Below the pieces are notes generated by a model. The model was not told the origin of the DNA. It saw only the letters and a program-made list of their open reading frames with translations, and ran no database searches. From positions 1 to 64,000 of the forward strand of contig JAUVNS010000007.1 in assembly GCA_030599585.1 (NCBI GenBank): a stretch of 64,000 bases of DNA, read 5' to 3'. The stretch comes from Promethearchaeota archaeon (GTDB lineage Archaea > Asgardarchaeota > Lokiarchaeia > Sigyniarchaeales > SOKP01). Positions within the stretch are counted from its first letter, which is position 1. Each line of letters opens with the position of its first letter. This document shows positions 1 through 64,000 of this stretch, piece after piece. The position numbers were made by a program, and so were the translations under genes.

Positions 1-1
1 A

Positions 2-742
2 TATATTTTTATTTTCAATTAGCCTTTTTAATTCATCTAACGAATCAATTAACAAATGTGGTTTAGATTCCGCCAACATCTCTTTCTTACTTACTCCCGT
101 TGCTACCCCTATAGTCCATACTCCTGCTTCTTTTCCTGCTTGAATATCTGATGGCATATCTCCAATCATGATAAATTCTTTCAAGTTGCAGGATTTATAA
201 CTCTCAAAAACAGGATTTAATGAGTTAGGATCAGGTTTAAGATCCGGTAAAAGATCTGCGCCAAACACTCCTTTGAACATGCTTTTCACATTGTTACTTT
301 CAAGATGGGGAATAATATTTTTAGTTTGGTTATGAGAAACAATAAAAAAATCGTAGGATTTTTTAAACTTTTTAATAAAATCATCTGCTTCCGGATAAAA
401 TGGAGCCTCTTTAGCGTATGTTAAATATGTCGTGAATATTTTCGTAGCAATTCGTAGTTTTTTTAAGAATGTTAGCGATTGGAGTGAGGTTATGTATTTA
501 AACAATTCGAACGCTTGTAGTATTATTTTGGGGAGTGGAGATCCTTGAATAATCTCCATTAATGCACCTATCTCTTGCATTGTGGTGTCGATGTCATAGT
601 TAATCTGTTTTTCATTGAAAACTTCTTCTATTGAATTTCTTAGTGATTCTCTTATATCGAGGAGAGTCCCGTCAAAATCAAATATAATTCCTCGAATTGT
701 CCCGTTCTGAAGCCGCTTTGCTAATTCGTTGTCAGAGTTCAT
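2..742 (-). CDS. HAD-superfamily hydrolase (phosphoglycolate phosphatase-like); runs off the left edge of the window
   Basis: Not in the ORF track. Manual translation from ATG 742: MNSDNELAKRLQNGTIRGIIFDFDGTLLD (motif I DxDGT)...LKPDP (motif III K)...MIGDMPSDIQAGKEAG (motif IV GDxxxD). Confidence 0.9.
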   Translation of the reverse strand, partial: MNSDNELAKRLQNGTIRGIIFDFDGTLLDIRESLRNSIEEVFNEKQINYDIDTTMQEIGALMEIIQGSPLPKIILQAFELFKYITSLQSLTFLKKLRIATKIFTTYLTYAKEAPFYPEADDFIKKFKKSYDFFIVSHNQTKNIIPHLESNNVKSMFKGVFGADLLPDLKPDPNSLNPVFESYKSCNLKEFIMIGDMPSDIQAGKEAGVWTIGVATGVSKKEMLAESKPHLLIDSLDELKRLIENKNI

Positions 743-1076
743 TATTTATTAAAAATTGGCTAATATTTTAATAACATTAATTTTCATTTGTTGATATCTT
801 TACTTAAGCATGTGTTTGTATAAAAATTTTTTGTTTGTAATAATACACTATAGAGTATGATTTGTTTTCGTTTAACAAAAGCTCAGAAAGGAGTTTTCAT
901 GAGTGATAGGAACAAGCCCCATTAAAAATTGGATTAGTACTTTCTTGATCATCTCGAAGATATTTCTAAATACTAAAATTTATCCAACAGAACTGCCCTA
1001 GCTGCAATATTATCCATTTAATATATAATTTTTAAATAACATGTGTGAAATAATTATATAATTAGAGGTTTTTAGT

Positions 1077-1223
1077 ATGGAACTTCAAAAAGTATTTCAA
1101 AAGGATAAATATAGACACTCTGAGTTTTTGGAAATGATTCCCATAAAAGAGGAAAAACTTTTAAAGCTTTTTCTGAAAAGAAATCATTACCCAATCAGGA
1201 TTGAATACGAAGTATCTCAGTAA
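1077..1223 (+). CDS. putative small protein (48 aa)
   Basis: ATG preceded by AGAGGT (SD-like); MELQKVFQKDKYRHSEFLEMIPIKEEKLLKLFLKRNHYPIRIEYEVSQ*; no recognisable motif. Confidence 0.35.
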   Translation: MELQKVFQKDKYRHSEFLEMIPIKEEKLLKLFLKRNHYPIRIEYEVSQ

Positions 1224-1386
1224 ATATTAAAATTTAGATTACCTTATTCACTCACTAATTTGTCCAAACTTGCTTATTTTACAGTTAGAATTTCCTAACA
1301 CCTTGTTTTTTGTTGAAATACTTAAATTAAATGCAGTAGATGTAACTACAAGATTGACCATTAACTATAGGACGGATTTGACAAAT

Positions 1387-1791
1387 ATGTCTGAAAAAAT
1401 ATCAAATGATGTGAAGGAAGGAACATTCGCTGAGGCGATCCTAGAGACTTACGGTCCACTCAATAACAACGAGAAGTTTAAAGAGAAATATGCTGATAAA
1501 AGCTTTAAAATTCTTTTAAATCCAAAAAACGGAAAATTTGCTGCTCTAATTACAGTAAATAATGGAACTGTTTCAGTTAAAGGAATAGAAAACCAAGATA
1601 AAAAAAACCTCGATCAGCAAGAACTCGGCTGGGATGGCTTCATGCAAACTACTTTAGCTTTATTTGACGAAATTGGAAAAGGAAACCTGTCTCAAAGCGA
1701 TATCGTGAAGAAAGTGGTGTCTCGTAAAATTAAAATGAAAAATGTGAAAATTGTGGCAAAACTTTCCGAAATGGGAGCACTCTTAAATTAA
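1387..1791 (+). CDS. SCP2 sterol/lipid-binding-like domain protein
   Basis: Likely start is ATG 1387 (MSEKIS), not the TTG at 1270. Pattern FKILL...ALITVNNGTVSV...D...TTLALF.EI.KG.L....VVSRKIKM matches the SCP2 fold pattern. Confidence 0.55.
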   Translation: MSEKISNDVKEGTFAEAILETYGPLNNNEKFKEKYADKSFKILLNPKNGKFAALITVNNGTVSVKGIENQDKKNLDQQELGWDGFMQTTLALFDEIGKGNLSQSDIVKKVVSRKIKMKNVKIVAKLSEMGALLN

Positions 1792-1806
1792 TATCATTTA
1801 ATTCTA

Positions 1807-1817
1807 TTTTTTTTTTT
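1807..1817 (+). terminator. oligo-T tract, putative archaeal intrinsic terminator
   Basis: 11 consecutive T beginning 16 nt after the stop codon at 1791. Confidence 0.4.
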
Positions 1818-1924
1818 AATGCGTTCTTTCTTTCTATTCAATTCGTTCAATAATTTAAAATGTGAAATCTCATTTTCTTTTTCATAAATTTAAAACAATT
1901 TAGATTTTAGGTTAGATAAATTTT

Positions 1925-3340
1925 ATGGAATCAGATAGGGACGAACCGTCTTATAATAAAGCCATTTGGCCTGTTTATCTCCTTAACGGTTTTAATAGTA
2001 TTGCGTTTGCCGGAATAATAATCCTTATGGTCCCCTTGTCCACTCTGATCTGGCCTGGAGAAGAATATCACGCTTTGGAAATGGGAGTAATTATGACAAC
2101 TCTGCTTTGGAGCTCTTCAATTTCGGGGTTATTTTTTGGTAGGTTGATCGATAAATATTCTCGAGTAAAAGTTTTACTAATTATCTCAATTGTTAGAAGC
2201 ATATGTATGATATTGCTTGGATTCGCCATCCCCGGTCAAGGTATTATTACATGGTGGTATTTTCTTTTTGTTGTATTGATTTTTGGCATGTTTTCAGGTG
2301 GAAGTTATCCAGCTATAGTTTCATTATCACATGACATAGTTCCGTTAAAGCATCGCTCGAAATTTTTTGGAAATTTTAGCGTTTCAGGCTCGCTTTTTAT
2401 GATGTTTGGATTTCTGATATCTGGTTCACTAATTCAATTTGGTTTATGGAGATATTATTTTATTGGGATAGGAGTCGCTATTATAGGGTCTGGAATCCTA
2501 TTTTACCTAATTGTTAAAGAACCGAAAAGGGGAGTGCAAAACAAGGAACTGCAAAATGTACTTAAAGATGATTCTATAGAATATGATTTTAAAATGGACA
2601 AGAAATCAATACGTAAAACTATGTTATCTCGCACCAACAAAGCTGCTTTAATAGAGGGAATATTTTCTAATGTATTCATGGGTAGCTTGGACATGATAAT
2701 TTTACCTTATTTGCAAACACCACCTCACAATTTATCTCCACTTGTAACTGGGTTATTTGTTGTTGTTTTTGGCGTTGGTGGACGTGTCATTGGACAGATT
2801 TTTCTCGCAAGGCTTTCTGATAAAGCAGCAGAAAAAAAAGGAATCAGAAGGATTTATTTCATAATAATATCTTTGATAGGGGGTTCAATAACTTTTGTTC
2901 TGATGTTTTTCGTTCCTATTCCTTTTCTAACGCCAGAACAAGGAGCAGATATAGTACTTTTCTTTTCACTTCCAGTAACTTATATGATGGGTGCATTAAT
3001 TTTGACTTCTGACGCAGTTTCCTCTTTGTATATGGTCAATCAACCTCCAGTGCTTCAAGAAATAAACCTTCCCGAAGCTCAAGGTCAAATAGTTTCTTGG
3101 AACCAATTTTTAGAAAATGTTGGCTATGGAATGGGGCCTTTAATTGCGGGGGTCTTTATTTCGGCTTTTGGTCAAGATTACCAAGTCAGCGCCATGATAA
3201 TAACGGTTTTTGTAATACCTGGAACAATCCTCTGGATATTGTCATTAAAGTGGTATTCTTTTGATAAAAATACAATTAAGGAAATATTAGAAGAGAGAGC
3301 ACAAGTATTAGAAACGAGAAAATCGACACAAGATCCATAA
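1925..3340 (+). CDS. MFS transporter
   Basis: About 12 hydrophobic segments; motif A-like GRLIDKYSR; second-half ARLSDK. Confidence 0.9.
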   Translation: MESDRDEPSYNKAIWPVYLLNGFNSIAFAGIIILMVPLSTLIWPGEEYHALEMGVIMTTLLWSSSISGLFFGRLIDKYSRVKVLLIISIVRSICMILLGFAIPGQGIITWWYFLFVVLIFGMFSGGSYPAIVSLSHDIVPLKHRSKFFGNFSVSGSLFMMFGFLISGSLIQFGLWRYYFIGIGVAIIGSGILFYLIVKEPKRGVQNKELQNVLKDDSIEYDFKMDKKSIRKTMLSRTNKAALIEGIFSNVFMGSLDMIILPYLQTPPHNLSPLVTGLFVVVFGVGGRVIGQIFLARLSDKAAEKKGIRRIYFIIISLIGGSITFVLMFFVPIPFLTPEQGADIVLFFSLPVTYMMGALILTSDAVSSLYMVNQPPVLQEINLPEAQGQIVSWNQFLENVGYGMGPLIAGVFISAFGQDYQVSAMIITVFVIPGTILWILSLKWYSFDKNTIKEILEERAQVLETRKSTQDP

Positions 3341-3503
3341 CCTTAATATAAATAAGTCAAGGTAAAAATTGTCGATCTTTATTTCTTTTTAAGTAACTTA
3401 TTTCAATTAGATGGAATAATAAACATTCAAATAATCTTGTTGATATACTATTTGTTAGAAAAGCAAATAATACTTTTCAACTTTAATCAATTTGTTGATT
3501 GGA

Positions 3504-4046
3504 ATGGGAAAAAATTTAACCTCTGCCTTACAATTTAAGCTTCCGATTTTTGGAGATGCTGGAGTTGGGAAGACCACCTTAACTCATCGTTATCTACACG
3601 GATTATTTAAAGAGAGTTACCATCACACTATTGGAGTTGATTTCTTCCTCAAGCGGTTTGAGGTGAATGGTAAAAAAGTGTCTTTACAAATTTGGGATTT
3701 TGCAGGTGAAGAAAAATTTAGATTTCTCTTGCCCGGAATCATAAATGGGGCTCATGGAACGATTTTTATGTTTGATATAACCCGGTATGTAACTTTTGAA
3801 AACATAAATAATTGGCTAAATGTGTTTAACAAAGCTAACGAAACTCACGATCAAAAGGTACCCGTCTTATTGGTTGGTAGTAAGACCGATCTCATAGGAT
3901 TAAGAACCGTTCCAGCAGAAGAAGGTAAGAAATTTGTAAAAAAGAATAATTTAGTCGGGTATATCGAGTGTTCTTCAAAAACTGGAGAAAATGTGGAATC
4001 AATATTCAGAGCTATTACTAAAATGATGATTAGTAATATCAAATAG
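3504..4046 (+). CDS. Rab-like small GTPase (Ras superfamily)
   Basis: G1 GDAGVGKT, G2 TIGVDF, G3 WDFAGE, G4 variant GSKTD, G5 CSSK; probable start ATG 3504. Confidence 0.92.
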   Translation: MGKNLTSALQFKLPIFGDAGVGKTTLTHRYLHGLFKESYHHTIGVDFFLKRFEVNGKKVSLQIWDFAGEEKFRFLLPGIINGAHGTIFMFDITRYVTFENINNWLNVFNKANETHDQKVPVLLVGSKTDLIGLRTVPAEEGKKFVKKNNLVGYIECSSKTGENVESIFRAITKMMISNIK

Positions 4047-4164
4047 TAAGTGCTTACCTAAATTTTTATAAAAAATTATTATACCTTTTAATAATTAATA
4101 TAAACTAATAGTGCATAATGTCTAATTTTAGCATTATTCTATTATTAGAAATTAAGTTATTTTA

Positions 4165-5793
4165 GTGAATATTATGAAATCTATGTCTGAACTTGATGTT
4201 CCAGTTCCATCGAAGCGTTCATTGATCGTTAGGAATAATAAAGAAGTTTCTAAAGAACAGAGAGAGATAGCCTTAAAGGAAACGGAATATAGTATGTTTT
4301 CGTTTCCTGCAGATATGCTTGTTTTGGATTTTCTTTCTGATAGTGGCAGTTCATCCATGACTGACTTGCAATGGGCTTCCCTTTTTCACGGCGATGAATC
4401 GTATGGGCGTAATAAAGGGTATTATGTTTTGCTGGAGGCCATAAGAGACACTTTTGAGAGGGGAGATGAGCCAAAAAAATCTGTTAACTTAATTCTTTCT
4501 GGAGAAACTAATGTTACCACACTTATGGACGAACTTTACCTCAAAACATTCGAGGGTGGATTTGTTAATGGAGGTGTTCACCAGTTAGCTCGGCCTAATG
4601 CTTTCATAGTTCCCCAAGGTCGTTGTGCAGAGCATTTGTTATTCTCTACTATTGCGTCTATATTAAAAGAGAACAATCCTAATAAAGAATATTATATTCC
4701 AAATAACGGACATTTCGATACAACCGAAGCTAATATTGCGGTAAATGGAATTATCCCCATAAATTTATTTTCTGCGAATTTATTTGAGGATTTCCCTTCA
4801 GATCAAATGGATTTTACGAATCCTTTTAAGGGTAATATGGACAGTGAAGAACTTAAAGCCTTTATTCAAAATAAAGGAGTTAAAAGCATACCTTTAATAT
4901 ATTTAACTATTACAAATAATACCGCTGCTGGTCAGCCTGTTTCTTTAAAAAATATAAAAGAAATTAGTGAGATCGCTCGTAGTTGTAATATTCCACTTTT
5001 CTTCGATGCTTGTAGATTTGCTGAAAATGCTTACTTTATTAAAAAATTTGAAGAAGGATACAACAATTATAGTGTCCAAAAAATCGTTCAAGAAATGTTC
5101 TCGCAGGTTGATGGTTTTACAATTAGCTTTAAAAAAGATGGTCTCGCTAATATAGGTGGAGGTTTATTTTTTAGAGATGAAGGAATATTTTACAAAAATT
5201 TCTCGACTAACGGGAATATTGGAGCTAAATTAAAAGAAAAACAAATCCTTACATTTGGGAACGACTCGTATGGGGGATTGTCAGGTCGGGACATTATGGC
5301 TTTAGCAGTAGGGTTATACGAAGTTGTTAAAGAACCATATTTGGCTGAGAGGATTCGACAAGTTCGAGAATTCGCAAGAAAATTGGCAAATAACGGAGTT
5401 CCCGTCGTACTTCCCGCTGGAGGACATGCAGTTTATATTAATGTGGAGGCGTTTTTTAAAGGTACCGCCATGGAAATTGACGATTTTGGTGGTGTTGGCT
5501 TTACGATCGAGCTTCTCAGGCATTATGGAATTAGAGCTTGCGAACTGGGGCCTTTTGCGTTCGAATGGGATAAGAAAACACCAGAACAACGTAAAGGAAT
5601 ATTGAATTTTGTACGGTTTGCTGTCCCTAGGAATGTGTACGATACTTCCCATATTGATTACGCAGTTGCGGCTATTACAGAACTTCATCGCAATCGAGAC
5701 AAAATTCCAAAAGTGAAAGTATCCCGAGGAATTAATTTACGATTACGTCATTTCCAATCAGGACTAAGGCCGGTATATCCAAATGAGAACTAG
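4165..5793 (+). CDS. tnaA: tryptophanase (PLP-dependent beta-eliminating lyase)
   Basis: DFLSDSG, GDESY (catalytic Tyr), QGR, FDTT, DACRFAENAYFIK, SFKKD (PLP Lys), LRHF. FDTT and LRHF favour tryptophanase over tyrosine phenol-lyase (FTTT/LRFF). Confidence 0.8.
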   Translation: MNIMKSMSELDVPVPSKRSLIVRNNKEVSKEQREIALKETEYSMFSFPADMLVLDFLSDSGSSSMTDLQWASLFHGDESYGRNKGYYVLLEAIRDTFERGDEPKKSVNLILSGETNVTTLMDELYLKTFEGGFVNGGVHQLARPNAFIVPQGRCAEHLLFSTIASILKENNPNKEYYIPNNGHFDTTEANIAVNGIIPINLFSANLFEDFPSDQMDFTNPFKGNMDSEELKAFIQNKGVKSIPLIYLTITNNTAAGQPVSLKNIKEISEIARSCNIPLFFDACRFAENAYFIKKFEEGYNNYSVQKIVQEMFSQVDGFTISFKKDGLANIGGGLFFRDEGIFYKNFSTNGNIGAKLKEKQILTFGNDSYGGLSGRDIMALAVGLYEVVKEPYLAERIRQVREFARKLANNGVPVVLPAGGHAVYINVEAFFKGTAMEIDDFGGVGFTIELLRHYGIRACELGPFAFEWDKKTPEQRKGILNFVRFAVPRNVYDTSHIDYAVAAITELHRNRDKIPKVKVSRGINLRLRHFQSGLRPVYPNEN

Positions 5794-5839
5794 GGAATTT
5801 AAATTTCATTATGAGTTTTTATAACCCTTCTTCTTAAAA

Positions 5840-6370
5840 CTAACCATAAGGATTAGCTAGAATGTCATGCCATGGCAAATAAAATGAAAACGCTGTAAAC
5901 TCAATTATTGAGAGAACTAGTAAAATTAGCAGAAGAACTCTCAACCTCTTACCAAACTCTAATTTCGCAATTTCTACTTCAAAAAATCCGAGAAATAATA
6001 CTGATATGTATACGACAGTTTGCGCAGATATGATTTCCACGACGAAATGCATTTGCCAAGGATAGACTACACGAGTGAATAAGAAGAACAAAAATATTAA
6101 AAATGGGTATAAAACCATAGAAAAGACACGAGAAAACAGAAACTTAGATTTATTTGCAATTTTTTTCTTGAAAACGAAGAACTCAATTACGGTTAAGATG
6201 AGGTAAGTATAAAAACCTGTTTTCATGTGTTGGAATACGGCTTCATTTAGGGGACTAAAAATCAGTACTACAACATTCGGAAAAATTTTATACGCATAAT
6301 GCATTCCAGTAAAAATCACCAAAAAAAGAAGACTTCGAACATATATGTATTTACTATCACCTAAATTCAT
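5840..6370 (-). CDS. membrane protein, DUF6512-like
   Basis: About 5 TM helices; H.AY...P.NEAVFQHMK resembles the NES.WEH.K motif of this family. Confidence 0.55.
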   Translation of the reverse strand: MNLGDSKYIYVRSLLFLVIFTGMHYAYKIFPNVVVLIFSPLNEAVFQHMKTGFYTYLILTVIEFFVFKKKIANKSKFLFSRVFSMVLYPFLIFLFFLFTRVVYPWQMHFVVEIISAQTVVYISVLFLGFFEVEIAKLEFGKRLRVLLLILLVLSIIEFTAFSFYLPWHDILANPYG

Positions 6371-6566
6371 TCATATCCCCAAAATTAAAGATTTATTAAT
6401 TGTAAAAAACCTAAAACTAAACTAGTAAGAGTAAAATTACATATTAAAATTACTTAATTAACAACTTTTCCGTTCTGTTAGTAAGAATACGGAAGAAGTT
6501 GAATCTTATTAGGACTCAGAGGTCTTAGATATTATAATTAAAACGATGGAACATTCGAAACACTAT

Positions 6567-6884
6567 TTAAATATCTAAAGTTCTCAATTTTTTGGAAAGA
6601 TTTTTCCTTCTTAATATCTTCATAAAATCGTCTTCACTTTGCTTCAATCTGCCTAAAAATGAATCTAATTTGTCAAAATTGTTAAACCAATGCTCTTCTC
6701 CATTAACAATTATCTTTACGCCTTTTCTTTCTGTGCTAATGATGGCGTAGATGCCCCCTACCTCTGAATCATGCTTAATAAAGACTTTTTCAGATTCTAA
6801 GTTGCGTTCCTTTTCGTTACCTTTTTTAGCCCAAAACTGATTTTTAAGAAGATAGCTTCTATACATGCTCATTTTATCACACAC
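6567..6884 (-). CDS. hypothetical protein
   Basis: 105-aa ORF with typical composition; no motif recognised. Confidence 0.55.
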   Translation of the reverse strand: MCDKMSMYRSYLLKNQFWAKKGNEKERNLESEKVFIKHDSEVGGIYAIISTERKGVKIIVNGEEHWFNNFDKLDSFLGRLKQSEDDFMKILRRKNLSKKLRTLDI

Positions 6885-7261
6885 ACATCCTTATTTTTTA
6901 TATATTTTATAGGAATCATCATGGTATTCGTAATGATGACCCTTTGAGTAGTATCCAAGTAATATAAACTTAGGTTAGGTAATAGAACAATGTGTTATCT
7001 ATGTTATATCCGCATATTACGCTAATTTTAATTTTGTTCTCCTAAATTAAATACTCAGATACTTTATAAAAAGAAACACGCAAAATTAGTATATAAATAA
7101 CAAAGTAAACGAAAATACAGTAAATACTAAATTAAAATTAGTTTAGGTCGATTTCCATTGCAAGTTTGTTTTATGGTCACGGTTTTTCTCAATAAGAAAT
7201 CATTTTAAATAGTAGCGAAATAAATAGTATATTAGTAATTTATACGAATATTAGGAAGTAA

Positions 7262-7567
7262 GTGGGGTATTCATTAAAAATGATGAGTGAATGCGATTTT
7301 TACACTAATCTTTACGATGATTATATTGAAACCAGAAACGATGAAAACGAGAGATTTTTATGGAAAACGCGCAAAATTATCGATTTGATGAAGGTTACGA
7401 CCGAAAAAGACGCTAATGGATTTATGGAAAATGGTTTAAGAATGATTATGCTTCTTTTTAAGCATTTTAAAATAAGTCAGTGTGATCTTTGTAGTATCGA
7501 TTTAATCGACACACCCTTTAATGAGAAAGAAGAATTAATACTTATTTTACAAGCAGAATTTACTTAA
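7262..7567 (+). CDS. hypothetical protein
   Basis: 101-aa acidic ORF; overlaps the convergent PUA gene by 8 nt. Confidence 0.55.
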   Translation: MGYSLKMMSECDFYTNLYDDYIETRNDENERFLWKTRKIIDLMKVTTEKDANGFMENGLRMIMLLFKHFKISQCDLCSIDLIDTPFNEKEELILILQAEFT

Positions 7568-8066
7568 ACTGCTTTTCAAATTTCCATACATTATCTTGTA
7601 TCGTATGCAGGTTTTTTACTACTTTACCTGAATTTTTGTTTTCCATTTCTTTAGCATCAAACATTGCCTTTCCTATAGCTAAAGCTCGATCATGATTTTC
7701 ATCCACAATTACCACTATATCGCCTTTTTTTATCGAGGGTTCAATATGTGTAATACCTGGCCTCATCACATCAGCAGCATTAGTTACAAAACGGATAGCT
7801 CCTTTATCAACTACAATTTTTTTCAAATCTACTTGTTTATTTAGAAGAAGCGTTAAAACTGGTATATACCCATCTTTAGACCTCCAAAGCTTTAAAACAT
7901 TATTCACGGCGTATAGCGTATCTCCCGCATCTGTTTGAATTAATTCTATACGAGCTTTTTTGGGAAATATCTGTGCAACGAATTTTTCATCGTATTGATT
8001 TAAAAGATCATCTTGCAATTCTCTTATTTGTGATTTTTGAATAAAATGCCTTTGTTTAATATTCAT
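7560..8066 (-). CDS. pre-PUA/PUA RNA-binding protein (DUF1947, Tma20/MCT-1-like)
   Basis: VDKGAIRFVTNAADVMRPGI...GDIVVIVDENH.RALAIG...GKVVKNLHTIQD.VW. Confidence 0.92.
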   Translation of the reverse strand: MNIKQRHFIQKSQIRELQDDLLNQYDEKFVAQIFPKKARIELIQTDAGDTLYAVNNVLKLWRSKDGYIPVLTLLLNKQVDLKKIVVDKGAIRFVTNAADVMRPGITHIEPSIKKGDIVVIVDENHDRALAIGKAMFDAKEMENKNSGKVVKNLHTIQDNVWKFEKQFK

Positions 8067-8160
8067 AGTTCATAGGGTTAATAAAAATCATCAAATTTAA
8101 ACCTTATAATTTTGGTAAAGTATCTCTTAAAATAAGGATGAGTTACAAAAAAATCTACTA

Positions 8161-8733
8161 CTAATAATCCTCTTTGTGCTTGTAAACAAGTTCCGCGATT
8201 TTATGGAACAAATGTTTAACTGTTTCACCAGTGAGAGCTGATGTCTCTAAATAGGGGGCACTTAATTTCTCGCTCAGATGTTCGGCCATAGGCAAAATAA
8301 TTTTCCTTTCTTCTTTTAAATCTACCTTATTTCCGACTATGATTCGTGGGACTCCACTGAGGCCATATTTTACGCAGGAATTCCACCAATTATTGACGTT
8401 ACTAAATGTACTAGACCGAGTTATGTCAAATACAAGTATTACGCCATCCGCTCCGTTGAAATATGGGCGATGCAACATATAAAACTGGGGTTGTCCGGCG
8501 ATATCCCAAAACATTAAATTTACTGTGGCGTTTTCCTCTTCCAATTCGATTGGTTCTTTTAATATGTTTGTTCCGACGGTTGGTAAATATTTTTCTTCAA
8601 ACTTGTTTGTAGCAAATTTAGAAAGGAGACTTGTTTTTCCAACAGCAGGATCTCCTATAACAATTACTTTATAAATTGCTTCAGTTCTCCCTTTAAAAAC
8701 GATTCCTCCTTCTTTTCGTTCTTGATCGCTCAT
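8161..8733 (-). CDS. Rab-like small GTPase
   Basis: GDPAVGKT, YLPTVG, WDIAGQ, GNKVD, ETSAL; no C-terminal Cys prenylation motif. Confidence 0.93.
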   Translation of the reverse strand: MSDQERKEGGIVFKGRTEAIYKVIVIGDPAVGKTSLLSKFATNKFEEKYLPTVGTNILKEPIELEEENATVNLMFWDIAGQPQFYMLHRPYFNGADGVILVFDITRSSTFSNVNNWWNSCVKYGLSGVPRIIVGNKVDLKEERKIILPMAEHLSEKLSAPYLETSALTGETVKHLFHKIAELVYKHKEDY

Positions 8734-8916
8734 GTGTTTTCTGATCGCTTATGGTTTTTATTTTTTTAGTTATTATATTTATTATGAACTTCTTGTTTAT
8801 ATTTCTTAACAATTTAATACCTCGATTTAAGCTTTAGATTTGAAAAAGTTAAGTTCTAATGAAATTTTTTTTAAACCAAATTCTTAAAATTCTTAATAAG
8901 TTAAAATTAAACAGAT

Positions 8917-9555
8917 TTAATCTTTAACCATTAATTTGTTGTTCCAAAAAGTGATTTTATCCACTAGATGATCTTTAATTGACTTCGAAGTTGTATCTTG
9001 TTCGTCCATTAAATCATTCAATGAACTAGCTGAATTTAATCGATTAACAACTTGTGAAATTTCGTATAAGATTCTATGACCACCAGTAAATTCATAAATA
9101 TCTTCTTTAACTTGCTCTAAAATTGGTTTGACAGCAATAGGATCATCAAGAGCTTCTAAATTCTCTCTCAAGTCATTAAATTGTTTTAATATAATATCTT
9201 TTTTGCTTGTTGCTGTTTCGTCCCTATCAACAGAATTCTCAACTTCTTTTTTCTTCGAAGAAATTTGACCCATGTTTTTAAGCAAAGATTTAATTAAATC
9301 TAATTCATCTTCTAAGACTTTTTGATTTTCTATAACGTTGCTAAGCTGTGGTATCAAACTTTTTATATCGATTGTTGCTTTGTCCAAATTGTTAATTTTA
9401 TCAGTTAATTGGGTTATCTTGAGGTTAGTTTGTCCCATTTTTGTTATTATGTCCATACCAAATTTTTCTAATATTGAAGAAAATGCATCCATCTTAGATT
9501 GGAACTCTTCAAATGACTTAGACAAATCTTCTTTTTTTTGATCCATTGATTCCAC
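8917..9555 (-). CDS. coiled-coil protein with C-terminal helical bundle (shared with 52926-55157)
   Basis: Heptad-rich N-half; the C-terminal ~90 aa align with the C-terminus of the 743-aa protein. Confidence 0.75.
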   Translation of the reverse strand: MESMDQKKEDLSKSFEEFQSKMDAFSSILEKFGMDIITKMGQTNLKITQLTDKINNLDKATIDIKSLIPQLSNVIENQKVLEDELDLIKSLLKNMGQISSKKKEVENSVDRDETATSKKDIILKQFNDLRENLEALDDPIAVKPILEQVKEDIYEFTGGHRILYEISQVVNRLNSASSLNDLMDEQDTTSKSIKDHLVDKITFWNNKLMVKD

Positions 9556-9700
9556 CTTTGTGTAATGTAAAATTCTCCAGCAAAATTAAAGAGAACATTA
9601 TATAAGATCAATTTTTTATTCTTTTTATAAATAAATAAATATAGTATTAAAATTTAAATCCAAGTTTTTTGGGCATTTTAATTTACCTTACTCAACTTCC

Positions 9701-10591
9701 GTGATAAGTGTGATTCAATATTTAAACATCTTAACTAAAGGCGGTAAATCATTGCTATTCCGAAATTACGGGAATTCAGACGTAGATCGAGATTTATTAG
9801 CGGGTTTTTTAAGCGCTTTTTCAGGATTTATGAAGGAAATTAGCCAAAGCGACATTAAGTCGACTGCAACTGATGAATTTAAGTATTATTATACGATTAT
9901 CGATGACATTATAATCGTGGTATGCACGGATTTAGAGGATGATGACGCAACAGTTAACTCTAAAATAACAACTACTCGTGTTAAATTCATAGAGAAATAT
10001 GGAGAACTTCTAGCAAGCGGTAAATGGACCGGGAATCGTGCGATTTTTGGGAGTTTTGAAAAGGAAATCGATGACATTATTTTAGGCGCTATTAAAGTTT
10101 CGATTATAGGGGTAGGAGGAGTTGGTAAAACTACACTCTTACACTTAATATGTGGTAAAGATATCGATTTAGAATATGTTCCAACTATAAATGTTGATAT
10201 AACTCCTTTTGACGGAAAAGAACTTGATGTTCCTCGTTCAATTGTTCTTTGGGATTTTGCAGGGCAAAAAAACTATAGATCCTTATGGAGAAGTTTACTA
10301 GATAGTACAGACATAGCGTTAATCGTCCTTGATTCAAGCTTTAAAAATGTTAATTACAGTAGAGATATAATTCGGGACATTTTAGATAAACAATATAAGG
10401 ATGTATTAGTAATTGGCATAGCTAACAAACAAGATATGCCCAATAGATTAACGCCCAAATTTTGCGAAAGAATTCTATCCGAAGCGGAAAGAGAACCGCC
10501 AATCAAAGTCCATGGAATGGTCGCGACTAATTCCGTGTACCGCGAGAAAATTCTTGCAATTTTACGAGAAGCAATCAATAAAATTATCTAG
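9701..10591 (+). CDS. longin-domain / Arf-related small GTPase fusion
   Basis: N-terminal ILTKGGKSLLFRNY...DLLAGFLSAFSGFMKEI (longin-like); C-terminal GVGGVGKT, YVPTI, WDFAGQ, ANKQD (Arf-type G4). Confidence 0.85.
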   Translation: MISVIQYLNILTKGGKSLLFRNYGNSDVDRDLLAGFLSAFSGFMKEISQSDIKSTATDEFKYYYTIIDDIIIVVCTDLEDDDATVNSKITTTRVKFIEKYGELLASGKWTGNRAIFGSFEKEIDDIILGAIKVSIIGVGGVGKTTLLHLICGKDIDLEYVPTINVDITPFDGKELDVPRSIVLWDFAGQKNYRSLWRSLLDSTDIALIVLDSSFKNVNYSRDIIRDILDKQYKDVLVIGIANKQDMPNRLTPKFCERILSEAEREPPIKVHGMVATNSVYREKILAILREAINKII

Positions 10592-10681
10592 TAATTTTGA
10601 ACAAAATATTAATTTTATAGCTAAAGCATAAAAAATTAAATGATTTTAGAATTATTGGTTATTATCTGACTTTCTTATGTT

Positions 10682-12439
10682 GTGATTGAATTGATTGAAT
10701 TTGAGTTAGAGGAATTTTCCCTTATTGATCGTGGTAAGTATAAAACATTAAGACTAAGGGATTTAACTGAAGAAGAGAGGTATCTAGTGGATCCAATTGT
10801 TGCCCCCACTTCGGGTTTGCGGATCAAGATACTTGACAAGATAGAAAGGGCAGGTTCAGAAAAGTATGTACTAACTAAGAGTAAGTTGTTCCTTTTTCTT
10901 CGCGTTTTTAAAGCTATTAGTCAAAAATACAAAGAAATGAAGGACGGTAACAATCTCAAAGTTTTGATTGTAACAGATAACCGTCCAACTAAAAGCATTC
11001 TATTAGAATATTGTTCTCAAATTTTTGCTTACGATGGATACGAAATTTTTCATCAAGAAGACAATCCCGGAGAATCGAAGGCATCTGCTCCGTATGGCGC
11101 AGCCTCTGTTGGTTTACTCAAGGATATTGATTTAGTAATCGTGCTAACTGCTTCTCATAATGAACTGTCTTGGAATGGAGTAAAATTTTACATCGATTAT
11201 CCAATGCCTATGTCGGGAGATTTATTCAAAGAAATTTCTTACAAGGCAATAGAAATCAAGGAAATAAATCTCGATCCTTTTTACAAGCCTATTAAAATTG
11301 ATGCTGAGCAGATAAATAACGATTATGTGATAAGCTTGTTAAATGATATTTTGGAGCTTAAAAGCTTATTGGGTTTAAAGATCGTTATTTGGCCATATCT
11401 AGGAAAAGCCAGAGGGATTGTTAATCTGTTTAAACGCTTAGGAGCAGAAGTGGTGCTAATTAACGAAGAAATTAATCCTCCTAACCCTATAAAAATCGTT
11501 CGTGAGGAAAAATTAAGGCAAGTCATGGAAAAAGAAGGATCAAATATAGCACTACTCTTAGACGCAGATCGAGATAGAATTGCATTGTATGTAAAACAGA
11601 ATGGTAAATATTGTTATTACATTCCAAATGAGATATATTCTGCCTTGCATAATATTTTAGCTAATCATTACCATAAAAAAATCATCAATGTGAGGACGAT
11701 TCCCAGTGATTTAAGAGGAGATGGAACGAGTTTTATAAATATTTTGACTGGTGTAGGTTATAAACATTTAGGAGTAATAATGTACTTTCTATTAGGTAAG
11801 GAAGTAGATCAGTCAAAAGTTGATAAAGCGATTCTCTATTATGAAGACGAGAACAAAACATTAGTTCAAATTAATAACGCTGACCCATTAAGACAAAAAC
11901 TAACTGAACTTATTGAAAAAGATAAGAAACATGAGGAAAGTTTTTTAATAGTAATGTGGGAAGAATCGGGAGGACATACTATTAATGTATTGAATCCTGT
12001 GAGAAAAGATAATATGGGGCATATCGTTTTTAATTCGAAGTTTCCAATAATTGCGGATAAATACCCTGTACCTGCTTTAGTTTTAATAACAGAACTAATT
12101 GCAAGAGGGCATGAAATATCAACATCAATTGATTGGTCGATTAAGGGGATAAATCGAACTATACCTGCTATAGACAAACAAAAGATTAAGATTATGAATA
12201 ATTTTATTAAAAACGACAAAAAAGCTCTCACAATTAATAAAAAAGAGTATAAAGTAAGTGCTTTATCTGATAATGCGAATAAAGTAGATATTTACCGACT
12301 TAAAAGCGCCGATTCTACGTTATATTTTAGACCAAGCGGCACAGGACCAGAAGTAAGGTTTTATATTTTTGGAAATCGAGACACTTACTTAGAAGAATTA
12401 AAAACAGTGCAAGATTATATAAAAATACAATATTCATAA
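10682..12439 (+). CDS. alpha-D-phosphohexomutase (phosphoglucomutase/phosphomannomutase family)
   Basis: TSGLR, TASHN (catalytic Ser), DADRDR (metal loop), WEESGG, RPSGT.P. Confidence 0.88.
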   Translation: MIELIEFELEEFSLIDRGKYKTLRLRDLTEEERYLVDPIVAPTSGLRIKILDKIERAGSEKYVLTKSKLFLFLRVFKAISQKYKEMKDGNNLKVLIVTDNRPTKSILLEYCSQIFAYDGYEIFHQEDNPGESKASAPYGAASVGLLKDIDLVIVLTASHNELSWNGVKFYIDYPMPMSGDLFKEISYKAIEIKEINLDPFYKPIKIDAEQINNDYVISLLNDILELKSLLGLKIVIWPYLGKARGIVNLFKRLGAEVVLINEEINPPNPIKIVREEKLRQVMEKEGSNIALLLDADRDRIALYVKQNGKYCYYIPNEIYSALHNILANHYHKKIINVRTIPSDLRGDGTSFINILTGVGYKHLGVIMYFLLGKEVDQSKVDKAILYYEDENKTLVQINNADPLRQKLTELIEKDKKHEESFLIVMWEESGGHTINVLNPVRKDNMGHIVFNSKFPIIADKYPVPALVLITELIARGHEISTSIDWSIKGINRTIPAIDKQKIKIMNNFIKNDKKALTINKKEYKVSALSDNANKVDIYRLKSADSTLYFRPSGTGPEVRFYIFGNRDTYLEELKTVQDYIKIQYS

Positions 12440-12478
12440 GACTCGACGAGTCAATTTAAAATTTAAAGCGTAAAAATT

Positions 12479-14467
12479 ATGAAAGACGATCGAAAAAAGT
12501 TATGGGAACCCTCTGCTGAATGGATAAAAAATGCCAATATCACACGATTTACAGAGTTCGTTAATAGAGAATACGGGCAGAATATAAAAGGGGGAAAAGA
12601 ATTATATAAATTTTCTGTAGATAATATAGAAGATTTTTGGGATGCTATGTGGAAGTTTTCTGATATAATCGCATCTAAACCATATGATAAAGTGGTGGAG
12701 GATTTAAGCGTTTTTCCCGGCACCAAATGGTTTCCTGGCGCTCGATTAAACTTCGCAGAAAATCTATTAAAGTATAAAGACGATCACTTAGCTTTTATAT
12801 TTCAGGGCGAAACTAAAGTAAGCAAACAAGTGACGTACGCAGAGTTAAATAGAATCGTTGCTCGGTTGGCAAAATCTCTTAAAGAATTGGGGGTCAATAT
12901 TGGAGATCGAGTTGTTTCTTATATACCAAACTTAATTGAAACACCTGTTGCCATGTTAGCAGCAACAGCGATTGGAGCTACATGGGCATCGTGTGGTGCT
13001 GAATTACAACCTAACGCCGTTATCGATAGGTTTGGACAAATTGAGCCAAAAGTCTTGTTTACAGTAGATGGCTACTTCTATAGGGATAAAGAGTTTAACA
13101 TACTTGAAAATGCCAAGGCTGTAGTTGAGGCGATTCCCTCTATCGAAAAAGTTATCGTTGTTTCTTATATTTCTCGAGATAAACCAGATATCAGTATCAT
13201 TTCTAACGCCGTCCATTGGGATGATTTTATATCCAAAGATGAGGACCCTTCTTTAGAATTTGAACAATTACCATTTGACCATCCTCTATATGTTATGTTC
13301 TCCTCTGGAACAACGGGAGCACCAAAGTGTCTCGTTCAAAGTGCCGGTGGTGTTCTAATTAATCATTTAAAGGAGTTAATCCTCTCAACTGATTGTAAAA
13401 GAAGCGATGTTCTAAATTATATCACCGCTCCTTCTTGGATGATGTGGAATTGGCTAATTAGTGGACTGGCAGTAGGGTGCACGATATTCCTATACGATGG
13501 TAATCCTCTTTATCCTGAACCATTGAGATTTTTTGAATTAATAGAAAAGCATAAAATATCTATTTTTGGTACCAGCGCTGCGTATATCCATTATTTAATG
13601 GGGCTTGGGGTTAAACCTGCCGAGAAATATGATTTAAGCGCGTTAAGAGAAATTTCGCAAACAGCGTCAACGCTTTCCCCAGAAGGATTTGAGTATGTCT
13701 ATAGAGATATTAAAAAGGATCTCTTTTTTAATTCGATTAGTGGAGGAACTGACATAAATGGTTGTTTTGCTGGAGCCATTCCAATTTTACCCGTTTATTC
13801 CGGTGAATTACAAGGTAGAGCATTAGCAATGAAAGTTGAGTCTTATTCTGGGAAATCTGAACCAATTGAAGATGAACAAGCAGAACTTGTGTGTGAAGCG
13901 CCAGCACCATCAATGCCGATTTACTTTTGGGGTGACGACGATAACATGACAAAATACAAAGCAGCCTATTTTAATTATTATAAAGATGTAGGAAAAATGG
14001 TCTGGAGACATGGCGATTATATTGTAATTCATAGCGATACGGGCGGCATAACATTCTGGGGTCGATCAGACGCAGTTTTAAAACCTTCTGGTGTTAGAAT
14101 TGGTACTGCAGAGATTTATAACGTGATTGAACAACTTCCCGAGATTGCTGATTCACTTGTTATAGGACAAAAATGGGAAGGAGATATTCGTATTATTATG
14201 TTCGTCTTATTAAACGAAGGTTTCGAGCTCAACGATGATTTGAAAACCAAAATTAAACAAACATTGCGAGAAAAAACCTCTCCTAGACATGTTCCAAAAT
14301 TAATTTTTCAAACACCTCCAGACGGCATTCCTTACACCTTCAGTAACAAAAAGGTGGAAATAGCGGTGACTAAAATCATCCATGGTATGTCAGTAGCTAA
14401 TCGTGGGGCTTTACGTAACCCTAACTCCCTCGATTTTTATATAGAAATGAAGGATAAACTAAAATAG
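12479..14467 (+). CDS. acetoacetate--CoA ligase (acetoacetyl-CoA synthetase)
   Basis: WFPGARLNFAENLL, FSSGTTGAPK, SGGTD, WRHGD, GRSDAVLKPSGVRIGTAEIY, KKVE.AV. Confidence 0.9.
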   Translation: MKDDRKKLWEPSAEWIKNANITRFTEFVNREYGQNIKGGKELYKFSVDNIEDFWDAMWKFSDIIASKPYDKVVEDLSVFPGTKWFPGARLNFAENLLKYKDDHLAFIFQGETKVSKQVTYAELNRIVARLAKSLKELGVNIGDRVVSYIPNLIETPVAMLAATAIGATWASCGAELQPNAVIDRFGQIEPKVLFTVDGYFYRDKEFNILENAKAVVEAIPSIEKVIVVSYISRDKPDISIISNAVHWDDFISKDEDPSLEFEQLPFDHPLYVMFSSGTTGAPKCLVQSAGGVLINHLKELILSTDCKRSDVLNYITAPSWMMWNWLISGLAVGCTIFLYDGNPLYPEPLRFFELIEKHKISIFGTSAAYIHYLMGLGVKPAEKYDLSALREISQTASTLSPEGFEYVYRDIKKDLFFNSISGGTDINGCFAGAIPILPVYSGELQGRALAMKVESYSGKSEPIEDEQAELVCEAPAPSMPIYFWGDDDNMTKYKAAYFNYYKDVGKMVWRHGDYIVIHSDTGGITFWGRSDAVLKPSGVRIGTAEIYNVIEQLPEIADSLVIGQKWEGDIRIIMFVLLNEGFELNDDLKTKIKQTLREKTSPRHVPKLIFQTPPDGIPYTFSNKKVEIAVTKIIHGMSVANRGALRNPNSLDFYIEMKDKLK

Positions 14468-14627
14468 AAAAATTTTCATCTTCTAGTTTTTTTTATATAT
14501 TACCATGATATTTGGTATTGTAATACAATAAAACATCCAGCTTTTCAATTTTTGAATCGATTTTTAAAATTTAATTACAATCGAATATTCTAATTATTAC
14601 ATTAACGAAAATCTTAATGAGATTAAA

Positions 14628-15884
14628 ATGCAAGAAAAAATAATTAGTGACGATATTCTTGAAAAGATGACTTTAGAGAATGTTTTTAAAATTTTTAACA
14701 GCAATGTATTTCCGATGCTCAATGACGAAGAACAAGAATATTGTAATGAACTTCAGGAGTTTTGCTTAGAACTTCACCCTAAAATTGATAAATCTAAAGA
14801 TGTTTACGTTTTGTTTCCAGAACTTGGAAAGCGTGGCTATATGCAACGAATAAACAAATGGAAAGATTTCGCCCCATATGGGATGAAAAAAGAAATCTTG
14901 CTGGGAACGCATTTATCGTTATTAGACCCTCAATTAGAATTAGCGAGATTAGCTAGTGGAATTTTATGCGGTAATCCGACATTTCACTATTTCGAACACG
15001 GAGGAACAAGTGAAATCATTCAAAAAATTCAAGACGAATTAATGTCTGGACAGAAAATAGGATGTATAGGAATAACCGAACCTGAACGAGGTTCTGATGC
15101 TGTGAATATGACAACTGTTGCAACTAAAGAAGGTGATTCTGTGATTTACAACGGTGAGAAAGTTTATACTACGAACGCTCCAAAGGCAGATTATTTTTGT
15201 GCTTATGGGGTATATGATACCGCAAATCCGCGTGATACAATGGTGCAAGCAATGATAAAACGTGATTTTGGTGTGAGAACAGAAAGATTAAAAATCAATT
15301 CTGTTCCACGAGTACACATTGCACACACTTTCTTTGAAAATGCGAAGATTCCAAACGATTACATCTTAGCTGATGATGGATTAGGTTATGTTAGATTGTT
15401 TGAAGGACTGGTTCCTGAGCGTTTAGGAATAATGGGTTCTGGTATTGGAATTTGTTGGTCAGGTTTAATTTACGGAATTCTCTACACAAACCTTAGAAAA
15501 CAATTTGGCAAGGCAGTAATTAGATATCAAGGCGTCGGTTATGGATTAGCAGACTTACTTACCAAATCAATTGCAGCTACAAGCTTAGCGCTTCAAGCAG
15601 CGACAATTTACGATGACAAGATACTATTTACAGATAAACCTTCAAAAGAGGCTATAAAGTGGGCTGCGGGTATATCAGCTCAAGGTAAGTATTACACTGC
15701 TAAGTTAACACACGAAATTTGTTATGAAGTTCAACAGCTTATGGGTGGTATCAGTGTTACCGATAATACTCCTATAGATGAGCTAGCTGATGTAAGTAAG
15801 ATTGAAGAAGTTATTGGTGGGGCCCGAAATATCCAACTCCTTATAATTCAATCTCAGATCCAAAGATTTATGGGATTATTATAA
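14628..15884 (+). CDS. acyl-CoA dehydrogenase
   Basis: GITEPERGSDA, NGEKVYTTN, RKQFGK.V..YQGV, QLMGG, GGARNIQ. Confidence 0.92.
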   Translation: MQEKIISDDILEKMTLENVFKIFNSNVFPMLNDEEQEYCNELQEFCLELHPKIDKSKDVYVLFPELGKRGYMQRINKWKDFAPYGMKKEILLGTHLSLLDPQLELARLASGILCGNPTFHYFEHGGTSEIIQKIQDELMSGQKIGCIGITEPERGSDAVNMTTVATKEGDSVIYNGEKVYTTNAPKADYFCAYGVYDTANPRDTMVQAMIKRDFGVRTERLKINSVPRVHIAHTFFENAKIPNDYILADDGLGYVRLFEGLVPERLGIMGSGIGICWSGLIYGILYTNLRKQFGKAVIRYQGVGYGLADLLTKSIAATSLALQAATIYDDKILFTDKPSKEAIKWAAGISAQGKYYTAKLTHEICYEVQQLMGGISVTDNTPIDELADVSKIEEVIGGARNIQLLIIQSQIQRFMGLL

Positions 15885-15920
15885 ATGTAAGTTTTCTTTT
15901 TTTTTCTTTTAATTTTAAAT

Positions 15921-16682
15921 TTAGAATATCAAACCAATACCAGATGTTATAATTGATTTTAAACCAATAACTATTAAAAAACAAAAAACTATAACCTGAA
16001 ATTTTTTGACAGGTATTTTAGGAGTTACCTTCTGACCAAATTTAGTTCCTAGAAATATAATTGGAAACCCTAAAAGAAACAAAATAAGCAATTCGTAAGG
16101 GAAAATATTTGTTATGAAATAAAATGGTGTCCTCGCAATAGAAAGCGAAAATCCAATCGCAGCGAAATTTCCAATAAAATTTTCTCTATAATGCCCCGTT
16201 TTTTCAAGCATCGCTACATTAATCGGTCCTGCAGCGCTTATCAATGCCGTTAATAATCCATAACTGAATCCACCAGCTATAATTAATGGGGATGTAGAAT
16301 TTAATCGCTTCTCAAACTCAATGTCGTCTTTTTTTTTTAAATATTCGTTTAATTTTATTGCCGAATAACCAAGAATAAATGCCCCGAGAATCAGTTCTAT
16401 CCATTCCAACTTAATTTCAATAAATAAGAATGTTCCAAAGATAGTAGCTGGTATACCTAACGCTAAGAATCTAATAAAGTAGCCCTTGTCCAATAACTCA
16501 CGATATTTTATGAAATTTAATAAGGCAGTTAGAATACCCCATAGATTTACTAGAATTACTGCGTTTTTAATTCCAATGATGGGAGTAATTATTGGGATCA
16601 AGATTAGAGCGTCTCCAAATCCAATTACCCCATAAACCATGCTCGAAAAAAAGATGGCAATTAATGAGAGATAGATAATCAT
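15921..16682 (-). CDS. sulfite exporter TauE/SafE family membrane protein
   Basis: G.IGFG.ALI..P N-terminal motif, two-fold internal repeat, about 8 TM helices. Confidence 0.85.
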   Translation of the reverse strand: MIIYLSLIAIFFSSMVYGVIGFGDALILIPIITPIIGIKNAVILVNLWGILTALLNFIKYRELLDKGYFIRFLALGIPATIFGTFLFIEIKLEWIELILGAFILGYSAIKLNEYLKKKDDIEFEKRLNSTSPLIIAGGFSYGLLTALISAAGPINVAMLEKTGHYRENFIGNFAAIGFSLSIARTPFYFITNIFPYELLILFLLGFPIIFLGTKFGQKVTPKIPVKKFQVIVFCFLIVIGLKSIITSGIGLIF

Positions 16683-16788
16683 ATTAAAATTGGTTGTTGT
16701 CAGAAATTAAAACTATTTATTATTACATTAATTATTACTATTCATTAATTTTACTCTAAGAGATATCATCTCCTTTCTTAAAATGGTT

Positions 16789-17541
16789 CTACTCATCAAG
16801 TAATTCATCAATCTTTTTCTGAACTGGTCCTTTTTCCTTTAGCTTTCCAAAAAGCATTTCCTTATTTTTTTCAACAAATTTCCACCCAAAACCAGTAAGG
16901 TCGCTTAAAGGGCCTTGAATTCCCTTAGGATTTCCCGTTCGTGTATAAATGACTTCCGTGTGTTTAATAGCCTTAAACACTTGATAGGGCGTTTCGTAGT
17001 TCTCAATAAGAGATTTTGCTTTTTTAGGGCCAATATCTACAAATCCCTCCACAATAAAAGTTCTCCTTTCCTCTACGCTCATGCTTTTAGGAGCTTTCCG
17101 AGAAAGAATCGTTGCACTATCTTTTACTTGCTCTCGATAAGCAATTCTCTCTATTACAATTGCTGTATCGCTCAAATTTCTGGTAGGAATAACAGCTATT
17201 CCCGATTTATAAGCGATTTTAGCGAGCGCACCATATATAGAAGCAATTTTCATCCCCGTGTTCTCAAATACTTTATCATTTAGACCCTCTAAAATCAGGA
17301 TTGCCGTAGAATATGTTTCTTTTAAGCGAAGGCATTGTTCAAATAGGCGGTTGTCCATAATGGAAGAGACAAAATCAAAACCTTCTTTTCTTTCGATCGC
17401 TACATCTTCAGTAATGACAATATCAGCAACATCAAGCTGTTTTGCTTCGAATTTAATATTTGGATGTTTCTCTTCTAATAATGCCATTAATTTTCTTTCC
17501 CTATTATCAACAATAATCTGTAATGTGCTTTGTTTGCTCAT
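16789..17541 (-). CDS. xpf: ERCC4-domain structure-specific endonuclease (short XPF type) with HhH
   Basis: IIVDNRE, VADIV, AIERK..FDFVSSI.D.RLFEQ, ILEG; HhH VDIGPKKAK; no helicase domain. Confidence 0.88.
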   Translation of the reverse strand: MSKQSTLQIIVDNRERKLMALLEEKHPNIKFEAKQLDVADIVITEDVAIERKEGFDFVSSIMDNRLFEQCLRLKETYSTAILILEGLNDKVFENTGMKIASIYGALAKIAYKSGIAVIPTRNLSDTAIVIERIAYREQVKDSATILSRKAPKSMSVEERRTFIVEGFVDIGPKKAKSLIENYETPYQVFKAIKHTEVIYTRTGNPKGIQGPLSDLTGFGWKFVEKNKEMLFGKLKEKGPVQKKIDELLDE

Positions 17542-17663
17542 TATTATCTCAGCTGGTAATAATTAAGGTGTTTTGTATATGATTAAATCTTCTTTGTAAA
17601 TTAATAGTAATTAATCTATAAAAATAAAAAATAATTCGTATATATTTAAAGGTTAAAGGTTTT

Positions 17664-18179
17664 CTATTTATCCTTAAAATTAACAAAATCCCCATTTCGA
17701 CTGAGGTAATCCCAAAGCTCTTTTACGCTAAAAAGTTTATTTCCGATTAAAATCAACAGTAAAATAAGAATCCCGCTAATTTCAGTTAAATAAACTAACG
17801 GATCATTAAAAAGCTTGTAAAACCAATAAGTTAAGGGATCACCAATAATTAAGAAATCATATTCGATAAACGGAAAGAATAAGGGGACCTCAGGTAAGTC
17901 TAATACCAAGTGAGTGACCATTCCAATTAAAAATGGGAGAGAAATGAAACTTTTTCTCTTTGTTGCTATATGTAAAATGATAAAACTTAGCAAGATAAAT
18001 AAGATGGTATGTGAGATTCCTCTACCAGAACCAAGGTTTAAGAATAGCATTGATTTATCAATAATATCCGGGAATAAGGAGCCAATTATTAAAGCAAGTC
18101 TATTAAATTTGAACCTCTTTTTAATTAATGGCAGTTCAAAGACGATGAGTGGAATAGCTATGTGAAATAATAGAAAAAT
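17664..18179 (-). CDS. membrane-bound metal-dependent hydrolase (YdjM-like), probable ATT start
   Basis: The frame stays open upstream of ATG 18050 and contains FH...GSLFPDIIDK; downstream RGISHT and THLVLD complete the family motifs. Confidence 0.8.
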   Translation of the reverse strand: MFLLFHIAIPLIVFELPLIKKRFKFNRLALIIGSLFPDIIDKSMLFLNLGSGRGISHTILFILLSFIILHIATKRKSFISLPFLIGMVTHLVLDLPEVPLFFPFIEYDFLIIGDPLTYWFYKLFNDPLVYLTEISGILILLLILIGNKLFSVKELWDYLSRNGDFVNFKDK

Positions 18180-18356
18180 CCTTAAAACCCCTCTTACAAA
18201 CCATATAATACTTGGAAAAAGTGAATAATTTCTGGGACAAAAAATAATATAATTATTACAATCGCAACTTCAATTGATAGTTTTAGTGCTCGTTTTAACA
18301 AATACGGATAGGAAATAGTTTTTTCTTCAGTCATAATAAAATTTTTTAAGCTCCAC

Positions 18357-19151
18357 TCAATAATCCTTTAAGACTTCCTCAACGGTGTAATTAAGATGTA
18401 CGATTTTGGAAAGAGCACTAACAATTTTGGTAGGGTCTTTTGCTTGGAATACGTTCCTTCCAAAGGCAACACCTGCGCCTCCCGCTTGTATCGAATCATG
18501 AACTAATTGAAGTAAATCAGGAATTGTGTCTGTTTTAGGGCCACCAGCAATAATAACGGGGACATCAACGCTCTTTACAATATATTTGAAGGAATCTATA
18601 TCTCCCGTGTAGTTTGTTTTAACAATATCCGCCCCTAGTTCTGCACCAGCTCTTACTGCAATATTTACAACGTCTGGAGCATACTCATCAGCAATTTTTT
18701 TTCCTCTAGGGTATAACATAGCCAATAATGGTACGCCCCATTCTCTTGAGGATTCAATTATTCGTTGAGCATCCTGAAGCATTTCTGGCTCTTCGTCTGC
18801 TCCAATATTAATATGAATCGATACTCCATCAGCACCCATTTTTAAAGCTCGTTCTACGGAACATACAATTACTTTTTTATTCGGATCAGGCGCTAAGCTA
18901 GTTGCTCCAGATAGATGTATAATTAAACCAACATCTATTCCATATTGTCTGTGACCTGCTCCAACCATTCCAGAGTGCTCAATTACTGCGTTAGCGCCTC
19001 CTAAAGCAACTTTATCAACCATATCCGCTAGGTTCTCCAAACCTTTAATAGTTCCTAAGGTTAAACCATGATCCATAGGGATCATGATAGTTCTTTTGCT
19101 TTTCCTATCGAATAATCGCTCAAGTCTAATACTCTTTCCTAGGTTTGACAT
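18357..19151 (-). CDS. DhnA-type class I aldolase (2-amino-3,7-dideoxy-D-threo-hept-6-ulosonate synthase / FBP aldolase)
   Basis: [33 protein letters not shown] (Schiff-base Lys), AGGPK, GRNVFQ. Confidence 0.9.
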
Positions 19152-19241
19152 AATAATAATTCAATTTGAATGATACTTAAGTTATTGATAGTAAATGACA
19201 GTAGAAATATAAAATTATACCTCTGATGGTTTAGAATTAAT

Positions 19242-19316
19242 TCACCAAGGTCTTTTTATTGTCGTACTCCTACTCATCTTAGACTTGTCTGGATGATCTA
19301 ATTTGTAATGAATTCC
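19242..19316 (-). pseudogene. nadB: orphan copy of the nadB 3' end (att-like direct repeat, left island boundary)
   Basis: Translates GIHYKLDHPDKSKMSRSTTIKRPW* versus the nadB C-terminus GIHYNLDHPEKSEMSRSTTLRRPW*. 59/75 nt identical by manual count. There is an in-frame stop 7 codons upstream and no start codon. Confidence 0.9.
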
Positions 19317-19481
19317 CCAGCTTTTTTTTATTTTTTAAACTGATAGGTTCATGTTCATGTTGAGGATAAACTAAATGCTGGCTAATTTCCTCAGAGATAA
19401 GAGACTAGGGGAGGAAGTTATTGATGATTTCTGCTTTTTCTATGTATAAAGCTAAGCCTCCTCAAAGAGTAGGGTTTTATT

Positions 19482-20573
19482 CTATGTCTTTAAAGAAGAA
19501 CTTTCTTCTTCAATGTAGAATTCTATACTTTTAATAATAAAATCAGGTAATGTAGAGTAATCTTTAGTTTTAGCGAAATTTAGCCAGGAATCTTTCACAT
19601 CTTTTGATACATAAAATGATATTTTTTCCTTATCCTTTTTAAAATCGAAAAGAGGAGGAAGAATCTCAGTTAAATCTCCACCTATTATTATTATATCAGC
19701 GGCTTTCTTAACGATATTTTTATGAGCGTTAAACGCAATTGCTAGCCCAACTGCTCCAAAAGCTTCTAGATCGTTAACATCGTCTCCAATATATACACAT
19801 TGATTAAGGTCAGGATACCCATTTTTATCAACAATTCCCTCTTTCAAAGCAAGTTCTTCCATAATTTTTATCTTGTCTTTATAATCAGTTTTACTTAGCT
19901 CCCAGCTTTTTAATAAACCGTCGTCATCAAAAAACAATTGACAATGAGCCCTGATATGATTGACTTCATCTAATTCTTTTTTTGCTTTTTGTGCAAGCCT
20001 ATAGAAACTACCTGTAATTATAGCTGTTTTAATATTACTTTTTTTCAATATTTGAAATACTTCTTTAGCACCTCGAGATAAAATTCGACTGTCAGTCACT
20101 TCCTGGAAAGTTTTCTCATCCAATGGTATGATTTTCAAGGTATTGCAAGTAGCTTCTTTCCATTTTACATAGTTGTCAACATCGTCACCATAAAGACCAT
20201 TTTCAAAATTTCTCTTAAGCGCTTCGTGTATATCGTATTGCCCTAATCTTTTGAAGAGGAGATCCCATGTACTAATAGCAACCTTTCTACTTATACTTTC
20301 ATGCCATGGTTTCTCAAACAAAACTCCATCCATGTCAAAAAAGACCATTTTATATTTAGAATCCTTGAATTCAATTTCATGTTTTCCATGGAGTAATTTT
20401 TCAATTTTATTTCGACAAGATTTATACTCCGTAATTTGGGTATCAAGAAGATATAATGCTTCTTTTGCTTTTTCGTGATTTATCTTATCAGGTTTTCCTA
20501 AATATTTTCTTTCCCCTTTAGCTAAAAAATAAAGATAGATACTATCTTTTCTTTTCTGTTCTATTAAGCGCAT
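19482..20573 (-). CDS. HAD phosphatase (phosphoserine phosphatase-like) with N-terminal extension and C-terminal ribbon-helix-helix-like domain
   Basis: FFDMDGVL, AIITGS, K, YIGDDVND; C-terminal KISFYVSKDVKDSW..FAK...STLPDFIIKSIEFYI is RHH-like. Confidence 0.8.
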   Translation of the reverse strand: MRLIEQKRKDSIYLYFLAKGERKYLGKPDKINHEKAKEALYLLDTQITEYKSCRNKIEKLLHGKHEIEFKDSKYKMVFFDMDGVLFEKPWHESISRKVAISTWDLLFKRLGQYDIHEALKRNFENGLYGDDVDNYVKWKEATCNTLKIIPLDEKTFQEVTDSRILSRGAKEVFQILKKSNIKTAIITGSFYRLAQKAKKELDEVNHIRAHCQLFFDDDGLLKSWELSKTDYKDKIKIMEELALKEGIVDKNGYPDLNQCVYIGDDVNDLEAFGAVGLAIAFNAHKNIVKKAADIIIIGGDLTEILPPLFDFKKDKEKISFYVSKDVKDSWLNFAKTKDYSTLPDFIIKSIEFYIEEESSSLKT

Positions 20574-20822
20574 GCCATCACCCTTATGAAACCTATTTTT
20601 AATTCGTGGGATATTTCTTATTTAATAAAATAATTGATACATTTATTCTTTTTGATTTTATTACAAATGGTAAATATTTACTCAAATGTTTTTTTTATGA
20701 TAACTATTACCATGCATTAATCATACTTTGTCATTTGAATGAAAAAATTTAGTAAAAAATATAAAAAAAAAAAAGACAGATTTATTCAGTCATATTAGTT
20801 TTTCAGCTCCTTAGGAGCGGAT

Positions 20823-22058
20823 TTAAGAATTATGTTTTTTAACGATAATCCGTTTTTTGTTTACCAATAGTACAACAACGCCAAGCATTGTTGCTAACGC
20901 TAGATACATAAAGTCGAATCCCGGTATCTCATCTAGGGACACTGGGACACTAGGGCAACCAGGATCATCCGCTGGAGGGTCATCTGTGCTTATTTGAGGG
21001 ACTACGATTGTACCGTTAGCAATCTGGAGTTTGACTAGATCAACTTTATCTTTCACTGATTGAGGGATTATAGAGTCATAATGATGGTAAGGATATAGAT
21101 AATTACCAATGGGTAATTCCCAAGATAGTCCACCCAGATTTTGCATGGCTGTTCCATTTTCTATTTGCTCCACGACTAAATCCATCAAAAGTGATGTATT
21201 CATCCCAATGCTAGTCATTGTGTGATCAGGTGCTAATACGGCTTGATCAGCAACCGTTCCAATTACTGTAATATTAGCTTCTACGCAAGCAGCGATAACT
21301 CCTCTTCCGGTCGTATCAGCTACCTGAACAACGATATCAACGTTTTTTGTAGCTATTAGCGATAGCGTGATCTGTTTACCAATCGCAGCATCACCCCAAG
21401 TACCAGCAACCCTAGCAAACACGCAAGCATCATCATTAACGCTCTCAACGCCTGCTCTAAAAGCATAGAACTCCATTGCCAGGTATTCATACCATTCTCC
21501 AAAAACTACACCTGTTCTATTGGTTTTTGTCATCAACCCTGAAAGTACTCCAGCTAGATACATACCTTCTGTCTGGAAAGCAGGATGAAGACCCACCGTA
21601 TTATTTGGTGCAGGTACGTATGGGTTAAGACCAGGTATCTGAACAAATAAGGTATCATTGTGTTTTTCAGCAAGACCTGCGAAGTAGGTAGTTTCTATGA
21701 ATTGACCTCCGACACAGAAAATCACATCATATCCGGCCGCACCGTAGTCATCTATTACTCGATACTGATCGTTATAATCTACTTGTCGTGATATGCTTAT
21801 ATTCCAACCATGAACGGACTCCAGTCTGTTCATACTTTGTATTGCCACATAAGAGAATCCCAGGTCGGTTTCATCACCACCCAACACGAGAGCAGCCTTG
21901 TATGCTCCATTACTGGTCCTCAACTCAGTTTGTGATTCGTCATTTGCGATTAGGTTTCCATTTGGTACCGACATTGAAATCACAAGTATTGCAGTTATGA
22001 CGATTACGAGGTAACTAAATTTCTTATTCATTTTTACTTTCATTTTTAATCTATCCAT
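20823..22058 (-). CDS. BMP-family ABC substrate-binding protein (purine/nucleoside type) with PGF/Loki-CTERM anchor
   Basis: D.GFS, GYDVIF..G, EG.YLAG..SGLMTKTN..G, GTWGD...GK, G.GVI.A, IGT..DQ...AP; C-terminal EIPGF + TM helix + basic tail. Confidence 0.88.
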   Translation of the reverse strand: MDRLKMKVKMNKKFSYLVIVITAILVISMSVPNGNLIANDESQTELRTSNGAYKAALVLGGDETDLGFSYVAIQSMNRLESVHGWNISISRQVDYNDQYRVIDDYGAAGYDVIFCVGGQFIETTYFAGLAEKHNDTLFVQIPGLNPYVPAPNNTVGLHPAFQTEGMYLAGVLSGLMTKTNRTGVVFGEWYEYLAMEFYAFRAGVESVNDDACVFARVAGTWGDAAIGKQITLSLIATKNVDIVVQVADTTGRGVIAACVEANITVIGTVADQAVLAPDHTMTSIGMNTSLLMDLVVEQIENGTAMQNLGGLSWELPIGNYLYPYHHYDSIIPQSVKDKVDLVKLQIANGTIVVPQISTDDPPADDPGCPSVPVSLDEIPGFDFMYLALATMLGVVVLLVNKKRIIVKKHNS

Positions 22059-22079
22059 TCGTTTTTACTTTCATTTTTA
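22031..22079. repeat. 18-bp direct repeat (TTTTTACTTTCATTTTTA x2)
   Basis: Identical copies at 22031-22048 and 22062-22079; each reads ATG AAA GTA AAA (MKVK) on the minus strand. Confidence 0.85.
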
Positions 22080-22182
22080 GTAGATTATTTATTTAATTCT
22101 TTATCATTTATAAAACATTGATCATTTTTATGTTTATTATAAAATATATGATAAAATCACAATAATAAATTAATGATTTAAT

Positions 22183-23433
22183 ATGACAAATTCGGTAAGT
22201 TCCAAAATTGAAGAAGCGAATGAAGAGGCAGTCAAGAGGATACTATCGGCTGAATGTAACCTAGTTGATATTGATTCTGCTGGTAATATTATCCCAGGTT
22301 TTAAGAGTAATTTATTTACTCATGCAGGACCACCAATTGAGTGGGAAAGGATGTGTAATACACAGAAATATGCTATTAAAAATCTGATAATGTATGAGGG
22401 ATTAGCTGACACACCTGAAAAAGCTGCAAGACTAGCTGAAACCGGAGAAGTTACAATCGAACCCAACCATAACTACGATGCAGTTAGCGGAATGTGCGGA
22501 GCTACATCGGCATCCCTTCCAGTTCTTGTGGTTAAGAATCCGGTACATGGCAATACTTCTTATTGCCTCCAACAAACAAGTTTGACTGCTTTCGGTAATA
22601 AGTATGAGACAAGAGATGAGCTTGATTTTGTTCGAAATACGCTTGCACCAGTATTGAAAGCAACTATCAAGGAAGCGGGTGGGATTGGCCTTAAAGAAAT
22701 ACTTGCAACCGGCATACAGATGGGAGATGAGCTTCATGGCAAGTTAGATGGCACTAGGAGTGTCTTTGTGAGTGGTCTTCTACCTTATATTGTGAGGACA
22801 GATTTCGATAAAGATACCCTTACTCAAGTTGGGGAATACTTCAACACCCATATAGGACGCTGGTATGGAGGAAACTTGATGATGGCATCCTGCAAGGCGA
22901 TGATGGATCCAGCTAAGAACATCGAGTACAGCACAATAGTAACTGCAATGGCCAGAAATGGAGTGGATTTTGGTATTCAAGTCAGCGGACTTGGGGACGA
23001 ATGGTTCACTGGGCCTGCGGGGACGATAATTGGGTACACCTTTCCAGGATATCGATCGGAAGACTCTACATTAGACCTTGGAGATAGTGCCATTTCAGAA
23101 TCGAGAGGTTTTGGAGGGATGGCAGCACCAGCAGCGCCTGGTCACGCAAGATTCATAGGAAGAGATTTCAAAGATGCTGTCGAGCGCACTAAACAAATGT
23201 ATGAAATTACCCAAACAGAGGATACTCTTTTTCAGATTCCTTACCTTGACTTCCGTGGTGTTCCTGTGGGGATTGACATAAGAAAAGTCGTTGAAACAGG
23301 AATTTTACCTATTATAAATACTGGTATGGCTCACAAGGACGGTGGTCACCCTATGATCGGAGGGGGTAGGGCTGATGCTCCTATGGAATGTTTTAAAGGA
23401 GCTTTAGTCGCCTTTGCTAAGAAGTATTCATAA
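22183..23433 (+). CDS. allG: DUF1116 protein (YlbE/YahG; AllG-like oxamate carbamoyltransferase subunit)
   Basis: HAGPPI.WE.M, P.H...AV..M.G, MGDE.H, VTAMARNG.DFGI..SG, D.GDSAI.E..G.G, GIDIRKVVETGILP.INTG.AH. Confidence 0.88.
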   Translation: MTNSVSSKIEEANEEAVKRILSAECNLVDIDSAGNIIPGFKSNLFTHAGPPIEWERMCNTQKYAIKNLIMYEGLADTPEKAARLAETGEVTIEPNHNYDAVSGMCGATSASLPVLVVKNPVHGNTSYCLQQTSLTAFGNKYETRDELDFVRNTLAPVLKATIKEAGGIGLKEILATGIQMGDELHGKLDGTRSVFVSGLLPYIVRTDFDKDTLTQVGEYFNTHIGRWYGGNLMMASCKAMMDPAKNIEYSTIVTAMARNGVDFGIQVSGLGDEWFTGPAGTIIGYTFPGYRSEDSTLDLGDSAISESRGFGGMAAPAAPGHARFIGRDFKDAVERTKQMYEITQTEDTLFQIPYLDFRGVPVGIDIRKVVETGILPIINTGMAHKDGGHPMIGGGRADAPMECFKGALVAFAKKYS

Positions 23434-23471
23434 TAAAATAAAGATTGTAAACATAAAATGGCTGATTTTGT

Positions 23472-24482
23472 ATGGTGAATAAATACCTAACTTATCCAAT
23501 TGGAGTGTTTGTAGCTCTAGTTGTCTTTTCTATCACCCTACTATTGTTGGGCTACGATCCTATAGAAGCTTTAATGTCGATACCTACCGGTGCTTTTGGT
23601 AGTCCAACTAGCACTAGTGAAACGATAATCCGCTTTATTCCACTACTAATGACCGCAATGGCTTTCCTGATTGCTTTCAAAGTACGATTCTTGAATTTAG
23701 GTATCGAGGGGCAGCTCTACAGTGGTGCGTTAATAGCGTATTTGATTGGTGCTGGGATGGGATCATTACCTGGCTTAATCTCAATACCATTAATTTTTAT
23801 TGCAGGTTTCATTGGAGGAGTATTATGGTTGGGAATCCCTCTTATCATGAAGACCAAGCGGGGAATTAACGAAATATTTCCAACTGTCGTTATGAACTTC
23901 ATTGCGATGTTTGTAATCGCTTGGCTCACGACTGGACCACTCAAGGATCCAGATTCGTTCAATCCAAGAACACCTTTCCTTCCAGAGTCAACTTGGTTGC
24001 CATTGATACATCCCGATTACAGGCTTCATGTATTTGTCTTTCTAGCGATTATTATTGCTATTGTTCTTTATATTGTTCTGTTTAAAACAACGATTGGATA
24101 TAAAATTAGAGCTGTTGGACAAAATCCAAGGGCTACCGCACATGGAGGGATTAAGGTAACTAGGGTTGTACTTATTGCAGGAATGTTAAGTGGGGGAATA
24201 GCTGGAATAACAGGGATGATGGAAATTTTTGGTATACATCATTTCTTGATTCAAGGTTTTTCCCCCGGTTTTGGCTATCAAGGAATAGCAGTAGCAGCTT
24301 TGGGAGGCTTTCATCCTATTGGCGTAATCATTGCTGCTTTCTTCTTTGCAGTTCTACAAATCGGAGGAGAATCTATGCAGCGGGGTGCAGGAGTCCCTGT
24401 TGATTTCATTTTCATTATGCAGGCAGTGCTAGTTCTCACAATCCTGATAGTTAAAAATTATATTAATATGAGGAATTCATAA
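23472..24482 (+). CDS. nucleoside/purine ABC transporter permease (BPD_transp_2)
   Basis: FLNLGIEGQL..G, INE....V.MNFIA, GYKIRAVGQNP.A, G.GY.GIAVA.LG..HP.G. Confidence 0.9.
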   Translation: MVNKYLTYPIGVFVALVVFSITLLLLGYDPIEALMSIPTGAFGSPTSTSETIIRFIPLLMTAMAFLIAFKVRFLNLGIEGQLYSGALIAYLIGAGMGSLPGLISIPLIFIAGFIGGVLWLGIPLIMKTKRGINEIFPTVVMNFIAMFVIAWLTTGPLKDPDSFNPRTPFLPESTWLPLIHPDYRLHVFVFLAIIIAIVLYIVLFKTTIGYKIRAVGQNPRATAHGGIKVTRVVLIAGMLSGGIAGITGMMEIFGIHHFLIQGFSPGFGYQGIAVAALGGFHPIGVIIAAFFFAVLQIGGESMQRGAGVPVDFIFIMQAVLVLTILIVKNYINMRNS

Positions 24483-25438
24483 TGGCAAATCTTATTACAT
24501 CGATCATTGCAGGAGGTATTATACTCGCAGTTCCGATTCTTTTTGTTTCCCTTGGCGAGATTTTTAATGAGCGAGCAGGAACAATCAACTTAGGGCTCGA
24601 GGCAACAATGTCGCTCACTGCCTTCGTAGCATTGTGGGTAACTTTCGAAACGGGGGATTTCTTCTTAGGCACATTTGCAGCTCTCGTTATTGGTGCAGGT
24701 GTTGGAATGCTTCATAGCTTTACTACTATCAAAATGAGAGTCAATCAACTGATAGCTGGATTGCTACTCCTGACCTTTGCTGATGGTTTAGCTAACTTTC
24801 TTAATAGTATTGTCATCGAAGGAATTCGGATAGCGTTGATTGCAGATCCATTAGCATATCCAACGGCAGTACCAACTGTCACTCCCCTCCCCTCTATTTT
24901 CATCCCTTTTCTGAGCGATATTCCGTGGTTAGGGGAGATTTTCTTTCAACATAATGAATTTGTCTATCTCGCTTACTTCCTAGCGATTGTTTTCGGGTTG
25001 ATCCTATACAAAACCACGTGGGGTCTCAAAATCAGAGGGGTTGGAGAGAATCCTGAAGCGTGTGATGCCGCTGGTATTAATGTTAATCGGATTAGACATC
25101 TTTGTGACATTTTTAGTGGGGTAATGGCCGGTTTGGCTGGGGCATCTATAACATTGGGATACATAGGGCTCTATGATAGCGGTATTGCAGGAGGACGTGG
25201 CTGGATCGCAATCATAGTCGTAATTTTTTCACGTTGGAGTCCTTTCAGAGCCATTGTGGGTAGTCTGATTTTTGGTATGGGATATTCTCTAGCGGCTAAT
25301 CTAATAGGCTTTTTTGGTCCTCTGGTATCGTACTACTTCCTCTTATCTTTGCCCTATATCGTGGCCTTAGTGGTAATCTTATTGGTTGGGACGAAAAAAG
25401 GTCCCGCCGCATTAACTGTACCGTATTGGAGAAAATAA
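24482..25438 (+). CDS. nucleoside/purine ABC transporter permease
   Basis: GEIFNERAGTINLGLE, GLKIRGVGENP.A.DAAGINV, GRGWIA....F..W.P, LPY, P.AL..PY; TAATG overlap with the upstream gene. Confidence 0.9.
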   Translation: MANLITSIIAGGIILAVPILFVSLGEIFNERAGTINLGLEATMSLTAFVALWVTFETGDFFLGTFAALVIGAGVGMLHSFTTIKMRVNQLIAGLLLLTFADGLANFLNSIVIEGIRIALIADPLAYPTAVPTVTPLPSIFIPFLSDIPWLGEIFFQHNEFVYLAYFLAIVFGLILYKTTWGLKIRGVGENPEACDAAGINVNRIRHLCDIFSGVMAGLAGASITLGYIGLYDSGIAGGRGWIAIIVVIFSRWSPFRAIVGSLIFGMGYSLAANLIGFFGPLVSYYFLLSLPYIVALVVILLVGTKKGPAALTVPYWRK

Positions 25439-25450
25439 AGGTATAATATT

Positions 25451-27034
25451 ATGGCTGTAACGGTAATTATTCGTGAAGATACATATCGAGACTCTGTGAT
25501 TCTTATGAGACTATCTAACAAAGTTACTGAACTCGATGGTGTGTTACAAGCCGGAGTTATCATGGGCACACCTACCAACAAGGAATTTCTGAAAGTCTTG
25601 AACCTTCTAACCGAAGAGGCCAGACAGGCAGGTCCAAACGATCTGATCATAGCTCTAGAGACTCAAGATGAAAAGAGCATGGCTCAAGCACTCTCAGAAG
25701 TTGACAGGCTCCTTACAACTCGAGTTTCAAAAGATGAGAACAAAATAATCCCCGAGACACTGGATTCCGCACTTAGATATATGAGTGACGCAAATCTAGT
25801 TATTATTTCAGTACCAGGAGTATACGCTAAGAGAGAAGCATCGAAAGCTCTTAAAAAGGGAATTAATGTCTTTATTTTTAGCAGCAATGTATCTCTTGAA
25901 GATGAATTAGAGCTCAAACAATTAGCTCTGAAAAAGGGTCTCTTGGTCATGGGTCCTGACTGTGGAACTGCAATAATCAATAATATAGTTTTGGGCTTTG
26001 GGAATGTTGTTAATCAAGGAAATATTGGATTGGTAGCAGCAGCTGGAACAGGATTGCAAGAAGTTTCTACTCTGATACATAATAAGGGTTTTGGTATATC
26101 CCAAGCAATTGGAACTGGTGGAAATGACCTTTCCAAAACTGTTGGAGGCATCATGATGATTGAAGGCATAAAGCGTCTAGAACAAAATGATGAAACTAAA
26201 GTTATTATTCTCATTTCTAAACCACCCAATCAAGAGATTAGTCAAAAAGTACTAAAAATCGCAAGTCAAGCCAGTAAGCCAATAGTAGTGAATTTTCTTG
26301 GGGGTGATATTGAAAATATTGAAAGTCAAGGTTTTAATGCTGCCAAAACATTAGAAGATGCAGCTTCCACAGCTTGTGCTCTTGTTCAAGGAAAACAAGC
26401 AATAAAAAATACATTTACTGCAACAAGAGAAGAAATTCTTTCTATTGCCCAATCAGAATGGAATAGATTGGCAACTAATCAGAACTTCGTACGGGGTCTA
26501 TATTCAGGTGGAACTCTCTCCTATGAAGCGTTGATTCTTATGACACCTCTGCTCGAAGAAATTTTCTCTAACTCACCTTTAAAACCTCATCTGAAGCTAG
26601 AAGATTCAACTTTAAGCAAGAACCATACCTGTGTGGATATGGGTGCGGAAGAATTCGTAATTGGAAGACCACACCCAATGATTGATTACACACTCCGTAA
26701 TCAAAGAATAATCAAAGAAGGAAATGACCCTGAGACAGCTGTTATTCTTTTAGATGTGGTTCTAGGGTATGGGTCTCACGATAACCCAGCAGCCGAACTT
26801 ATATCATCCATACAAGAAATAAAAACCAATGCTGAACGTGATGTGAGGTACTTGTCTGTCGTGGCTTCCATCGTGGGTACATCCCTCGATCACCAAGAAT
26901 TTCATAAACAATCTAAGCTTCTGGAGGATGTAGGTGTGATAATTATGCCCAGTAACGCACAAGCAGCCAAATTGGCAGCTTTAATTGCGACTAGAGGTGC
27001 TATACAAGATAAACTTTTTGAGGGGGGAGTCTAA
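25451..27034 (+). CDS. fdrA: FdrA (AllF-like; succinyl-CoA ligase-like fold)
   Basis: Y.DSV.LM, MGTP.NK, ISVPG.YA, MGPDCGTAII, GTGLQEV, AIGTGG.DL, RGLYSGGTL, GRPHPMID, LLDVVLGYG.H..PA. Confidence 0.92.
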   Translation: MAVTVIIREDTYRDSVILMRLSNKVTELDGVLQAGVIMGTPTNKEFLKVLNLLTEEARQAGPNDLIIALETQDEKSMAQALSEVDRLLTTRVSKDENKIIPETLDSALRYMSDANLVIISVPGVYAKREASKALKKGINVFIFSSNVSLEDELELKQLALKKGLLVMGPDCGTAIINNIVLGFGNVVNQGNIGLVAAAGTGLQEVSTLIHNKGFGISQAIGTGGNDLSKTVGGIMMIEGIKRLEQNDETKVIILISKPPNQEISQKVLKIASQASKPIVVNFLGGDIENIESQGFNAAKTLEDAASTACALVQGKQAIKNTFTATREEILSIAQSEWNRLATNQNFVRGLYSGGTLSYEALILMTPLLEEIFSNSPLKPHLKLEDSTLSKNHTCVDMGAEEFVIGRPHPMIDYTLRNQRIIKEGNDPETAVILLDVVLGYGSHDNPAAELISSIQEIKTNAERDVRYLSVVASIVGTSLDHQEFHKQSKLLEDVGVIIMPSNAQAAKLAALIATRGAIQDKLFEGGV

Positions 27035-27204
27035 TGACTGAAAAAGAAAAATTGTTTAACACAGATCTTAAAGTCATCAATATTGGAATCGAAATGTTTG
27101 CTGAAGATTTGGAGAAACAGAATGTAGCTGTAATCCACGTAAATTGGCGACCTCCTGCTGGAGGCGACCTCGATATACTCAAACTTCTAGAAAAATTGGA
27201 ATAA
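27034..27204 (+). CDS. small FdrA C-terminal-like domain protein (56 aa)
   Basis: Not in the ORF track. MTEKEKLFNTDLKVINIGIEMFAEDLEKQNVAVIHVNWRPPAGGDLDILKLLEKLE*; TAATG overlap with fdrA and a G-rich SD-like sequence upstream. Confidence 0.85.
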   Translation: MTEKEKLFNTDLKVINIGIEMFAEDLEKQNVAVIHVNWRPPAGGDLDILKLLEKLE

Positions 27205-27218
27205 AGCTGAATAAAACA

Positions 27219-28130
27219 ATGCAAAAATTAATTATCGCATTGGGTGGGAACGCCTTCATCCAAAAAGGTCAAATAGGAACAGCAGAAGAGCAATTTGCCA
27301 ATATTCGAAAACCTGTTGCTTCCATTGCCGAACTCTCGAAATTATATAATATTGTAATTACTCATGGGAATGGACCTCAATCGGGGGCTTTACTATTACA
27401 ACAAGAAGCATGTGATGAGGTCCCAAAAATGCCGTTATCCATCATCGGGGCGCAAACACAAGGTCAAATTGGGTATATGATTGAATCTACACTGGACGAA
27501 GAGCTAATGCGGCTAGGTATATCCGATGAAAGACTTTTTCTCACGGTGTTGACTTATACCTCTGTAAAAAAAGAGGATCCTGCATTTGCGAATCCCACAA
27601 AACCCATTGGACCTGCTTATCCAGATCCCCGTCCAGGATTTGTCAAAATGTCACGGGGGTGGCGCCGAGTGGTACCATCACCGAAACCAATTAAAATCTT
27701 CCAATGGCGAGAAATTAAGTATTTATTGGAAGAAGGGTTTATTGTCATCGCTTGTGGCGGAGGAGGAATCCCTGTGTACAAAAATAATAATTGTCTTCAC
27801 GGAGTCGAAGCGGTCATTGATAAAGATTTAGCTACTGCCAAACTCGGGGAACAAATCGGAGCCGATATCCTCTTGATAGCCACAGATGTAGAAAAAGTTG
27901 CCATCAATTTCATGCAACCGGATGAAAAATTTCTCGATTCATTGACCATTTCCGAAGCAATAAAACTTTTAGACGAAGGACAATTTCCTAAAGGAAGCAT
28001 GGGCCCGAAAGTCCAAGCGTGTGTTAATTTTATTGAACAAGGCGGCGCTCAAGCAATCATTACCTCGATTGATCATATCCGAGATGCCCTCCTTGGAAAG
28101 ACAGGTACACATTTTAAAAAACTCACTTAA
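27219..28130 (+). CDS. arcC: carbamate kinase (AllK/ArcC family)
   Basis: Probable start ATG 27219 (MQKLIIALGGNA); THGNGPQ, TQGQIGY, DPAF.NPTKPIG, WRRVVPSP.P, GGGGIPV, EAVIDKD, GSMGPKV. Confidence 0.95.
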   Translation: MQKLIIALGGNAFIQKGQIGTAEEQFANIRKPVASIAELSKLYNIVITHGNGPQSGALLLQQEACDEVPKMPLSIIGAQTQGQIGYMIESTLDEELMRLGISDERLFLTVLTYTSVKKEDPAFANPTKPIGPAYPDPRPGFVKMSRGWRRVVPSPKPIKIFQWREIKYLLEEGFIVIACGGGGIPVYKNNNCLHGVEAVIDKDLATAKLGEQIGADILLIATDVEKVAINFMQPDEKFLDSLTISEAIKLLDEGQFPKGSMGPKVQACVNFIEQGGAQAIITSIDHIRDALLGKTGTHFKKLT

Positions 28131-28194
28131 TTAAAATAAATATTTCTTATAAATTAGATTAATTGATCTAACAAATTAAAATAGAGGAAAAAAC

Positions 28195-29910
28195 ATGACA
28201 CAAAAAATGACTCGAATAAAAACTGGAATTTCGAGATTTAGGAACAGCTTAAAGTTAAGGATAAGACCGGAACAGCATAAAGTTAAGAAAAAGCGTTACA
28301 ACAAAGATATTAAAATTAAGCATGTTAAACCAGGCGAATCATTAGTAGAGATGCAGGGGATCACAAAGCGATTCCCGGGTGTGTTAGCTAATAATGCTAT
28401 TAACTTTGAGCTAAAAGCGTGTGAAGTCCATGCTTTGCTTGGAGAAAACGGTGCAGGCAAAACAACCTTGATGAATATCTTATACGGACTCTATCGATCT
28501 GATTCAGGGGAAATTAAAATTCAAGGAGTCCCGGTTCACCTAAAATCGCCAAAAGACGCAATTGCAATTGGAATTGGGATGGTTCACCAACATTTCACAC
28601 TAATTCCGGCAATGACTGTTGCTGAGAATATTATTCTGGGGATGAAGACCTCCAAAGGACCTCTTTTGAATCTCGCTGAAGCCGAGAAACAAATCATTGA
28701 GCTCTCAAAAACCTACAATCTAGAGGTTGACCCCAAAGCAAAGGTAGAACAGCTCCCAATGGGTATTCGCCAACGAGTTGAGATAATAAAAGCTCTGTAT
28801 CGTGGTGCACGGATACTTATTCTAGATGAACCGACCTCAGTTCTCACTCCTTTGGAAATCGACGATTTTTTTGACGCTCTGAAATCCATGGTAAAAGAGG
28901 GATTAACTGTTGTTATTATAACTCATAAATTACCCGAAGTCTTTGCCATAAGTGATCGAGTAACAGTCCTTAGGGATGGATGTTTTGTTGAGACAATTGA
29001 GACCAAATTAACTAACCCAAATGACCTTTCGATGAAAATGATTGGAAGAGAGATTCTTTCAGGACAGAAGGGGATCAATATCAAACGTGGTAAGGTTGTT
29101 CTTGATGTTCAGGGTCTTAAAACCATGAATGATAAAGGTCAAGAAGCCCTCAAGGGTATTTCTTTCTCAATTCACGAGGGTGAGATACTGGGATTTGCAG
29201 GAATCTCAGGAAATGGTCAGAAAGAGCTCGCAGATGTACTCTCTGGTATGAGACCCTCTACAGATGGCACGGTTCACTTTCTGAAGCAAGATATAACCAA
29301 TTTTAAACCAAAGAAATTAATCGAATTAGGAATAGGGGACATCCCTGAGGATCGGGCAGGAATTGGTCTTGTTATGAACTTTTCCATCGCAGAAAACTTG
29401 ATTTTAGAGTCCCATACCAAGACTCCATTCTCAAATAGTTGGTTCTTGCCTTTCAACAAACAATATTTCTTGGATAAGAACGAAATCCGAAAGTATGCAG
29501 AAAAAATTATCCAAGAATATGATATTGATACACCAAGTCCTAATATTCCAGTAAGAAACCTGTCAGGTGGTAACCTCCAGAAGGTTCTCTTGGCAAAAGT
29601 TCTCTCTAGAAATCCAAAATTGCTTATTGTCGCTCAACCCACAGCTGGATTAGATGTTGGAGCCTCAGAATTCATATCTAAAAAGCTATTGGAGCAGAAA
29701 AAAAGACAAGTGGCCATTTTACTTATCTCGAAGGACTTAGAAAAAATTATGACCCTGAGTGATCGCATCGCAGTCATCTATGAAGGTAAAATTGTAGGGA
29801 TAGTTCCTGTTGCTGATGCAAAAATCAGTGAAATTGGTCGGATGATGACTGGTGTTGAAAATGTGTCCACTGATGAAAATCCTGAACAAGGTTTGGGAGA
29901 ACAATGTTAA
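28195..29910 (+). CDS. ABC transporter ATP-binding protein, tandem NBD (nucleoside/sugar CUT2 type)
   Basis: GENGAGKT, GMVHQHF, ILDEPT, ITHKL, IPEDR, LSGGNLQK, QPT.GLDVG. Confidence 0.95.
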   Translation: MTQKMTRIKTGISRFRNSLKLRIRPEQHKVKKKRYNKDIKIKHVKPGESLVEMQGITKRFPGVLANNAINFELKACEVHALLGENGAGKTTLMNILYGLYRSDSGEIKIQGVPVHLKSPKDAIAIGIGMVHQHFTLIPAMTVAENIILGMKTSKGPLLNLAEAEKQIIELSKTYNLEVDPKAKVEQLPMGIRQRVEIIKALYRGARILILDEPTSVLTPLEIDDFFDALKSMVKEGLTVVIITHKLPEVFAISDRVTVLRDGCFVETIETKLTNPNDLSMKMIGREILSGQKGINIKRGKVVLDVQGLKTMNDKGQEALKGISFSIHEGEILGFAGISGNGQKELADVLSGMRPSTDGTVHFLKQDITNFKPKKLIELGIGDIPEDRAGIGLVMNFSIAENLILESHTKTPFSNSWFLPFNKQYFLDKNEIRKYAEKIIQEYDIDTPSPNIPVRNLSGGNLQKVLLAKVLSRNPKLLIVAQPTAGLDVGASEFISKKLLEQKKRQVAILLISKDLEKIMTLSDRIAVIYEGKIVGIVPVADAKISEIGRMMTGVENVSTDENPEQGLGEQC

Positions 29911-29932
29911 TATTTTTGAGGACTGAGATTAG

Positions 29933-30940
29933 ATGAGGACAATCACTATGACCGATTCGAAGTCGCCCTATTATCGTTCAGGCCATCAATCTAAATCCTT
30001 GTACTTGAATGCTCAATCAATAGGTCTGACTGCTTATGACAGGATTCAAATACAAGGCAAAATTGGTTTGATACATAGTATATTCCAGCGTGTAATCAAC
30101 ATCACCGTGTTGGGGGACCGATTGATCAGTTTGGTCGGACAAGATGTAGGACAAGGATCGTTGAATATACTTGTAAACATTCCTAATCATATTAATCTGG
30201 TAACAATCGGGATAAAGAGGGGTGATATCGTGACACGAGTCGGTGATTCGATACTTATAGGTGAGAATGTTATTGTGATATTAACCCAAAGGACTGAACT
30301 ATGGGAGCCAACGAGAAAATTTCAAGCTAATCTGCAACCCCTTAAGACAATTATGGCAAACATAGAGGTTATGAGAGAAGTTGCTCTTGTTTCTGATCAC
30401 CTCAGTGGTTTAGGTGAATTAATTCCTTTTACCCAAATTAACGGTCTTAAAGATTCCAAAACTGAAAAAATAGGTTCAGTTTCTAATTTGGCGTTACCTC
30501 ATATTTCATCAATGCTCAAAGCAATAAAATCAGGCCATTCCCAGGACCTAAAACGAGTTACCAAACATCTTGTAGGATTGGGTCCAGGACTAACTCCTGC
30601 TGCTGATGATATGCTCCTCGGGTTAATGATTAGTATGTTGTATATTTCAGAAAACTTTAATCAAACGATTATTGATGTCAAGAAAATCAATAAAGATATA
30701 ATATCAATCATTTCAGGGAGAACTACAATTATAAGCGAAGAGTTCTTAAGAGAAGCTTCAGTTGGAAAAGTAAATGAAGCTGTCACCTCTCTTATGGAGA
30801 ATTTGTTGACTTCAAGACAAAGAGAGTTAGAGAATTATGTTAGAAATGTCTTGGATTTAGGTGGTACATCTGGCACAGACACTGTGTTTGGAATCATCCT
30901 TGGGTCACATTTAATGTTTGACGATATATTTAAAAATTAA
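29933..30940 (+). CDS. allH: DUF2877 protein (YlbF/YahE; AllH-like subunit)
   Basis: IHSIF..VIN, LVGLGPGLTPAADD.L.G, TT.IS...L, G.TSG.D...G. Confidence 0.88.
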   Translation: MRTITMTDSKSPYYRSGHQSKSLYLNAQSIGLTAYDRIQIQGKIGLIHSIFQRVINITVLGDRLISLVGQDVGQGSLNILVNIPNHINLVTIGIKRGDIVTRVGDSILIGENVIVILTQRTELWEPTRKFQANLQPLKTIMANIEVMREVALVSDHLSGLGELIPFTQINGLKDSKTEKIGSVSNLALPHISSMLKAIKSGHSQDLKRVTKHLVGLGPGLTPAADDMLLGLMISMLYISENFNQTIIDVKKINKDIISIISGRTTIISEEFLREASVGKVNEAVTSLMENLLTSRQRELENYVRNVLDLGGTSGTDTVFGIILGSHLMFDDIFKN

Positions 30941-30964
30941 GAAGTGTTGTTAATAAGTTCTATA

Positions 30965-32536
30965 CTACCAAGGTCTTCTGAGAGTAGTAGACCTGCTCAT
31001 TTCAGATTTTTCTGGATGATCTAAATTATAATGAATTCCACGACTTTCTTTGCGTGAGATAGCGCTTACAATTATAATTTTAGCCACTGTAGCTAAATTT
31101 CTAAGTTCGACGAGATTCTTTTCTATTTTAAAATCCCAATAATATTGATTGATTTCATCTTGTAACATGTTAATCCTTTTTTTAGCACGCTGAAGTCGCT
31201 TATTAGTGCGGACTATTCCTACGTAGTTCCACATAAATCTTCTAATTTCGTCCCAATTTTGCGTAATAATAACCGCTTCAGTAGATGGAACGGCATGACC
31301 TGGTTCCCATTGCTCAAATTCTTTAATTTTTAAATCAGAAGATAACGATGTTAAAGTTTCGGCGCACTCATGAGCGCTCACTATTCCTTCAAGTAGAGAA
31401 TTACTTGCCAAACGGTTCGCACCGTGAAATCCCGTACAGGCAGATTCTCCTATAACATATAGATTCTTTACTTCCGTAGATCCATCAATTCCTGCCATTA
31501 CGCCTCCGCAACAGTAGTGAGCTGCAGGGACGACTGGTATAGGATCCTTGATTATGTCAATGTTAAACTTTAGGCATGTTTCGTATACTCCAGGGAAATG
31601 GTTTTTGATAAAACTTGGTGTCTTATACGATGAGATATCTAAAAGAACGTGATCATCTCCAGTTTTCTTGAGTTCTGCGTCTATAGCTCTTGAAACGATG
31701 TCTCTTGGGGCTAATTCTTTGGAAGGGTGATAGTCCTGCATGAACTCTTTACCACGAACATTTTTCAAAATTGCTCCTTCGCCTCGCATCGCTTCAGTAA
31801 TCAAAAAGGATTTGGCATATGGATGGTAAAGGCAAGTAGGATGGAATTGATAGAATTCCATATTCGAAATAGTCGCTCCAGCACGATATGCCATTGCGAT
31901 TCCATCCCCCGACGCTATATCGGGGTTAGTAGTATAAAGATAAATCTTACCTGCACCACCTGTTGCTAAAATTGTTGCTTTCGCAGCAATGTTGTGAATA
32001 ATTCCGCTTTCTTGATCTAAAACATAAGCTCCATAACATTTGTAATTACTAGCATATAGATTGATCGCACACCAATGTTCTCTAATTTCAATATTCTTTA
32101 TTTTTTTTACGTTATCTATAAGGTTCTTTTCTATATTTTCACCTGTTTGGTCATTTACATGAAGAATTCTTCTTTCCGAGTGTCCACCTTCTTTACCAAG
32201 GTCGTAATTTCCAGTATCGTTTCTCGTGAACTGAACTCCCATTGTAATTAATTCATTTATTCTTTCTGGTGCTTGAGTTACAATTTTTCTTACTACGGGC
32301 TCATTACAAAGTCCATCTCCCGCGCTTAATGTATCTTGAATGTGTTTCTCAAAATTATCGCTATCACTCCAAACACTTGCGATACCACCTTGAGCATAAT
32401 ACGTACTTCCCTCTTCCAAGTTTTCTTTAGCAATTAGTAGTATATTATCATCAGGGGAAAGATGCGCTAATTTTATTGCTAATGATATCCCAGCAATACC
32501 ACTACCTACAATAAGAAAATCTGTTTTAGTATTCAA
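30965..32536 (-). CDS. nadB: L-aspartate oxidase
   Basis: GSGIAG, STYYAQGGIA, EGGHS.RRILH..D.TG, LATGG, EFYQFHPT, ITEAMRGEG, ELAPRDIVSRAI, AAHY.CGG, HGANRLASNSLLE. Confidence 0.96.
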   Translation of the reverse strand: MNTKTDFLIVGSGIAGISLAIKLAHLSPDDNILLIAKENLEEGSTYYAQGGIASVWSDSDNFEKHIQDTLSAGDGLCNEPVVRKIVTQAPERINELITMGVQFTRNDTGNYDLGKEGGHSERRILHVNDQTGENIEKNLIDNVKKIKNIEIREHWCAINLYASNYKCYGAYVLDQESGIIHNIAAKATILATGGAGKIYLYTTNPDIASGDGIAMAYRAGATISNMEFYQFHPTCLYHPYAKSFLITEAMRGEGAILKNVRGKEFMQDYHPSKELAPRDIVSRAIDAELKKTGDDHVLLDISSYKTPSFIKNHFPGVYETCLKFNIDIIKDPIPVVPAAHYCCGGVMAGIDGSTEVKNLYVIGESACTGFHGANRLASNSLLEGIVSAHECAETLTSLSSDLKIKEFEQWEPGHAVPSTEAVIITQNWDEIRRFMWNYVGIVRTNKRLQRAKKRINMLQDEINQYYWDFKIEKNLVELRNLATVAKIIIVSAISRKESRGIHYNLDHPEKSEMSRSTTLRRPW

Positions 32537-32712
32537 GAGACTTATCAGCTTAATTCATTATTTATTTAAGTATTTATTATTTACTCTATTTGTAACTACT
32601 TAATCGTAAATTTTTTTTAAGATTTTTCATTTCTACACTTAATTTACCATCAATTTAAAATTGCTTAAAATTTAGATGGCTATCTATAATTTTGATTTGC
32701 ATTCTTAGAGAA

Positions 32713-33210
32713 ATGACAAAAATAGAGAAGGTACTTTTTTTATGCTCAGGGAATTCTTGTCGTTCCGTATATGCCGAATATTATGCAAAATGGCTGAAAA
32801 GTACATCTTATAAAGAGGAATTACGATATGTCAATTTTGACTCCGCAGGAATTCGCCATTATTTTGAAACTCCACGCGAGGGCACAGTTAAATATTTAGC
32901 TTCTAAAGGAATAAGCGTAGATGGGTTTGTTGCTAAGGATATAACAGAAGAATTGATAAATACACAAGATCTAATTCTAGGATTCGAAGCTCGATACCAC
33001 ACAAACAAATTAAAGAGAAAATTTAAACACATTGAGAACTTAGATAAAAAAGTTTTTTTATTACTTGAATTTGCTGGTCAAGAGAACAATTGGGAGATCG
33101 AAGACCCTATTCATATGCCACTTGTAGAATATAATAAAATTCTCCAAGTTATTGAAGCTGGTGTTAACAAATCTATAGAAAAAATAATTAAATTTAATAA
33201 ATCAGAATAA
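32713..33210 (+). CDS. low-molecular-weight protein phosphatase (LMW-PTP fold) 1
   Basis: P-loop CSGNSCRS, DSAG, D-loop IEDP; probable start ATG 32713. Confidence 0.88.
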   Translation: MTKIEKVLFLCSGNSCRSVYAEYYAKWLKSTSYKEELRYVNFDSAGIRHYFETPREGTVKYLASKGISVDGFVAKDITEELINTQDLILGFEARYHTNKLKRKFKHIENLDKKVFLLLEFAGQENNWEIEDPIHMPLVEYNKILQVIEAGVNKSIEKIIKFNKSE

Positions 33211-33220
33211 AGGTTAATCA

Positions 33221-33706
33221 ATGAATAAAATCTCTAAAGTATTAATCACCTGTTTTGGGAATACAGCAAGAAGTCCCGCAGCAGAATATTTAGCACGAGA
33301 CTATGCTAAAAAAAAGGGAGCTGATTTAATCTTTGAAAGTGCTGGCTTCATAAATGCTTTTTCATATATGCAACCGGAATCTCAAGAATATTTGGATGCT
33401 AAAAGTATAAAACATTCTGACTTTCACCCTCAAATTATCAATCGTACATTGCTTGAAAAACAGGATTTAATTATTACTATGGAGAAGTCGCATGTAGATG
33501 AAATAAGAGATAGCTACCCCGGGATTGTTGCCATCGATAAAAAGACATTCACTCTAAGAGAATTTAACGGAGAAACAGACAAATTAGATATTATCGATCC
33601 ATATTACGAGAGTACTAATACTTACAAGAAAGTTCTTAAACTTATTGAGGATAATATCGAAAAAATGGTAAATAAAATAATACAGATTAATCAATCAAAA
33701 TCTTAA
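33221..33706 (+). CDS. LMW-PTP family phosphatase 2
   Basis: CFGNTARSP.AE, ESAG, DLIITME..H, DIIDPYY. Confidence 0.9.
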   Translation: MNKISKVLITCFGNTARSPAAEYLARDYAKKKGADLIFESAGFINAFSYMQPESQEYLDAKSIKHSDFHPQIINRTLLEKQDLIITMEKSHVDEIRDSYPGIVAIDKKTFTLREFNGETDKLDIIDPYYESTNTYKKVLKLIEDNIEKMVNKIIQINQSKS

Positions 33707-33798
33707 TACTTTTTATTATAGCCTAGAATTTACCTTTCTATATTTGGTTAACATCAAATTGTTTATATACATGTAGTATATGTTATAATTGACTTGAA

Positions 33799-34269
33799 AT
33801 GAAAAGAAAAGAAAAAGAGCGAAAAAAGGGAATAGAACAACGACAACAAAAAACAATTAAAAATCCTCGTTTAGAAGCGCTTTCAGAGATTTCGGAGTTA
33901 ATAAATGATGCAAATGATTCCTATATGAAAATGGATTATGATAATGCAATCAATTACTCCGAAAAAGTGATTAGATTAGCTATAAAATCAAATTTTGAAC
34001 AACATATAGAAGAACAACAACAATTCTTGATAAAAATTGCTGAGAAAGTACAAGAAAAGTATTTTGTTTCAGAAATTAATGAAGCGATCAAAGAAATTGA
34101 AAAAATCTATAATATACTTCTTGAAGCTAAACAGATTTCTCAAGCTCATGAAATTTTAGAAACTTTTAAGAGGCACTATCAAGATAAGATTGATTTAGAT
34201 TCTATACCTTTAATAAAAGAATTAGAAATGAAGGATCGAAGAGAATGGGTAAAAAATAAAGTAGAATAA
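33799..34269 (+). CDS. all-helical (TPR/MIT-like) module protein, paralog of 43343 and 44491 ORFs
   Basis: LEALSEISEL...Y....Y..AI...EK.I.LA...AHEILETFK..Y...IDL.SIPL aligns with both paralogs. Confidence 0.75.
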   Translation: MKRKEKERKKGIEQRQQKTIKNPRLEALSEISELINDANDSYMKMDYDNAINYSEKVIRLAIKSNFEQHIEEQQQFLIKIAEKVQEKYFVSEINEAIKEIEKIYNILLEAKQISQAHEILETFKRHYQDKIDLDSIPLIKELEMKDRREWVKNKVE

Positions 34270-34324
34270 TAAATAATATTTTCAATCAATCCTTTATCAA
34301 ATTCCTCAGAAAAATAAACATATC

Positions 34325-34810
34325 ATGATTAGAAGAATTCTATTTATATGTTATGCAAATACATGCCGAACTCCCGCAGCTGAGAAATTAGCCGAACATT
34401 ACGCTAAAAAGTACGATCTAAAAGGAGTTTCTTTCGATTCCGCTGGTTGGCATATTGTATTTGATAATGCTCAATTAGAAACTATCGAATACATTACATC
34501 TAAAGGAATTGAAATGAAAGATTTTAGACCTAAAGCTATTACTCGATCGTTGGTAGAGAAACAGGATATTATTATTGGCATGGAAAGATACCAATTAACA
34601 AAGATCCGAAACAAATTTAAGGATATGAAAGAAATCTTGAAGGAAAAGTTGTATACTTTGAAGGAGTTCAATGGTGCGAGTAAAGAAGACCTTAATATTC
34701 CAGATCCTTACAAAACAGGAAAGAAACGGTACTTCGAGATTCTCGAAATAGTAGAGAAACAAGTCGAACTTCTCGTTCAGAAAGTTAAAAATATTAATCA
34801 AATAAAGTGA
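34325..34810 (+). CDS. LMW-PTP family phosphatase 3
   Basis: CYANTCRTP.AE, DSAG, DIIIGME, NIPDPY. Confidence 0.9.
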   Translation: MIRRILFICYANTCRTPAAEKLAEHYAKKYDLKGVSFDSAGWHIVFDNAQLETIEYITSKGIEMKDFRPKAITRSLVEKQDIIIGMERYQLTKIRNKFKDMKEILKEKLYTLKEFNGASKEDLNIPDPYKTGKKRYFEILEIVEKQVELLVQKVKNINQIK

Positions 34811-34942
34811 AAATGAAAATGATATTCTAATCTAAACTTAAGCATTGTTTACACTTTTGTAAAATCTCTTATTTAAACGGTCGCAATATTTAAAATTTCT
34901 GACACTATTTGAAAAAATATATAACTATTCTAATTTCTATTT

Positions 34943-35485
34943 ATGAACCAAATAACGATTAATAACGCAGTTATTGAGATATTCATTGGCGATTTATACA
35001 GTGTTCAATATGATGCAATTGTAATTCCCACAAACAGTCGCCTTTTGCCAAGTGGTAGTTTACGATGTAAGGTGCTAAAAGAAGCAGGGCATGCTATACA
35101 AGTAGAATGTAATCAGATCATAAGTAAAATAGCTAGTGTTCCAATTGGAGGTGTTGTCATCACATCTGGTGGTAATTTGAATGCCAATTTTATATACCAC
35201 CTCAGAGCAGGCCATGATCAGAAAAAATTGATGTTAGCAACTTGGAATTCCTTAACTCTCGCTAATAAAGAAGAATTATCATCTGTGGCGTTCCCTCCTC
35301 TATCAATAGATGTTTTGGGGTTTAACGCTAAGATTTGTGCTGGAATTATGATTCCGACGATTCAGAAATACATCTTAGAGAAGAATAGAAATTTAAAAAA
35401 TGTTTCAGTCTGTCTTGAAAATTTACCCGATTATAAAGAATTTGAAAGCGTTCTTAGCAATTTGACTGCTCCTATTCTTTCTTAG
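34943..35485 (+). CDS. macro domain protein (degenerate motifs)
   Basis: GDL....DAIV.P.N, G.VVITSGGNL.A.FI.H, SVAFP.LS...GF. Confidence 0.85.
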   Translation: MNQITINNAVIEIFIGDLYSVQYDAIVIPTNSRLLPSGSLRCKVLKEAGHAIQVECNQIISKIASVPIGGVVITSGGNLNANFIYHLRAGHDQKKLMLATWNSLTLANKEELSSVAFPPLSIDVLGFNAKICAGIMIPTIQKYILEKNRNLKNVSVCLENLPDYKEFESVLSNLTAPILS

Positions 35486-35751
35486 CCTTTGTGACGTTTT
35501 ATTATTCTTGTGCGTTCTTTCAATGATTACTCTTCAAAAAATGAGAATTTAAAAAACTTTCGTCTATGTTATGTGATGAGATTAGGGCTCAATATTTTAG
35601 TAGCCATCTGGAAAAAGTCCCTCCTTAACTGAAGAATAAGCCAAACAAATCTGGTATGGCATTATAGATGATTATTATGAAGACCCATGACTCTTACTAT
35701 TCCCCCTTAAGCTAATAAAAAGAAAATATTACTAATAATAATGGTCTAAAG

Positions 35752-36156
35752 TTATTCTCGGCGAAAATAAAAGATATCGTCCCCGTGTTGTTCCGAACTG
35801 ATCCATCCATCCACTCTCAATCTATTTAGAAGGTCTTGGAGATTCTCTCTACAAAACTCATTTTCATCAGGAAATTTACAAATTTCATCCATTCTTCTTA
35901 ATAGAGCTTTAACCGTGAGGGCTTTCCCTTGACTGTTTTTAAAGTAGATGAGCAATCTATTATAAGTATTTTCATGTAATGATACTGTTAAGGGAGGTTT
36001 CTGGATTATGGGTATACCGAGCAATCTTGCTTTTCGCTCTTCATAATCTGTATCACCGAAGACGCCATCCATTAATTTTTTCATTTTATCAATAGCTGCT
36101 CTACCTTTCTCCGTCTCAAAAACTTTACCACTAATTCCAAGACCATAGAGGTCCAT
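35752..36156 (-). CDS. hypothetical protein with C-terminal winged-helix-like region
   Basis: LLIYFKNSQGKALTVKALL...LQDLLNRLRVDGWISSEQHGDDIFYF. May extend upstream to an ATT at 36210. Confidence 0.6.
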   Translation of the reverse strand: MDLYGLGISGKVFETEKGRAAIDKMKKLMDGVFGDTDYEERKARLLGIPIIQKPPLTVSLHENTYNRLLIYFKNSQGKALTVKALLRRMDEICKFPDENEFCRENLQDLLNRLRVDGWISSEQHGDDIFYFRRE

Positions 36157-36477
36157 ATCTTTAAATTCGGTTTTAGAATCTTCTTCTTTTTCCTTCCTTT
36201 TCTCTTTAATTTGCCTCTCCTCCTATTTCCATTTATTTTTTCATATACTTTGAAAAGATTTTTGTAATATTACACAATTTGTCGACCATCTTTTATATAT
36301 CTTTTCCATACCCATTGCCGGCTTTTGTTGAATTCTTATGTTTTATATGTTATGGAGACGATATTTTATTAGAAGGATATTAGATGGCGTCTAATAATTT
36401 TTAAAAATGGGATTTTACATAGATTTAAAAAGTAACTTAACTAAATGAATTATTAAGACAAATATCGAAGTGCACTC

Positions 36478-37947
36478 ATGAAAGATAGTAAAAAAGAGAA
36501 GAAAAAAGCTTCTAAAAAATTGAAAAAGCTAAAACCAACAGGTTTGAATCAGCATAATATGTTTCAATTTCGGACGGGACTTGAATACTTTCAAAGAGGA
36601 CAATTAAATCGAGCAATAAATGAATGGGAGTCAATTAGAAGGCAATCACCTAATAATATTAATATTTTGCATAATCTAGCAATAGTCTATTTGCAAGCAA
36701 AGCAACTTTCAGGAGCTGAAGAGTGTATTAAAAGATCTTTAAGGATTAACTCAAAAAGATCAGAAGAATGGGATATGCTTGGCATGGTATATGCCATGAG
36801 GGCTGCTAGTAATTCAGGACCTTTAGATACCACTCTTATCGAAGAATCACTTGAATGTTTTTCAAAAGCGTTTGAATTAAATCCCAAAAATAAGGTTTTA
36901 TTGATTAAAATTGCAACTTCTCACTTTACATTACACAATCTAGAGCACGCTAAGAAAAACATCGAGAATTATCTAAAATACCACCCTAACGATCCTAAAG
37001 CTCTCGAGTTACGTAATGTGATAATAGAAGAATCCCGAAGATTTGGAGGTTTAACAATAAACTGTGAAAATTGTGGTTCAAAAGTTGAAGATTTTTTGGC
37101 TTTCTGTACTAATTGCGGTGAGGCATTAGAGAAGAAAACTGTAACGGGGGAGAGAGTTTCCTGTCTTAGTTGCGGCTCTATAATTTCAAAAAATGTTGGA
37201 AAATGCCCAAATTGTGGAGCCCCGATTGATAAGTATGGAATGGATATTCACGAGCAAGGAATTTCTAAAGATGGACTTATCTCACAAATGAATGAATTAA
37301 TGGAAAAGGAAGGATTCCAGCATGTGGAAACTGCTAAATCTTATTTTAATGCTATTCTTTTCTTAAATAAAGGAAAACACTCCGACGCCATTGATCTGAT
37401 GAAAAAAGCAACTGAGCTTGAACCTAAACATTCAACCTTACACTCTCAACTAGGTAACATGTATTTCGGCATAGGGAAATCAGATCTGGGAAAGCAATAT
37501 TGTGAGGAGGCTTTAAAATTTGATCCCCAAAATTATTCTGCATTGGAAATATTGTTAAGTTATTATACTCAGCAAGGAGATACTGAACAAGCTGAATATT
37601 ATTTCCAAAAGACTAAAGCCTTAGGTCCTAACTATGTTAAAGAATTAATTAGACAAGGGCACATTGTATTGGGAGCTGATGACACCTTTGGAGCAGTTTC
37701 ATTATGGAAGAAAGCGCAAAGATTGGATCCTGATAACATTGAAATAGAACTGAGGATTAAAGCTTTTGAAGAGGATTACATTATTGAAGAGGAATTGGCA
37801 AAGTTTAACGGAGATCTACAAGCTGCTATGGCACATTATCAAAGAAGATTAAGACTTAATCCAGATGATCCATTTGCGAAAAGAATGACAATGAAAATCT
37901 CAATGAGGCAAATGGGAGGTGCTCCCGCTTTTCGATATCGAGGATAA
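36478..37947 (+). CDS. TPR protein with central double zinc ribbon
   Basis: TPR consensus (W..LG.VY, A.ELNP) on both sides of CENC/CTNC/CLSC/CPNC. Confidence 0.88.
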   Translation: MKDSKKEKKKASKKLKKLKPTGLNQHNMFQFRTGLEYFQRGQLNRAINEWESIRRQSPNNINILHNLAIVYLQAKQLSGAEECIKRSLRINSKRSEEWDMLGMVYAMRAASNSGPLDTTLIEESLECFSKAFELNPKNKVLLIKIATSHFTLHNLEHAKKNIENYLKYHPNDPKALELRNVIIEESRRFGGLTINCENCGSKVEDFLAFCTNCGEALEKKTVTGERVSCLSCGSIISKNVGKCPNCGAPIDKYGMDIHEQGISKDGLISQMNELMEKEGFQHVETAKSYFNAILFLNKGKHSDAIDLMKKATELEPKHSTLHSQLGNMYFGIGKSDLGKQYCEEALKFDPQNYSALEILLSYYTQQGDTEQAEYYFQKTKALGPNYVKELIRQGHIVLGADDTFGAVSLWKKAQRLDPDNIEIELRIKAFEEDYIIEEELAKFNGDLQAAMAHYQRRLRLNPDDPFAKRMTMKISMRQMGGAPAFRYRG

Positions 37948-37977
37948 AAATGATAATATAATTAAAAGGTAAAATTT

Positions 37978-38220
37978 ATGTTTCAAAGTAAAAAAGAACG
38001 AGATCCTGAGTTGAAAAAATGGTTTGGTAAAGGCTGCGAGATGTCAGCACAGGGAAAGCATGAAGAAGCTATAAAATGTTACAATGAAGGTTTAAAAATT
38101 GATCCCATGGATTGGGCTTGCTGGAATAATAAGGGTGCTGCATTTGATAAGCTTGGAATGGAGGAAGAACATAAACAATGCATGCAACTTTCAACAATCC
38201 TCATGGTATCTAGAATTTAA
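37978..38220 (+). CDS. small TPR protein
   Basis: G.HEEAIKCYNEGLKIDP....W.NKG.A...LG. Confidence 0.8.
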   Translation: MFQSKKERDPELKKWFGKGCEMSAQGKHEEAIKCYNEGLKIDPMDWACWNNKGAAFDKLGMEEEHKQCMQLSTILMVSRI

Positions 38221-38342
38221 ATTAAGCGTGGATTCTTCTTCACATCAATTAAGTAAACTAAAGAGGCAGCATCCATCAAATTTTTTTCTGTTTCGTTAAA
38301 TTCACTAAGTAAATTTAAAATCCTTCCCTTTAGAATTACCAT
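38217..38342 (-). CDS. putative small protein (41 aa)
   Basis: AGGAGGT 7 nt upstream of ATG; MVILKGRILNLLSEFNETEKNLMDAASLVYLIDVKKNPRLI*. Confidence 0.45.
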   Translation of the reverse strand: MVILKGRILNLLSEFNETEKNLMDAASLVYLIDVKKNPRLI

Positions 38343-38531
38343 GTAAATAACCTCCTTCTGGATTTATTTTTTTAATGTGATAATTATTCAAAAAATGAAA
38401 CTTTAAAAAACTATAATCTATGTTACATGTAAGATTTTTAGTTTACGTATAAATCAAATTCACATTTGACTTAAATGTCGAATTGAATCTGACGAATCTA
38501 AAACACTAAATTAGGATAAGGGGATTCCTTT

Positions 38532-39086
38532 TTGGAAACAAATGGTATAGATGAGAATTTTTTAAACGATTTAAATGGGAGTATTCAAAATGATATATCA
38601 AATATTAATTCACTAAAGGGATTTGAAGTAATTTCTGAATCCATTGTGTACAAAATTCTTGATATATTTGGAAGAAATAGTTTACTTTCAATGTTGTATC
38701 AAACTGGGGCAGGACCAGGAGAAAAAATAGCTGAAATAATAAAACAGAAATATGAGAAAAATGACTTTGAGATTTTTGAGGCTTTAAAAATCTTAATGAT
38801 TGAGTTAAGAGATTTTTACTCAATGCAAATTAGAGAAGTTCAAGAATATTCAGACCATTTCAAGGTAATCGTAGAAAACTATTGCTTTTTACGAGATCCT
38901 TATAGTCATAGGGAAAAACTTAAACCGGGTAAAGCCTTTTGTAGAATAAATAAAGGGTATTTCGAAACGGCTTTTAAAAAATTGTTAGGAGATAAATTAA
39001 AAAAAGTAGAAATTAATTTTCTTCACAACGATCTCGAAAACGATGTTTGTGTAGAAGAGATAGTATTTTATCCTAGCCAACTTTAA
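38532..39086 (+). CDS. V4R / Bet3(TRAPP)-like ligand-binding fold protein
   Basis: LYQTG...GE.IA...; ENYCF...FC.IN.GYFE..F..LLG...VE......C.E.I (three-Cys V4R-type pattern). Confidence 0.6.
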   Translation: METNGIDENFLNDLNGSIQNDISNINSLKGFEVISESIVYKILDIFGRNSLLSMLYQTGAGPGEKIAEIIKQKYEKNDFEIFEALKILMIELRDFYSMQIREVQEYSDHFKVIVENYCFLRDPYSHREKLKPGKAFCRINKGYFETAFKKLLGDKLKKVEINFLHNDLENDVCVEEIVFYPSQL

Positions 39087-39148
39087 GAAGTTAAGAAAGA
39101 CCTTAGATCTTTTTATTTTTTCAAATCATTAGTCAGTATTAAGAAGAT

Positions 39149-39502
39149 TTAAATTATATCATTAGCGTCGATATCCAATAATTGAGCTAATTTTTGTTTT
39201 TTACTACCCATTAACGGGCCAGCTGCAGCTGTAGCGGGTCCAATTGATCCCATCCCCAATTTTTCATGGATTTGCCAGTAGTATTCTTCATAAATTTCTA
39301 TTTTTTTATTATTATCTTTTCGAAAATCTTGGATTGCCTTGTCAATTATTATATCTGCGATCTTATCTAGCTCTTTTAATCTTTGATTAATATATTCTCC
39401 CGTTATATCTTTACCTGTATCAAGATCAATCACCCGCTGCACCATGTGTTCATCTGTAATTTTTTCTTTCCTTTCTTTCATGCGATGTATGACACTATTC
39501 AA
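39149..39502 (-). CDS. hypothetical protein
   Basis: 117-aa ORF with a Gly/Ala-rich motif LGMGSIGPATAAAGP. Confidence 0.6.
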   Translation of the reverse strand: MNSVIHRMKERKEKITDEHMVQRVIDLDTGKDITGEYINQRLKELDKIADIIIDKAIQDFRKDNNKKIEIYEEYYWQIHEKLGMGSIGPATAAAGPLMGSKKQKLAQLLDIDANDII

Positions 39503-39782
39503 ACTGAAATTTTTAATACACTAATTATTTCTTCAAGATGATAATAATAAACGAGGTATAAAATTCTTCTCATTATTGAAGGACACTAAAAACAATCTCC
39601 ATATTATTTTCAAAAGTGGAGATCCGTTTTTTCATTATATTCAATTATATTCAAATGGATCATTAACTTGTACTTTTTGAGATACGAAATGTCAAAGATT
39701 AAAAAAAAATTTGAATTAGTTTACATATAGCAATCTGATTTTAATAAACAATAAAATAAAATTTTAAAGAGGATAAATAAAA

Positions 39783-41000
39783 ATGGCTGAAATTAAAAAT
39801 ATTCTAGTACTTGGAACTGGCCTAATGGGTAATGGCATAGGACAAGTAGCATTAATGGCTGGTTATAATGTGACATTAGTAGATATCGCTGAAGAAGCTT
39901 TAAATAAAGCTTACGACGATATTCTAAAAGGTCTTAAAAAATCAGAAGAGAAAGGTAAGTTACCTATAAAGACCCCTAAGACTGAGGATACTCCCGCAGT
40001 CTTCTATACTGCTGATGAGATTATGGCTAACTGTAAGAAATCTACTGATTTAGCAAGCGCTGTAAAGGATATTGACATGGTTATTGAAGCAATTGTAGAA
40101 AAAATGGACGTCAAAAAAGCAGTCTCTAAAACTACAATGGATAATGGTCCTGATCATATTATCTTCGCTTCAAATACTTCTACTATGAGTATTACTGAGA
40201 TAGGGAAAGATTGTGGAAAACCTGCTCAAGTTTGTGGTATTCATTTCTTTAATCCAGTTGCCTTAATGGCTTGTATTGAAGTGATTAAAGGTGATGACAC
40301 TTCTGACGCTACATTTGACACAGCTATGAAAGTGGCTAAAAGCTTACCTGTTCTAAGAGGTAGGAGATATATTGCACCTGTGTTAAAAGATAAACCTGGC
40401 TTTATTGTGAATAGATTAAATGCTCCAACTAATATCTACTTAAGTTGGGTTTTTGACCAAGCACTCGAAAAAGGTATTCTTCCCGATCATCCCGAACAAT
40501 TAGATGGAGATATTGGCAAACTTGCTGCAATGCCTCCGTGCGTTTTATCGGACTATGTTGGGCTTGATACATTATACCATGTAATGAAATATAACGAAGT
40601 AGCACTCTCTCCTGATTTTAAACCGGGAAAAGTGTTAAATGATATGATGGAAAAAGGTACTCTTGGAAGAAAAACTGGACAAGGATTTTATGATTGGTCT
40701 AAAGGCAGACCTCAACCAGATCTTTCTGTTAAAGCGGGTTTAATAGATATTGATTTACTATTTTCAATTTCCTTAAATGAAGGCTGTAGAATTTTAGAAG
40801 AAGGAGTTGCAAGTGGTACTAAAACAATTGACGATGCGAATATGGCGGGTATGAACACTCCTGGACCATTTGGCTGGGGTAAACGAAATGCCGAAAAAGC
40901 TGTCGAAATGTTAAATGCTTTCGTTGAAAAAACGGGAATTAAATACTTAACTCCCTGCGAATTACTTAAGTCTGGCGGCTTTAAGAAGATGCGAAAATAG
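39783..41000 (+). CDS. 3-hydroxyacyl-CoA dehydrogenase
   Basis: G.GLMG.GI, IEAIVE, ASNTST, HFFNP, PGFIVNR, D.VGLD, GRKTG.GFY; duplicated C-terminal domain. Confidence 0.95.
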   Translation: MAEIKNILVLGTGLMGNGIGQVALMAGYNVTLVDIAEEALNKAYDDILKGLKKSEEKGKLPIKTPKTEDTPAVFYTADEIMANCKKSTDLASAVKDIDMVIEAIVEKMDVKKAVSKTTMDNGPDHIIFASNTSTMSITEIGKDCGKPAQVCGIHFFNPVALMACIEVIKGDDTSDATFDTAMKVAKSLPVLRGRRYIAPVLKDKPGFIVNRLNAPTNIYLSWVFDQALEKGILPDHPEQLDGDIGKLAAMPPCVLSDYVGLDTLYHVMKYNEVALSPDFKPGKVLNDMMEKGTLGRKTGQGFYDWSKGRPQPDLSVKAGLIDIDLLFSISLNEGCRILEEGVASGTKTIDDANMAGMNTPGPFGWGKRNAEKAVEMLNAFVEKTGIKYLTPCELLKSGGFKKMRK

Positions 41001-41154
41001 ACCTAAAAAGGCACAATTACCAATTTTTCTTTATTTTTTTTATTCTTAATTTTGAAAATTTTTAATTAAAAGAAAACTATTACTAAATATTCATAATTCA
41101 AATATTTTAGAGAATTAAAGTAAATAATAAGGATCTTAAAAGAGGTTAGTAAAA

Positions 41155-42105
41155 ATGTCAGAAAAAGAATTTGAACATATTAAAATCGATTGGCCAACAA
41201 AGTTAAACGACCAAGGTGAGGTTATAAGAGAAGGAACCGTAGATGGAAATTATGCGGTAATTGCTATTAATAGACCTGATAGATTAAACGCTTTAACGGA
41301 ACAAACAGTATCTGAGATTTCTAGAGCATTACGGATGATGGAAGTTGATGGGAGCGTTCGAGCTGTAGTATTAAGAGGCACTAAAGACTTCACCAAGAAA
41401 CCTGCGTTTTCTGCTGGGGCTGATTTAGCAGCTGCTTTTAGTCCGGGGCTTAAACCTAATGTAACATGGCACATGGCATTGGCAATGAGGATTAGACATC
41501 GAGATTACGATGAAATTGAACAATTCTCAAAGCCTTTAATCGCTGCGGTTGATGGTTTTGCCTTTGGTGGGGGTTGTGAATTAGTACTCTGCTGTGATAT
41601 CGTGATTGTGTCTGATAGGACAAAAATTGGATTGCCAGAAATCAAGGTAGGTATTTTTCCAGCGAATGGAGGAGTCACACGTATGGCAGAAAGAATTGGG
41701 ACTAATAGAGCGTTAAGAATGGCGATGTTCGGAGAGCCTATCGATGGTCAGACTGCAGTTGATTGGGGATTAGCTTCTTGGATTGCACCTGCGGGGGAAG
41801 AGTTTGAAAAGCTCGTTCATGAGAAAGCTAAGTGGTTTGGAAACGCGCCTACTACCGCATTGTTTGTCATTAAGAAATGCGTGAAATTTGGTACGAGGGA
41901 TGTGCAATTAGGGCTTATCATGGAACAAATGGGCTTTGGACTCAATCAAGTATCCCATGATGCAAAGGAAGGCATAATGGCTTTTAACAGAAAAATTAAA
42001 TGCCCAAAATGTGGCGGTAAAGGTAAATTTGAGGACGGAACACAATGTGATGTCTGTAAAGGCAGACGAAAGATAAAAGATTCCCCACATTTCAAAGGGA
42101 TGTAA
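41155..42105 (+). CDS. enoyl-CoA hydratase/isomerase with C-terminal CxxCxGxG zinc-finger insert
   Basis: NRPDRLNAL, FSAGADL, KPLIAAVDG.A.GGGCEL, GLPE..VG.FP..GG; CPKCGGKG...CDVCKG. Confidence 0.92.
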   Translation: MSEKEFEHIKIDWPTKLNDQGEVIREGTVDGNYAVIAINRPDRLNALTEQTVSEISRALRMMEVDGSVRAVVLRGTKDFTKKPAFSAGADLAAAFSPGLKPNVTWHMALAMRIRHRDYDEIEQFSKPLIAAVDGFAFGGGCELVLCCDIVIVSDRTKIGLPEIKVGIFPANGGVTRMAERIGTNRALRMAMFGEPIDGQTAVDWGLASWIAPAGEEFEKLVHEKAKWFGNAPTTALFVIKKCVKFGTRDVQLGLIMEQMGFGLNQVSHDAKEGIMAFNRKIKCPKCGGKGKFEDGTQCDVCKGRRKIKDSPHFKGM

Positions 42106-42109
42106 TCTA

Positions 42110-42117
42110 TTTTTTTT
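42110..42117 (+). terminator. oligo-T tract, putative terminator
   Basis: T8 starting 5 nt after the ECH stop codon, followed by further T runs. Confidence 0.35.
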
Positions 42118-42198
42118 CCTTTTATTTTTATTTATAATTCACTTCTAACCACTACAATTCCTATAATTTTATAAGCTATTCTAATTATAAAAATAGTA

Positions 42199-42747
42199 AT
42201 GGGAGGTATCGAAGTTATAGAAGAAATAAACGATGGCAATCTTTATCTTCGCAAAATTTCTAAAGAAGATATTGCATTTTTCTTTCAGAGTTTGAAAAAT
42301 AAAGATATGACAAATTATCTATCGCTTGGACCTTTATTGTCGTACGAACATTCAAAACGCTTAATAAAAAACTATTTAAAATCTTGGGAAAAGTACCTCC
42401 AGTTTAATTATGTGATAGAATTAAGGGAAAATCAAAAAAAAACTAGAATTGGTTCTGTTAGTCTATGGAATATCAATTGGTTTCATCAACGTTCCAGAAT
42501 AGGTATATGGATTCTCCCAACATATTGGGAACGTGGAATAGGTACGAAAACTATAACTTTGATAAAGATTATCGGATTCAACCATTTGAACCTAAACAGA
42601 ATTGAAGCCCATATAGCTATGAAAAATGAGAGATCGATTAAAATGTTTAAAAAATCTGGTTTTATTGAAGAAGGCACCTTGAGAGCATACCTTAATATCA
42701 CCGGAGAGTTCCAAGATGCTCTCTTGGTAGCTTGTTTTAAAACCTAG
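42199..42747 (+). CDS. GNAT N-acetyltransferase (RimJ/RimL family)
   Basis: IG.WI.P.YW.RGIGT, L.RIEA.....NERS.....K.GF.EEG.LR. Confidence 0.9.
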   Translation: MGGIEVIEEINDGNLYLRKISKEDIAFFFQSLKNKDMTNYLSLGPLLSYEHSKRLIKNYLKSWEKYLQFNYVIELRENQKKTRIGSVSLWNINWFHQRSRIGIWILPTYWERGIGTKTITLIKIIGFNHLNLNRIEAHIAMKNERSIKMFKKSGFIEEGTLRAYLNITGEFQDALLVACFKT

Positions 42748-43190
42748 GATATACTGGGGTTTAGTTGGTAACCTCGTAAAAATCCTTTCGATTTTACAAT
42801 CTTGTGTATATCTGAAGAAAACGACTTAAATTGTGAAAAATTTCCATTAAAATTGATCAATTCTTTTTTGAATTTGGTTAAGAACTGATCAAAGAGTTTA
42901 ACAGCAACACTATCAAGATATTTTTTTTTCTGTTTTTTACTATCTACTCTACTATCGCACTTAAAAATTAGATGAAAATTAGATTTAGGATGAGTATAAA
43001 AGTAAAATACGCTCTTGTTCATCCGTAACGTGTTCAAACTTTCTTTAAATCCATATTTTGTGAATCTGCATATCTGGTCGAAATAACTCGCAATCAGGTG
43101 ATAATTTTCATCCTCATTTGAACTATCACCAAAATTATGGAAAAATATGGGTATACCCTCACCATTCAATAATGTGATCTTTTGGATCAA
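42744..43190 (-). CDS. stand-alone longin-like domain protein
   Basis: I..ITLLN.EG.PIFFH.F...LIASYF..I..F...FLTKF...L.NFNGN.SQF..F...I; same pattern as the N-terminal domain of 9701-10591. Confidence 0.75.
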   Translation of the reverse strand: MIQKITLLNGEGIPIFFHNFGDSSNEDENYHLIASYFDQICRFTKYGFKESLNTLRMNKSVFYFYTHPKSNFHLIFKCDSRVDSKKQKKKYLDSVAVKLFDQFLTKFKKELINFNGNFSQFKSFSSDIHKIVKSKGFLRGYQLNPSIS

Positions 43191-43342
43191 TTTCTATCCA
43201 AAACATATATTCTTTTTTGTAGTATTTATATGTTCGGTAAAAAAATAAGGATGAGTTTGTATTAATTAAAATGGTTATTAACACGAAAATAAAAGTAGAT
43301 TGTTCTACCAAAATAAGGAAGAGGATATTTTTATGCGTTTTT

Positions 43343-44488
43343 TTATTGTGACTTTTTGGTTTTGATTAATTCTATAATTTCCTTAAAAATTAGCAGAGAA
43401 TTATCGTATTCTTCCGTTTTTAGAGCCCCAATTGCTTGAAAATTTAATTTTTTAACCTTATTTGCAATCTTTTCGGCTTCTGCTCCCAACTTTATTTTCT
43501 TTTCCAGTAAATTTATATATTCATCAAACCTCTCAATATTTTTGGTTTTACCTATAAACCGGGATATTTTGATAATTTGGCTAATGTTGTCTATAGCTTG
43601 TTTAAAACGGTTTTGAGTGATATTATCCTTGATGAGAACTTCTAAAGCTTTTAATTCGTCTTCTAATTTGAGGTATTTACTTTCAGCATCAAGAATATAT
43701 ATCATTTTTGCTTCTATATCTTTGTTATATTCTGATAGATCCTCCTTTTCTAAAAATTCGATTTTTGAGTCGAGGATTCTTTTAGCTTTCTCAAATTCGT
43801 AATTTTCTGTTAATTTAGATACTTCTTTTAAATCTTTCTCAATAATTTCATTAAGAACATATCTTTTCCTTAATTCTAAATACAGTATTTCGGAAGTTTC
43901 CCACATTTTAAGGATATTACTATTAGTGAGTTTTTTTAAAAGCGCTTTCGCTTGTTCTAATGTCTCTCCCGCTAAAGAGAGATTATTAGTACTAACATAA
44001 CTATTAAATTGTATTTCTAATGGTTCCAACTGCCTAATCAAGTTTTGTTCCCTTGTTATGAATTCGTTCCATATTTTTGAATCTCTTAATAAAAACTCCT
44101 TTACATTACTAAAAGAATTCAAATCAATATTTCTTTCATGATATTGCTTAAATGTCTGGACTAAATCATGCGCTTCTTCAATGTTCCCTTTTCCTACAAG
44201 CTTATAAAATTCTTTTTCTAAACTTTCGAAATCATCCCTGATAACGATATATTTATGCTCTTCTTTAGCTTGTTTATAAAGATTAGCTATGTATTCACCT
44301 TCTTCTCTAACAACAGAATATAACCTAGCTTGTTCTGCAATATCCATTATTTCTTCAGCAATTTTTATAGCTTCGTCGAATTTTCCCATTAGATAGTGAT
44401 TATTCGCAATCACTTTTAACTCGTCAATTTTAGATAAGACCTCTAGTTTTTTTTTATTATCCTCTCCTTCATCGAGATTATAATTAAT
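43343..44488 (-). CDS. all-helical repeat (TPR/MIT-like) protein, probable ATT start
   Basis: Track start is GTG 44413, but the conserved helix LEVLSKIDEL lies upstream in frame; repeated helix-hairpin units follow. Confidence 0.75.
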   Translation of the reverse strand: MNYNLDEGEDNKKKLEVLSKIDELKVIANNHYLMGKFDEAIKIAEEIMDIAEQARLYSVVREEGEYIANLYKQAKEEHKYIVIRDDFESLEKEFYKLVGKGNIEEAHDLVQTFKQYHERNIDLNSFSNVKEFLLRDSKIWNEFITREQNLIRQLEPLEIQFNSYVSTNNLSLAGETLEQAKALLKKLTNSNILKMWETSEILYLELRKRYVLNEIIEKDLKEVSKLTENYEFEKAKRILDSKIEFLEKEDLSEYNKDIEAKMIYILDAESKYLKLEDELKALEVLIKDNITQNRFKQAIDNISQIIKISRFIGKTKNIERFDEYINLLEKKIKLGAEAEKIANKVKKLNFQAIGALKTEEYDNSLLIFKEIIELIKTKKSQ

Positions 44489-44490
44489 GA

Positions 44491-45564
44491 TTATTCACCA
44501 ACTTTTTGCGAGTTATTTAATTCCAAATTTTGCACAATTTCTTCATAAATTCTTAGAGCATTAGAAAATTCTCCAATTTTTAAGTATTCTAGGGCAGATT
44601 CACACAACTTTCTTATGTTGTTGTAGAACTCATTATTGACGCTACGATATTTGCTTTTCAGAATGTCGACTTTGTCTTTGATTCTTTTATCAAAGTATTT
44701 TAAACTTGACTTCTGGATAGTAGCAAGAAATTTTTTAGTTTGTTTTAAAAATATTATGCTCCTGCTCTTTCCCATTTTTTCAGAAAAATTGTCGATATCC
44801 TTTAAAATTTTATCTTGCTCGATTTTTAACTTATATACCATATTTTCTTCTTTCATTAATAATTGTTGAGCTAACGGTATGGAAGAGAGTTCATATTTAT
44901 CTGCGTATTTTTGTTTGAATTCTTCAACGACAGTACGAGCTTCTTCGTAATCCTCTGCTTCTACTAATTGCTTAAATCTTTTAGTTTTTTCCTTACAGAC
45001 TAACTCAATTTCATTAAGGATTTCACTTGCGCGAGCTCTTATGTGAGCTTCATTGATAAAATTGATTTGATCTTGTTCGAGCGAATCATCATTTATATCC
45101 CTTGCTAAATTAACTATTTTTTGAGCAAGCTTAATAGCTTCTCCATAGTTATTAGCAATGAAAAATTTGTCAGATTTCTCTTTCAACCTATTTATTTCAG
45201 AAAGCACAGGTAATAATTTAACTTCTAACGTTTTAATATTTGATTTAAGAATTTCTTTTTCAATTCCTATAATATTCAAGAATTCTGGAGGTTCTAATCC
45301 CGATTCTATAGTAATATTTCTTAAAATTTTTAATTCTGGATATTTTCTTGAAATCGCACCCCGAATTTGAGGAATATGTCTTTTTAAACTTTGAGCTGCT
45401 TTTTTTCCCATCCATACATACATCCGTTTTAGGTCTGGAATATAAAAGATCAAAACATTGAAGAGGGTTAAGTTATTAGTTAATTCTTCTTGGGGGATTT
45501 CTTCGAAATTACCAGAATATCGTAACTTATAAACTTTGAAATCAGAACTCATCTCTAGAATCAC
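44491..45564 (-). CDS. gelsolin-like domain fused to helical repeat module
   Basis: N-terminal ~100 aa: VYKL...G.FEEI...VLIF......MYVWMGK.A...TIESGLEPPEFL (gelsolin YVWxG and EGxEPxEF motifs). The remainder is paralogous to the 33799 and 43343 ORFs. Confidence 0.8.
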   Translation of the reverse strand: MILEMSSDFKVYKLRYSGNFEEIPQEELTNNLTLFNVLIFYIPDLKRMYVWMGKKAAQSLKRHIPQIRGAISRKYPELKILRNITIESGLEPPEFLNIIGIEKEILKSNIKTLEVKLLPVLSEINRLKEKSDKFFIANNYGEAIKLAQKIVNLARDINDDSLEQDQINFINEAHIRARASEILNEIELVCKEKTKRFKQLVEAEDYEEARTVVEEFKQKYADKYELSSIPLAQQLLMKEENMVYKLKIEQDKILKDIDNFSEKMGKSRSIIFLKQTKKFLATIQKSSLKYFDKRIKDKVDILKSKYRSVNNEFYNNIRKLCESALEYLKIGEFSNALRIYEEIVQNLELNNSQKVGE

Positions 45565-45656
45565 TTAAGGATCAATAGTATTTCAATTTATATTAAGAAA
45601 AAAGAGAAGAGTCAAAAATAATATTAAACAATTTTTTTTAGTAGTTAGAATCTCTA

Positions 45657-48600
45657 CTAATCAGAACTTTCAATAGGCTCCTTTAAAATTTTATCTGGTT
45701 TAGGAGTTACTTTTGCTGGTTTTCCTTTTAGGAGCTTCGCATTTTTAGCTATTTCACCCTGGTATTTTACTTTAAATGCTTTTTCTCTAGCAGTTATGTC
45801 AACTCCTGGACTTTTTGTTTTTCTCAGCGTTTTACTATATTTTCTAACCTTCCTGACAGGTTTTGGAAATTTAAATATCTTTTGATAAAGATATAAATAC
45901 GTAAGCAATGCAGCCGCTGTTATTCCGCCGATTATAGATAATAATTGGAATAATAATAAATCTTCTTTTGGTATATTAGCACTTATTACTATTTCATACG
46001 ATGTAAAATCGTAATCTTCACCCTTATAAGCATTTATCGTCAAAGTGAACGAACCCTCTTGAATATTTGTCAATGTAACTGTGTATATGCCATCATTATT
46101 ATCATCAGTTAAGACACCATTACCATGAGCCCATCTATATGTAACTATAGCGCCCTTCACTGTACCTCCAAAGTCTAAGTTGTTTATTACAATATTTAAA
46201 GTAACACTTTCGCCGGGTCTTATAACTCTATTTGACTCCCCTGTAATATTTGTTCGTATTCTCACTACACTTACGTATATTTTTTGGATTAAAAACAGCT
46301 CGAAATTTGCTTTCTCCGCAATTAAAGTAAGGATACCTAATCCAACTCCCAGATCAGTCGTATTTATTATTATTGAATATTGTTCTAAAGCTATAGATTC
46401 AGATAACAGACCCGCCAAATCCCCATTTAACTGAACAATAGCACCTGAAATATGATTTTCTGCTCGGATATCACTATATTTGATTGTTAAATTAAGAAGA
46501 GAACCTATAGTAAGCTCAATATAAGGATCTAGTGTTTTATTTAATTCATTGATAAAAAGCGCGCCAGTGGACCCTCTTTCAATAATTTGTATGAAGAACT
46601 CAATAAGGGCTGTTTGATAATTTGTTACTTGAGCACGGATGACTATCCTATTTAAAGTGCTATTTAAATCAATTATGTTTATTGTTATGTTGTAATGCTC
46701 TAGTAACGCATTTTCTGTCATATATCCCTTATCTATTATATCAACATCTGCACCACCGAGATATTCTTTCGTGAGGTTATCAAGATAATTTACAGTTATA
46801 TTTAACATATCGGTTACTTCCAATTGGATAGTTTCTCCATTATAGTACTGAGATCCATTCAGAAAAAGTAGTAATTCAGTTTTCTTTTCGTCTATTATAA
46901 GCGTTATTACTTCTGAAGTCAAAGTATAATTATCTGTTTTTGCGCTTATAGTTAAAAATTTAACCCCTACTCCTAAATCATCAGCAGTTATAGTGATATA
47001 ATATTGGTTAAAGATTAAACTCTCAGTTAAATCTGTTGGAGTCCCTGATTCAATTAATCGGACATTCGCAGAATCTATGAAAGAGTCTGTGTTCAAATCC
47101 TTATAGAAAACAGTAATGTTCAATTGTTCTCCGATAGAAATATTGTAAAATTCAAAATTAGATGATAGTGTACCATTTAGATAAACATCAACTTTAGTGT
47201 CTCTTTCGGTGACAGATATAGAAATTATTCTCGAAGAAAGAGTATAATTCTCCTTAATAGCTGAAATCGTTAGAAAATTAATGCCAAGCGCCATTAATGC
47301 TGTGTTGATATTTAAACTATAATCTATCGGTGAATTTTCTGTGAAGTTTTCAGAAATTCCCGTTCCCGAAAGTTGCACCGATGCTCCACTAATAAAAGAA
47401 TTATCTAAACTGTCATTATAGGATATTGAAATGCTTAAAATTTCATTCCAAGGAATTTCTATTGATGTGGTTTCAATTCCGTCTAAATTTATATTGTCCA
47501 TATAAGAATTTCTCTCAAGTACTTCTATTTTAAAACGAATGGATTGAGTAGTATAATTTTCTTTAAATGCATTAACAGTGAGGAAACTGTTCCCTAAACC
47601 AAGATCCGTAGTGTTGATTATAATGGAATATTGATCATTTGAAAGATCTTCAGTTAAATTTTGCGGATTACCTATTCCAATCAATTCTACAGTTGCTCCA
47701 TCTATATGTATAGGAAGTTGTTCAATGTCTTTGTATGTTATTGTTATATTTCCATCATTTCCATATATCATCTCTATAGATTTATCCAAAGTTTGGTTTG
47801 TGCTATCTAAGTAGAGTTGTAATTCCGTGTTTCTTTCAATTACTTTTATATTGATTAACTCTGATATTGATTCGTAATACTTTTTACTCGCAGATATGGT
47901 TAAGAAATTATTACCAATCTGTAAGTTCGAAGATTGAATAGTAATATTATAATGTTCCAACGGATTATTTTCTGTTAAATTCTTAGGTGATCCTAATCCC
48001 ACCAGCTGTACTGCCGCATTTTGTATGAAATTGTTGTTAGTTTGATTTTTATATATAATTGTAATATTAATCGGATTACCCATAGTGACTTCAATTGATT
48101 TTTCTAATGTTTTATTTACACTGTTAAGGAATATATCTGTTTTAGTTTCTGTTTCTACTATATTTTCTGTATAAGAAATTACTAAACTTGCATTATCTAT
48201 TGAGACAATTCTTTTTTGTTCTAAAGGAAATGTATCCGCAAGAAAGACTTGTATAGTTAGAGTTATATTTTCATCCTTTAAAATTAGATTAGAGACGTCA
48301 AATCCTCCAATTTTAGCATCTTGAAAAGTGGTGTTTCCTGAACTCAATTTTATTGTCTCAGAATGTTGTCTGTCGTTAATTAAAACCCTTATTTCGGAAT
48401 TTGGAGAGGATTCGGTCCAATTTTGATCAAGCTTATATTTAAAATTAAGAGTAGCGTTATTTATTATAATATTACTCCCACTAATAGTATTTCCTATTTG
48501 ATTCCACGATATTTTAGTAAGTTCGTCGATTTTCTTTTTATATGTAAAAGTGAAATTTAAATACTTAAAGATTAATGAATCCCACCTATCACGATCGACA

Positions 48601-49517
48601 CCAGATTCATTATCTTCGCAATAAATGTCAATACCCAAAGTAATTGTAAATTGGTAATTATTAGTTTTAAATAAACTTGTTAAAATAGCAATTAAAATAT
48701 CTTGGGGGACAATATCTAATAAGGTATCACCATAACTGGGGATTGCAGGTGAATCTTGCCCTAAATCAACTGTTTGATTATAAGCTACTTCAAATTCAAA
48801 AGTGTTATCTGGATCAGAAATTAAAACATAAAATCTAGCATAATCTCCAGTTGAAAATTGCAATGGAGTATCACCAGGATCACCTGGACAATCAATTCCT
48901 CCATTCCACCAAGGGGATGTTGTAACAGTAGCATTAAAATAAGCTTCAACAGAAGCAGATGTAATAATATAATCTGACATATTTACTGGCATTGTTATAT
49001 TTCTTTTCCAATGAATACTAGGTGTATTATGAGTTTGACCCGCAGCTTCATTCTCATCCCAGAAATGATAAACATTCAAACCGGCAGAATCATTGAAAAA
49101 GTTATCAGGGTATCTTGGAAAACGTGGATTAGTAAAATTAGCCCAATCTAAATTTGGTGGATCTGCGACTAATTCAAATGTATTTGTTTCACCTAACACT
49201 TCGAAATTGGCTTGATCATTATCAGAAGTAGCGTTAACATCAGAAATATCTCCATCAGTTGTGTTATACCATGGAGTTATTGGAGTGGTAAATTCAGTAT
49301 TATCTAGCCATTCAATAGTATAAACATCTTGAACAATTCCTTGAGATTTGGGGTGAATATCTCTTAAATCATTATTATAACTATTTAATGTATCGATAGA
49401 TTGATACTCTACTAAGTTTGACATGAAAATAACTGATAGATTCCCAATAAAAATGAGAACCAAAAGTGCAATAACATATTTTGTCTTGGTCTTTTTATTA
49501 ATAAACATAATTCTCAC
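45657..49517 (-). CDS. large single-pass cell-surface glycoprotein with ~7 tandem Ig-like beta repeats
   Basis: N-terminal hydrophobic segment, many NxT/S sequons, ~100-aa repeats (LNIT..YKD...I.GA.VQL.G...LTE...Y.I.INT..LG.G.NFLTI.A.K.NY), C-terminal TM and basic tail. Probable start ATG 49508. Confidence 0.85.
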   Translation of the reverse strand: MRIMFINKKTKTKYVIALLVLIFIGNLSVIFMSNLVEYQSIDTLNSYNNDLRDIHPKSQGIVQDVYTIEWLDNTEFTTPITPWYNTTDGDISDVNATSDNDQANFEVLGETNTFELVADPPNLDWANFTNPRFPRYPDNFFNDSAGLNVYHFWDENEAAGQTHNTPSIHWKRNITMPVNMSDYIITSASVEAYFNATVTTSPWWNGGIDCPGDPGDTPLQFSTGDYARFYVLISDPDNTFEFEVAYNQTVDLGQDSPAIPSYGDTLLDIVPQDILIAILTSLFKTNNYQFTITLGIDIYCEDNESGVDRDRWDSLIFKYLNFTFTYKKKIDELTKISWNQIGNTISGSNIIINNATLNFKYKLDQNWTESSPNSEIRVLINDRQHSETIKLSSGNTTFQDAKIGGFDVSNLILKDENITLTIQVFLADTFPLEQKRIVSIDNASLVISYTENIVETETKTDIFLNSVNKTLEKSIEVTMGNPINITIIYKNQTNNNFIQNAAVQLVGLGSPKNLTENNPLEHYNITIQSSNLQIGNNFLTISASKKYYESISELINIKVIERNTELQLYLDSTNQTLDKSIEMIYGNDGNITITYKDIEQLPIHIDGATVELIGIGNPQNLTEDLSNDQYSIIINTTDLGLGNSFLTVNAFKENYTTQSIRFKIEVLERNSYMDNINLDGIETTSIEIPWNEILSISISYNDSLDNSFISGASVQLSGTGISENFTENSPIDYSLNINTALMALGINFLTISAIKENYTLSSRIISISVTERDTKVDVYLNGTLSSNFEFYNISIGEQLNITVFYKDLNTDSFIDSANVRLIESGTPTDLTESLIFNQYYITITADDLGVGVKFLTISAKTDNYTLTSEVITLIIDEKKTELLLFLNGSQYYNGETIQLEVTDMLNITVNYLDNLTKEYLGGADVDIIDKGYMTENALLEHYNITINIIDLNSTLNRIVIRAQVTNYQTALIEFFIQIIERGSTGALFINELNKTLDPYIELTIGSLLNLTIKYSDIRAENHISGAIVQLNGDLAGLLSESIALEQYSIIINTTDLGVGLGILTLIAEKANFELFLIQKIYVSVVRIRTNITGESNRVIRPGESVTLNIVINNLDFGGTVKGAIVTYRWAHGNGVLTDDNNDGIYTVTLTNIQEGSFTLTINAYKGEDYDFTSYEIVISANIPKEDLLLFQLLSIIGGITAAALLTYLYLYQKIFKFPKPVRKVRKYSKTLRKTKSPGVDITAREKAFKVKYQGEIAKNAKLLKGKPAKVTPKPDKILKEPIESSD

Positions 49518-49773
49518 CCTTCTACTAGATGTAGATAATTTTTATAATTTGGACTTAATAAATTCTGTAAGGAAATACTTATTTATAATATATTTTAACA
49601 TTTAATACTTAGTCTAGATAAAATTAATGTCATTGAATTTAAAGCAAAGAAAAATTAAATCAGAATTTTCAGAGTTGCCTCTTTTTGTATCAGATAGGAA
49701 AGGACTTTTATAAATAATTTATATCTTTCATAAATAAAAGATATGAAATTGAAGAAAATAAAAAGGAAATTTA

Positions 49774-51417
49774 TTATTTTGGCAATAGATCCTCTTTTTT
49801 GTCGAGCAATTTATCTCTCAATATTTTTCCATTTTTCGGAGCGCCTTTTAAAAGCTTTTCAGTCTTTTTTAACTCTTGATGATAATCCCTACTGAATGAT
49901 GTTTTTTGACTTACAATACCAACACCAGGAGTTTTATCATTAGATAATGATTTTCTATACTTTCTCACTTTTCTAACAGGAACAGGATATTTTAAATATG
50001 TTTGGTAAGCAATTAGGTAAGCAGCTAAAACTCCAGCACCGATTACTGAAATAATGAATAATCCTGTAAATATCCAAGGTTCTGGTATAACATCTGTGAA
50101 AGTTTCAATATAAGAAATCAAAAGCGTAGCATTTGTGATTGAAACTGTAATTAAATTCTCTAAACCAAACTCATCTGCTAAATAAACTTGAATCGAAAGG
50201 CTGATATTAACATCTTTTAATATCAAAGGTGTCACATCATATCCTCCGATTTTGGCTTTTTGGAAAGAATCTGTAACTGTACTAAGTTTTATTGTTTCAG
50301 TATGAAGGTTATTGTTGATTAAAACTCTTAATTCAGAGTTAGGAGACGAGCTTGTCCAATTTTGATCTATTTTATATTCAAATTGTAGGTTTCCCCCCAT
50401 GATCAACTTGTTTGGACCACTAATAGATTCCCCTACTTGGTTCCATGATACTGATGTAAACTGATCAATTTTTTTTCTATACGCGAATGTAAAGTTCAAC
50501 GATCTAATGATTAGAGAATCCCACCTGTCCCTATCCACTCCTGATTCGTTATCTTCACAATAGATATCAATTCCTAAAGTGATGGTAAAATTAAAATTAT
50601 TTTCTTTAAAAATCGCCGTAAGGTAAGCAATCAAAACTTCTTGAGGAACGGGTACCATTAATGTATCAGGATAGCTAGGAACAGCTGGAGAATCTTGCCC
50701 TAAATTAATTGTTTGATTATAAGCAATTTCATACTCATAAGTATTATCGGGATCTGATATAAGAACATAAAATCTTGCATAATCACCAGTAGAAAATTGT
50801 AAAGGAGTATCTCCTGGATCTCCGGGACAATCTATGCCCCCCGTACTATATGGTGATACTGTTACAGTTGCATTAAATGTTGCTTGAACTGAAGCAGATG
50901 TAATTATGTAATCAGACATATTTACTGGCATAGTAAAACCCCTTTGCCAATGAACGCTAGGGGTATTATGTGTCTGTCCAGCAGATTCAGCTTCATCCCA
51001 AAAATGAAACACATTTAATCCCGCTGAATCAGTAAAATTGCTATCTGGGAATCTCGGGAAACGCGGATTATTAACAGCTGTCCAATTTCCATCAGGAGGA
51101 TCTGCTACTACTTCAAATATGAAATCTTCCCCTAATATTGCCATATTTGCTTGATTTGTACCGGTGCTAGTATCAACATCTGAGGTGTCTCCTATGATAT
51201 TGGAAAACCACGTAGGTTCAATTGGATCTTCAAATGTCGGATTTTCGAGCCAAAGCTCATTCAGATATTCTATCGTCCCAGAAGTCTTAGGATTTATGCT
51301 AGTTTCACGATTTAATTGACTAAAAGAATTCAAACTTGGAAACGCAATGCTGACAATAATGATGGCAAGTATAACGTACAAAAACCATCGCTTATTTAAT
51401 TTGAGTAATATTCGCAT
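49774..51417 (-). CDS. single-pass cell-surface glycoprotein, repeat-less paralog of 45657-49517
   Basis: Shares GGIDCPGDPGDTPLQFSTGDYARFYVLISDPDNT, LGIDIYCEDNESGVDRDRWDSLI and the tail PVRKVRKY with the larger paralog. Confidence 0.85.
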   Translation of the reverse strand: MRILLKLNKRWFLYVILAIIIVSIAFPSLNSFSQLNRETSINPKTSGTIEYLNELWLENPTFEDPIEPTWFSNIIGDTSDVDTSTGTNQANMAILGEDFIFEVVADPPDGNWTAVNNPRFPRFPDSNFTDSAGLNVFHFWDEAESAGQTHNTPSVHWQRGFTMPVNMSDYIITSASVQATFNATVTVSPYSTGGIDCPGDPGDTPLQFSTGDYARFYVLISDPDNTYEYEIAYNQTINLGQDSPAVPSYPDTLMVPVPQEVLIAYLTAIFKENNFNFTITLGIDIYCEDNESGVDRDRWDSLIIRSLNFTFAYRKKIDQFTSVSWNQVGESISGPNKLIMGGNLQFEYKIDQNWTSSSPNSELRVLINNNLHTETIKLSTVTDSFQKAKIGGYDVTPLILKDVNISLSIQVYLADEFGLENLITVSITNATLLISYIETFTDVIPEPWIFTGLFIISVIGAGVLAAYLIAYQTYLKYPVPVRKVRKYRKSLSNDKTPGVGIVSQKTSFSRDYHQELKKTEKLLKGAPKNGKILRDKLLDKKEDLLPK

Positions 51418-51635
51418 GATTTATTGGGTTTTCAAATTTAATATATATTAGGTATAAATAAGGCTAGTTATACTTATAATTGTTGAGAATATGAAAAATA
51501 AAATTCAATATATTCTTTTTATAATCTAGTATTGATTAAATTTATTTAAACAAATTACTTAAAACTTAATTATAGATTTAATTATAGATATTTTAATTAA
51601 TTACTCAAGTATTATAAAAATAGAGGCAAAAAAAA

Positions 51636-52892
51636 ATGATTCAAGGAATTTTGACTTTTAAGTTTAATCTAAATCAGAATGAGACTACTGGAGAGATAAA
51701 TCCTGAATTTAGTCCTATTCAATTAGTCTTTTCGAACAAAAAATTCGAGGAAAATGATTTTTCAGGACTAATCATAGAAAATGATATCTTTGCTAATTTT
51801 TATCAGCATACCGTAGGCATTTTAAATCCGAAATATGGATTTAGTAATTATTATACCGGTCACCTGAAAGAAACACCCTACCAAGTGTATTCATACTTCA
51901 AGCAATTAGCTGATGGCACTCAATATTTAACAATATCAATGTTTGAATTAGATGATGAAATTGAGCTATTTGAAGACTTAATAAAAGATATGGCTAAAAG
52001 ATTAGATACCATTTACGATAAATTAACTAAAGCTTCAAATACAAGACAACTAGATTTAATATCTAACGTTAACATCCGTCTTAAAAATGAATTAAAGTAT
52101 ACGATTTTTCAAATTGAACGCTTAAGCCAATTAGATAAGCTTCAAAAAGTAGCATTAATCTACAATAGTAACGAAAGGCTAAAAATTCTGGATGTTCTAA
52201 GGGAAAGACCTTTGGCTAAAAGCGAAATGAAGACTACCATCGAGAATCTGAAGCCTACTGCAAATATTGACATTTTATTGCGTCCCTTCTTAGAGCTCAA
52301 TTTAATTAGGCGCGATTGGATAAAAGGAGAGAAGGATAGAAAAACAGGAGTAATAACTAATCAAGGCGAATACATATTTTTAGTTAAAGATATCCTGTTC
52401 GCACGCGTTCCAAATCAAAATCTTCTTAAACATTTTAAGGAGACTAACAACGATCTCTTGCCGCTTTTTAAACAAAAGTCTTTAGATTTCTTCAACAATT
52501 ACGATCCTTATGATGAACCTTTTGAGAATACACAAAAATTAGCGGCAATATTATTAAACCCAGATGTATATGATTTCTTCATCTTAATGCGCTCAAACCA
52601 TTATCCACTAGATAAAATACCGAAAATCTTTTCAGAATTCGCCGTTACGGAGATACTGCTTGACAACCTGAAGAAATTGAATGTCATTACCGAGATTAAA
52701 GACCAAAACAAAAGGAGTTGGATTTGCTTACTTACGGATATTAAACCTTTAACCATTTTTCCAGAATATATACTGCCCAAGATAAGAGAAGCTTATAGAA
52801 AAGAAGATGAAGAAGGTAAAATAACGTATGAAATCGCAAAAAAAGCTTTAAATTTATTAGAAGTATCATTTCCAGAAAAAGTTACTTTTTAA
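51636..52892 (+). CDS. hypothetical protein: putative longin-like N-domain plus winged-helix domains
   Basis: Beta/alpha N-terminal region; RLKILDVLRERPLAKSEM...IDILLRPFLELNLIRRDW is wHTH-like; a second wHTH-like segment follows. Confidence 0.6.
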   Translation: MIQGILTFKFNLNQNETTGEINPEFSPIQLVFSNKKFEENDFSGLIIENDIFANFYQHTVGILNPKYGFSNYYTGHLKETPYQVYSYFKQLADGTQYLTISMFELDDEIELFEDLIKDMAKRLDTIYDKLTKASNTRQLDLISNVNIRLKNELKYTIFQIERLSQLDKLQKVALIYNSNERLKILDVLRERPLAKSEMKTTIENLKPTANIDILLRPFLELNLIRRDWIKGEKDRKTGVITNQGEYIFLVKDILFARVPNQNLLKHFKETNNDLLPLFKQKSLDFFNNYDPYDEPFENTQKLAAILLNPDVYDFFILMRSNHYPLDKIPKIFSEFAVTEILLDNLKKLNVITEIKDQNKRSWICLLTDIKPLTIFPEYILPKIREAYRKEDEEGKITYEIAKKALNLLEVSFPEKVTF

Positions 52893-52925
52893 ATTTGAAA
52901 TAATATTGAAAGAGATGAATAATAA

Positions 52926-55157
52926 ATGTATTTATTTAAAGAAAAGGACGAAGTTGAAGTTTCATATACCTGTAAATTGTGTTTAAAAGAAATTCCTTTC
53001 AAAATAACTAAAAAGGAATATCAAGAAGTTACCAGATTTCCTATAACCAAGCAATTGACGCACGGAGACCCTGCGCACAAATTAATAGTTAATTTTAATC
53101 AATATTTAGAAGTTGAAAATTTTGAAATTGAAGAAATCCTTCAGAAGGAAGAAGTAACTTATTCAGAAGAACTCACAAAGCAAGTTTTAAGTGAGATCGA
53201 TCTTACGGATGACGAGATTGAACTCTATTTCAGAATTACAGGTCGTGAAGCAGTGAGTATTGGTGAAATCGCAATACTTACTGGTAAGACCAAAGCAGTG
53301 TGTAAGGAAATTGCTGATAAATTCGTTCAAAAGGGATTGTTTAAGGAGATTGTTGGGGCACAACCGCATTATAGTGCTTTACCCCCATATGCGGCGTTAG
53401 TAAGCCAATTACGAAAATTCCATCAATATATCTCTGATATTAAAAAGAGCATACCTACGCAGTTAGAAAAATCTTTTAAAGAGTTAGAATCTGAAACTGG
53501 AAAGGTCGAAGTAAAGCCAAAAGCAGTTCCCACAGAACTAATGTCAGAATTAAAAAATAACATGTTAACTCAAATTCGTACACAAAAGAAAGAATTTGAC
53601 GATACGCTAGCAGTTATGGATCAAATTAGAGGCATCACTGACGACATAACAAACATTGAAGGTTATACTGAAACCGTTATGGGTGGTCAAATGGGAAACC
53701 TTAAGAAGCAATTTGAAGATATTAATATCAAAACGTCTCAAATCATTAAAGGACAAATAAACGACTTGAAAAGCGAATTTGAGAATATTAAGACAACTGT
53801 TTCTAAAAATTTACAAAAATTACGCTTAGGAGTAATCCAACAAACTGTAGACCAAGTAATCGATAAAGTAATGAACGCAAAAATAAAAGATATTTCTGAT
53901 AACATAAATGTTCAATTGAGCGTAAGCCAAGTGGCTTTTACAGATGAATTGAAAAAAGTTGCTCAAGGTGTGGACTCAGAACTAATTACAAAATTAAAAG
54001 CGTCTTTAAAAGATACTCTTAAAAATATCGATGGTCTGAGTTCAAAAGCTAAAGATGAGGAAAAAATATACGATGATATAACGGAGAATTTTAATAAAGC
54101 TGTAAGAATGGCGGAAGAGAAAATTGAAGGAATCTCTGGAACTACTTTTGAGTCTTTAGGGACGTTAAAGAATGTGTTTTCCGATCAAATTGTTGCCACA
54201 CTAGATAACACTTTGGATGACATTTTAGGTAAACTCGAAAGGTCCGAAAAGGTAACTAATGAATTCTGGCAACAAGCAAAAACCGGAAAATCAATTACAA
54301 TGAAAGATATCTGGTTCATAAGATCGCCTGAGGCCGCAAAAGCACACATAGACGATGAAATTTCAAAAGCCAAAATGAGAATTTTACTTGTAGCGCCTCA
54401 AATTAGCGACATTAATATTAAAGCGATCATGGAACGCCCTTCGAGAATCAACTTCAGAATTACAGCTAACATAGATTTTTCAAACTCTGAACATGTCGCT
54501 ATAGTAGAACAATTAGATAAGATGGATAATGTAGATTATCGACATAGAGCACTACAAAACTTATGGGGAATTAATAGAGATTACGAAGAAGTAATAGTGT
54601 GTGTCTTATCCAAGGCAGAAGTGCGGGGAGAATCAATCACAGAAATTGCAGGGATCGGGAGTATAATAGAAGAACACATCAAAATATTCGTTCCCATCTT
54701 AGAAGAATCTTGGATGAGTTCGAGAAAAGAAGTAATGCATTCTATTAAATCAAACATAGAAAGAGAGATTTCAACACCAAAACCTCAAACAAGTGTAGAA
54801 CTCAAAAAAGAAGAACAGAAAGAAAGAGCAAGGTTAAAACCCCAAGTTCAAATCCCAAAAGTCATGGTCCCACAGGAATCGCTAACTACAGAAAAACCAG
54901 CTGGAAAAGAATCATTATTAACAAAACAATTTAATTTGATCTTCGAAAATTTAGACTCTTTAATGGGTTTAGAGATATCTTCAGCTCTTGAGAAATTTCA
55001 AAGCGAATACATCAAAGACAAAGGTTACAACAGCGTTTTAAAGAACATACATAACACCAGCACGACTTTGAAGAGCAAAACTTATGTGCTGAGTCAACCA
55101 GAGAAAGATGACTTAAAACAAAAAATGAATTTTTGGAGAACTAAACTAGATCTTTAA
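52926..55157 (+). CDS. multidomain TrmB-like protein: CxxC/HxxxxH domain, wHTH, long coiled coil, PLD-like (TrmB effector) domain, helical C-terminal bundle
   Basis: CKLC...HGDPAH; LTDDEIELY...SIGEIA.LTG...KGLF...YSALPP (TrmB HTH); AKMRILLVAP...RD.EEV. Confidence 0.7.
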   Translation: MYLFKEKDEVEVSYTCKLCLKEIPFKITKKEYQEVTRFPITKQLTHGDPAHKLIVNFNQYLEVENFEIEEILQKEEVTYSEELTKQVLSEIDLTDDEIELYFRITGREAVSIGEIAILTGKTKAVCKEIADKFVQKGLFKEIVGAQPHYSALPPYAALVSQLRKFHQYISDIKKSIPTQLEKSFKELESETGKVEVKPKAVPTELMSELKNNMLTQIRTQKKEFDDTLAVMDQIRGITDDITNIEGYTETVMGGQMGNLKKQFEDINIKTSQIIKGQINDLKSEFENIKTTVSKNLQKLRLGVIQQTVDQVIDKVMNAKIKDISDNINVQLSVSQVAFTDELKKVAQGVDSELITKLKASLKDTLKNIDGLSSKAKDEEKIYDDITENFNKAVRMAEEKIEGISGTTFESLGTLKNVFSDQIVATLDNTLDDILGKLERSEKVTNEFWQQAKTGKSITMKDIWFIRSPEAAKAHIDDEISKAKMRILLVAPQISDINIKAIMERPSRINFRITANIDFSNSEHVAIVEQLDKMDNVDYRHRALQNLWGINRDYEEVIVCVLSKAEVRGESITEIAGIGSIIEEHIKIFVPILEESWMSSRKEVMHSIKSNIEREISTPKPQTSVELKKEEQKERARLKPQVQIPKVMVPQESLTTEKPAGKESLLTKQFNLIFENLDSLMGLEISSALEKFQSEYIKDKGYNSVLKNIHNTSTTLKSKTYVLSQPEKDDLKQKMNFWRTKLDL

Positions 55158-55278
55158 TTTCCTAATAACTTCTTAAATTACATATTTTTTATCTATTCCT
55201 TATTTTTTAATCATAAAGTAGCCCTACTTCGTTAACAACCTAGAAATTAAACTTATCATCGTAAACAATATAATTATT

Positions 55279-56298
55279 ATGCTATTTCTTCTTTTTTTTT
55301 GTATGGTAGAAAACTTCATCACCATCGAAACTGGAAAAATTAACGATTATATTTACCATATAGATGTTCGGGCTTATGGTGCGCCAAGAATGCTCTCTGT
55401 TTTTGTTGCCCAATTTGACGACTCGAGCGTGTTGATTGATTGTGGGTCGTCATTAGACACAAAGAAATTAATTCGGTTTTTAAAAAAACTGAATATCGAC
55501 TTATCTTCGTTTAAATACATCACCACAACTCATCACCATTTTGATCATAACGGTGGACTATGGCAGTTTTACGAGATCTTAAAGGATTACAACCCAGAAG
55601 TTAAAATCCTTACAAACCAAAAAACTAAAGAATTACTTAACGATTACGAAGAACATTTGGCTCGTGGAAAGCGAACTTATGGCAATTTAATAGGTTCGAT
55701 GAATCCTATTGAGGAAAACGCCTTTCAATTAGTAGATCCTAGCATGAACTTCAATCCAGAGGTAAATGAGCTTGATTTTATTGATTCTTTTATGGTTAAT
55801 GGGTCAGAAGTTAAATTTGGTATATTAAAAACTCCGGGACACACTCCAGACCACCAGTGTCCTATATTTGCAAAAGATAATTTAATTGACTTTATACAAC
55901 TGGGAGAAAGCGTAGGGACAATTTACCACTCCTCAGCATTAATAACTATGCCAACATCTATGCCTACATATTACAATCATAAAGAATATATGGCAACTTT
56001 AAGAAACCTTAAGAACTTATTTCCTTCCAAAGCTGGTTTTGGTCATTTTGGAGTTATTAATGGAAAAGAAAACGTTCGGAAGATACTAATAGAGCATGAA
56101 TCTTTTATGAAAGAATTTAGAGAAGCAATAATCAAATTTTACAGTAAAAAACCAGAAACAAGATATGTACTCGAGCAAATCATGCCAATGTTAATCCAAA
56201 GAACCGATTTAGCAATTGATGATAATCCTGTTTTTAACGGTATTGCATTAGGTATAGTCTATGGTATGATGATGGATTTAGGTTATCGCAAAGAATAA
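55279..56298 (+). CDS. MBL-fold metallo-hydrolase
   Basis: LIDCG, THHHFDHNGG, TPGHTPDH, FGHFG; start may be ATG 55303. Confidence 0.9.
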   Translation: MLFLLFFCMVENFITIETGKINDYIYHIDVRAYGAPRMLSVFVAQFDDSSVLIDCGSSLDTKKLIRFLKKLNIDLSSFKYITTTHHHFDHNGGLWQFYEILKDYNPEVKILTNQKTKELLNDYEEHLARGKRTYGNLIGSMNPIEENAFQLVDPSMNFNPEVNELDFIDSFMVNGSEVKFGILKTPGHTPDHQCPIFAKDNLIDFIQLGESVGTIYHSSALITMPTSMPTYYNHKEYMATLRNLKNLFPSKAGFGHFGVINGKENVRKILIEHESFMKEFREAIIKFYSKKPETRYVLEQIMPMLIQRTDLAIDDNPVFNGIALGIVYGMMMDLGYRKE

Positions 56299-56349
56299 TT
56301 ATTTTCTTTTTCAAAACATTCTAATTTATTATAAACATTCCTTCTTATA

Positions 56350-57555
56350 ATGCAAGAGAGAAGTTTCGATCGTTATGATGTTTGTATTGTTGGCGCCAGT
56401 ATTGCAGGAAATTATTTAACTTATTTATTATCTAAATCAAATTTGAAGATTGTAGTGCTTGAAGACCATAAAGAGATCGGTTTACCATTTCAATGCGCTG
56501 GAATTATCTCTCAAAAATTAAGCAAGTTAATTGATTTACCTGAGGAAATCGTATTAAATAGAGTTAACACCGCAAAACTTGTTAGTCCCTCTGGTAACTT
56601 TATTAAACTCGCAGGAAACGAACGTCCATATGTTACTGATAGAATTAAACTCGATCGACTATTCTACAACGAGGTTAAAGACAATCCAAATATCACTTAT
56701 TATCTTGCCGAAAAATATAAATCGTTTGAATATCTCATCGAGGACGATAAGATCTATTTATTGATTGAAACATCTAAAAGAAATATTATTGCTAAGATGC
56801 TAATAGGGTGTGACGGACCTCTCTCATTAGTAGGAAAGCAATTAAATGTTAAAAATAACGTAATTTTCGCCTCTCAAATTAGGGTTAAAGCTAATTTCTT
56901 TAACCATGAAGCAGCTATGTATTTTAATCCTCAGTGGAAGCAATTATTTGGATGGATTGTGCCCGAGGGTAATCAAATCTACCGTATTGGTATTGCTTCT
57001 GCTAAAAATCTGAATACAAGTTTTAAACGCTTCTTGAATGAGTTAAGCGTTGACATGAAGGATAAAATAGATCAGCAAGGCGGTATTATTCCTTATGGTG
57101 TAATGAACAAGCTAGCTTTTGATAACATATTATTATTAGGCGATGCCGCAGGACAAGTAAAAGCTACTACTGGAGGGGGTATTGTCATGCTTTTAACTGC
57201 TGCAAAATACGCATCGAATTGTATTCATCGATGTTTTAAAGAAGAAAATTTTTCTAAGAGGATAATTAAAAAATATTATGAAAGGCCTTGTTCGCAAACA
57301 ATCGGTAGAGAATTGAAGCTCCATTTTATTATAAGGCTTATTTTAGAGAACTTTACTACACGCGATTTTGAAATTTTCTTTAAAATAATAAAAGAGAATA
57401 AGATTGAGCACTTGATTACATTCTATGGAGATATGGATTTTCCAAAATCATTAGTATTTAAACTACTGCGTAATCGAACTGTTCTAAGTTTCATGTTCAA
57501 GTTTTTTATAAAAAATCCAGTAATAATCTTTAAAATTCTAAAATTATTTATCTAA
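56350..57555 (+). CDS. geranylgeranyl reductase family FAD-dependent oxidoreductase
   Basis: DVCIVGA..AG, IGLP.QCAG, DR..LD, IGCDG..S, FGWIVP, LLGDAAGQVK.TTGGGI. Confidence 0.88.
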   Translation: MQERSFDRYDVCIVGASIAGNYLTYLLSKSNLKIVVLEDHKEIGLPFQCAGIISQKLSKLIDLPEEIVLNRVNTAKLVSPSGNFIKLAGNERPYVTDRIKLDRLFYNEVKDNPNITYYLAEKYKSFEYLIEDDKIYLLIETSKRNIIAKMLIGCDGPLSLVGKQLNVKNNVIFASQIRVKANFFNHEAAMYFNPQWKQLFGWIVPEGNQIYRIGIASAKNLNTSFKRFLNELSVDMKDKIDQQGGIIPYGVMNKLAFDNILLLGDAAGQVKATTGGGIVMLLTAAKYASNCIHRCFKEENFSKRIIKKYYERPCSQTIGRELKLHFIIRLILENFTTRDFEIFFKIIKENKIEHLITFYGDMDFPKSLVFKLLRNRTVLSFMFKFFIKNPVIIFKILKLFI

Positions 57556-57603
57556 AACTAATATCTAAGTTTCTTTTGTTTTACAGAAATAGGTGAAAAA
57601 AAA

Positions 57604-58782
57604 ATGGATTGTAGAGAAAGAGTTCTTACGACCTTAAATTTAGAAGAACCAGATAGAGTTCCGGTTCACGCCATTCTAATTGACGCTAATAACGTTGATA
57701 CCATACTCGGAAAGCCGCAAATTACCGATTTTGACACTATAGAGCAATTACAACGAGATAACCCTGACGGATGGGCAGAAGAATTAACTAATCTTATAGA
57801 AGGTATAGAAACAAGCGTATTTTCCCGGTGTGTGGAAGCTGCTACAGCAATTGGGCTTGATTGTATGCAGATAGGTATATTGCCTTTTTATATTTTTGAA
57901 GATCCAAGTGATCCTCGTCTTCTTATGAAAGATATTTTTGGACGCGTATGGGAAGCTAGAAATAATGAAGGGAATATTAATCCTTACTATTTATATGGGA
58001 CGATGAATTCGCCTGAGAAATGGGAAGAAACTAAAGAGAATATTGAAGGTCCTATGACCGAAAAATACACCAAAATGGCTAAAAAATTCTTCCGTCGGAT
58101 AAATAAGAAACACAAAGATAACATATTTGTTGCTGTTACAAACGATTTAGCAGGTGTATTTGAAAGCGCTTCACAAGGTATGGGTTTGACTTATTACTCT
58201 CGAATGCTTCACAAAAAACCGAGTTTTATTAAAGAAGTTCATGAAGTGATAGCGGAATTTACAGCTGCTTGTTATAACGCTTATATGGATTCAGGCGCTG
58301 AATTATTCATTGAATCTGGGGATTTGGCTTATAAAACGGGGCCGATGATGAGTCCGAAAAAGTTCACTGAGGTATTACAGCCAGCTTATAAAATAATTAC
58401 TGATGCTGTACACGAGCGAGGGAAAAAAATAGTGTTACATACTGATGGTCAAGTCACACCTTTATTAGATTTTGTTGTAAATTGTGGTTTTGACGGGTTA
58501 CATAGCCTTGAGCCTACAGCGGGAGTCGATATAGCCTTGGTAAAGAAAAAGGTTGGAGACAAACTCTGTCTTTGGGGGAATATTGATGTTGCTCACGATC
58601 TTACTTATGGAACAAAAGAAGAAGTATTTGGTGCTGTCAAACATGCTATTAAAACCGCTGGTCCCGGCGGAGGTTATATAGTGAGCCCAGCAAATATGCA
58701 CCCGACTGTTAAAGTTGATAATTTACGCTGGATGGTAGAAGCCACAAAAGAATTTGGAGAATATCCAATTAATCTGAAGTAG
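57604..58782 (+). CDS. uroporphyrinogen decarboxylase / MtaA-CmuA methyltransferase family protein
   Basis: RERVL..L..EEPDRVP, GDLAYK.GPM.SP, LHTDG, LWGNID, GGGYI. Confidence 0.85.
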   Translation: MDCRERVLTTLNLEEPDRVPVHAILIDANNVDTILGKPQITDFDTIEQLQRDNPDGWAEELTNLIEGIETSVFSRCVEAATAIGLDCMQIGILPFYIFEDPSDPRLLMKDIFGRVWEARNNEGNINPYYLYGTMNSPEKWEETKENIEGPMTEKYTKMAKKFFRRINKKHKDNIFVAVTNDLAGVFESASQGMGLTYYSRMLHKKPSFIKEVHEVIAEFTAACYNAYMDSGAELFIESGDLAYKTGPMMSPKKFTEVLQPAYKIITDAVHERGKKIVLHTDGQVTPLLDFVVNCGFDGLHSLEPTAGVDIALVKKKVGDKLCLWGNIDVAHDLTYGTKEEVFGAVKHAIKTAGPGGGYIVSPANMHPTVKVDNLRWMVEATKEFGEYPINLK

Positions 58783-58823
58783 GACTCAATTCAAAATTAT
58801 ACTTTTAATTCTAGTACTTCTTT

Positions 58824-59189
58824 TTATGGAGGTAACATTGAGAAAAATGCTATCTTGTTAAAAAGGATAAACCATACAACCATATAACCGATAATAATAA
58901 TAGTAGATACCGTTCCAAAGCGATAAACTCCTTTAGGGATACCAGAAGATTCATTTTTTCTCTGAACAATTGCCCGAATCATAGCTACAATATATATTAT
59001 TGTAATTATTAAAGCTACAATCCATAAGAATAATATAAATAACAAGAGAGTATAAATAGGTTGTCCATCAAACCTCAGTGTGTTCAACCATTCCCAGTAA
59101 TTAAATATTAGATGTGTTGGGATTGAACCATAAATCGCAGCAGTTAGTAAAAAAACAAATGACCATAAAAATCCTTTAGTAGACGACAT
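58824..59189 (-). CDS. hypothetical membrane protein (3 TM)
   Basis: Three hydrophobic segments. Confidence 0.7.
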   Translation of the reverse strand: MSSTKGFLWSFVFLLTAAIYGSIPTHLIFNYWEWLNTLRFDGQPIYTLLLFILFLWIVALIITIIYIVAMIRAIVQRKNESSGIPKGVYRFGTVSTIIIIGYMVVWFILFNKIAFFSMLPP

Positions 59190-59286
59190 CTAGCTCATTA
59201 AGGTAAAAATTAGTTAATAGAAATATATCTACGATAATAAATAAATTTTTTAGAAATATAAAAAAAAGAAAAGATTTAAAATTATC

Positions 59287-60981
59287 TTAAAATAATAATC
59301 TCGCTATAAACGAAAGCCCGCTTTGTGGTGTGGACATGGTGACAATCAGAAAAGTCAATAAAACTGCGTTTATTATTGCTCCAGTAATAATGTTTCCCGT
59401 TTTTCTATAGCTTAATATCGATACTCCTGAAGTTAAAGTGAACATAAGTATTGAAATAGGTATAAATGTTCCAAAGTAAAATAAACTTCTCATGAGAACG
59501 CTAACGAGTAATAAATAAACTATATAATACAGAAGTGGAAAGATAGCGCCTAAAAATAGAACTTTCATTGTGTCTTTAATGGAATCACTAAATTTGTTTT
59601 GAAGTATCACTTGAGTTACCATGTTCAGAATTAGAATTACGAAAAAACTAATAGCGAAGTATATAGGCATTGTCCAAAATTTAGTTATCGAAGGAACTAA
59701 CCCTAAATAGTTTAATCCAATTGAAAGGTATACTATAAGAAATAGCATAGCCCCTAAAATTGCTCCCAAAATAATTTGTCTGAGAAGTATATTCCTTCCT
59801 TTAAATGGTCTTGCTAGTATTGTTCTCAAAGGTGAATCTGTTTTCTTTCCTATTCTCCAGAGTAAAACGATTAATCCAAAAGCTTGACCAAATAACAAGG
59901 CTACTACGAAACCTGCGACTGCTAAAGGTAATATTAATAATAACGGCAGAAATATTAGTACGCCAAGAATGCCGAGCACGATTGAAAATAAAATAGTTTT
60001 AATTGTAATAGACATAACCGACATATCTGGTGCTTCAATTTTGTAATATTGAATTTCCTTTTCTCTATCGCTTTTTGAAGTTAAGACTAATTTAGATAAT
60101 GGCTCAACTGTTAAAAAGAAGAATCCCATACCTCCTATCACCTGTAATAATAATATTAACCCTCTTATATTAACATAAAATGTTTCATCTACTACATCAA
60201 GATCGAACGAATTTATAGCCCAATCTCTTGCTTCACGAATGAAATCAGCGTCCCATGCGACTGTAAGGTGATTACTATTATCATCTAAATAAATCATAGA
60301 AGCGTTTCCTTCTTGAAAAGAACCATATAGTTTGTTCGAATCAACGGTTGAAACAGGGATGCTTACGCGTGTGGCTAGACTGATCTTTAATTCTGAAAGT
60401 TCAACAGCTTCATCAAACAGTGCCTGAATCATGAGTACATTTAATGGATTGGTCGAATCACCAGCCCTGAGAGTAGGATATAACCAAGTTCCAATTCCTA
60501 TAAAACATTTAAATGCGAGATCTTCTTCTATTAAAACTTGTCCTAAACCTCCCATACTATACCCTATATAACCTAAGGAATTCATATCAATATCGCCCCT
60601 TGTATTGAGATATTCTTTAATTGCGATTATATCTTTCGTTTTATTATCTGGTTCTATCATACTGCTTTGTCCATGTCCTCTGAAATCAAATGGTACGGCA
60701 ACAAATCCTACTGCCGCTAACTCTAACGCGTATCCTTTTAACATCTCTTTATTGACCATAGAACCATGCCCAATTATAATAGCTGGCTTGTTTAATCCAC
60801 CACTCGACGGTTCAAAAACATTAAAAGAAATTGTTACGCCATCACTCGTTTGAGTAAATTTACCATATGTACTTTTAACGCTAAGGGGTGTTATAAAAAT
60901 GAAAACAGTACCTATTGTAAAAATAGCGAGAAATATGCCAATTAATACAACTCTTTTTTTTGATAGATTTAATATAGTCAT
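59287..60981 (-). CDS. alpha/beta hydrolase with C-terminal multi-pass membrane domain
   Basis: GHG, FDFRGHGQS, GYSMGG (nucleophile Ser), D (FDE), H (SNHL); about 8 C-terminal TM helices. Confidence 0.85.
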   Translation of the reverse strand: MTILNLSKKRVVLIGIFLAIFTIGTVFIFITPLSVKSTYGKFTQTSDGVTISFNVFEPSSGGLNKPAIIIGHGSMVNKEMLKGYALELAAVGFVAVPFDFRGHGQSSMIEPDNKTKDIIAIKEYLNTRGDIDMNSLGYIGYSMGGLGQVLIEEDLAFKCFIGIGTWLYPTLRAGDSTNPLNVLMIQALFDEAVELSELKISLATRVSIPVSTVDSNKLYGSFQEGNASMIYLDDNSNHLTVAWDADFIREARDWAINSFDLDVVDETFYVNIRGLILLLQVIGGMGFFFLTVEPLSKLVLTSKSDREKEIQYYKIEAPDMSVMSITIKTILFSIVLGILGVLIFLPLLLILPLAVAGFVVALLFGQAFGLIVLLWRIGKKTDSPLRTILARPFKGRNILLRQIILGAILGAMLFLIVYLSIGLNYLGLVPSITKFWTMPIYFAISFFVILILNMVTQVILQNKFSDSIKDTMKVLFLGAIFPLLYYIVYLLLVSVLMRSLFYFGTFIPISILMFTLTSGVSILSYRKTGNIITGAIINAVLLTFLIVTMSTPQSGLSFIARLLF

Positions 60982-61167
60982 AATTTATTATTCTGACTCC
61001 AAATTATATAAAAACTCTTTTTTAAGATATTAATAATATAAAAGTTACTAAGTTATCTATGTTTTAATCTGGTAAATTTCGTGTAGAATCTTCAATATTT
61101 TATTAATGAAAGGTTTTTATCATCCAAACAACTTTTTCACCTAATTAAATACATATTTTTAAAGAAA

Positions 61168-62478
61168 ATGGCAACTGAACAAAAAGTTAGAAATCGATGG
61201 ATCGTAGTAATAGGAGCTATATTAATACAATTGGCATTAGGGACGATTTATTCTTGGGGAACCCTTACGGTTTTTGTAAGCCCATATTTGAATTTAACTA
61301 TGAGTTTGGATCCGAGCATCATTAGAGAAGTTACGGTATATATTTTTGGAGTGGGATTATTATCCTTTGCGATTACGATGATCTTTGCAGGTAAATTACA
61401 ACAAAAATACGGTCCTAAAAAGATTGCGATTTTGGGAGGGATATTAATTGGAATTGGCGTAATCTCATCCGCATTTATGACTACATTTATAGGTCTTTTA
61501 ATTACTTATGGTGTTATCTTTGGTGTAGGTATTGGTTTTGCTTATGTGTGTCCTATCGCTTCAGCGAGTAAATGGTTTCCAGACAAAAAAGGATTTATTA
61601 ATGGAATTGCTGTAGCAGGGTTTGGTGCCGGAGCTTTCGTTTTTAACTTCGTAATAAAAGAGCTGGCTAATCCTACAGGGTTATCTGACGACGCTCTTAA
61701 TTTTGTTGATGTAATTTCTCCGAACATTCCAATTATGTTCATCATTTTAGGGATTGTTTATCTCGTTCTTGTTATAGGAGGAGCAATGACGCTTAGCAAT
61801 CCCCCTGAAGGTTGGAAACCTGATGGATGGACACCCCCTACTCCTTCTGAAGAAAGTGGAATATCGGGTTTGGAGTTCGAACGAGGTCAAACAGTAAAAC
61901 TACCTCAATTTTGGATGCTTTGGACGGCATTTGCATTAAGTGCAATGTCTGGTTTAATGGTTATTGGGTCGTTTTCTGCATTTGCTAAAACATATGCAGC
62001 CCCTAGCGTATTTTCGTACATTATTGGAACCAGTGATATCGTATTAATTGGAAGTTTAGCAGCTTTATTCAACGGGTTAGGTAGAATAGTTTGGGGAAAA
62101 CTGGCAGATATGATAACCTACAAAAAAGCTATGTTGGTAATGTTCATAACTCAAGCGATTCTCATGTTTATCTACTTCACAACGAATGTTAACGAAGTAT
62201 ATTTCTTGATAATAACTTGTGCAATCTTTTTCTGTTTTGGAGGTAATTTCAGCTTATTTCCAACCGCCACTGCTGATTTATTTGGATCGAAAAATTTAGG
62301 ACCTAACTATGGAATTGTTTTTACAGCTTATGGTGTCGCAGGATTTATTGGTGCTGTAGGTGTAAACTTATTCTTTAGCATTTTTGGAAGCTATCTGATA
62401 CTATTCATCGTAATGGGAATAATGTCTGTCGGTTCAGCAATTTTGGCTTATGTAATTAAGCCACCAAAACAAAGATAA
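61168..62478 (+). CDS. OFA-family MFS transporter (oxalate:formate antiporter-like)
   Basis: G.IYSW, G.GF.Y..P.....KWFPDKKG...G..VAGFG.G, FNGLGR..WG...D, FG.KNLG.NYG. Confidence 0.9.
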   Translation: MATEQKVRNRWIVVIGAILIQLALGTIYSWGTLTVFVSPYLNLTMSLDPSIIREVTVYIFGVGLLSFAITMIFAGKLQQKYGPKKIAILGGILIGIGVISSAFMTTFIGLLITYGVIFGVGIGFAYVCPIASASKWFPDKKGFINGIAVAGFGAGAFVFNFVIKELANPTGLSDDALNFVDVISPNIPIMFIILGIVYLVLVIGGAMTLSNPPEGWKPDGWTPPTPSEESGISGLEFERGQTVKLPQFWMLWTAFALSAMSGLMVIGSFSAFAKTYAAPSVFSYIIGTSDIVLIGSLAALFNGLGRIVWGKLADMITYKKAMLVMFITQAILMFIYFTTNVNEVYFLIITCAIFFCFGGNFSLFPTATADLFGSKNLGPNYGIVFTAYGVAGFIGAVGVNLFFSIFGSYLILFIVMGIMSVGSAILAYVIKPPKQR

Positions 62479-62513
62479 AAATTATAATTATTTTTTCTTA
62501 TTTTCTTTTTTCC

Positions 62514-63599
62514 TTAGACATTAGCTTTATTACGAATGAAGGCGTCAATAAGATGAATTGTGCTAAGGATATCCTCTAATTTTAGCAGAGATGTTGGAGA
62601 GTGGATATATCTACAAGGTACTGAAACTACGGAACTTGGCACGCCTTCACGTGATATATGAATCTTACCTGCATCGGTTCCTCCAGACATAGGTTTTTTA
62701 TACTGATATGGGATATTATCAATTTCCGCGTTTTTAACAAGTCTATCGTTGACTTTAGGGCTAGAGATCATAGATTTATCAGCAACGGTAATCGCTGGAC
62801 CTTTCCCTATATATGATGGGATTTCTGCGTCTCTTACACCCGGAACATCAGCAGCTGTGGTATTTTCTATCGCAAGCGCTATTGTTGGCTTAAGATTAAA
62901 TGCTCCAGTAATAGCACCCCTTCCTCCAATTTCCTCCTGAACGGCAAAATTAAATAATATAGTATCTTTAAACGATGAATCTTCCTTTAGTAATCTTAAT
63001 ATGTGAATGAGCACGTTACATCCAGTACGATCGTCGAACGCTTTTCCACGGATCATATTGTTTGGAAAATCTACAAACGGAGAAAAGAGCGTGCCAGTTA
63101 TCCCTATAAAAACATTATTATTAGTAACTTCCTCTATTGAATTCATCCCTATGTCAATATACATACCTGAGATTTTTACAAGTTTCCTTCGTTCCTCTAA
63201 AGATGTGATATGTGGCGGTTTCGAACCAATTATTCCATGATATAGTTCTCCCACCTTAGATCGTACGATTACAGATTGCCCCAATAATATTCTTGTGTCC
63301 CAACCTCCAATTGTAACAAACCTTAAGAATCCGTTCTTTTCAATGTGAGAGACCATAAAGCCTATCTCGTCAGTATGGGCGTCTAATAAAATTCTTTCCT
63401 TCCCATTTGTTCCATTTTTTATTGCAAGTACGTTTCCTAAAGGGTCAATCCACGCTTTATCAGCTAAATTCTCATTTTCAATTAAATTCAATATAAAATT
63501 GCTAACATCGTCTTCATGACCAGAAACTCCAATTAGAGTAGATAATTCTTCTTGAAGAGCTTTAATAGTTTTAATATCCATAATAAGACTTTTTGTCAT
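62514..63599 (-). CDS. M42 family aminopeptidase (TET-like)
   Basis: GVSGHE, DAHTDEIG, KAFDDR.G, VQEEIG.RGA, GGTDAG, VPCRYIHSP. Confidence 0.93.
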   Translation of the reverse strand: MTKSLIMDIKTIKALQEELSTLIGVSGHEDDVSNFILNLIENENLADKAWIDPLGNVLAIKNGTNGKERILLDAHTDEIGFMVSHIEKNGFLRFVTIGGWDTRILLGQSVIVRSKVGELYHGIIGSKPPHITSLEERRKLVKISGMYIDIGMNSIEEVTNNNVFIGITGTLFSPFVDFPNNMIRGKAFDDRTGCNVLIHILRLLKEDSSFKDTILFNFAVQEEIGGRGAITGAFNLKPTIALAIENTTAADVPGVRDAEIPSYIGKGPAITVADKSMISSPKVNDRLVKNAEIDNIPYQYKKPMSGGTDAGKIHISREGVPSSVVSVPCRYIHSPTSLLKLEDILSTIHLIDAFIRNKANV

Positions 63600-63734
63600 T
63601 TGATAAATTATCTGGGATAGATAATGATAAGTAATATTTTGAGGTATTTAAAATAAAATTAATGCTTTTATTATTGAAATTGAAAAGAAATGTAGGGGTT
63701 GATTAATAAAATAAGAATAAAAATAAAACTACTA

Positions 63735-63998
63735 TTATTTACGTTTCTTCAGTTCACTTATCGCCTTTTCTGCTAAAAGAAGAGCGTCAGTATATTGAGA
63801 TCGATATTTTTTAACTTGTGCATCTAATTCTATTGCCCTATTTTGAAGTTCGAGAATCATTTCACTATTATCATCTCCAGATGGGAATGCAGATTCTGGG
63901 TTGTCCATAGTTTCTTTAAGATAATTATATTTCTCTCTCCACACTTTTAATTCGGTTTGTAGGTCTTCAATGGCATCGTCACCAGTAATGTTCTCTAC
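63735..63998 (-). CDS. coiled-coil protein, 3' part only (begins beyond the window)
   Basis: The frame is open to the window edge: VENITGDDAIEDLQTELKVWREKY...LKKRK*. Confidence 0.6.
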   Translation of the reverse strand, partial: VENITGDDAIEDLQTELKVWREKYNYLKETMDNPESAFPSGDDNSEMILELQNRAIELDAQVKKYRSQYTDALLLAEKAISELKKRK

Positions 63999-64000
63999 TG

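Follow-up and report, generated by a model that had tools for sequence, protein, structure and literature searches.

The window, a 64,000-nt stretch of contig JAUVNS010000007.1, comes from a Loki-type Asgard archaeon and carries in positions 20823-30940 the genes for a BMP-family binding protein, AllG, two permeases, AllF/FdrA, carbamate kinase, an ABC ATPase and AllH, none of which is broken. Profile searches against Pfam and NCBIfam confirmed the coordinates of every gene named in the preliminary description and gave scores above the curated cutoffs, and its reading of the gene content holds. The binding-protein gene (20823..22058, minus strand; BMP/PnrA family, PF02608, 123.7 bits) is divergent, and the remaining eight genes are close-packed on the plus strand, separated by 12-64 nt or overlapping: AllG of a transporter-linked clade (DUF1116; 22183..23433; PF06545, 205 bits vs a cutoff of 27), ABC permease A (23472..24482; BPD_transp_2, PF02653, 127.6 bits), ABC permease B (24482..25438; PF02653, 124.8 bits), AllF (25451..27034), a 56-aa small gene (27034..27204), carbamate kinase (27219..28130), a duplicated ABC ATPase (28195..29910) and AllH (DUF2877; 29933..30940; PF11392, 88 bits vs a cutoff of 25). 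The AT-rich stretch of 124 nt that separates the binding-protein gene from the AllG operon (22059..22182) is presumed to be the promoter region. On the left, both on the minus strand, lie a gene for an HAD-IB (phosphoserine-phosphatase-like) hydrolase (19482..20573; PF00702/PF12710) and a DeoC/LacD-family aldolase gene (18357..19151; PF01791, 206 bits); the right flank is nadB, encoding L-aspartate oxidase (30965..32536, minus strand; NF006567, 724 bits).

The succinyl-CoA-synthetase-alpha-like AllF falls into the FdrA-type domain class (CoA_binding + Ligase_CoA) by its match to NF004760 (491 bits, cutoff 433). It is 36.5% identical to E. coli FdrA and matches PDB entry 3dmy at 1.1e-78, the GRPHPMID motif being common to both. 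AllG aligns over its full length with E. coli YlbE (39.6% identity over 417 aa) and matches PDB entry 3clq at 4.6e-100. In AllH the PF11392 match is confined to residues 213-324; only the C-terminal ~110 aa can be aligned to the family (28% identity to YlbF over 112 aa), and the N-terminal 212 aa gave no match in Pfam or PDB. The enzyme genes are under purifying selection (dN/dS 0.11-0.23). E. coli AllFGH has been shown biochemically to be an oxamic transcarbamylase and AllK a catabolic carbamate kinase (PMC11326118), and the precedent invoked earlier, the AllFGH reaction with an adjacent carbamate kinase, is sound. The 56-aa ORF at 27034-27204, absent from the earlier gene list, has a start codon that overlaps the AllF stop codon (TAATG). 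Its product is 41% identical to residues 510-555 of E. coli FdrA, and each of the 63 loci tested has it as an ORF of its own; it is under clear purifying selection (dN/dS 0-0.17). The protein is matched by 738 representative clusters; the best 150 of these 738 matches are mostly standalone proteins of 53-120 aa, with a few fused to ~600-aa proteins. By homology, the small gene is probably a detached FdrA C-terminal module and the fourth subunit of AllFGH-type enzymes, which makes it useful to anyone reconstituting such enzymes.

The carbamate kinase ORF spans 27144-28130, and translation probably begins at the ATG at 27219; the product scores 362.2 bits with TIGR00746 (cutoff 358.25). A second carbamate kinase is present in the genome at the OTCase locus, and the two are 64.5% identical and group together at 100% SH-aLRT, vs 40.5% identity of the island kinase to E. 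coli AllK. The island kinase is paralogous to the host's kinase of the arcC type and not to those of sister cassettes. Judged by these relationships it is a host-type gene of Loki-type ancestry built into the operon, and this speaks for prolonged use in Loki lineages. Since the OTCase locus is already served by another kinase, the island kinase would be dedicated to the cassette.

The importer has a complete set of parts: a Bmp-domain binding protein, two BPD_transp_2 permeases and one duplicated ABC ATPase. The binding protein has a hydrophobic signal-like N-terminal segment and, as read from its sequence, a C-terminal anchor consisting of 'PGF', a membrane helix and a basic tail. Its closest PDB entry is 7x0r 'Lbp' (3.6e-24), and its closest NCBIfam model is a putative B6 binding protein, with a score far under the cutoff. 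No transporter part reaches an NCBIfam equivalog cutoff, the putative B6 system being the best (66-482 bits vs cutoffs of 400-670). The NupA/RbsA-like ATPase, which contains PF00005 twice and a basic N-terminal extension of ~46 aa, scores 482 bits with NF047930, again under the cutoff. In an alignment with BmpA, the N-terminal 'SFN' motif is replaced by 'GFS'. The ligands of characterised BMP-family binding proteins are not ureides but nucleosides, riboflavin and the like (PMC7093131). Both the binding-protein gene and the permease genes are mosaics that evolve fast; their dN/dS of 0.42-0.80 could reflect relaxed constraint, and one permease allele among the carriers has an in-frame two-helix insertion.

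The cassette and the HAD gene together make up an island of ~11.6 kb placed between the deoC-like gene and nadB. Homology to other carriers runs exactly from 19397 to 30929, and the flanks differ among carriers. The empty site, with the deoC-like gene beside nadB, is found in four congeners, at a deoC-nadB spacing of 88-94 nt in G248, G255 and G234 and of ~2 kb in G233. At the left junction, positions 19141..19328 (minus strand) hold a relic of the recipient deoC-nadB intergenic region together with the last ~85 nt of nadB. This relic has 95% DNA identity to the G248 junction vs ~75% to the present nadB 3' end, and was also recovered in the NadB protein search as a fragment with internal stops. 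In the junction alignment the last ~65 nt of the present nadB, the insertion target, are unlike those of the congeners; the duplicated nadB 3' end is a junction scar. AllG was found in none of the 41 other genomes of the genus (the island is thus in 1 of 42) vs 3 of 54 in genus g12. The HAD gene occurs in four of the 135 genomes of the family, namely the AllG carriers G000, G177 and G228 plus G230, an 88% complete genome in which AllG was not found. The HAD gene travels with the cassette; its product returned generic HAD matches only from the protein atlas, and its N- and C-terminal extensions had no Pfam match. The GC content of the HAD gene (0.31) is host-like (genome 0.326), vs 0.36-0.43 in the cassette genes. 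No integrase lies within the island, and all ten genes are unbroken in every carrier examined. The block is a laterally acquired, mobile island and a recent arrival. With its empty site, junction scar, host-derived kinase and mosaic transporter alleles, it is an unusually clean case of recent gene-block transfer between Asgard genera.

In the AllG tree a long stem and 100% support set apart the clade of the window's protein, which excludes E. coli YlbE along with the Bacillota, Caldisericota and PVC sequences; AllG of the window thus does not share an orthologous clade with the characterised E. coli enzyme. Labelled members include Nitrososphaerales, whose AllG is 58-61% identical to that of the window. 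In a metagenome survey of the clade (contigs of at least 7 kb, GC 0.35-0.66) PermA-PermB come straight after AllG on every contig that reaches far enough; ~30 contigs also carry the BMP protein and the ATPase, most of them AllH, AllF and the small ORF, and often carbamate kinase. AllF/AllG are likewise linked to a BMP-type ABC system in sister Chloroflexota loci. Transporter and enzyme genes are strictly co-inherited. In the closest non-Loki cassettes, an isochorismatase-family cysteine hydrolase nearest to RutB/BiuH follows PermB immediately (the gene is confined to 12 sister loci) and a second AllG paralogue is added. The Loki island contains neither and has lost, or never possessed, both; the two isochorismatase-like genes of the host genome are located elsewhere and show only 24-28% identity. 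The presence of a RutB/BiuH-like hydrolase in the closest non-Loki relatives points to a wider acyl-urea chemistry.

A whole-genome search found no allC, allE, allA, allantoicase, PuuE or urease gene. The allB-like gene was rejected as an allantoinase, being the dihydroorotase PyrC, and the allD-like (Ldh_2) genes were rejected as AllD at 165-176 bits vs a cutoff of 496. The allantoin pathway, previously noted as missing from the island, was thus not found elsewhere in the genome either, and the substrate must therefore come from outside the cell. On balance we favour the view that the locus is a laterally mobile, self-contained catabolic cassette for acyl-urea import, phosphorolysis and a kinase step. 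This idea of a self-contained import-and-phosphorolyse unit, raised in the preliminary description, is strengthened by the joint occurrence of transporter and enzyme genes in ~30 contigs and in the mobile island, the reaction itself being a prediction. The surface-anchored BMP-family protein, two permeases and one ATPase would import an extracellular acyl-urea. The four-part AllF/small-protein/AllG/AllH carbamoyltransferase would then use phosphate to cleave it, giving carbamoyl phosphate and the compound stripped of its carbamoyl group (oxamate in the case of oxalurate), and carbamate kinase would convert carbamoyl phosphate and ADP to ATP, NH3 and CO2. The imported compound may be oxalurate or something related, such as allophanate, 1-carboxybiuret or biuret. 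We infer the substrate as well as the reaction, the direction in which it runs and what the host gains: an imported urea-like compound would probably yield ammonia and ATP. Of the substrate-level ATP claimed earlier, formation by the kinase stands as a prediction, but import by an ABC system uses ATP and makes a net gain doubtful. Each cycle of a binding-protein-dependent ABC importer takes about 2 ATP, against 1 returned by carbamate kinase per carbamoyl phosphate, and the balance would be neutral at best. Given this cost, the cell likely gains the use of a ureide scavenged from outside and gets back part of the energy spent, rather than fermenting it at a net ATP profit. Loki-type archaea probably live by fermenting amino acids and should have nitrogen enough, which makes the selective gain less obvious. 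Also weighing against the favoured reading are the mere 36-40% identity to the E. coli enzyme and the long separate branch of this clade, the non-ureide ligands of characterised BMP-family proteins, and the raised dN/dS of the binding-protein and permease genes.

The substrate could be specifically oxalurate, cross-fed by allantoin-degrading neighbours, with a true oxamate carbamoyltransferase releasing oxamate. The subunit families do match the sole characterised enzyme (PMC11326118), the same reading has been proposed for homologous nitrifier clusters (PMC12625717), and the genome has no upstream pathway; yet AllG sits on its long stem apart from YlbE, the closest non-Loki cassettes add the RutB/BiuH-like hydrolase and a second AllG paralogue, the nitrifier cluster adjoins biuH and triuret genes (PMC12625717), and the island holds no gene for using oxamate. 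We give this reading limited credence; the earlier proposal of oxalurate survives as one candidate and not as the sole one, in view of the separate AllG clade and the hydrolase in relatives. A bolder reading, to which we likewise give limited credence, is that the transporter-linked AllF/small-protein/AllG/AllH clade is an undescribed phosphorolytic enzyme for a non-oxalurate acyl-urea (such as allophanate, 1-carboxybiuret or biuret); the Loki lineage would have taken it up recently from another Loki genus and then refitted it with the lineage's own carbamate kinase and with rapidly changing uptake parts. If true, it would be an energy-conserving alternative to the allophanate and biuret hydrolases.

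It is unlikely that the transporter is an ordinary nucleoside importer, with the AllFGH-like enzyme and the kinase acting on a carbamoyl intermediate formed intracellularly from an imported nucleobase. Neither the island nor the ~30 cassette contigs contain a nucleoside phosphorylase or a ring-reducing or ring-opening enzyme, PyrC is the only cyclic amidohydrolase resembling AllB, and the transporter parts all score far under the NCBIfam equivalog cutoffs, even though the BMP-family matches of the binding protein include the nucleoside binders BmpA, BmpD and PnrA and the homologous genes have been annotated as a 'bmpA-nupABC nucleoside transporter' (PMC12625717). That the island is a recent passenger not, or no longer, used by its host, with a drifting transporter, appears very unlikely. 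Its presence in one genome of the genus, the elevated dN/dS of the binding protein and permeases and the ample ammonia expected in the host would be in keeping with such a passenger, but the ten genes are intact in each carrier examined, even with the permease allele bearing the two-helix insertion, purifying selection clearly acts on the 56-aa gene and the enzyme genes, and the operon has taken in a kinase of host type.

The catabolic cassette that we favour is not a novel kind. Clusters of allFGHK and bmpA-nupABC without upstream purine genes were published in 2025 (mSystems) from ammonia-oxidising archaea, other Nitrososphaerales and comammox Nitrospira, with biuH, triuret genes and an amidase (gatA-like or atzF) as neighbours, and were read as oxalurate cross-feeding (PMC12625717). 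Our literature search found no published report of such a cluster in a Loki-type Asgard host. New here are the ~11.6-kb island and its empty site, the related contigs with the same block, the host-like kinase and the mosaic transporter genes. The recently described module, predicted to turn a ureide into ammonia plus ATP, is thereby extended from nitrifier archaea to Asgard archaea, while what is known of its chemistry stays as it was. The E. coli allFGHK genes (fdrA-ylbE-ylbF-ybcF) encode homologous subunits with a presumed shared chemistry, the phosphorolysis of an acyl-urea to carbamoyl phosphate (PMC11326118, PMC9843812). They follow allECD, handle internally made oxalurate and have an NCS1 allantoin permease nearby. 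In the Loki genome, by contrast, the allantoin pathway is lacking, ABC importer genes are interspersed among those for the enzyme, a 56-aa gene of its own encodes the FdrA C-terminus, and AllG belongs to another clade. The nitrifier and Loki clusters have in common AllF, AllG, AllH, carbamate kinase, the BMP protein, two permeases and one ATPase, the lack of upstream purine/allantoin genes, and an AllG in one well-supported clade with Nitrososphaerales. In contrast to the nitrifier clusters, the Loki island lacks a neighbouring biuH or amidase gene and has its genes in a different order; it adds the HAD gene, carries a host-derived kinase and is demonstrably mobile.

ORF listing and Pfam/NCBIfam scans found all of the genes named in the preliminary description between 20823 and 30940. 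The scans place a BMP binding protein on the reverse strand (20823-22058) and, on the forward strand, AllG (22183-23433), two BPD_transp_2 permeases, PermA (23472-24482) and PermB (24482-25438), AllF/FdrA (25451-27034), a duplicated ABC ATPase (28195-29910) and AllH (29933-30940). A forward-strand ORF of 56 aa (27034-27204) was located by tblastn with E. coli FdrA and sequence reading, and the carbamate kinase is assigned to 27219-28130 (+) because the ATG at 27219 is where both the kinase model and the E. coli YbcF alignment begin. A HAD gene (19482-20573) is also part of the mobile unit. Relative to homologues, the cassette genes are full length throughout. The binding protein, whose best structural relative in the PDB is 7x0r ("Lbp"), ends in PGF, a helix and a basic tail, a putative archaeal-type anchor read from the sequence rather than from a model match. 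The ATPase ORF opens with a Lys/Arg-rich extension of ~46 aa (28195-28350, +) before the conserved start MQGITKRF; this extension has no family match. When other Loki copies were searched by tblastn, ~551 of 571 ATPase residues were aligned; the extension may thus be largely common to them.

The island that carries the cassette was acquired recently, and its inter-genus transfer is well documented. AllG is carried by 27 of 400 Asgard genomes. A sister genus has it in 3 of 54 genomes, whereas the 41 further genomes of the window's own genus (many of them 95-100% complete) all lack it. Two MAGs of the same GTDB family as the window's genome, Promethearchaeota archaeon Loki_b32 and YT5_013, have the same cassette, with AllG 93-94% identical; the assignment to an Asgard (Loki-type) host therefore holds. 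In four congeners a deoC-like gene (window 18357-19151) adjoins nadB (window 30965-32536), i.e., the site is without the island, and in the closest congener the proteins encoded on either side share 94-98% identity with those of the window. Homology with all other carriers extends from ~19351/19397 to 30929, and their flanks consist of different genes. The 3' end of nadB is found in two copies, one per island end (19141-19328 and 30965-31050). The left, displaced copy is of the recipient type: this junction holds a relic of the recipient-type intergenic region plus the last ~85 nt of nadB, and the relic matches the congener junction at 95% identity. In the functional nadB the last ~65 nt have diverged and the sequence beyond them is congener-like; a core of ~36 nt is common to both copies. 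Such an arrangement is consistent with integration that supplied a surrogate gene end or with illegitimate recombination facilitated by homology; no integrase was found in the island. The bin has a contamination of 8.9%, but an assembly chimera or contamination was rejected: the flanks share gene order with congeners at 90-98% identity, and the junction retains a second, diverged copy of the nadB end.

The GC content of the cassette genes is 0.36-0.43 vs. 0.326 for the genome, with the exception of the HAD gene (0.31). This gene occurs in 4 of 135 family genomes, namely three AllG carriers and one 88%-complete genome without detected AllG. Its extensions were considered as DNA-binding or integrase-like domains, a reading that we rejected: there was no Pfam support and a protein atlas gave generic HAD matches only. 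Just right of nadB, at 32692-34810 (+), four ORFs of ~160 aa each stand in tandem, the first two belonging to the low-molecular-weight phosphatase (LMWPc) family in Pfam; copy number varies among congeners.

A database search found AllG relatives in a continuum between 99% and 56% identity; the few that are labelled are assigned to Thorarchaeota, HeimC3, Nitrososphaerales and Methanomassiliicoccales, at 56-90% identity, or, in one case, to Methylomirabilis. The nearest named bacteria in a genome-collection scan have AllG of only 47% identity, and a direct bacterium-to-Loki transfer was rejected in view of the continuum of closer relatives (56-90%) under archaeal labels. FastTree and IQ-TREE place the AllG relatives in one clade with support of 100 and a long stem, with two Chloroflexota sequences as the sister of this transporter-linked clade. 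Not included in the clade are E. coli YlbE, the AllG of three other Asgard families, and sequences from Bacillota, Caldisericota and PVC bacteria. We examined gene context on unlabelled metagenome contigs of at least 7 kb from this clade (GC 0.35-0.66). PermA-PermB directly follow AllG wherever the contig extends; ~30 contigs also carry BMP and ATPase genes, most of them with AllH, AllF and the small ORF as well, and often with carbamate kinase. AllF/AllG are likewise linked to a BMP-type ABC system in the sister Chloroflexota loci. Transporter and enzyme thus form one conserved unit, and this linkage is the strongest support for the earlier proposal of an import-and-phosphorolyse cassette. 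The order AllF, small ORF, AllG also occurs in the three other Asgard families, with genes from unrelated clades (40-44% identity) and without a BMP importer (loci L043-L047 and L053 in family f16, L045/L048 in f28, L049/L054 in f31; 17 of 22 genomes in f16). The genes of f16, f28 and f31 seem to have been acquired separately, together with other partner genes.

The island kinase has a different affinity. It is 64.5% identical to the ornithine carbamoyltransferase-linked kinase of the same genome vs. 43-49% to sister-cassette kinases, and it groups with this host kinase at 100% SH-aLRT. This second kinase of the genome, at 163-164 kb of the same contig, adjoins ornithine carbamoyltransferase and ornithine aminotransferase genes; FAD oxidoreductases also lie alongside in this locus outside the window (G000:C26:161900-166400; L003:7941-12410). 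We take it as the host's arginine/citrulline-type locus, and likely as the source lineage of the island kinase. Gene order also sets the cassette apart from its sister cassettes, and two of the three Loki MAGs have ATPase-AllH in inverted orientation. Kinase ancestry and gene order are read as domestication within Loki.

The transporter genes are mosaic. HAD, AllG and the genes from AllF through the ATPase have 96-99% DNA identity to the closest island copy. For binding protein and permeases the value falls sharply to 70-84%, and these segments (20823-22058 and 23472-25438) have sharp edges in comparison with loci L065, L006 and L008. Among carriers the binding protein shows 52-87% pairwise protein identity vs. 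75-99% for AllG, and the relationships among carriers implied by the binding protein and permeases conflict with those implied by the enzyme genes. The dN/dS values are 0.11-0.23 for AllG, AllF and kinase and 0.42-0.80 for binding protein and permeases, the fast-evolving genes being intact. The mosaicism could reflect allele exchange together with diversifying or relaxed selection on membrane/surface parts. PermA of three other island copies (L007:11350-12537, L008:11310-12503, L069:3700-4900) has a ~65-aa in-frame insertion encoding two extra hydrophobic helices, and the window's allele is without it.

The preliminary description held that the cassette would be ordinary if the genome encoded the upstream allantoin pathway at another locus; tblastn and family searches found no such pathway. 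A tblastn query with the complete E. coli all region detected no allC, allE or allA in the 4.85-Mb genome. Family searches across the genome were negative for AllC, ureidoglycolate lyase, PuuE-type allantoinase and urease, with only sub-threshold cupin matches for AllE; allantoicase was not found either, a weak negative since the control matched in none of the control genomes. The allB-like match is a dihydroorotase (TIGR00857, 286.7 bits, cutoff 279.05), and two allD-like genes encode Ldh_2 proteins with sulfolactate dehydrogenase as best match (165-176 bits vs. the AllD cutoff of 496). Two alternative roles were rejected: supply of carbamoyl phosphate to an organism lacking CPSase, because carB is present in the genome, and a biuret to urea to urease route, because no urease was found there.

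The functional reading of the cassette is a reasonable one. Binding-protein-dependent ABC import consumes ATP and each carbamoyl phosphate gives back one ATP through the kinase, so substrate-level ATP as a net gain is doubtful. As for the substrate, 12 contigs, mostly from the closest relatives outside Loki (AllG identity 62-77%), have an isochorismatase-family cysteine hydrolase directly after PermB, most like RutB and BiuH but under their cutoffs. Eight of the 12 also have a second AllG paralogue, from another clade, after the small ORF; the Loki cassette has neither gene. Nitrifier clusters are also accompanied by biuH and triuret genes (PMC12625717). Together, these neighbours suggest that the chemistry concerns acyl-ureas in general, and oxalurate is kept as a candidate substrate, not as the sole one. 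Next to the second AllG paralogue, sister cassettes L077, L082 and L134 have an ORF with a weak SAM-like phage-integrase domain (e.g., L134:1497-2420, -), a hint that these are also mobile.

The last 46 residues of E. coli FdrA match another frame directly past the AllF stop in tblastn, where the ATG of the small ORF overlaps that stop as TAATG. The small ORF is separate from AllF and 3' of it in 63 of 63 loci tested, and its dN/dS among island copies is 0-0.17. Matches to it occur in 738 representative clusters; among the best 150, most are stand-alone proteins of 53-120 aa and a few are fused to ~600-aa proteins, so the fused E. coli form is the exception. Judging from these sequences, AllFGH-type enzymes probably comprise four polypeptides in most cases, and the small ORF probably encodes a fourth subunit. 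A 5670-aa database protein (P0129) matches the small protein in 13 separate stretches and is possibly a repeat protein, or else a mis-called gene.

E. coli AllFGH was shown to be the oxamic transcarbamylase (Kim and Kim, 2024; PMC11326118). The combination allFGHK and bmpA-nupABC was reported in ammonia-oxidising archaea, one non-AOA Nitrososphaerales MAG and comammox, in genomes without upstream purine genes, and oxalurate cross-feeding was proposed (mSystems 2025; PMC12625717). Full-text literature searches found no publication linking Asgard archaea to these genes. The functional reading of the cassette is not new in kind and the observation itself is real; what is new here is the Loki-type host and the documented recent inter-genus transfer of the cassette. 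Compared with the known systems, the C-terminal module that is fused in E. coli FdrA is a separate 56-aa ORF in the Loki cassette, and the nitrifier clusters have biuH/triuret neighbours (PMC12625717), whereas the Loki cassette is without the isochorismatase-family hydrolase.

Follow-up and report, generated by a model that had tools for sequence, protein, structure and literature searches.

In culture, Asgard archaea crawl by means of protrusions that are filled with actin and adhere at the tip; the surface molecules involved, together with their link to the cytoskeleton, are yet to be named (PMC13716822). On the actin side, the described proteins closest to the locus reported here are the Asgard 1DGelX proteins (Akil et al. 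2020, PNAS, PMC7444086) and B35_GelX (10.1101/2025.11.30.690169), in which one N-terminal domain of the gelsolin/cofilin fold is followed by a helical region. Thor 1DGelX has severing activity on actin filaments (PMC7444086), and in Lokiarchaeum ossiferum the proteins listed from a Lokiactin co-IP include GelX-type ones (preprint 10.1101/2025.11.30.690169). On the surface side, the locus resembles the archaeal C-terminally anchored surface-layer glycoproteins, which likewise have many N-glycosylation sequons, Ig-like repeats and one C-terminal transmembrane anchor. Its general layout of a type-I glycoprotein with an Ig-like stalk, one transmembrane helix and a conserved basic motif in the membrane-proximal tail is also that of the integrin-talin/kindlin and cadherin-catenin systems.

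The window is the whole stretch of DNA analysed: 64,000 nucleotides, positions 1-64,000 of the forward strand of contig JAUVNS010000007.1 (assembly GCA_030599585.1, Promethearchaeota archaeon; GTDB lineage Archaea; Asgardarchaeota; Lokiarchaeia; Sigyniarchaeales; SOKP01). The initial annotation had placed five consecutive minus-strand genes at 42744-51417, coding for two type-I surface glycoproteins with a conserved tail, a gelsolin-helical protein, a helical paralog and a longin protein. All five open reading frames are present at these positions, and the identities proposed for them were borne out. Two plus-strand genes outside that interval are added here.

42744-43190, minus strand: stand-alone longin-fold protein, 148 aa
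43343-44494, minus strand: helical paralog of the X rod, about 383 aa
44491-45564, minus strand: GelX-type protein, 357-aa open reading frame, gelsolin domain at about residues 8-102, helical "X" rod at 103-351
45657-49517, minus strand: long surface protein, 1286 aa; head at about 45-455, six repeats of about 105 aa at about 460-1085, PKD-like domain at 1096-1163, transmembrane helix at 1187-1205, tail at 1206-1286
45660-45902, minus strand: tail of the long surface protein, motif YQKIFKFPKPVRKVRKY
49774-51417, minus strand: short surface protein, 547 aa (open reading frame and translation, hydropathy); signal or anchor at 11-29, head of about 400 aa, transmembrane helix at 452-470, cytoplasmic tail at 471-547
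49777-50007, minus strand: tail of the short surface protein, membrane-proximal motif YQxxLKYPxPVRKVRKY (alignment of about 40 paralogs and orthologs)
51636-52892, plus strand: 418-aa protein, the most constant neighbour of tail-bearing genes
52926-55157, plus strand: 743-aa partner, weak TrmB-like winged helix at about 83-181 and a long helical middle

Surface proteins and their cytoplasmic tail

The short and the long surface protein are paralogs with a common ectodomain, their heads being 63% identical over 438 aa. The regions comprising the transmembrane helix and the tail align as well (35% identity, E 3e-19), and hydropathy shows a hydrophobic N-terminal segment and a single C-terminal transmembrane helix in both. 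The stalk of the long version had been described as about seven Ig-like repeats, which agrees with the six repeats of about 105 aa and one PKD-like domain found here (PF00801, E 1e-4, below the cut-off). The long ectodomain contains 41 N-glycosylation sequons against 20.4 +/- 3.6 expected and the short one contains 11, and there are none in either cytoplasmic tail. For the head domain, sequence and profile searches of Pfam, NCBIfam and the PDB gave no match, and the Atlas gave no informative one. Across the relatives, each array of surface genes holds 1-5 or more paralogs, whose stalks vary.

Such paralog arrays with variable stalks set these proteins apart from the archaeal C-terminally anchored surface-layer glycoproteins, as does the end of the protein. 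There is no PGF-CTERM-type signal (no NCBIfam match, no PGF before the transmembrane helix, a tail of 77-81 aa), and the tail is 75-291 aa long and conserved across the relatives, instead of consisting of a few basic residues. The earlier remark that a passive surface-layer protein would not be expected to have a conserved tail is a fair one.

The tails of the short (77 aa) and long (81 aa) protein contain 21-23 lysines and arginines versus 7-8 aspartates and glutamates, and the basic pattern of about 70 aa noticed originally in this pair holds across about 40 tails from 16 relatives. The wider comparison covered about 150 related genomes, with 151 genomes and 24 genera in the order and 131 genomes in the family. 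Order-wide, the core motif [AL]Y[QH]xx[FL]K[YF]Pxx[VI]R[KE][VI][RH] lies just inside the membrane, and the tail profile matches 140 of the 151 genomes and 23 of the 24 genera. Only about 17 tail residues are conserved at this level, and the length of the distal tail ranges between 75 and 291 aa; within the family, about 50 further residues are conserved. The core motif can still be made out in families f2 and f4, whose distal tails are 186-291 aa long.

Gelsolin, rod and longin proteins

The gene for the GelX-type protein probably starts at the invariant Met5 (45552), which gives a protein of about 353 aa. Its N-terminal domain was correctly recognised as gelsolin-like from the start. A phmmer search with the domain found Thor ProGel (7c2f) with an E-value of 3.4e-5 and adseverin with 0.015. 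Thor ProGel is also the nearest solved structure (7c2f_D: VIA Z 13.4, rmsd 1.9 A, 88/88 residues; Foldseek to 7c2f_B: TM 0.82), and adseverin, gelsolin, fragmin and villin follow with Z-scores of 10-11.7. Pfam PF00626 has no match to GelX at E<=1, and a scan of the genome with this family missed the gene. The X rod is modelled (pLDDT 84.7) as four pairs of a long and a short helix that form consecutive three-helix bundles. One rod unit superimposes on the Vps4 MIT domain (2w2u_B) with Z 9.7 and an rmsd of 1.3 A over 63 residues, which is below the informative level for helical matches.

In its domain architecture, the GelX model fits 1DGelX as defined previously, namely one gelsolin domain and, after it, a helical or coiled-coil domain X (PMC7444086). 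Compared with the known 1DGelX proteins, the protein encoded here is short (about 353 aa), coupled to a stand-alone rod paralog and located beside surface-protein genes. We found 114 GelX homologs, and two L. ossiferum proteins have matches to the gelsolin domain as well as to the rod (E 6.5e-44 and 6e-33). The NCBI label "Thorarchaeota" on close homologs looks unreliable, because the contigs concerned carry the synteny of the genus of the SOKP01 contig. The genome of the window also encodes actin (E 2.7e-132). The initial annotation knew of no description of such a module. This is true of the linkage to surface proteins, since literature searches found no published description of the tail or the gene cluster; it is not true of the gelsolin and helical "X" architecture, which has been published as 1DGelX (PMC7444086).

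The helical protein encoded downstream is indeed a homolog of the X rod (hhalign probability 99.8%, E 2e-29, 238 columns) and lies directly downstream of GelX in every genus examined. The two genes are translationally coupled, and in relatives the ATG of the paralog and the stop codon of the gelsolin gene overlap as ATGA. In the present genome this ancestral ATG (44492-44494) reads ATA, and the annotated GTG start at 44413 would truncate the conserved N-terminus of the paralog. The two proteins probably associate by way of their homologous rods.

The small protein at the end of the cluster has the longin fold that had been proposed for it. Its model (pLDDT 74.5) shows the order beta-beta-alpha-beta-beta-beta-alpha-alpha (DSSP) and, unlike roadblock, no N-terminal helix. 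The VIA Z-score is 12.5 to synbindin and 12.2 to Sec22 compared with about 7 to roadblock/MglB, and the top 30 or more matches are all longin domains (Z 8-12.5). Foldseek matched AP2 sigma, Tca17 and Sec22b, and matches in the ESM Atlas are clusters of sedlin and sybindin. The protein thus shares the beta2-alpha-beta3-alpha2 fold with TRAPP sedlin/synbindin, Sec22/VAMP7, AP sigma and SRX (Z 10-12.5), and in its small size and in standing alone it resembles sedlin or an AP sigma subunit. It differs from these families in that searches of Pfam, NCBIfam and the PDB gave no sequence match to longin, sedlin, sybindin or AP-sigma families, and in its narrow distribution (94 of 151 genomes, only 5 of the 24 genera of the order). 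In genera g14-g17, GelX is followed by TPR proteins of about 680 aa, whose N-termini show no detectable relation to the longin protein (hhalign probability 0.3%).

Gene neighbourhoods across the order

Synteny of the surface genes with the trio of GelX, rod paralog and longin gene was examined across the relatives. In the genus of the window the trio adjoins the surface genes in the same orientation in 16 of 16 loci. Since synteny in this genus extends over the entire region, unrelated metabolic genes included, it says little either way at this level. Outside the genus the adjacency fails except in part of g16. In g12, the sister genus (9 loci), as well as in g15 and g20, acetyltransferase and crotonase genes come immediately after the surface genes, and in g12 the GelX-paralog pair and the longin gene are found at two other loci. 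GelX loci in g13, g14, g15, g17, g19 and g22 have no tail gene nearby. L. ossiferum carries its two GelX-like genes at 3.36 and 3.74 Mb and the tail gene at 1.06 Mb. In g16 the trio adjoins the surface genes, rearranged in G058 and G087 to the order longin, GelX, paralog; in G092 and G109 other genes follow. The persistence of the g16 cluster through a rearrangement hints that proximity is under selection. Trees built from the crotonase and acetyltransferase genes on the flank support no particular branching order of g1, g12 and g16, a g1-g16 sister relationship included, and do not separate one origin of the adjacency from two. The spacers that follow the two surface genes and the one that precedes the longin gene contain oligo-T runs; these are uninformative because the spacers have a GC content of only 15-26%.

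The tail and the trio also differ in their distribution. GelX or the X paralog was detected in 89 of the 131 family genomes at E<=1e-15. Several complete genomes have kept the tails and lack both the gelsolin-helical pair and the longin protein; five genomes that are 98-100% complete (G044, G059, G041, G045, G064) contain 2-5 tail genes and gave no GelX or X match. Co-occurrence of the longin and GelX genes across genomes is inconsistent.

The constant neighbours of the tail genes across two families are instead the divergent pair at 51636-55157. The 418-aa family is present in 147 of 151 genomes and in all 24 genera, at least 59 genomes from 7 genera and two families have its gene no more than 10 kb away from a tail gene, and the 743-aa gene always adjoins it. 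In family f2 the 418-aa gene, the 743-aa gene and a surface gene follow each other in that order on one strand and overlap. A second surface-protein cluster in the genome of the window encodes variant tails and is followed by a paralog of the 418-aa gene; this cluster has its own 418-aa and 743-aa paralogs (32% and 30% identity). L. ossiferum has orthologs of the surface protein (UYP44569.1) and of the 418-aa protein (UYP44571.1). Residues 171-236 of the 418-aa protein give weak winged-helix matches, and a profile of the 743-aa protein, for which Pfam gave no match, weakly matches TrmB (3qph, E 0.019, residues 83-181) in the PDB. These weak signals are equally compatible with ordinary transcription regulators and with tail readers. 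A profile relation of the 418-aa family to the longin protein was not found (probability 1.2%), and the 743-aa family has no X rod in common with GelX (probability 2%).

Candidate partners of the tail

The initial annotation had suggested recruitment of the helical adaptors by the tails, which would couple a receptor to actin and GTPase signalling. Comparative genomics lends this no support, because synteny fails outside the genus of the window and part of g16, the tail is far more widespread than the trio and the constantly linked genes are the 418-aa/743-aa pair. We favour, with a probability of about one half, two gene sets that are neighbours in the genus of the window and do not form an obligate unit, with the 418-aa/743-aa pair as the constant companions of the tail. 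The first set is the array of surface proteins, which varies between genomes; these proteins cross the membrane once, are rich in N-glycosylation sites and have a common head and a varying number of stalk repeats. We infer that the 418-aa and 743-aa proteins serve either as readers of the tail or as regulators of the surface genes. The second set would be an actin-regulating module, made up of the 1DGelX-class protein, the translationally coupled rod paralog and the small longin protein. Gene identities and distribution patterns are shown by the data; physical contact between the tails and the second set is no more than a possibility and, if real, it would be a lineage-specific addition and not the reason for the conservation of the tail. 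The gelsolin neighbour is probably not the main partner of the tail.

That the tails nevertheless recruit the GelX rod, its paralog or both, so that gelsolin severing or capping and a longin/GTPase switch reach the receptor and link adhesion to actin at least in the genus of the window and g16, appears quite improbable to us. The co-oriented, directly adjacent trio in all loci of the genus, the adjacency retained in g16 despite the changed order, the translational coupling of GelX and its paralog, the activity of Thor 1DGelX on actin together with the actin gene of this genome, and the need of crawling Asgard cells for adhesions (PMC13716822) all agree with such recruitment. It is opposed by the conservation of the tail in many genomes and genera in which GelX, X paralog or longin ortholog was not detected, by the dispersed genes in g12 and L. 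ossiferum, by the six genera whose GelX loci have no tail gene nearby, and by the inconsistent co-occurrence of longin and GelX genes. A four-chain complex prediction that put tail residues 20-96 together with the three proteins of the trio scored 0.00 against a mark of 0.32 and counts neither way. Somewhat less doubtful, although still unlikely, is that the tail has no protein partner: the basic motif would be a topogenic, lipid-binding or sorting signal, the 418-aa/743-aa pair would be ordinary transcription regulators, and the trio would have become adjacent through a chance rearrangement. The strongly basic character of the tail right at the membrane fits this, as do the mere 17 or so residues kept order-wide in front of a distal tail of such variable length, the weak TrmB and winged-helix signals, an Asgard cluster in the Atlas that combines a longin-like N-terminus with TrmB domains, and the synteny of the entire region in the genus, metabolic genes included. 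However, positive-inside signals need no invariant Y, Q, K-Y-P and V-R-K-V-R across families, and about 50 more residues are conserved within the family. Moreover, the duplication of the surface genes took the partner pair along while the tail changed, and the trio stays beside the surface genes through the g16 rearrangement.

Like the receptors of the integrin-talin/kindlin and cadherin-catenin systems, the surface proteins of this locus adjoin cytoskeleton-related components, here in the form of neighbouring genes. The comparison is an analogy only; a relation in sequence or fold was not found, Pfam searches gave no FERM, PTB, vinculin or catenin domain, and the folds present are gelsolin, three-helix bundles and longin. 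The comparative data argue against an obligate pairing of tail and adaptor. A long shot is that in the genus of the window and in g16 the surface proteins act as adhesion receptors of crawling cells, their tails being clutched to Lokiactin through the GelX rod, the paralog and the longin protein. This would be a prokaryotic forerunner of receptor-adaptor-actin complexes, with the 418-aa/743-aa pair as an older, order-wide tail reader.

Returning to the two gene sets, the analysis redirects effort away from the attractive gelsolin neighbour. An order-wide family of surface proteins, its invariant tail motif and its two constant companions provide concrete candidates for the link between surface and cytoskeleton in these archaea, and this candidate link can be tested in Lokiarchaeum ossiferum, which carries orthologs.

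Surface glycoproteins, gelsolin protein, rod paralog and longin gene

The five consecutive minus-strand genes described in the initial annotation are all present as open reading frames (ORFs):

49774-51417, minus strand: short surface protein, 547 aa (ORF)
45657-49517, minus strand: long surface protein, 1286 aa (ORF)
44491-45564, minus strand: GelX, a gelsolin domain followed by a helical rod, 357 aa (ORF)
43343-44413 as annotated, minus strand: rod paralog (ORF)
42744-43190, minus strand: longin-fold protein, 148 aa (ORF and structure model)

Pfam and NCBIfam gave no threshold-level match for any of the five proteins. The head domains of the two surface proteins are 63% identical over 438 residues, and their C-terminal regions, comprising the transmembrane (TM) helix and tail, are 35% identical (E 3e-19). 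Both have a hydrophobic segment at the N-terminus and a single TM helix near the C-terminus; the tail, 77 or 81 aa long, contains 21-23 K/R versus 7-8 D/E. In the long protein the head is separated from the TM helix by six repeats of ~105 aa and a PKD-like domain. The ectodomains carry more N-glycosylation sequons than expected (long: 41 observed, 20.4 +/- 3.6 expected; short: 11 observed, 6.1 +/- 2.1 expected) and both tails contain none, which agrees with the proposed topology. The description as paralogous membrane glycoproteins with a conserved tail is thus upheld. An alignment of ~40 tails yielded the consensus Y-Q-x-x-L-K-[YF]-P-x-P-V-R-K-V-R-K-Y; beyond this motif lies a helix-like stretch that is also conserved. 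Some surface proteins at the loci of the same genus are without the common head and retain tail, TM helix and stalk. An in-frame fusion of two short surface genes, giving a single ORF of ~1115 aa, occurs in three species of the genus (L021:9853-13206, L022:6038-9400 and L023:10082-13423). The predicted product would contain the series head, TM, tail twice, with a second hydrophobic segment between the two copies, and a double receptor is topologically possible.

GelX matches the Thorarchaeota ProGel chain 7c2f in sequence (E 3.4e-5). In a structure model built from 33 homologs (pLDDT 84.7), residues 8-102 form the gelsolin domain, which superimposes on ProGel with Z 13.4 and an rmsd of 1.9 Å over all 88 residues (Foldseek TM 0.82). 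In residues 103-351 the model shows four helix pairs, each a long plus a short helix, which can be read as consecutive three-helix bundles linked through continuous helices. The similarity of single bundles to MIT domains (2w2u_B, Z 9.7) is within noise for helical proteins. The proposed fusion of a gelsolin-like domain with a helical module is therefore confirmed. Proteins with this layout, one gelsolin domain and then a helical "domain X", have been published as 1DGelX; Thor 1DGelX has a Kd of 7.7 µM for rabbit actin, and its filament-severing activity is not under calcium control (PMC7444086). A GelX protein of Lokiarchaeum ossiferum has been shown in the Lokiactin co-immunoprecipitation set (preprint 10.1101/2025.11.30.690169). 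Besides GelX, at least four gelsolin-domain proteins are encoded in the genome studied here, as is a clear actin (E 2.7e-132).

Judged by profile comparison, the gene following GelX is a true paralog of its rod, as had been claimed (hhalign probability 99.8%, E 2e-29, 238 columns). In relatives the ATG of the rod paralog and the TGA stop of GelX overlap as ATGA. Here the start position reads ATA (44492-44494, minus strand), and the same substitution makes the GelX stop TAA in place of TGA. The 27 codons upstream of the annotated start are open and conserved, and this segment would be lost with the annotated GTG at 44413; translation would involve either ATA as start codon or re-initiation. A free-standing rod module of 156 aa is encoded at 33799-34269 (plus strand) inside a low-molecular-weight phosphatase gene cluster. 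It is ~30% identical to GelX residues 106-264 (E 1e-9 to 6.5e-17), and small copies of 160-200 aa are present in many relatives.

The model of the 148-aa protein (beta-beta-alpha-beta-beta-beta-alpha-alpha, pLDDT 74.5) has longin domains as its best fold matches (synbindin Z 12.5, Sec22 12.2, VAMP7 11.6, sedlin 11.5, AP2 sigma 10.3) versus Z ~7 for roadblock proteins, in line with a stand-alone longin protein. Elsewhere in the genome, C26:227638-228861 (minus strand) encodes a 407-aa protein that begins with a 130-residue paralogous copy of the 148-aa longin protein (28% identity, E 1e-6). The GelX pair of the sister genus g12 sits in the region orthologous to the neighbourhood of this gene.

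Distribution and linkage of tail genes and the gelsolin trio

Loci from sixteen further species belonging to this genus were compared. The order is uniform, with one to five tail-bearing surface genes followed by GelX, rod paralog and longin gene (the trio); GelX identity drops to 31% at the lowest. Synteny within the genus is weak functional evidence, since the acetyltransferase and crotonase genes next to the cluster are equally syntenic. Contigs assigned to other phyla carry the same flanking genes. The NCBI labels Hod-, Hermod- or Thorarchaeota on contig L038 (labelled Hodarchaeota) and on proteins P0078, P0092 and P0112 conflict with synteny typical of this Loki-type genus. Such labels on close homologs are thus unfit for inferring distribution.

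Of the 151 genomes of the order, 140 have matches to a profile built on TM helix and tail, covering 23/24 genera and 4/4 families. In distant families the conserved part is reduced to a membrane-proximal core (e.g., IAYQQHFKYPKIIREIR, IAYQKYLKYPKVIRKIRK, IAYHLRFKYPPLVRKIH) and the distal tail is extended to 186-291 aa. At E<=1e-15 the GelX/rod profile matches only 89 of 131 family genomes, and the longin profile 94 of 151 genomes, restricted to 5/24 genera. Five genomes rated as 98-100% complete (G044, G059, G041, G045, G064) contain two to five tail genes each, and a GelX/rod match was not found in them; absence here means not found in the genomes searched.

Beyond the genus, the expected synteny did not hold except in part of g16. 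In g12 (nine loci), g15 and g20, the acetyltransferase and crotonase genes come straight after the surface genes; in g12 a 540-aa GelX and the rod paralog adjoin aconitase-like genes, and the longin ortholog stands alone at a third location. GelX loci of g13, g14, g15, g17, g19 and g22 retain the rod paralog, and a nearby tail gene was not found there. L. ossiferum (identified via accession UYP44571.1) has two GelX-like genes at 3.36 and 3.74 Mb and a tail gene at 1.06 Mb. Adjacency recurs only in genus g16, in two orders: surface genes, longin, GelX (775 aa), rod paralog (695 aa) and acetyltransferase (G058, G087), or surface genes, a 767-aa protein, GelX, rod paralog and two TPR proteins (G092, G109). 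The 767-aa protein of G092 (L055:8567-10870) has a weak sub-threshold match to the AP medium-subunit family (E 0.007). The TPR proteins of ~685 aa (L055:15386-19518) are also found downstream of GelX in g14, g15 and g17.

Constant neighbours and possible partners of the tail

Two genes divergent from the surface genes are constant neighbours of tail genes:

51636-52892, divergent from the surface genes: 418-aa protein
52926-55157, divergent from the surface genes: 743-aa protein

Orthologs of this pair lie beside surface genes in the genus studied here, g12, g16 and g20. In family f2 (L. ossiferum, G032, G038, G025) the 418-aa gene, the 743-aa gene and a surface gene follow each other on the same strand with overlapping ends. 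The 418-aa family occurs in 147/151 genomes and 24/24 genera; by comparison of match coordinates, a member of this family and a tail gene are no more than 10 kb apart in at least 59 genomes from seven genera. Both proteins give only weak winged-helix or TrmB signals. A second surface cluster of the same genome spans C41 (1-6900, minus strand) and C8 (1-9730, plus strand), contigs that abut via Ig-like repeats. Its variant tails read YQxxFKYPPxVRKxRKxRKKIxKGKK; a roadblock-like gene (151 aa) and a coiled-coil gene (408 aa) come before the cluster, and after it stand separate paralogs of the 418-aa and 743-aa genes (32% and 30% identity).

A mere positive-inside signal would not account for the invariance of the tail, chiefly of its membrane-proximal core, and some partner is therefore likely. 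A tail lacking any protein partner of interest appears rather unlikely. The initial annotation had the tails recruit the helical adaptors and so couple the receptor to actin and GTPase signalling. The trio does adjoin surface genes in two genera despite rearrangement, but distribution and linkage indicate the 418-aa/743-aa pair instead, and direct coupling of tail to rod is improbable. We favour, with a probability of about 0.5, a reading with two modules, in which the tail belongs with the 418-aa/743-aa pair and GelX with the rod paralog forms a separate set. The pair would then act as tail readers or dedicated regulators.

GelX and the rod paralog are a separate, widely conserved, predicted actin-regulator pair, and the longin gene travels independently of both this pair and the tail genes. 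Given the adjacency kept through rearrangement, trio and surface genes may still have a lineage-specific functional link.
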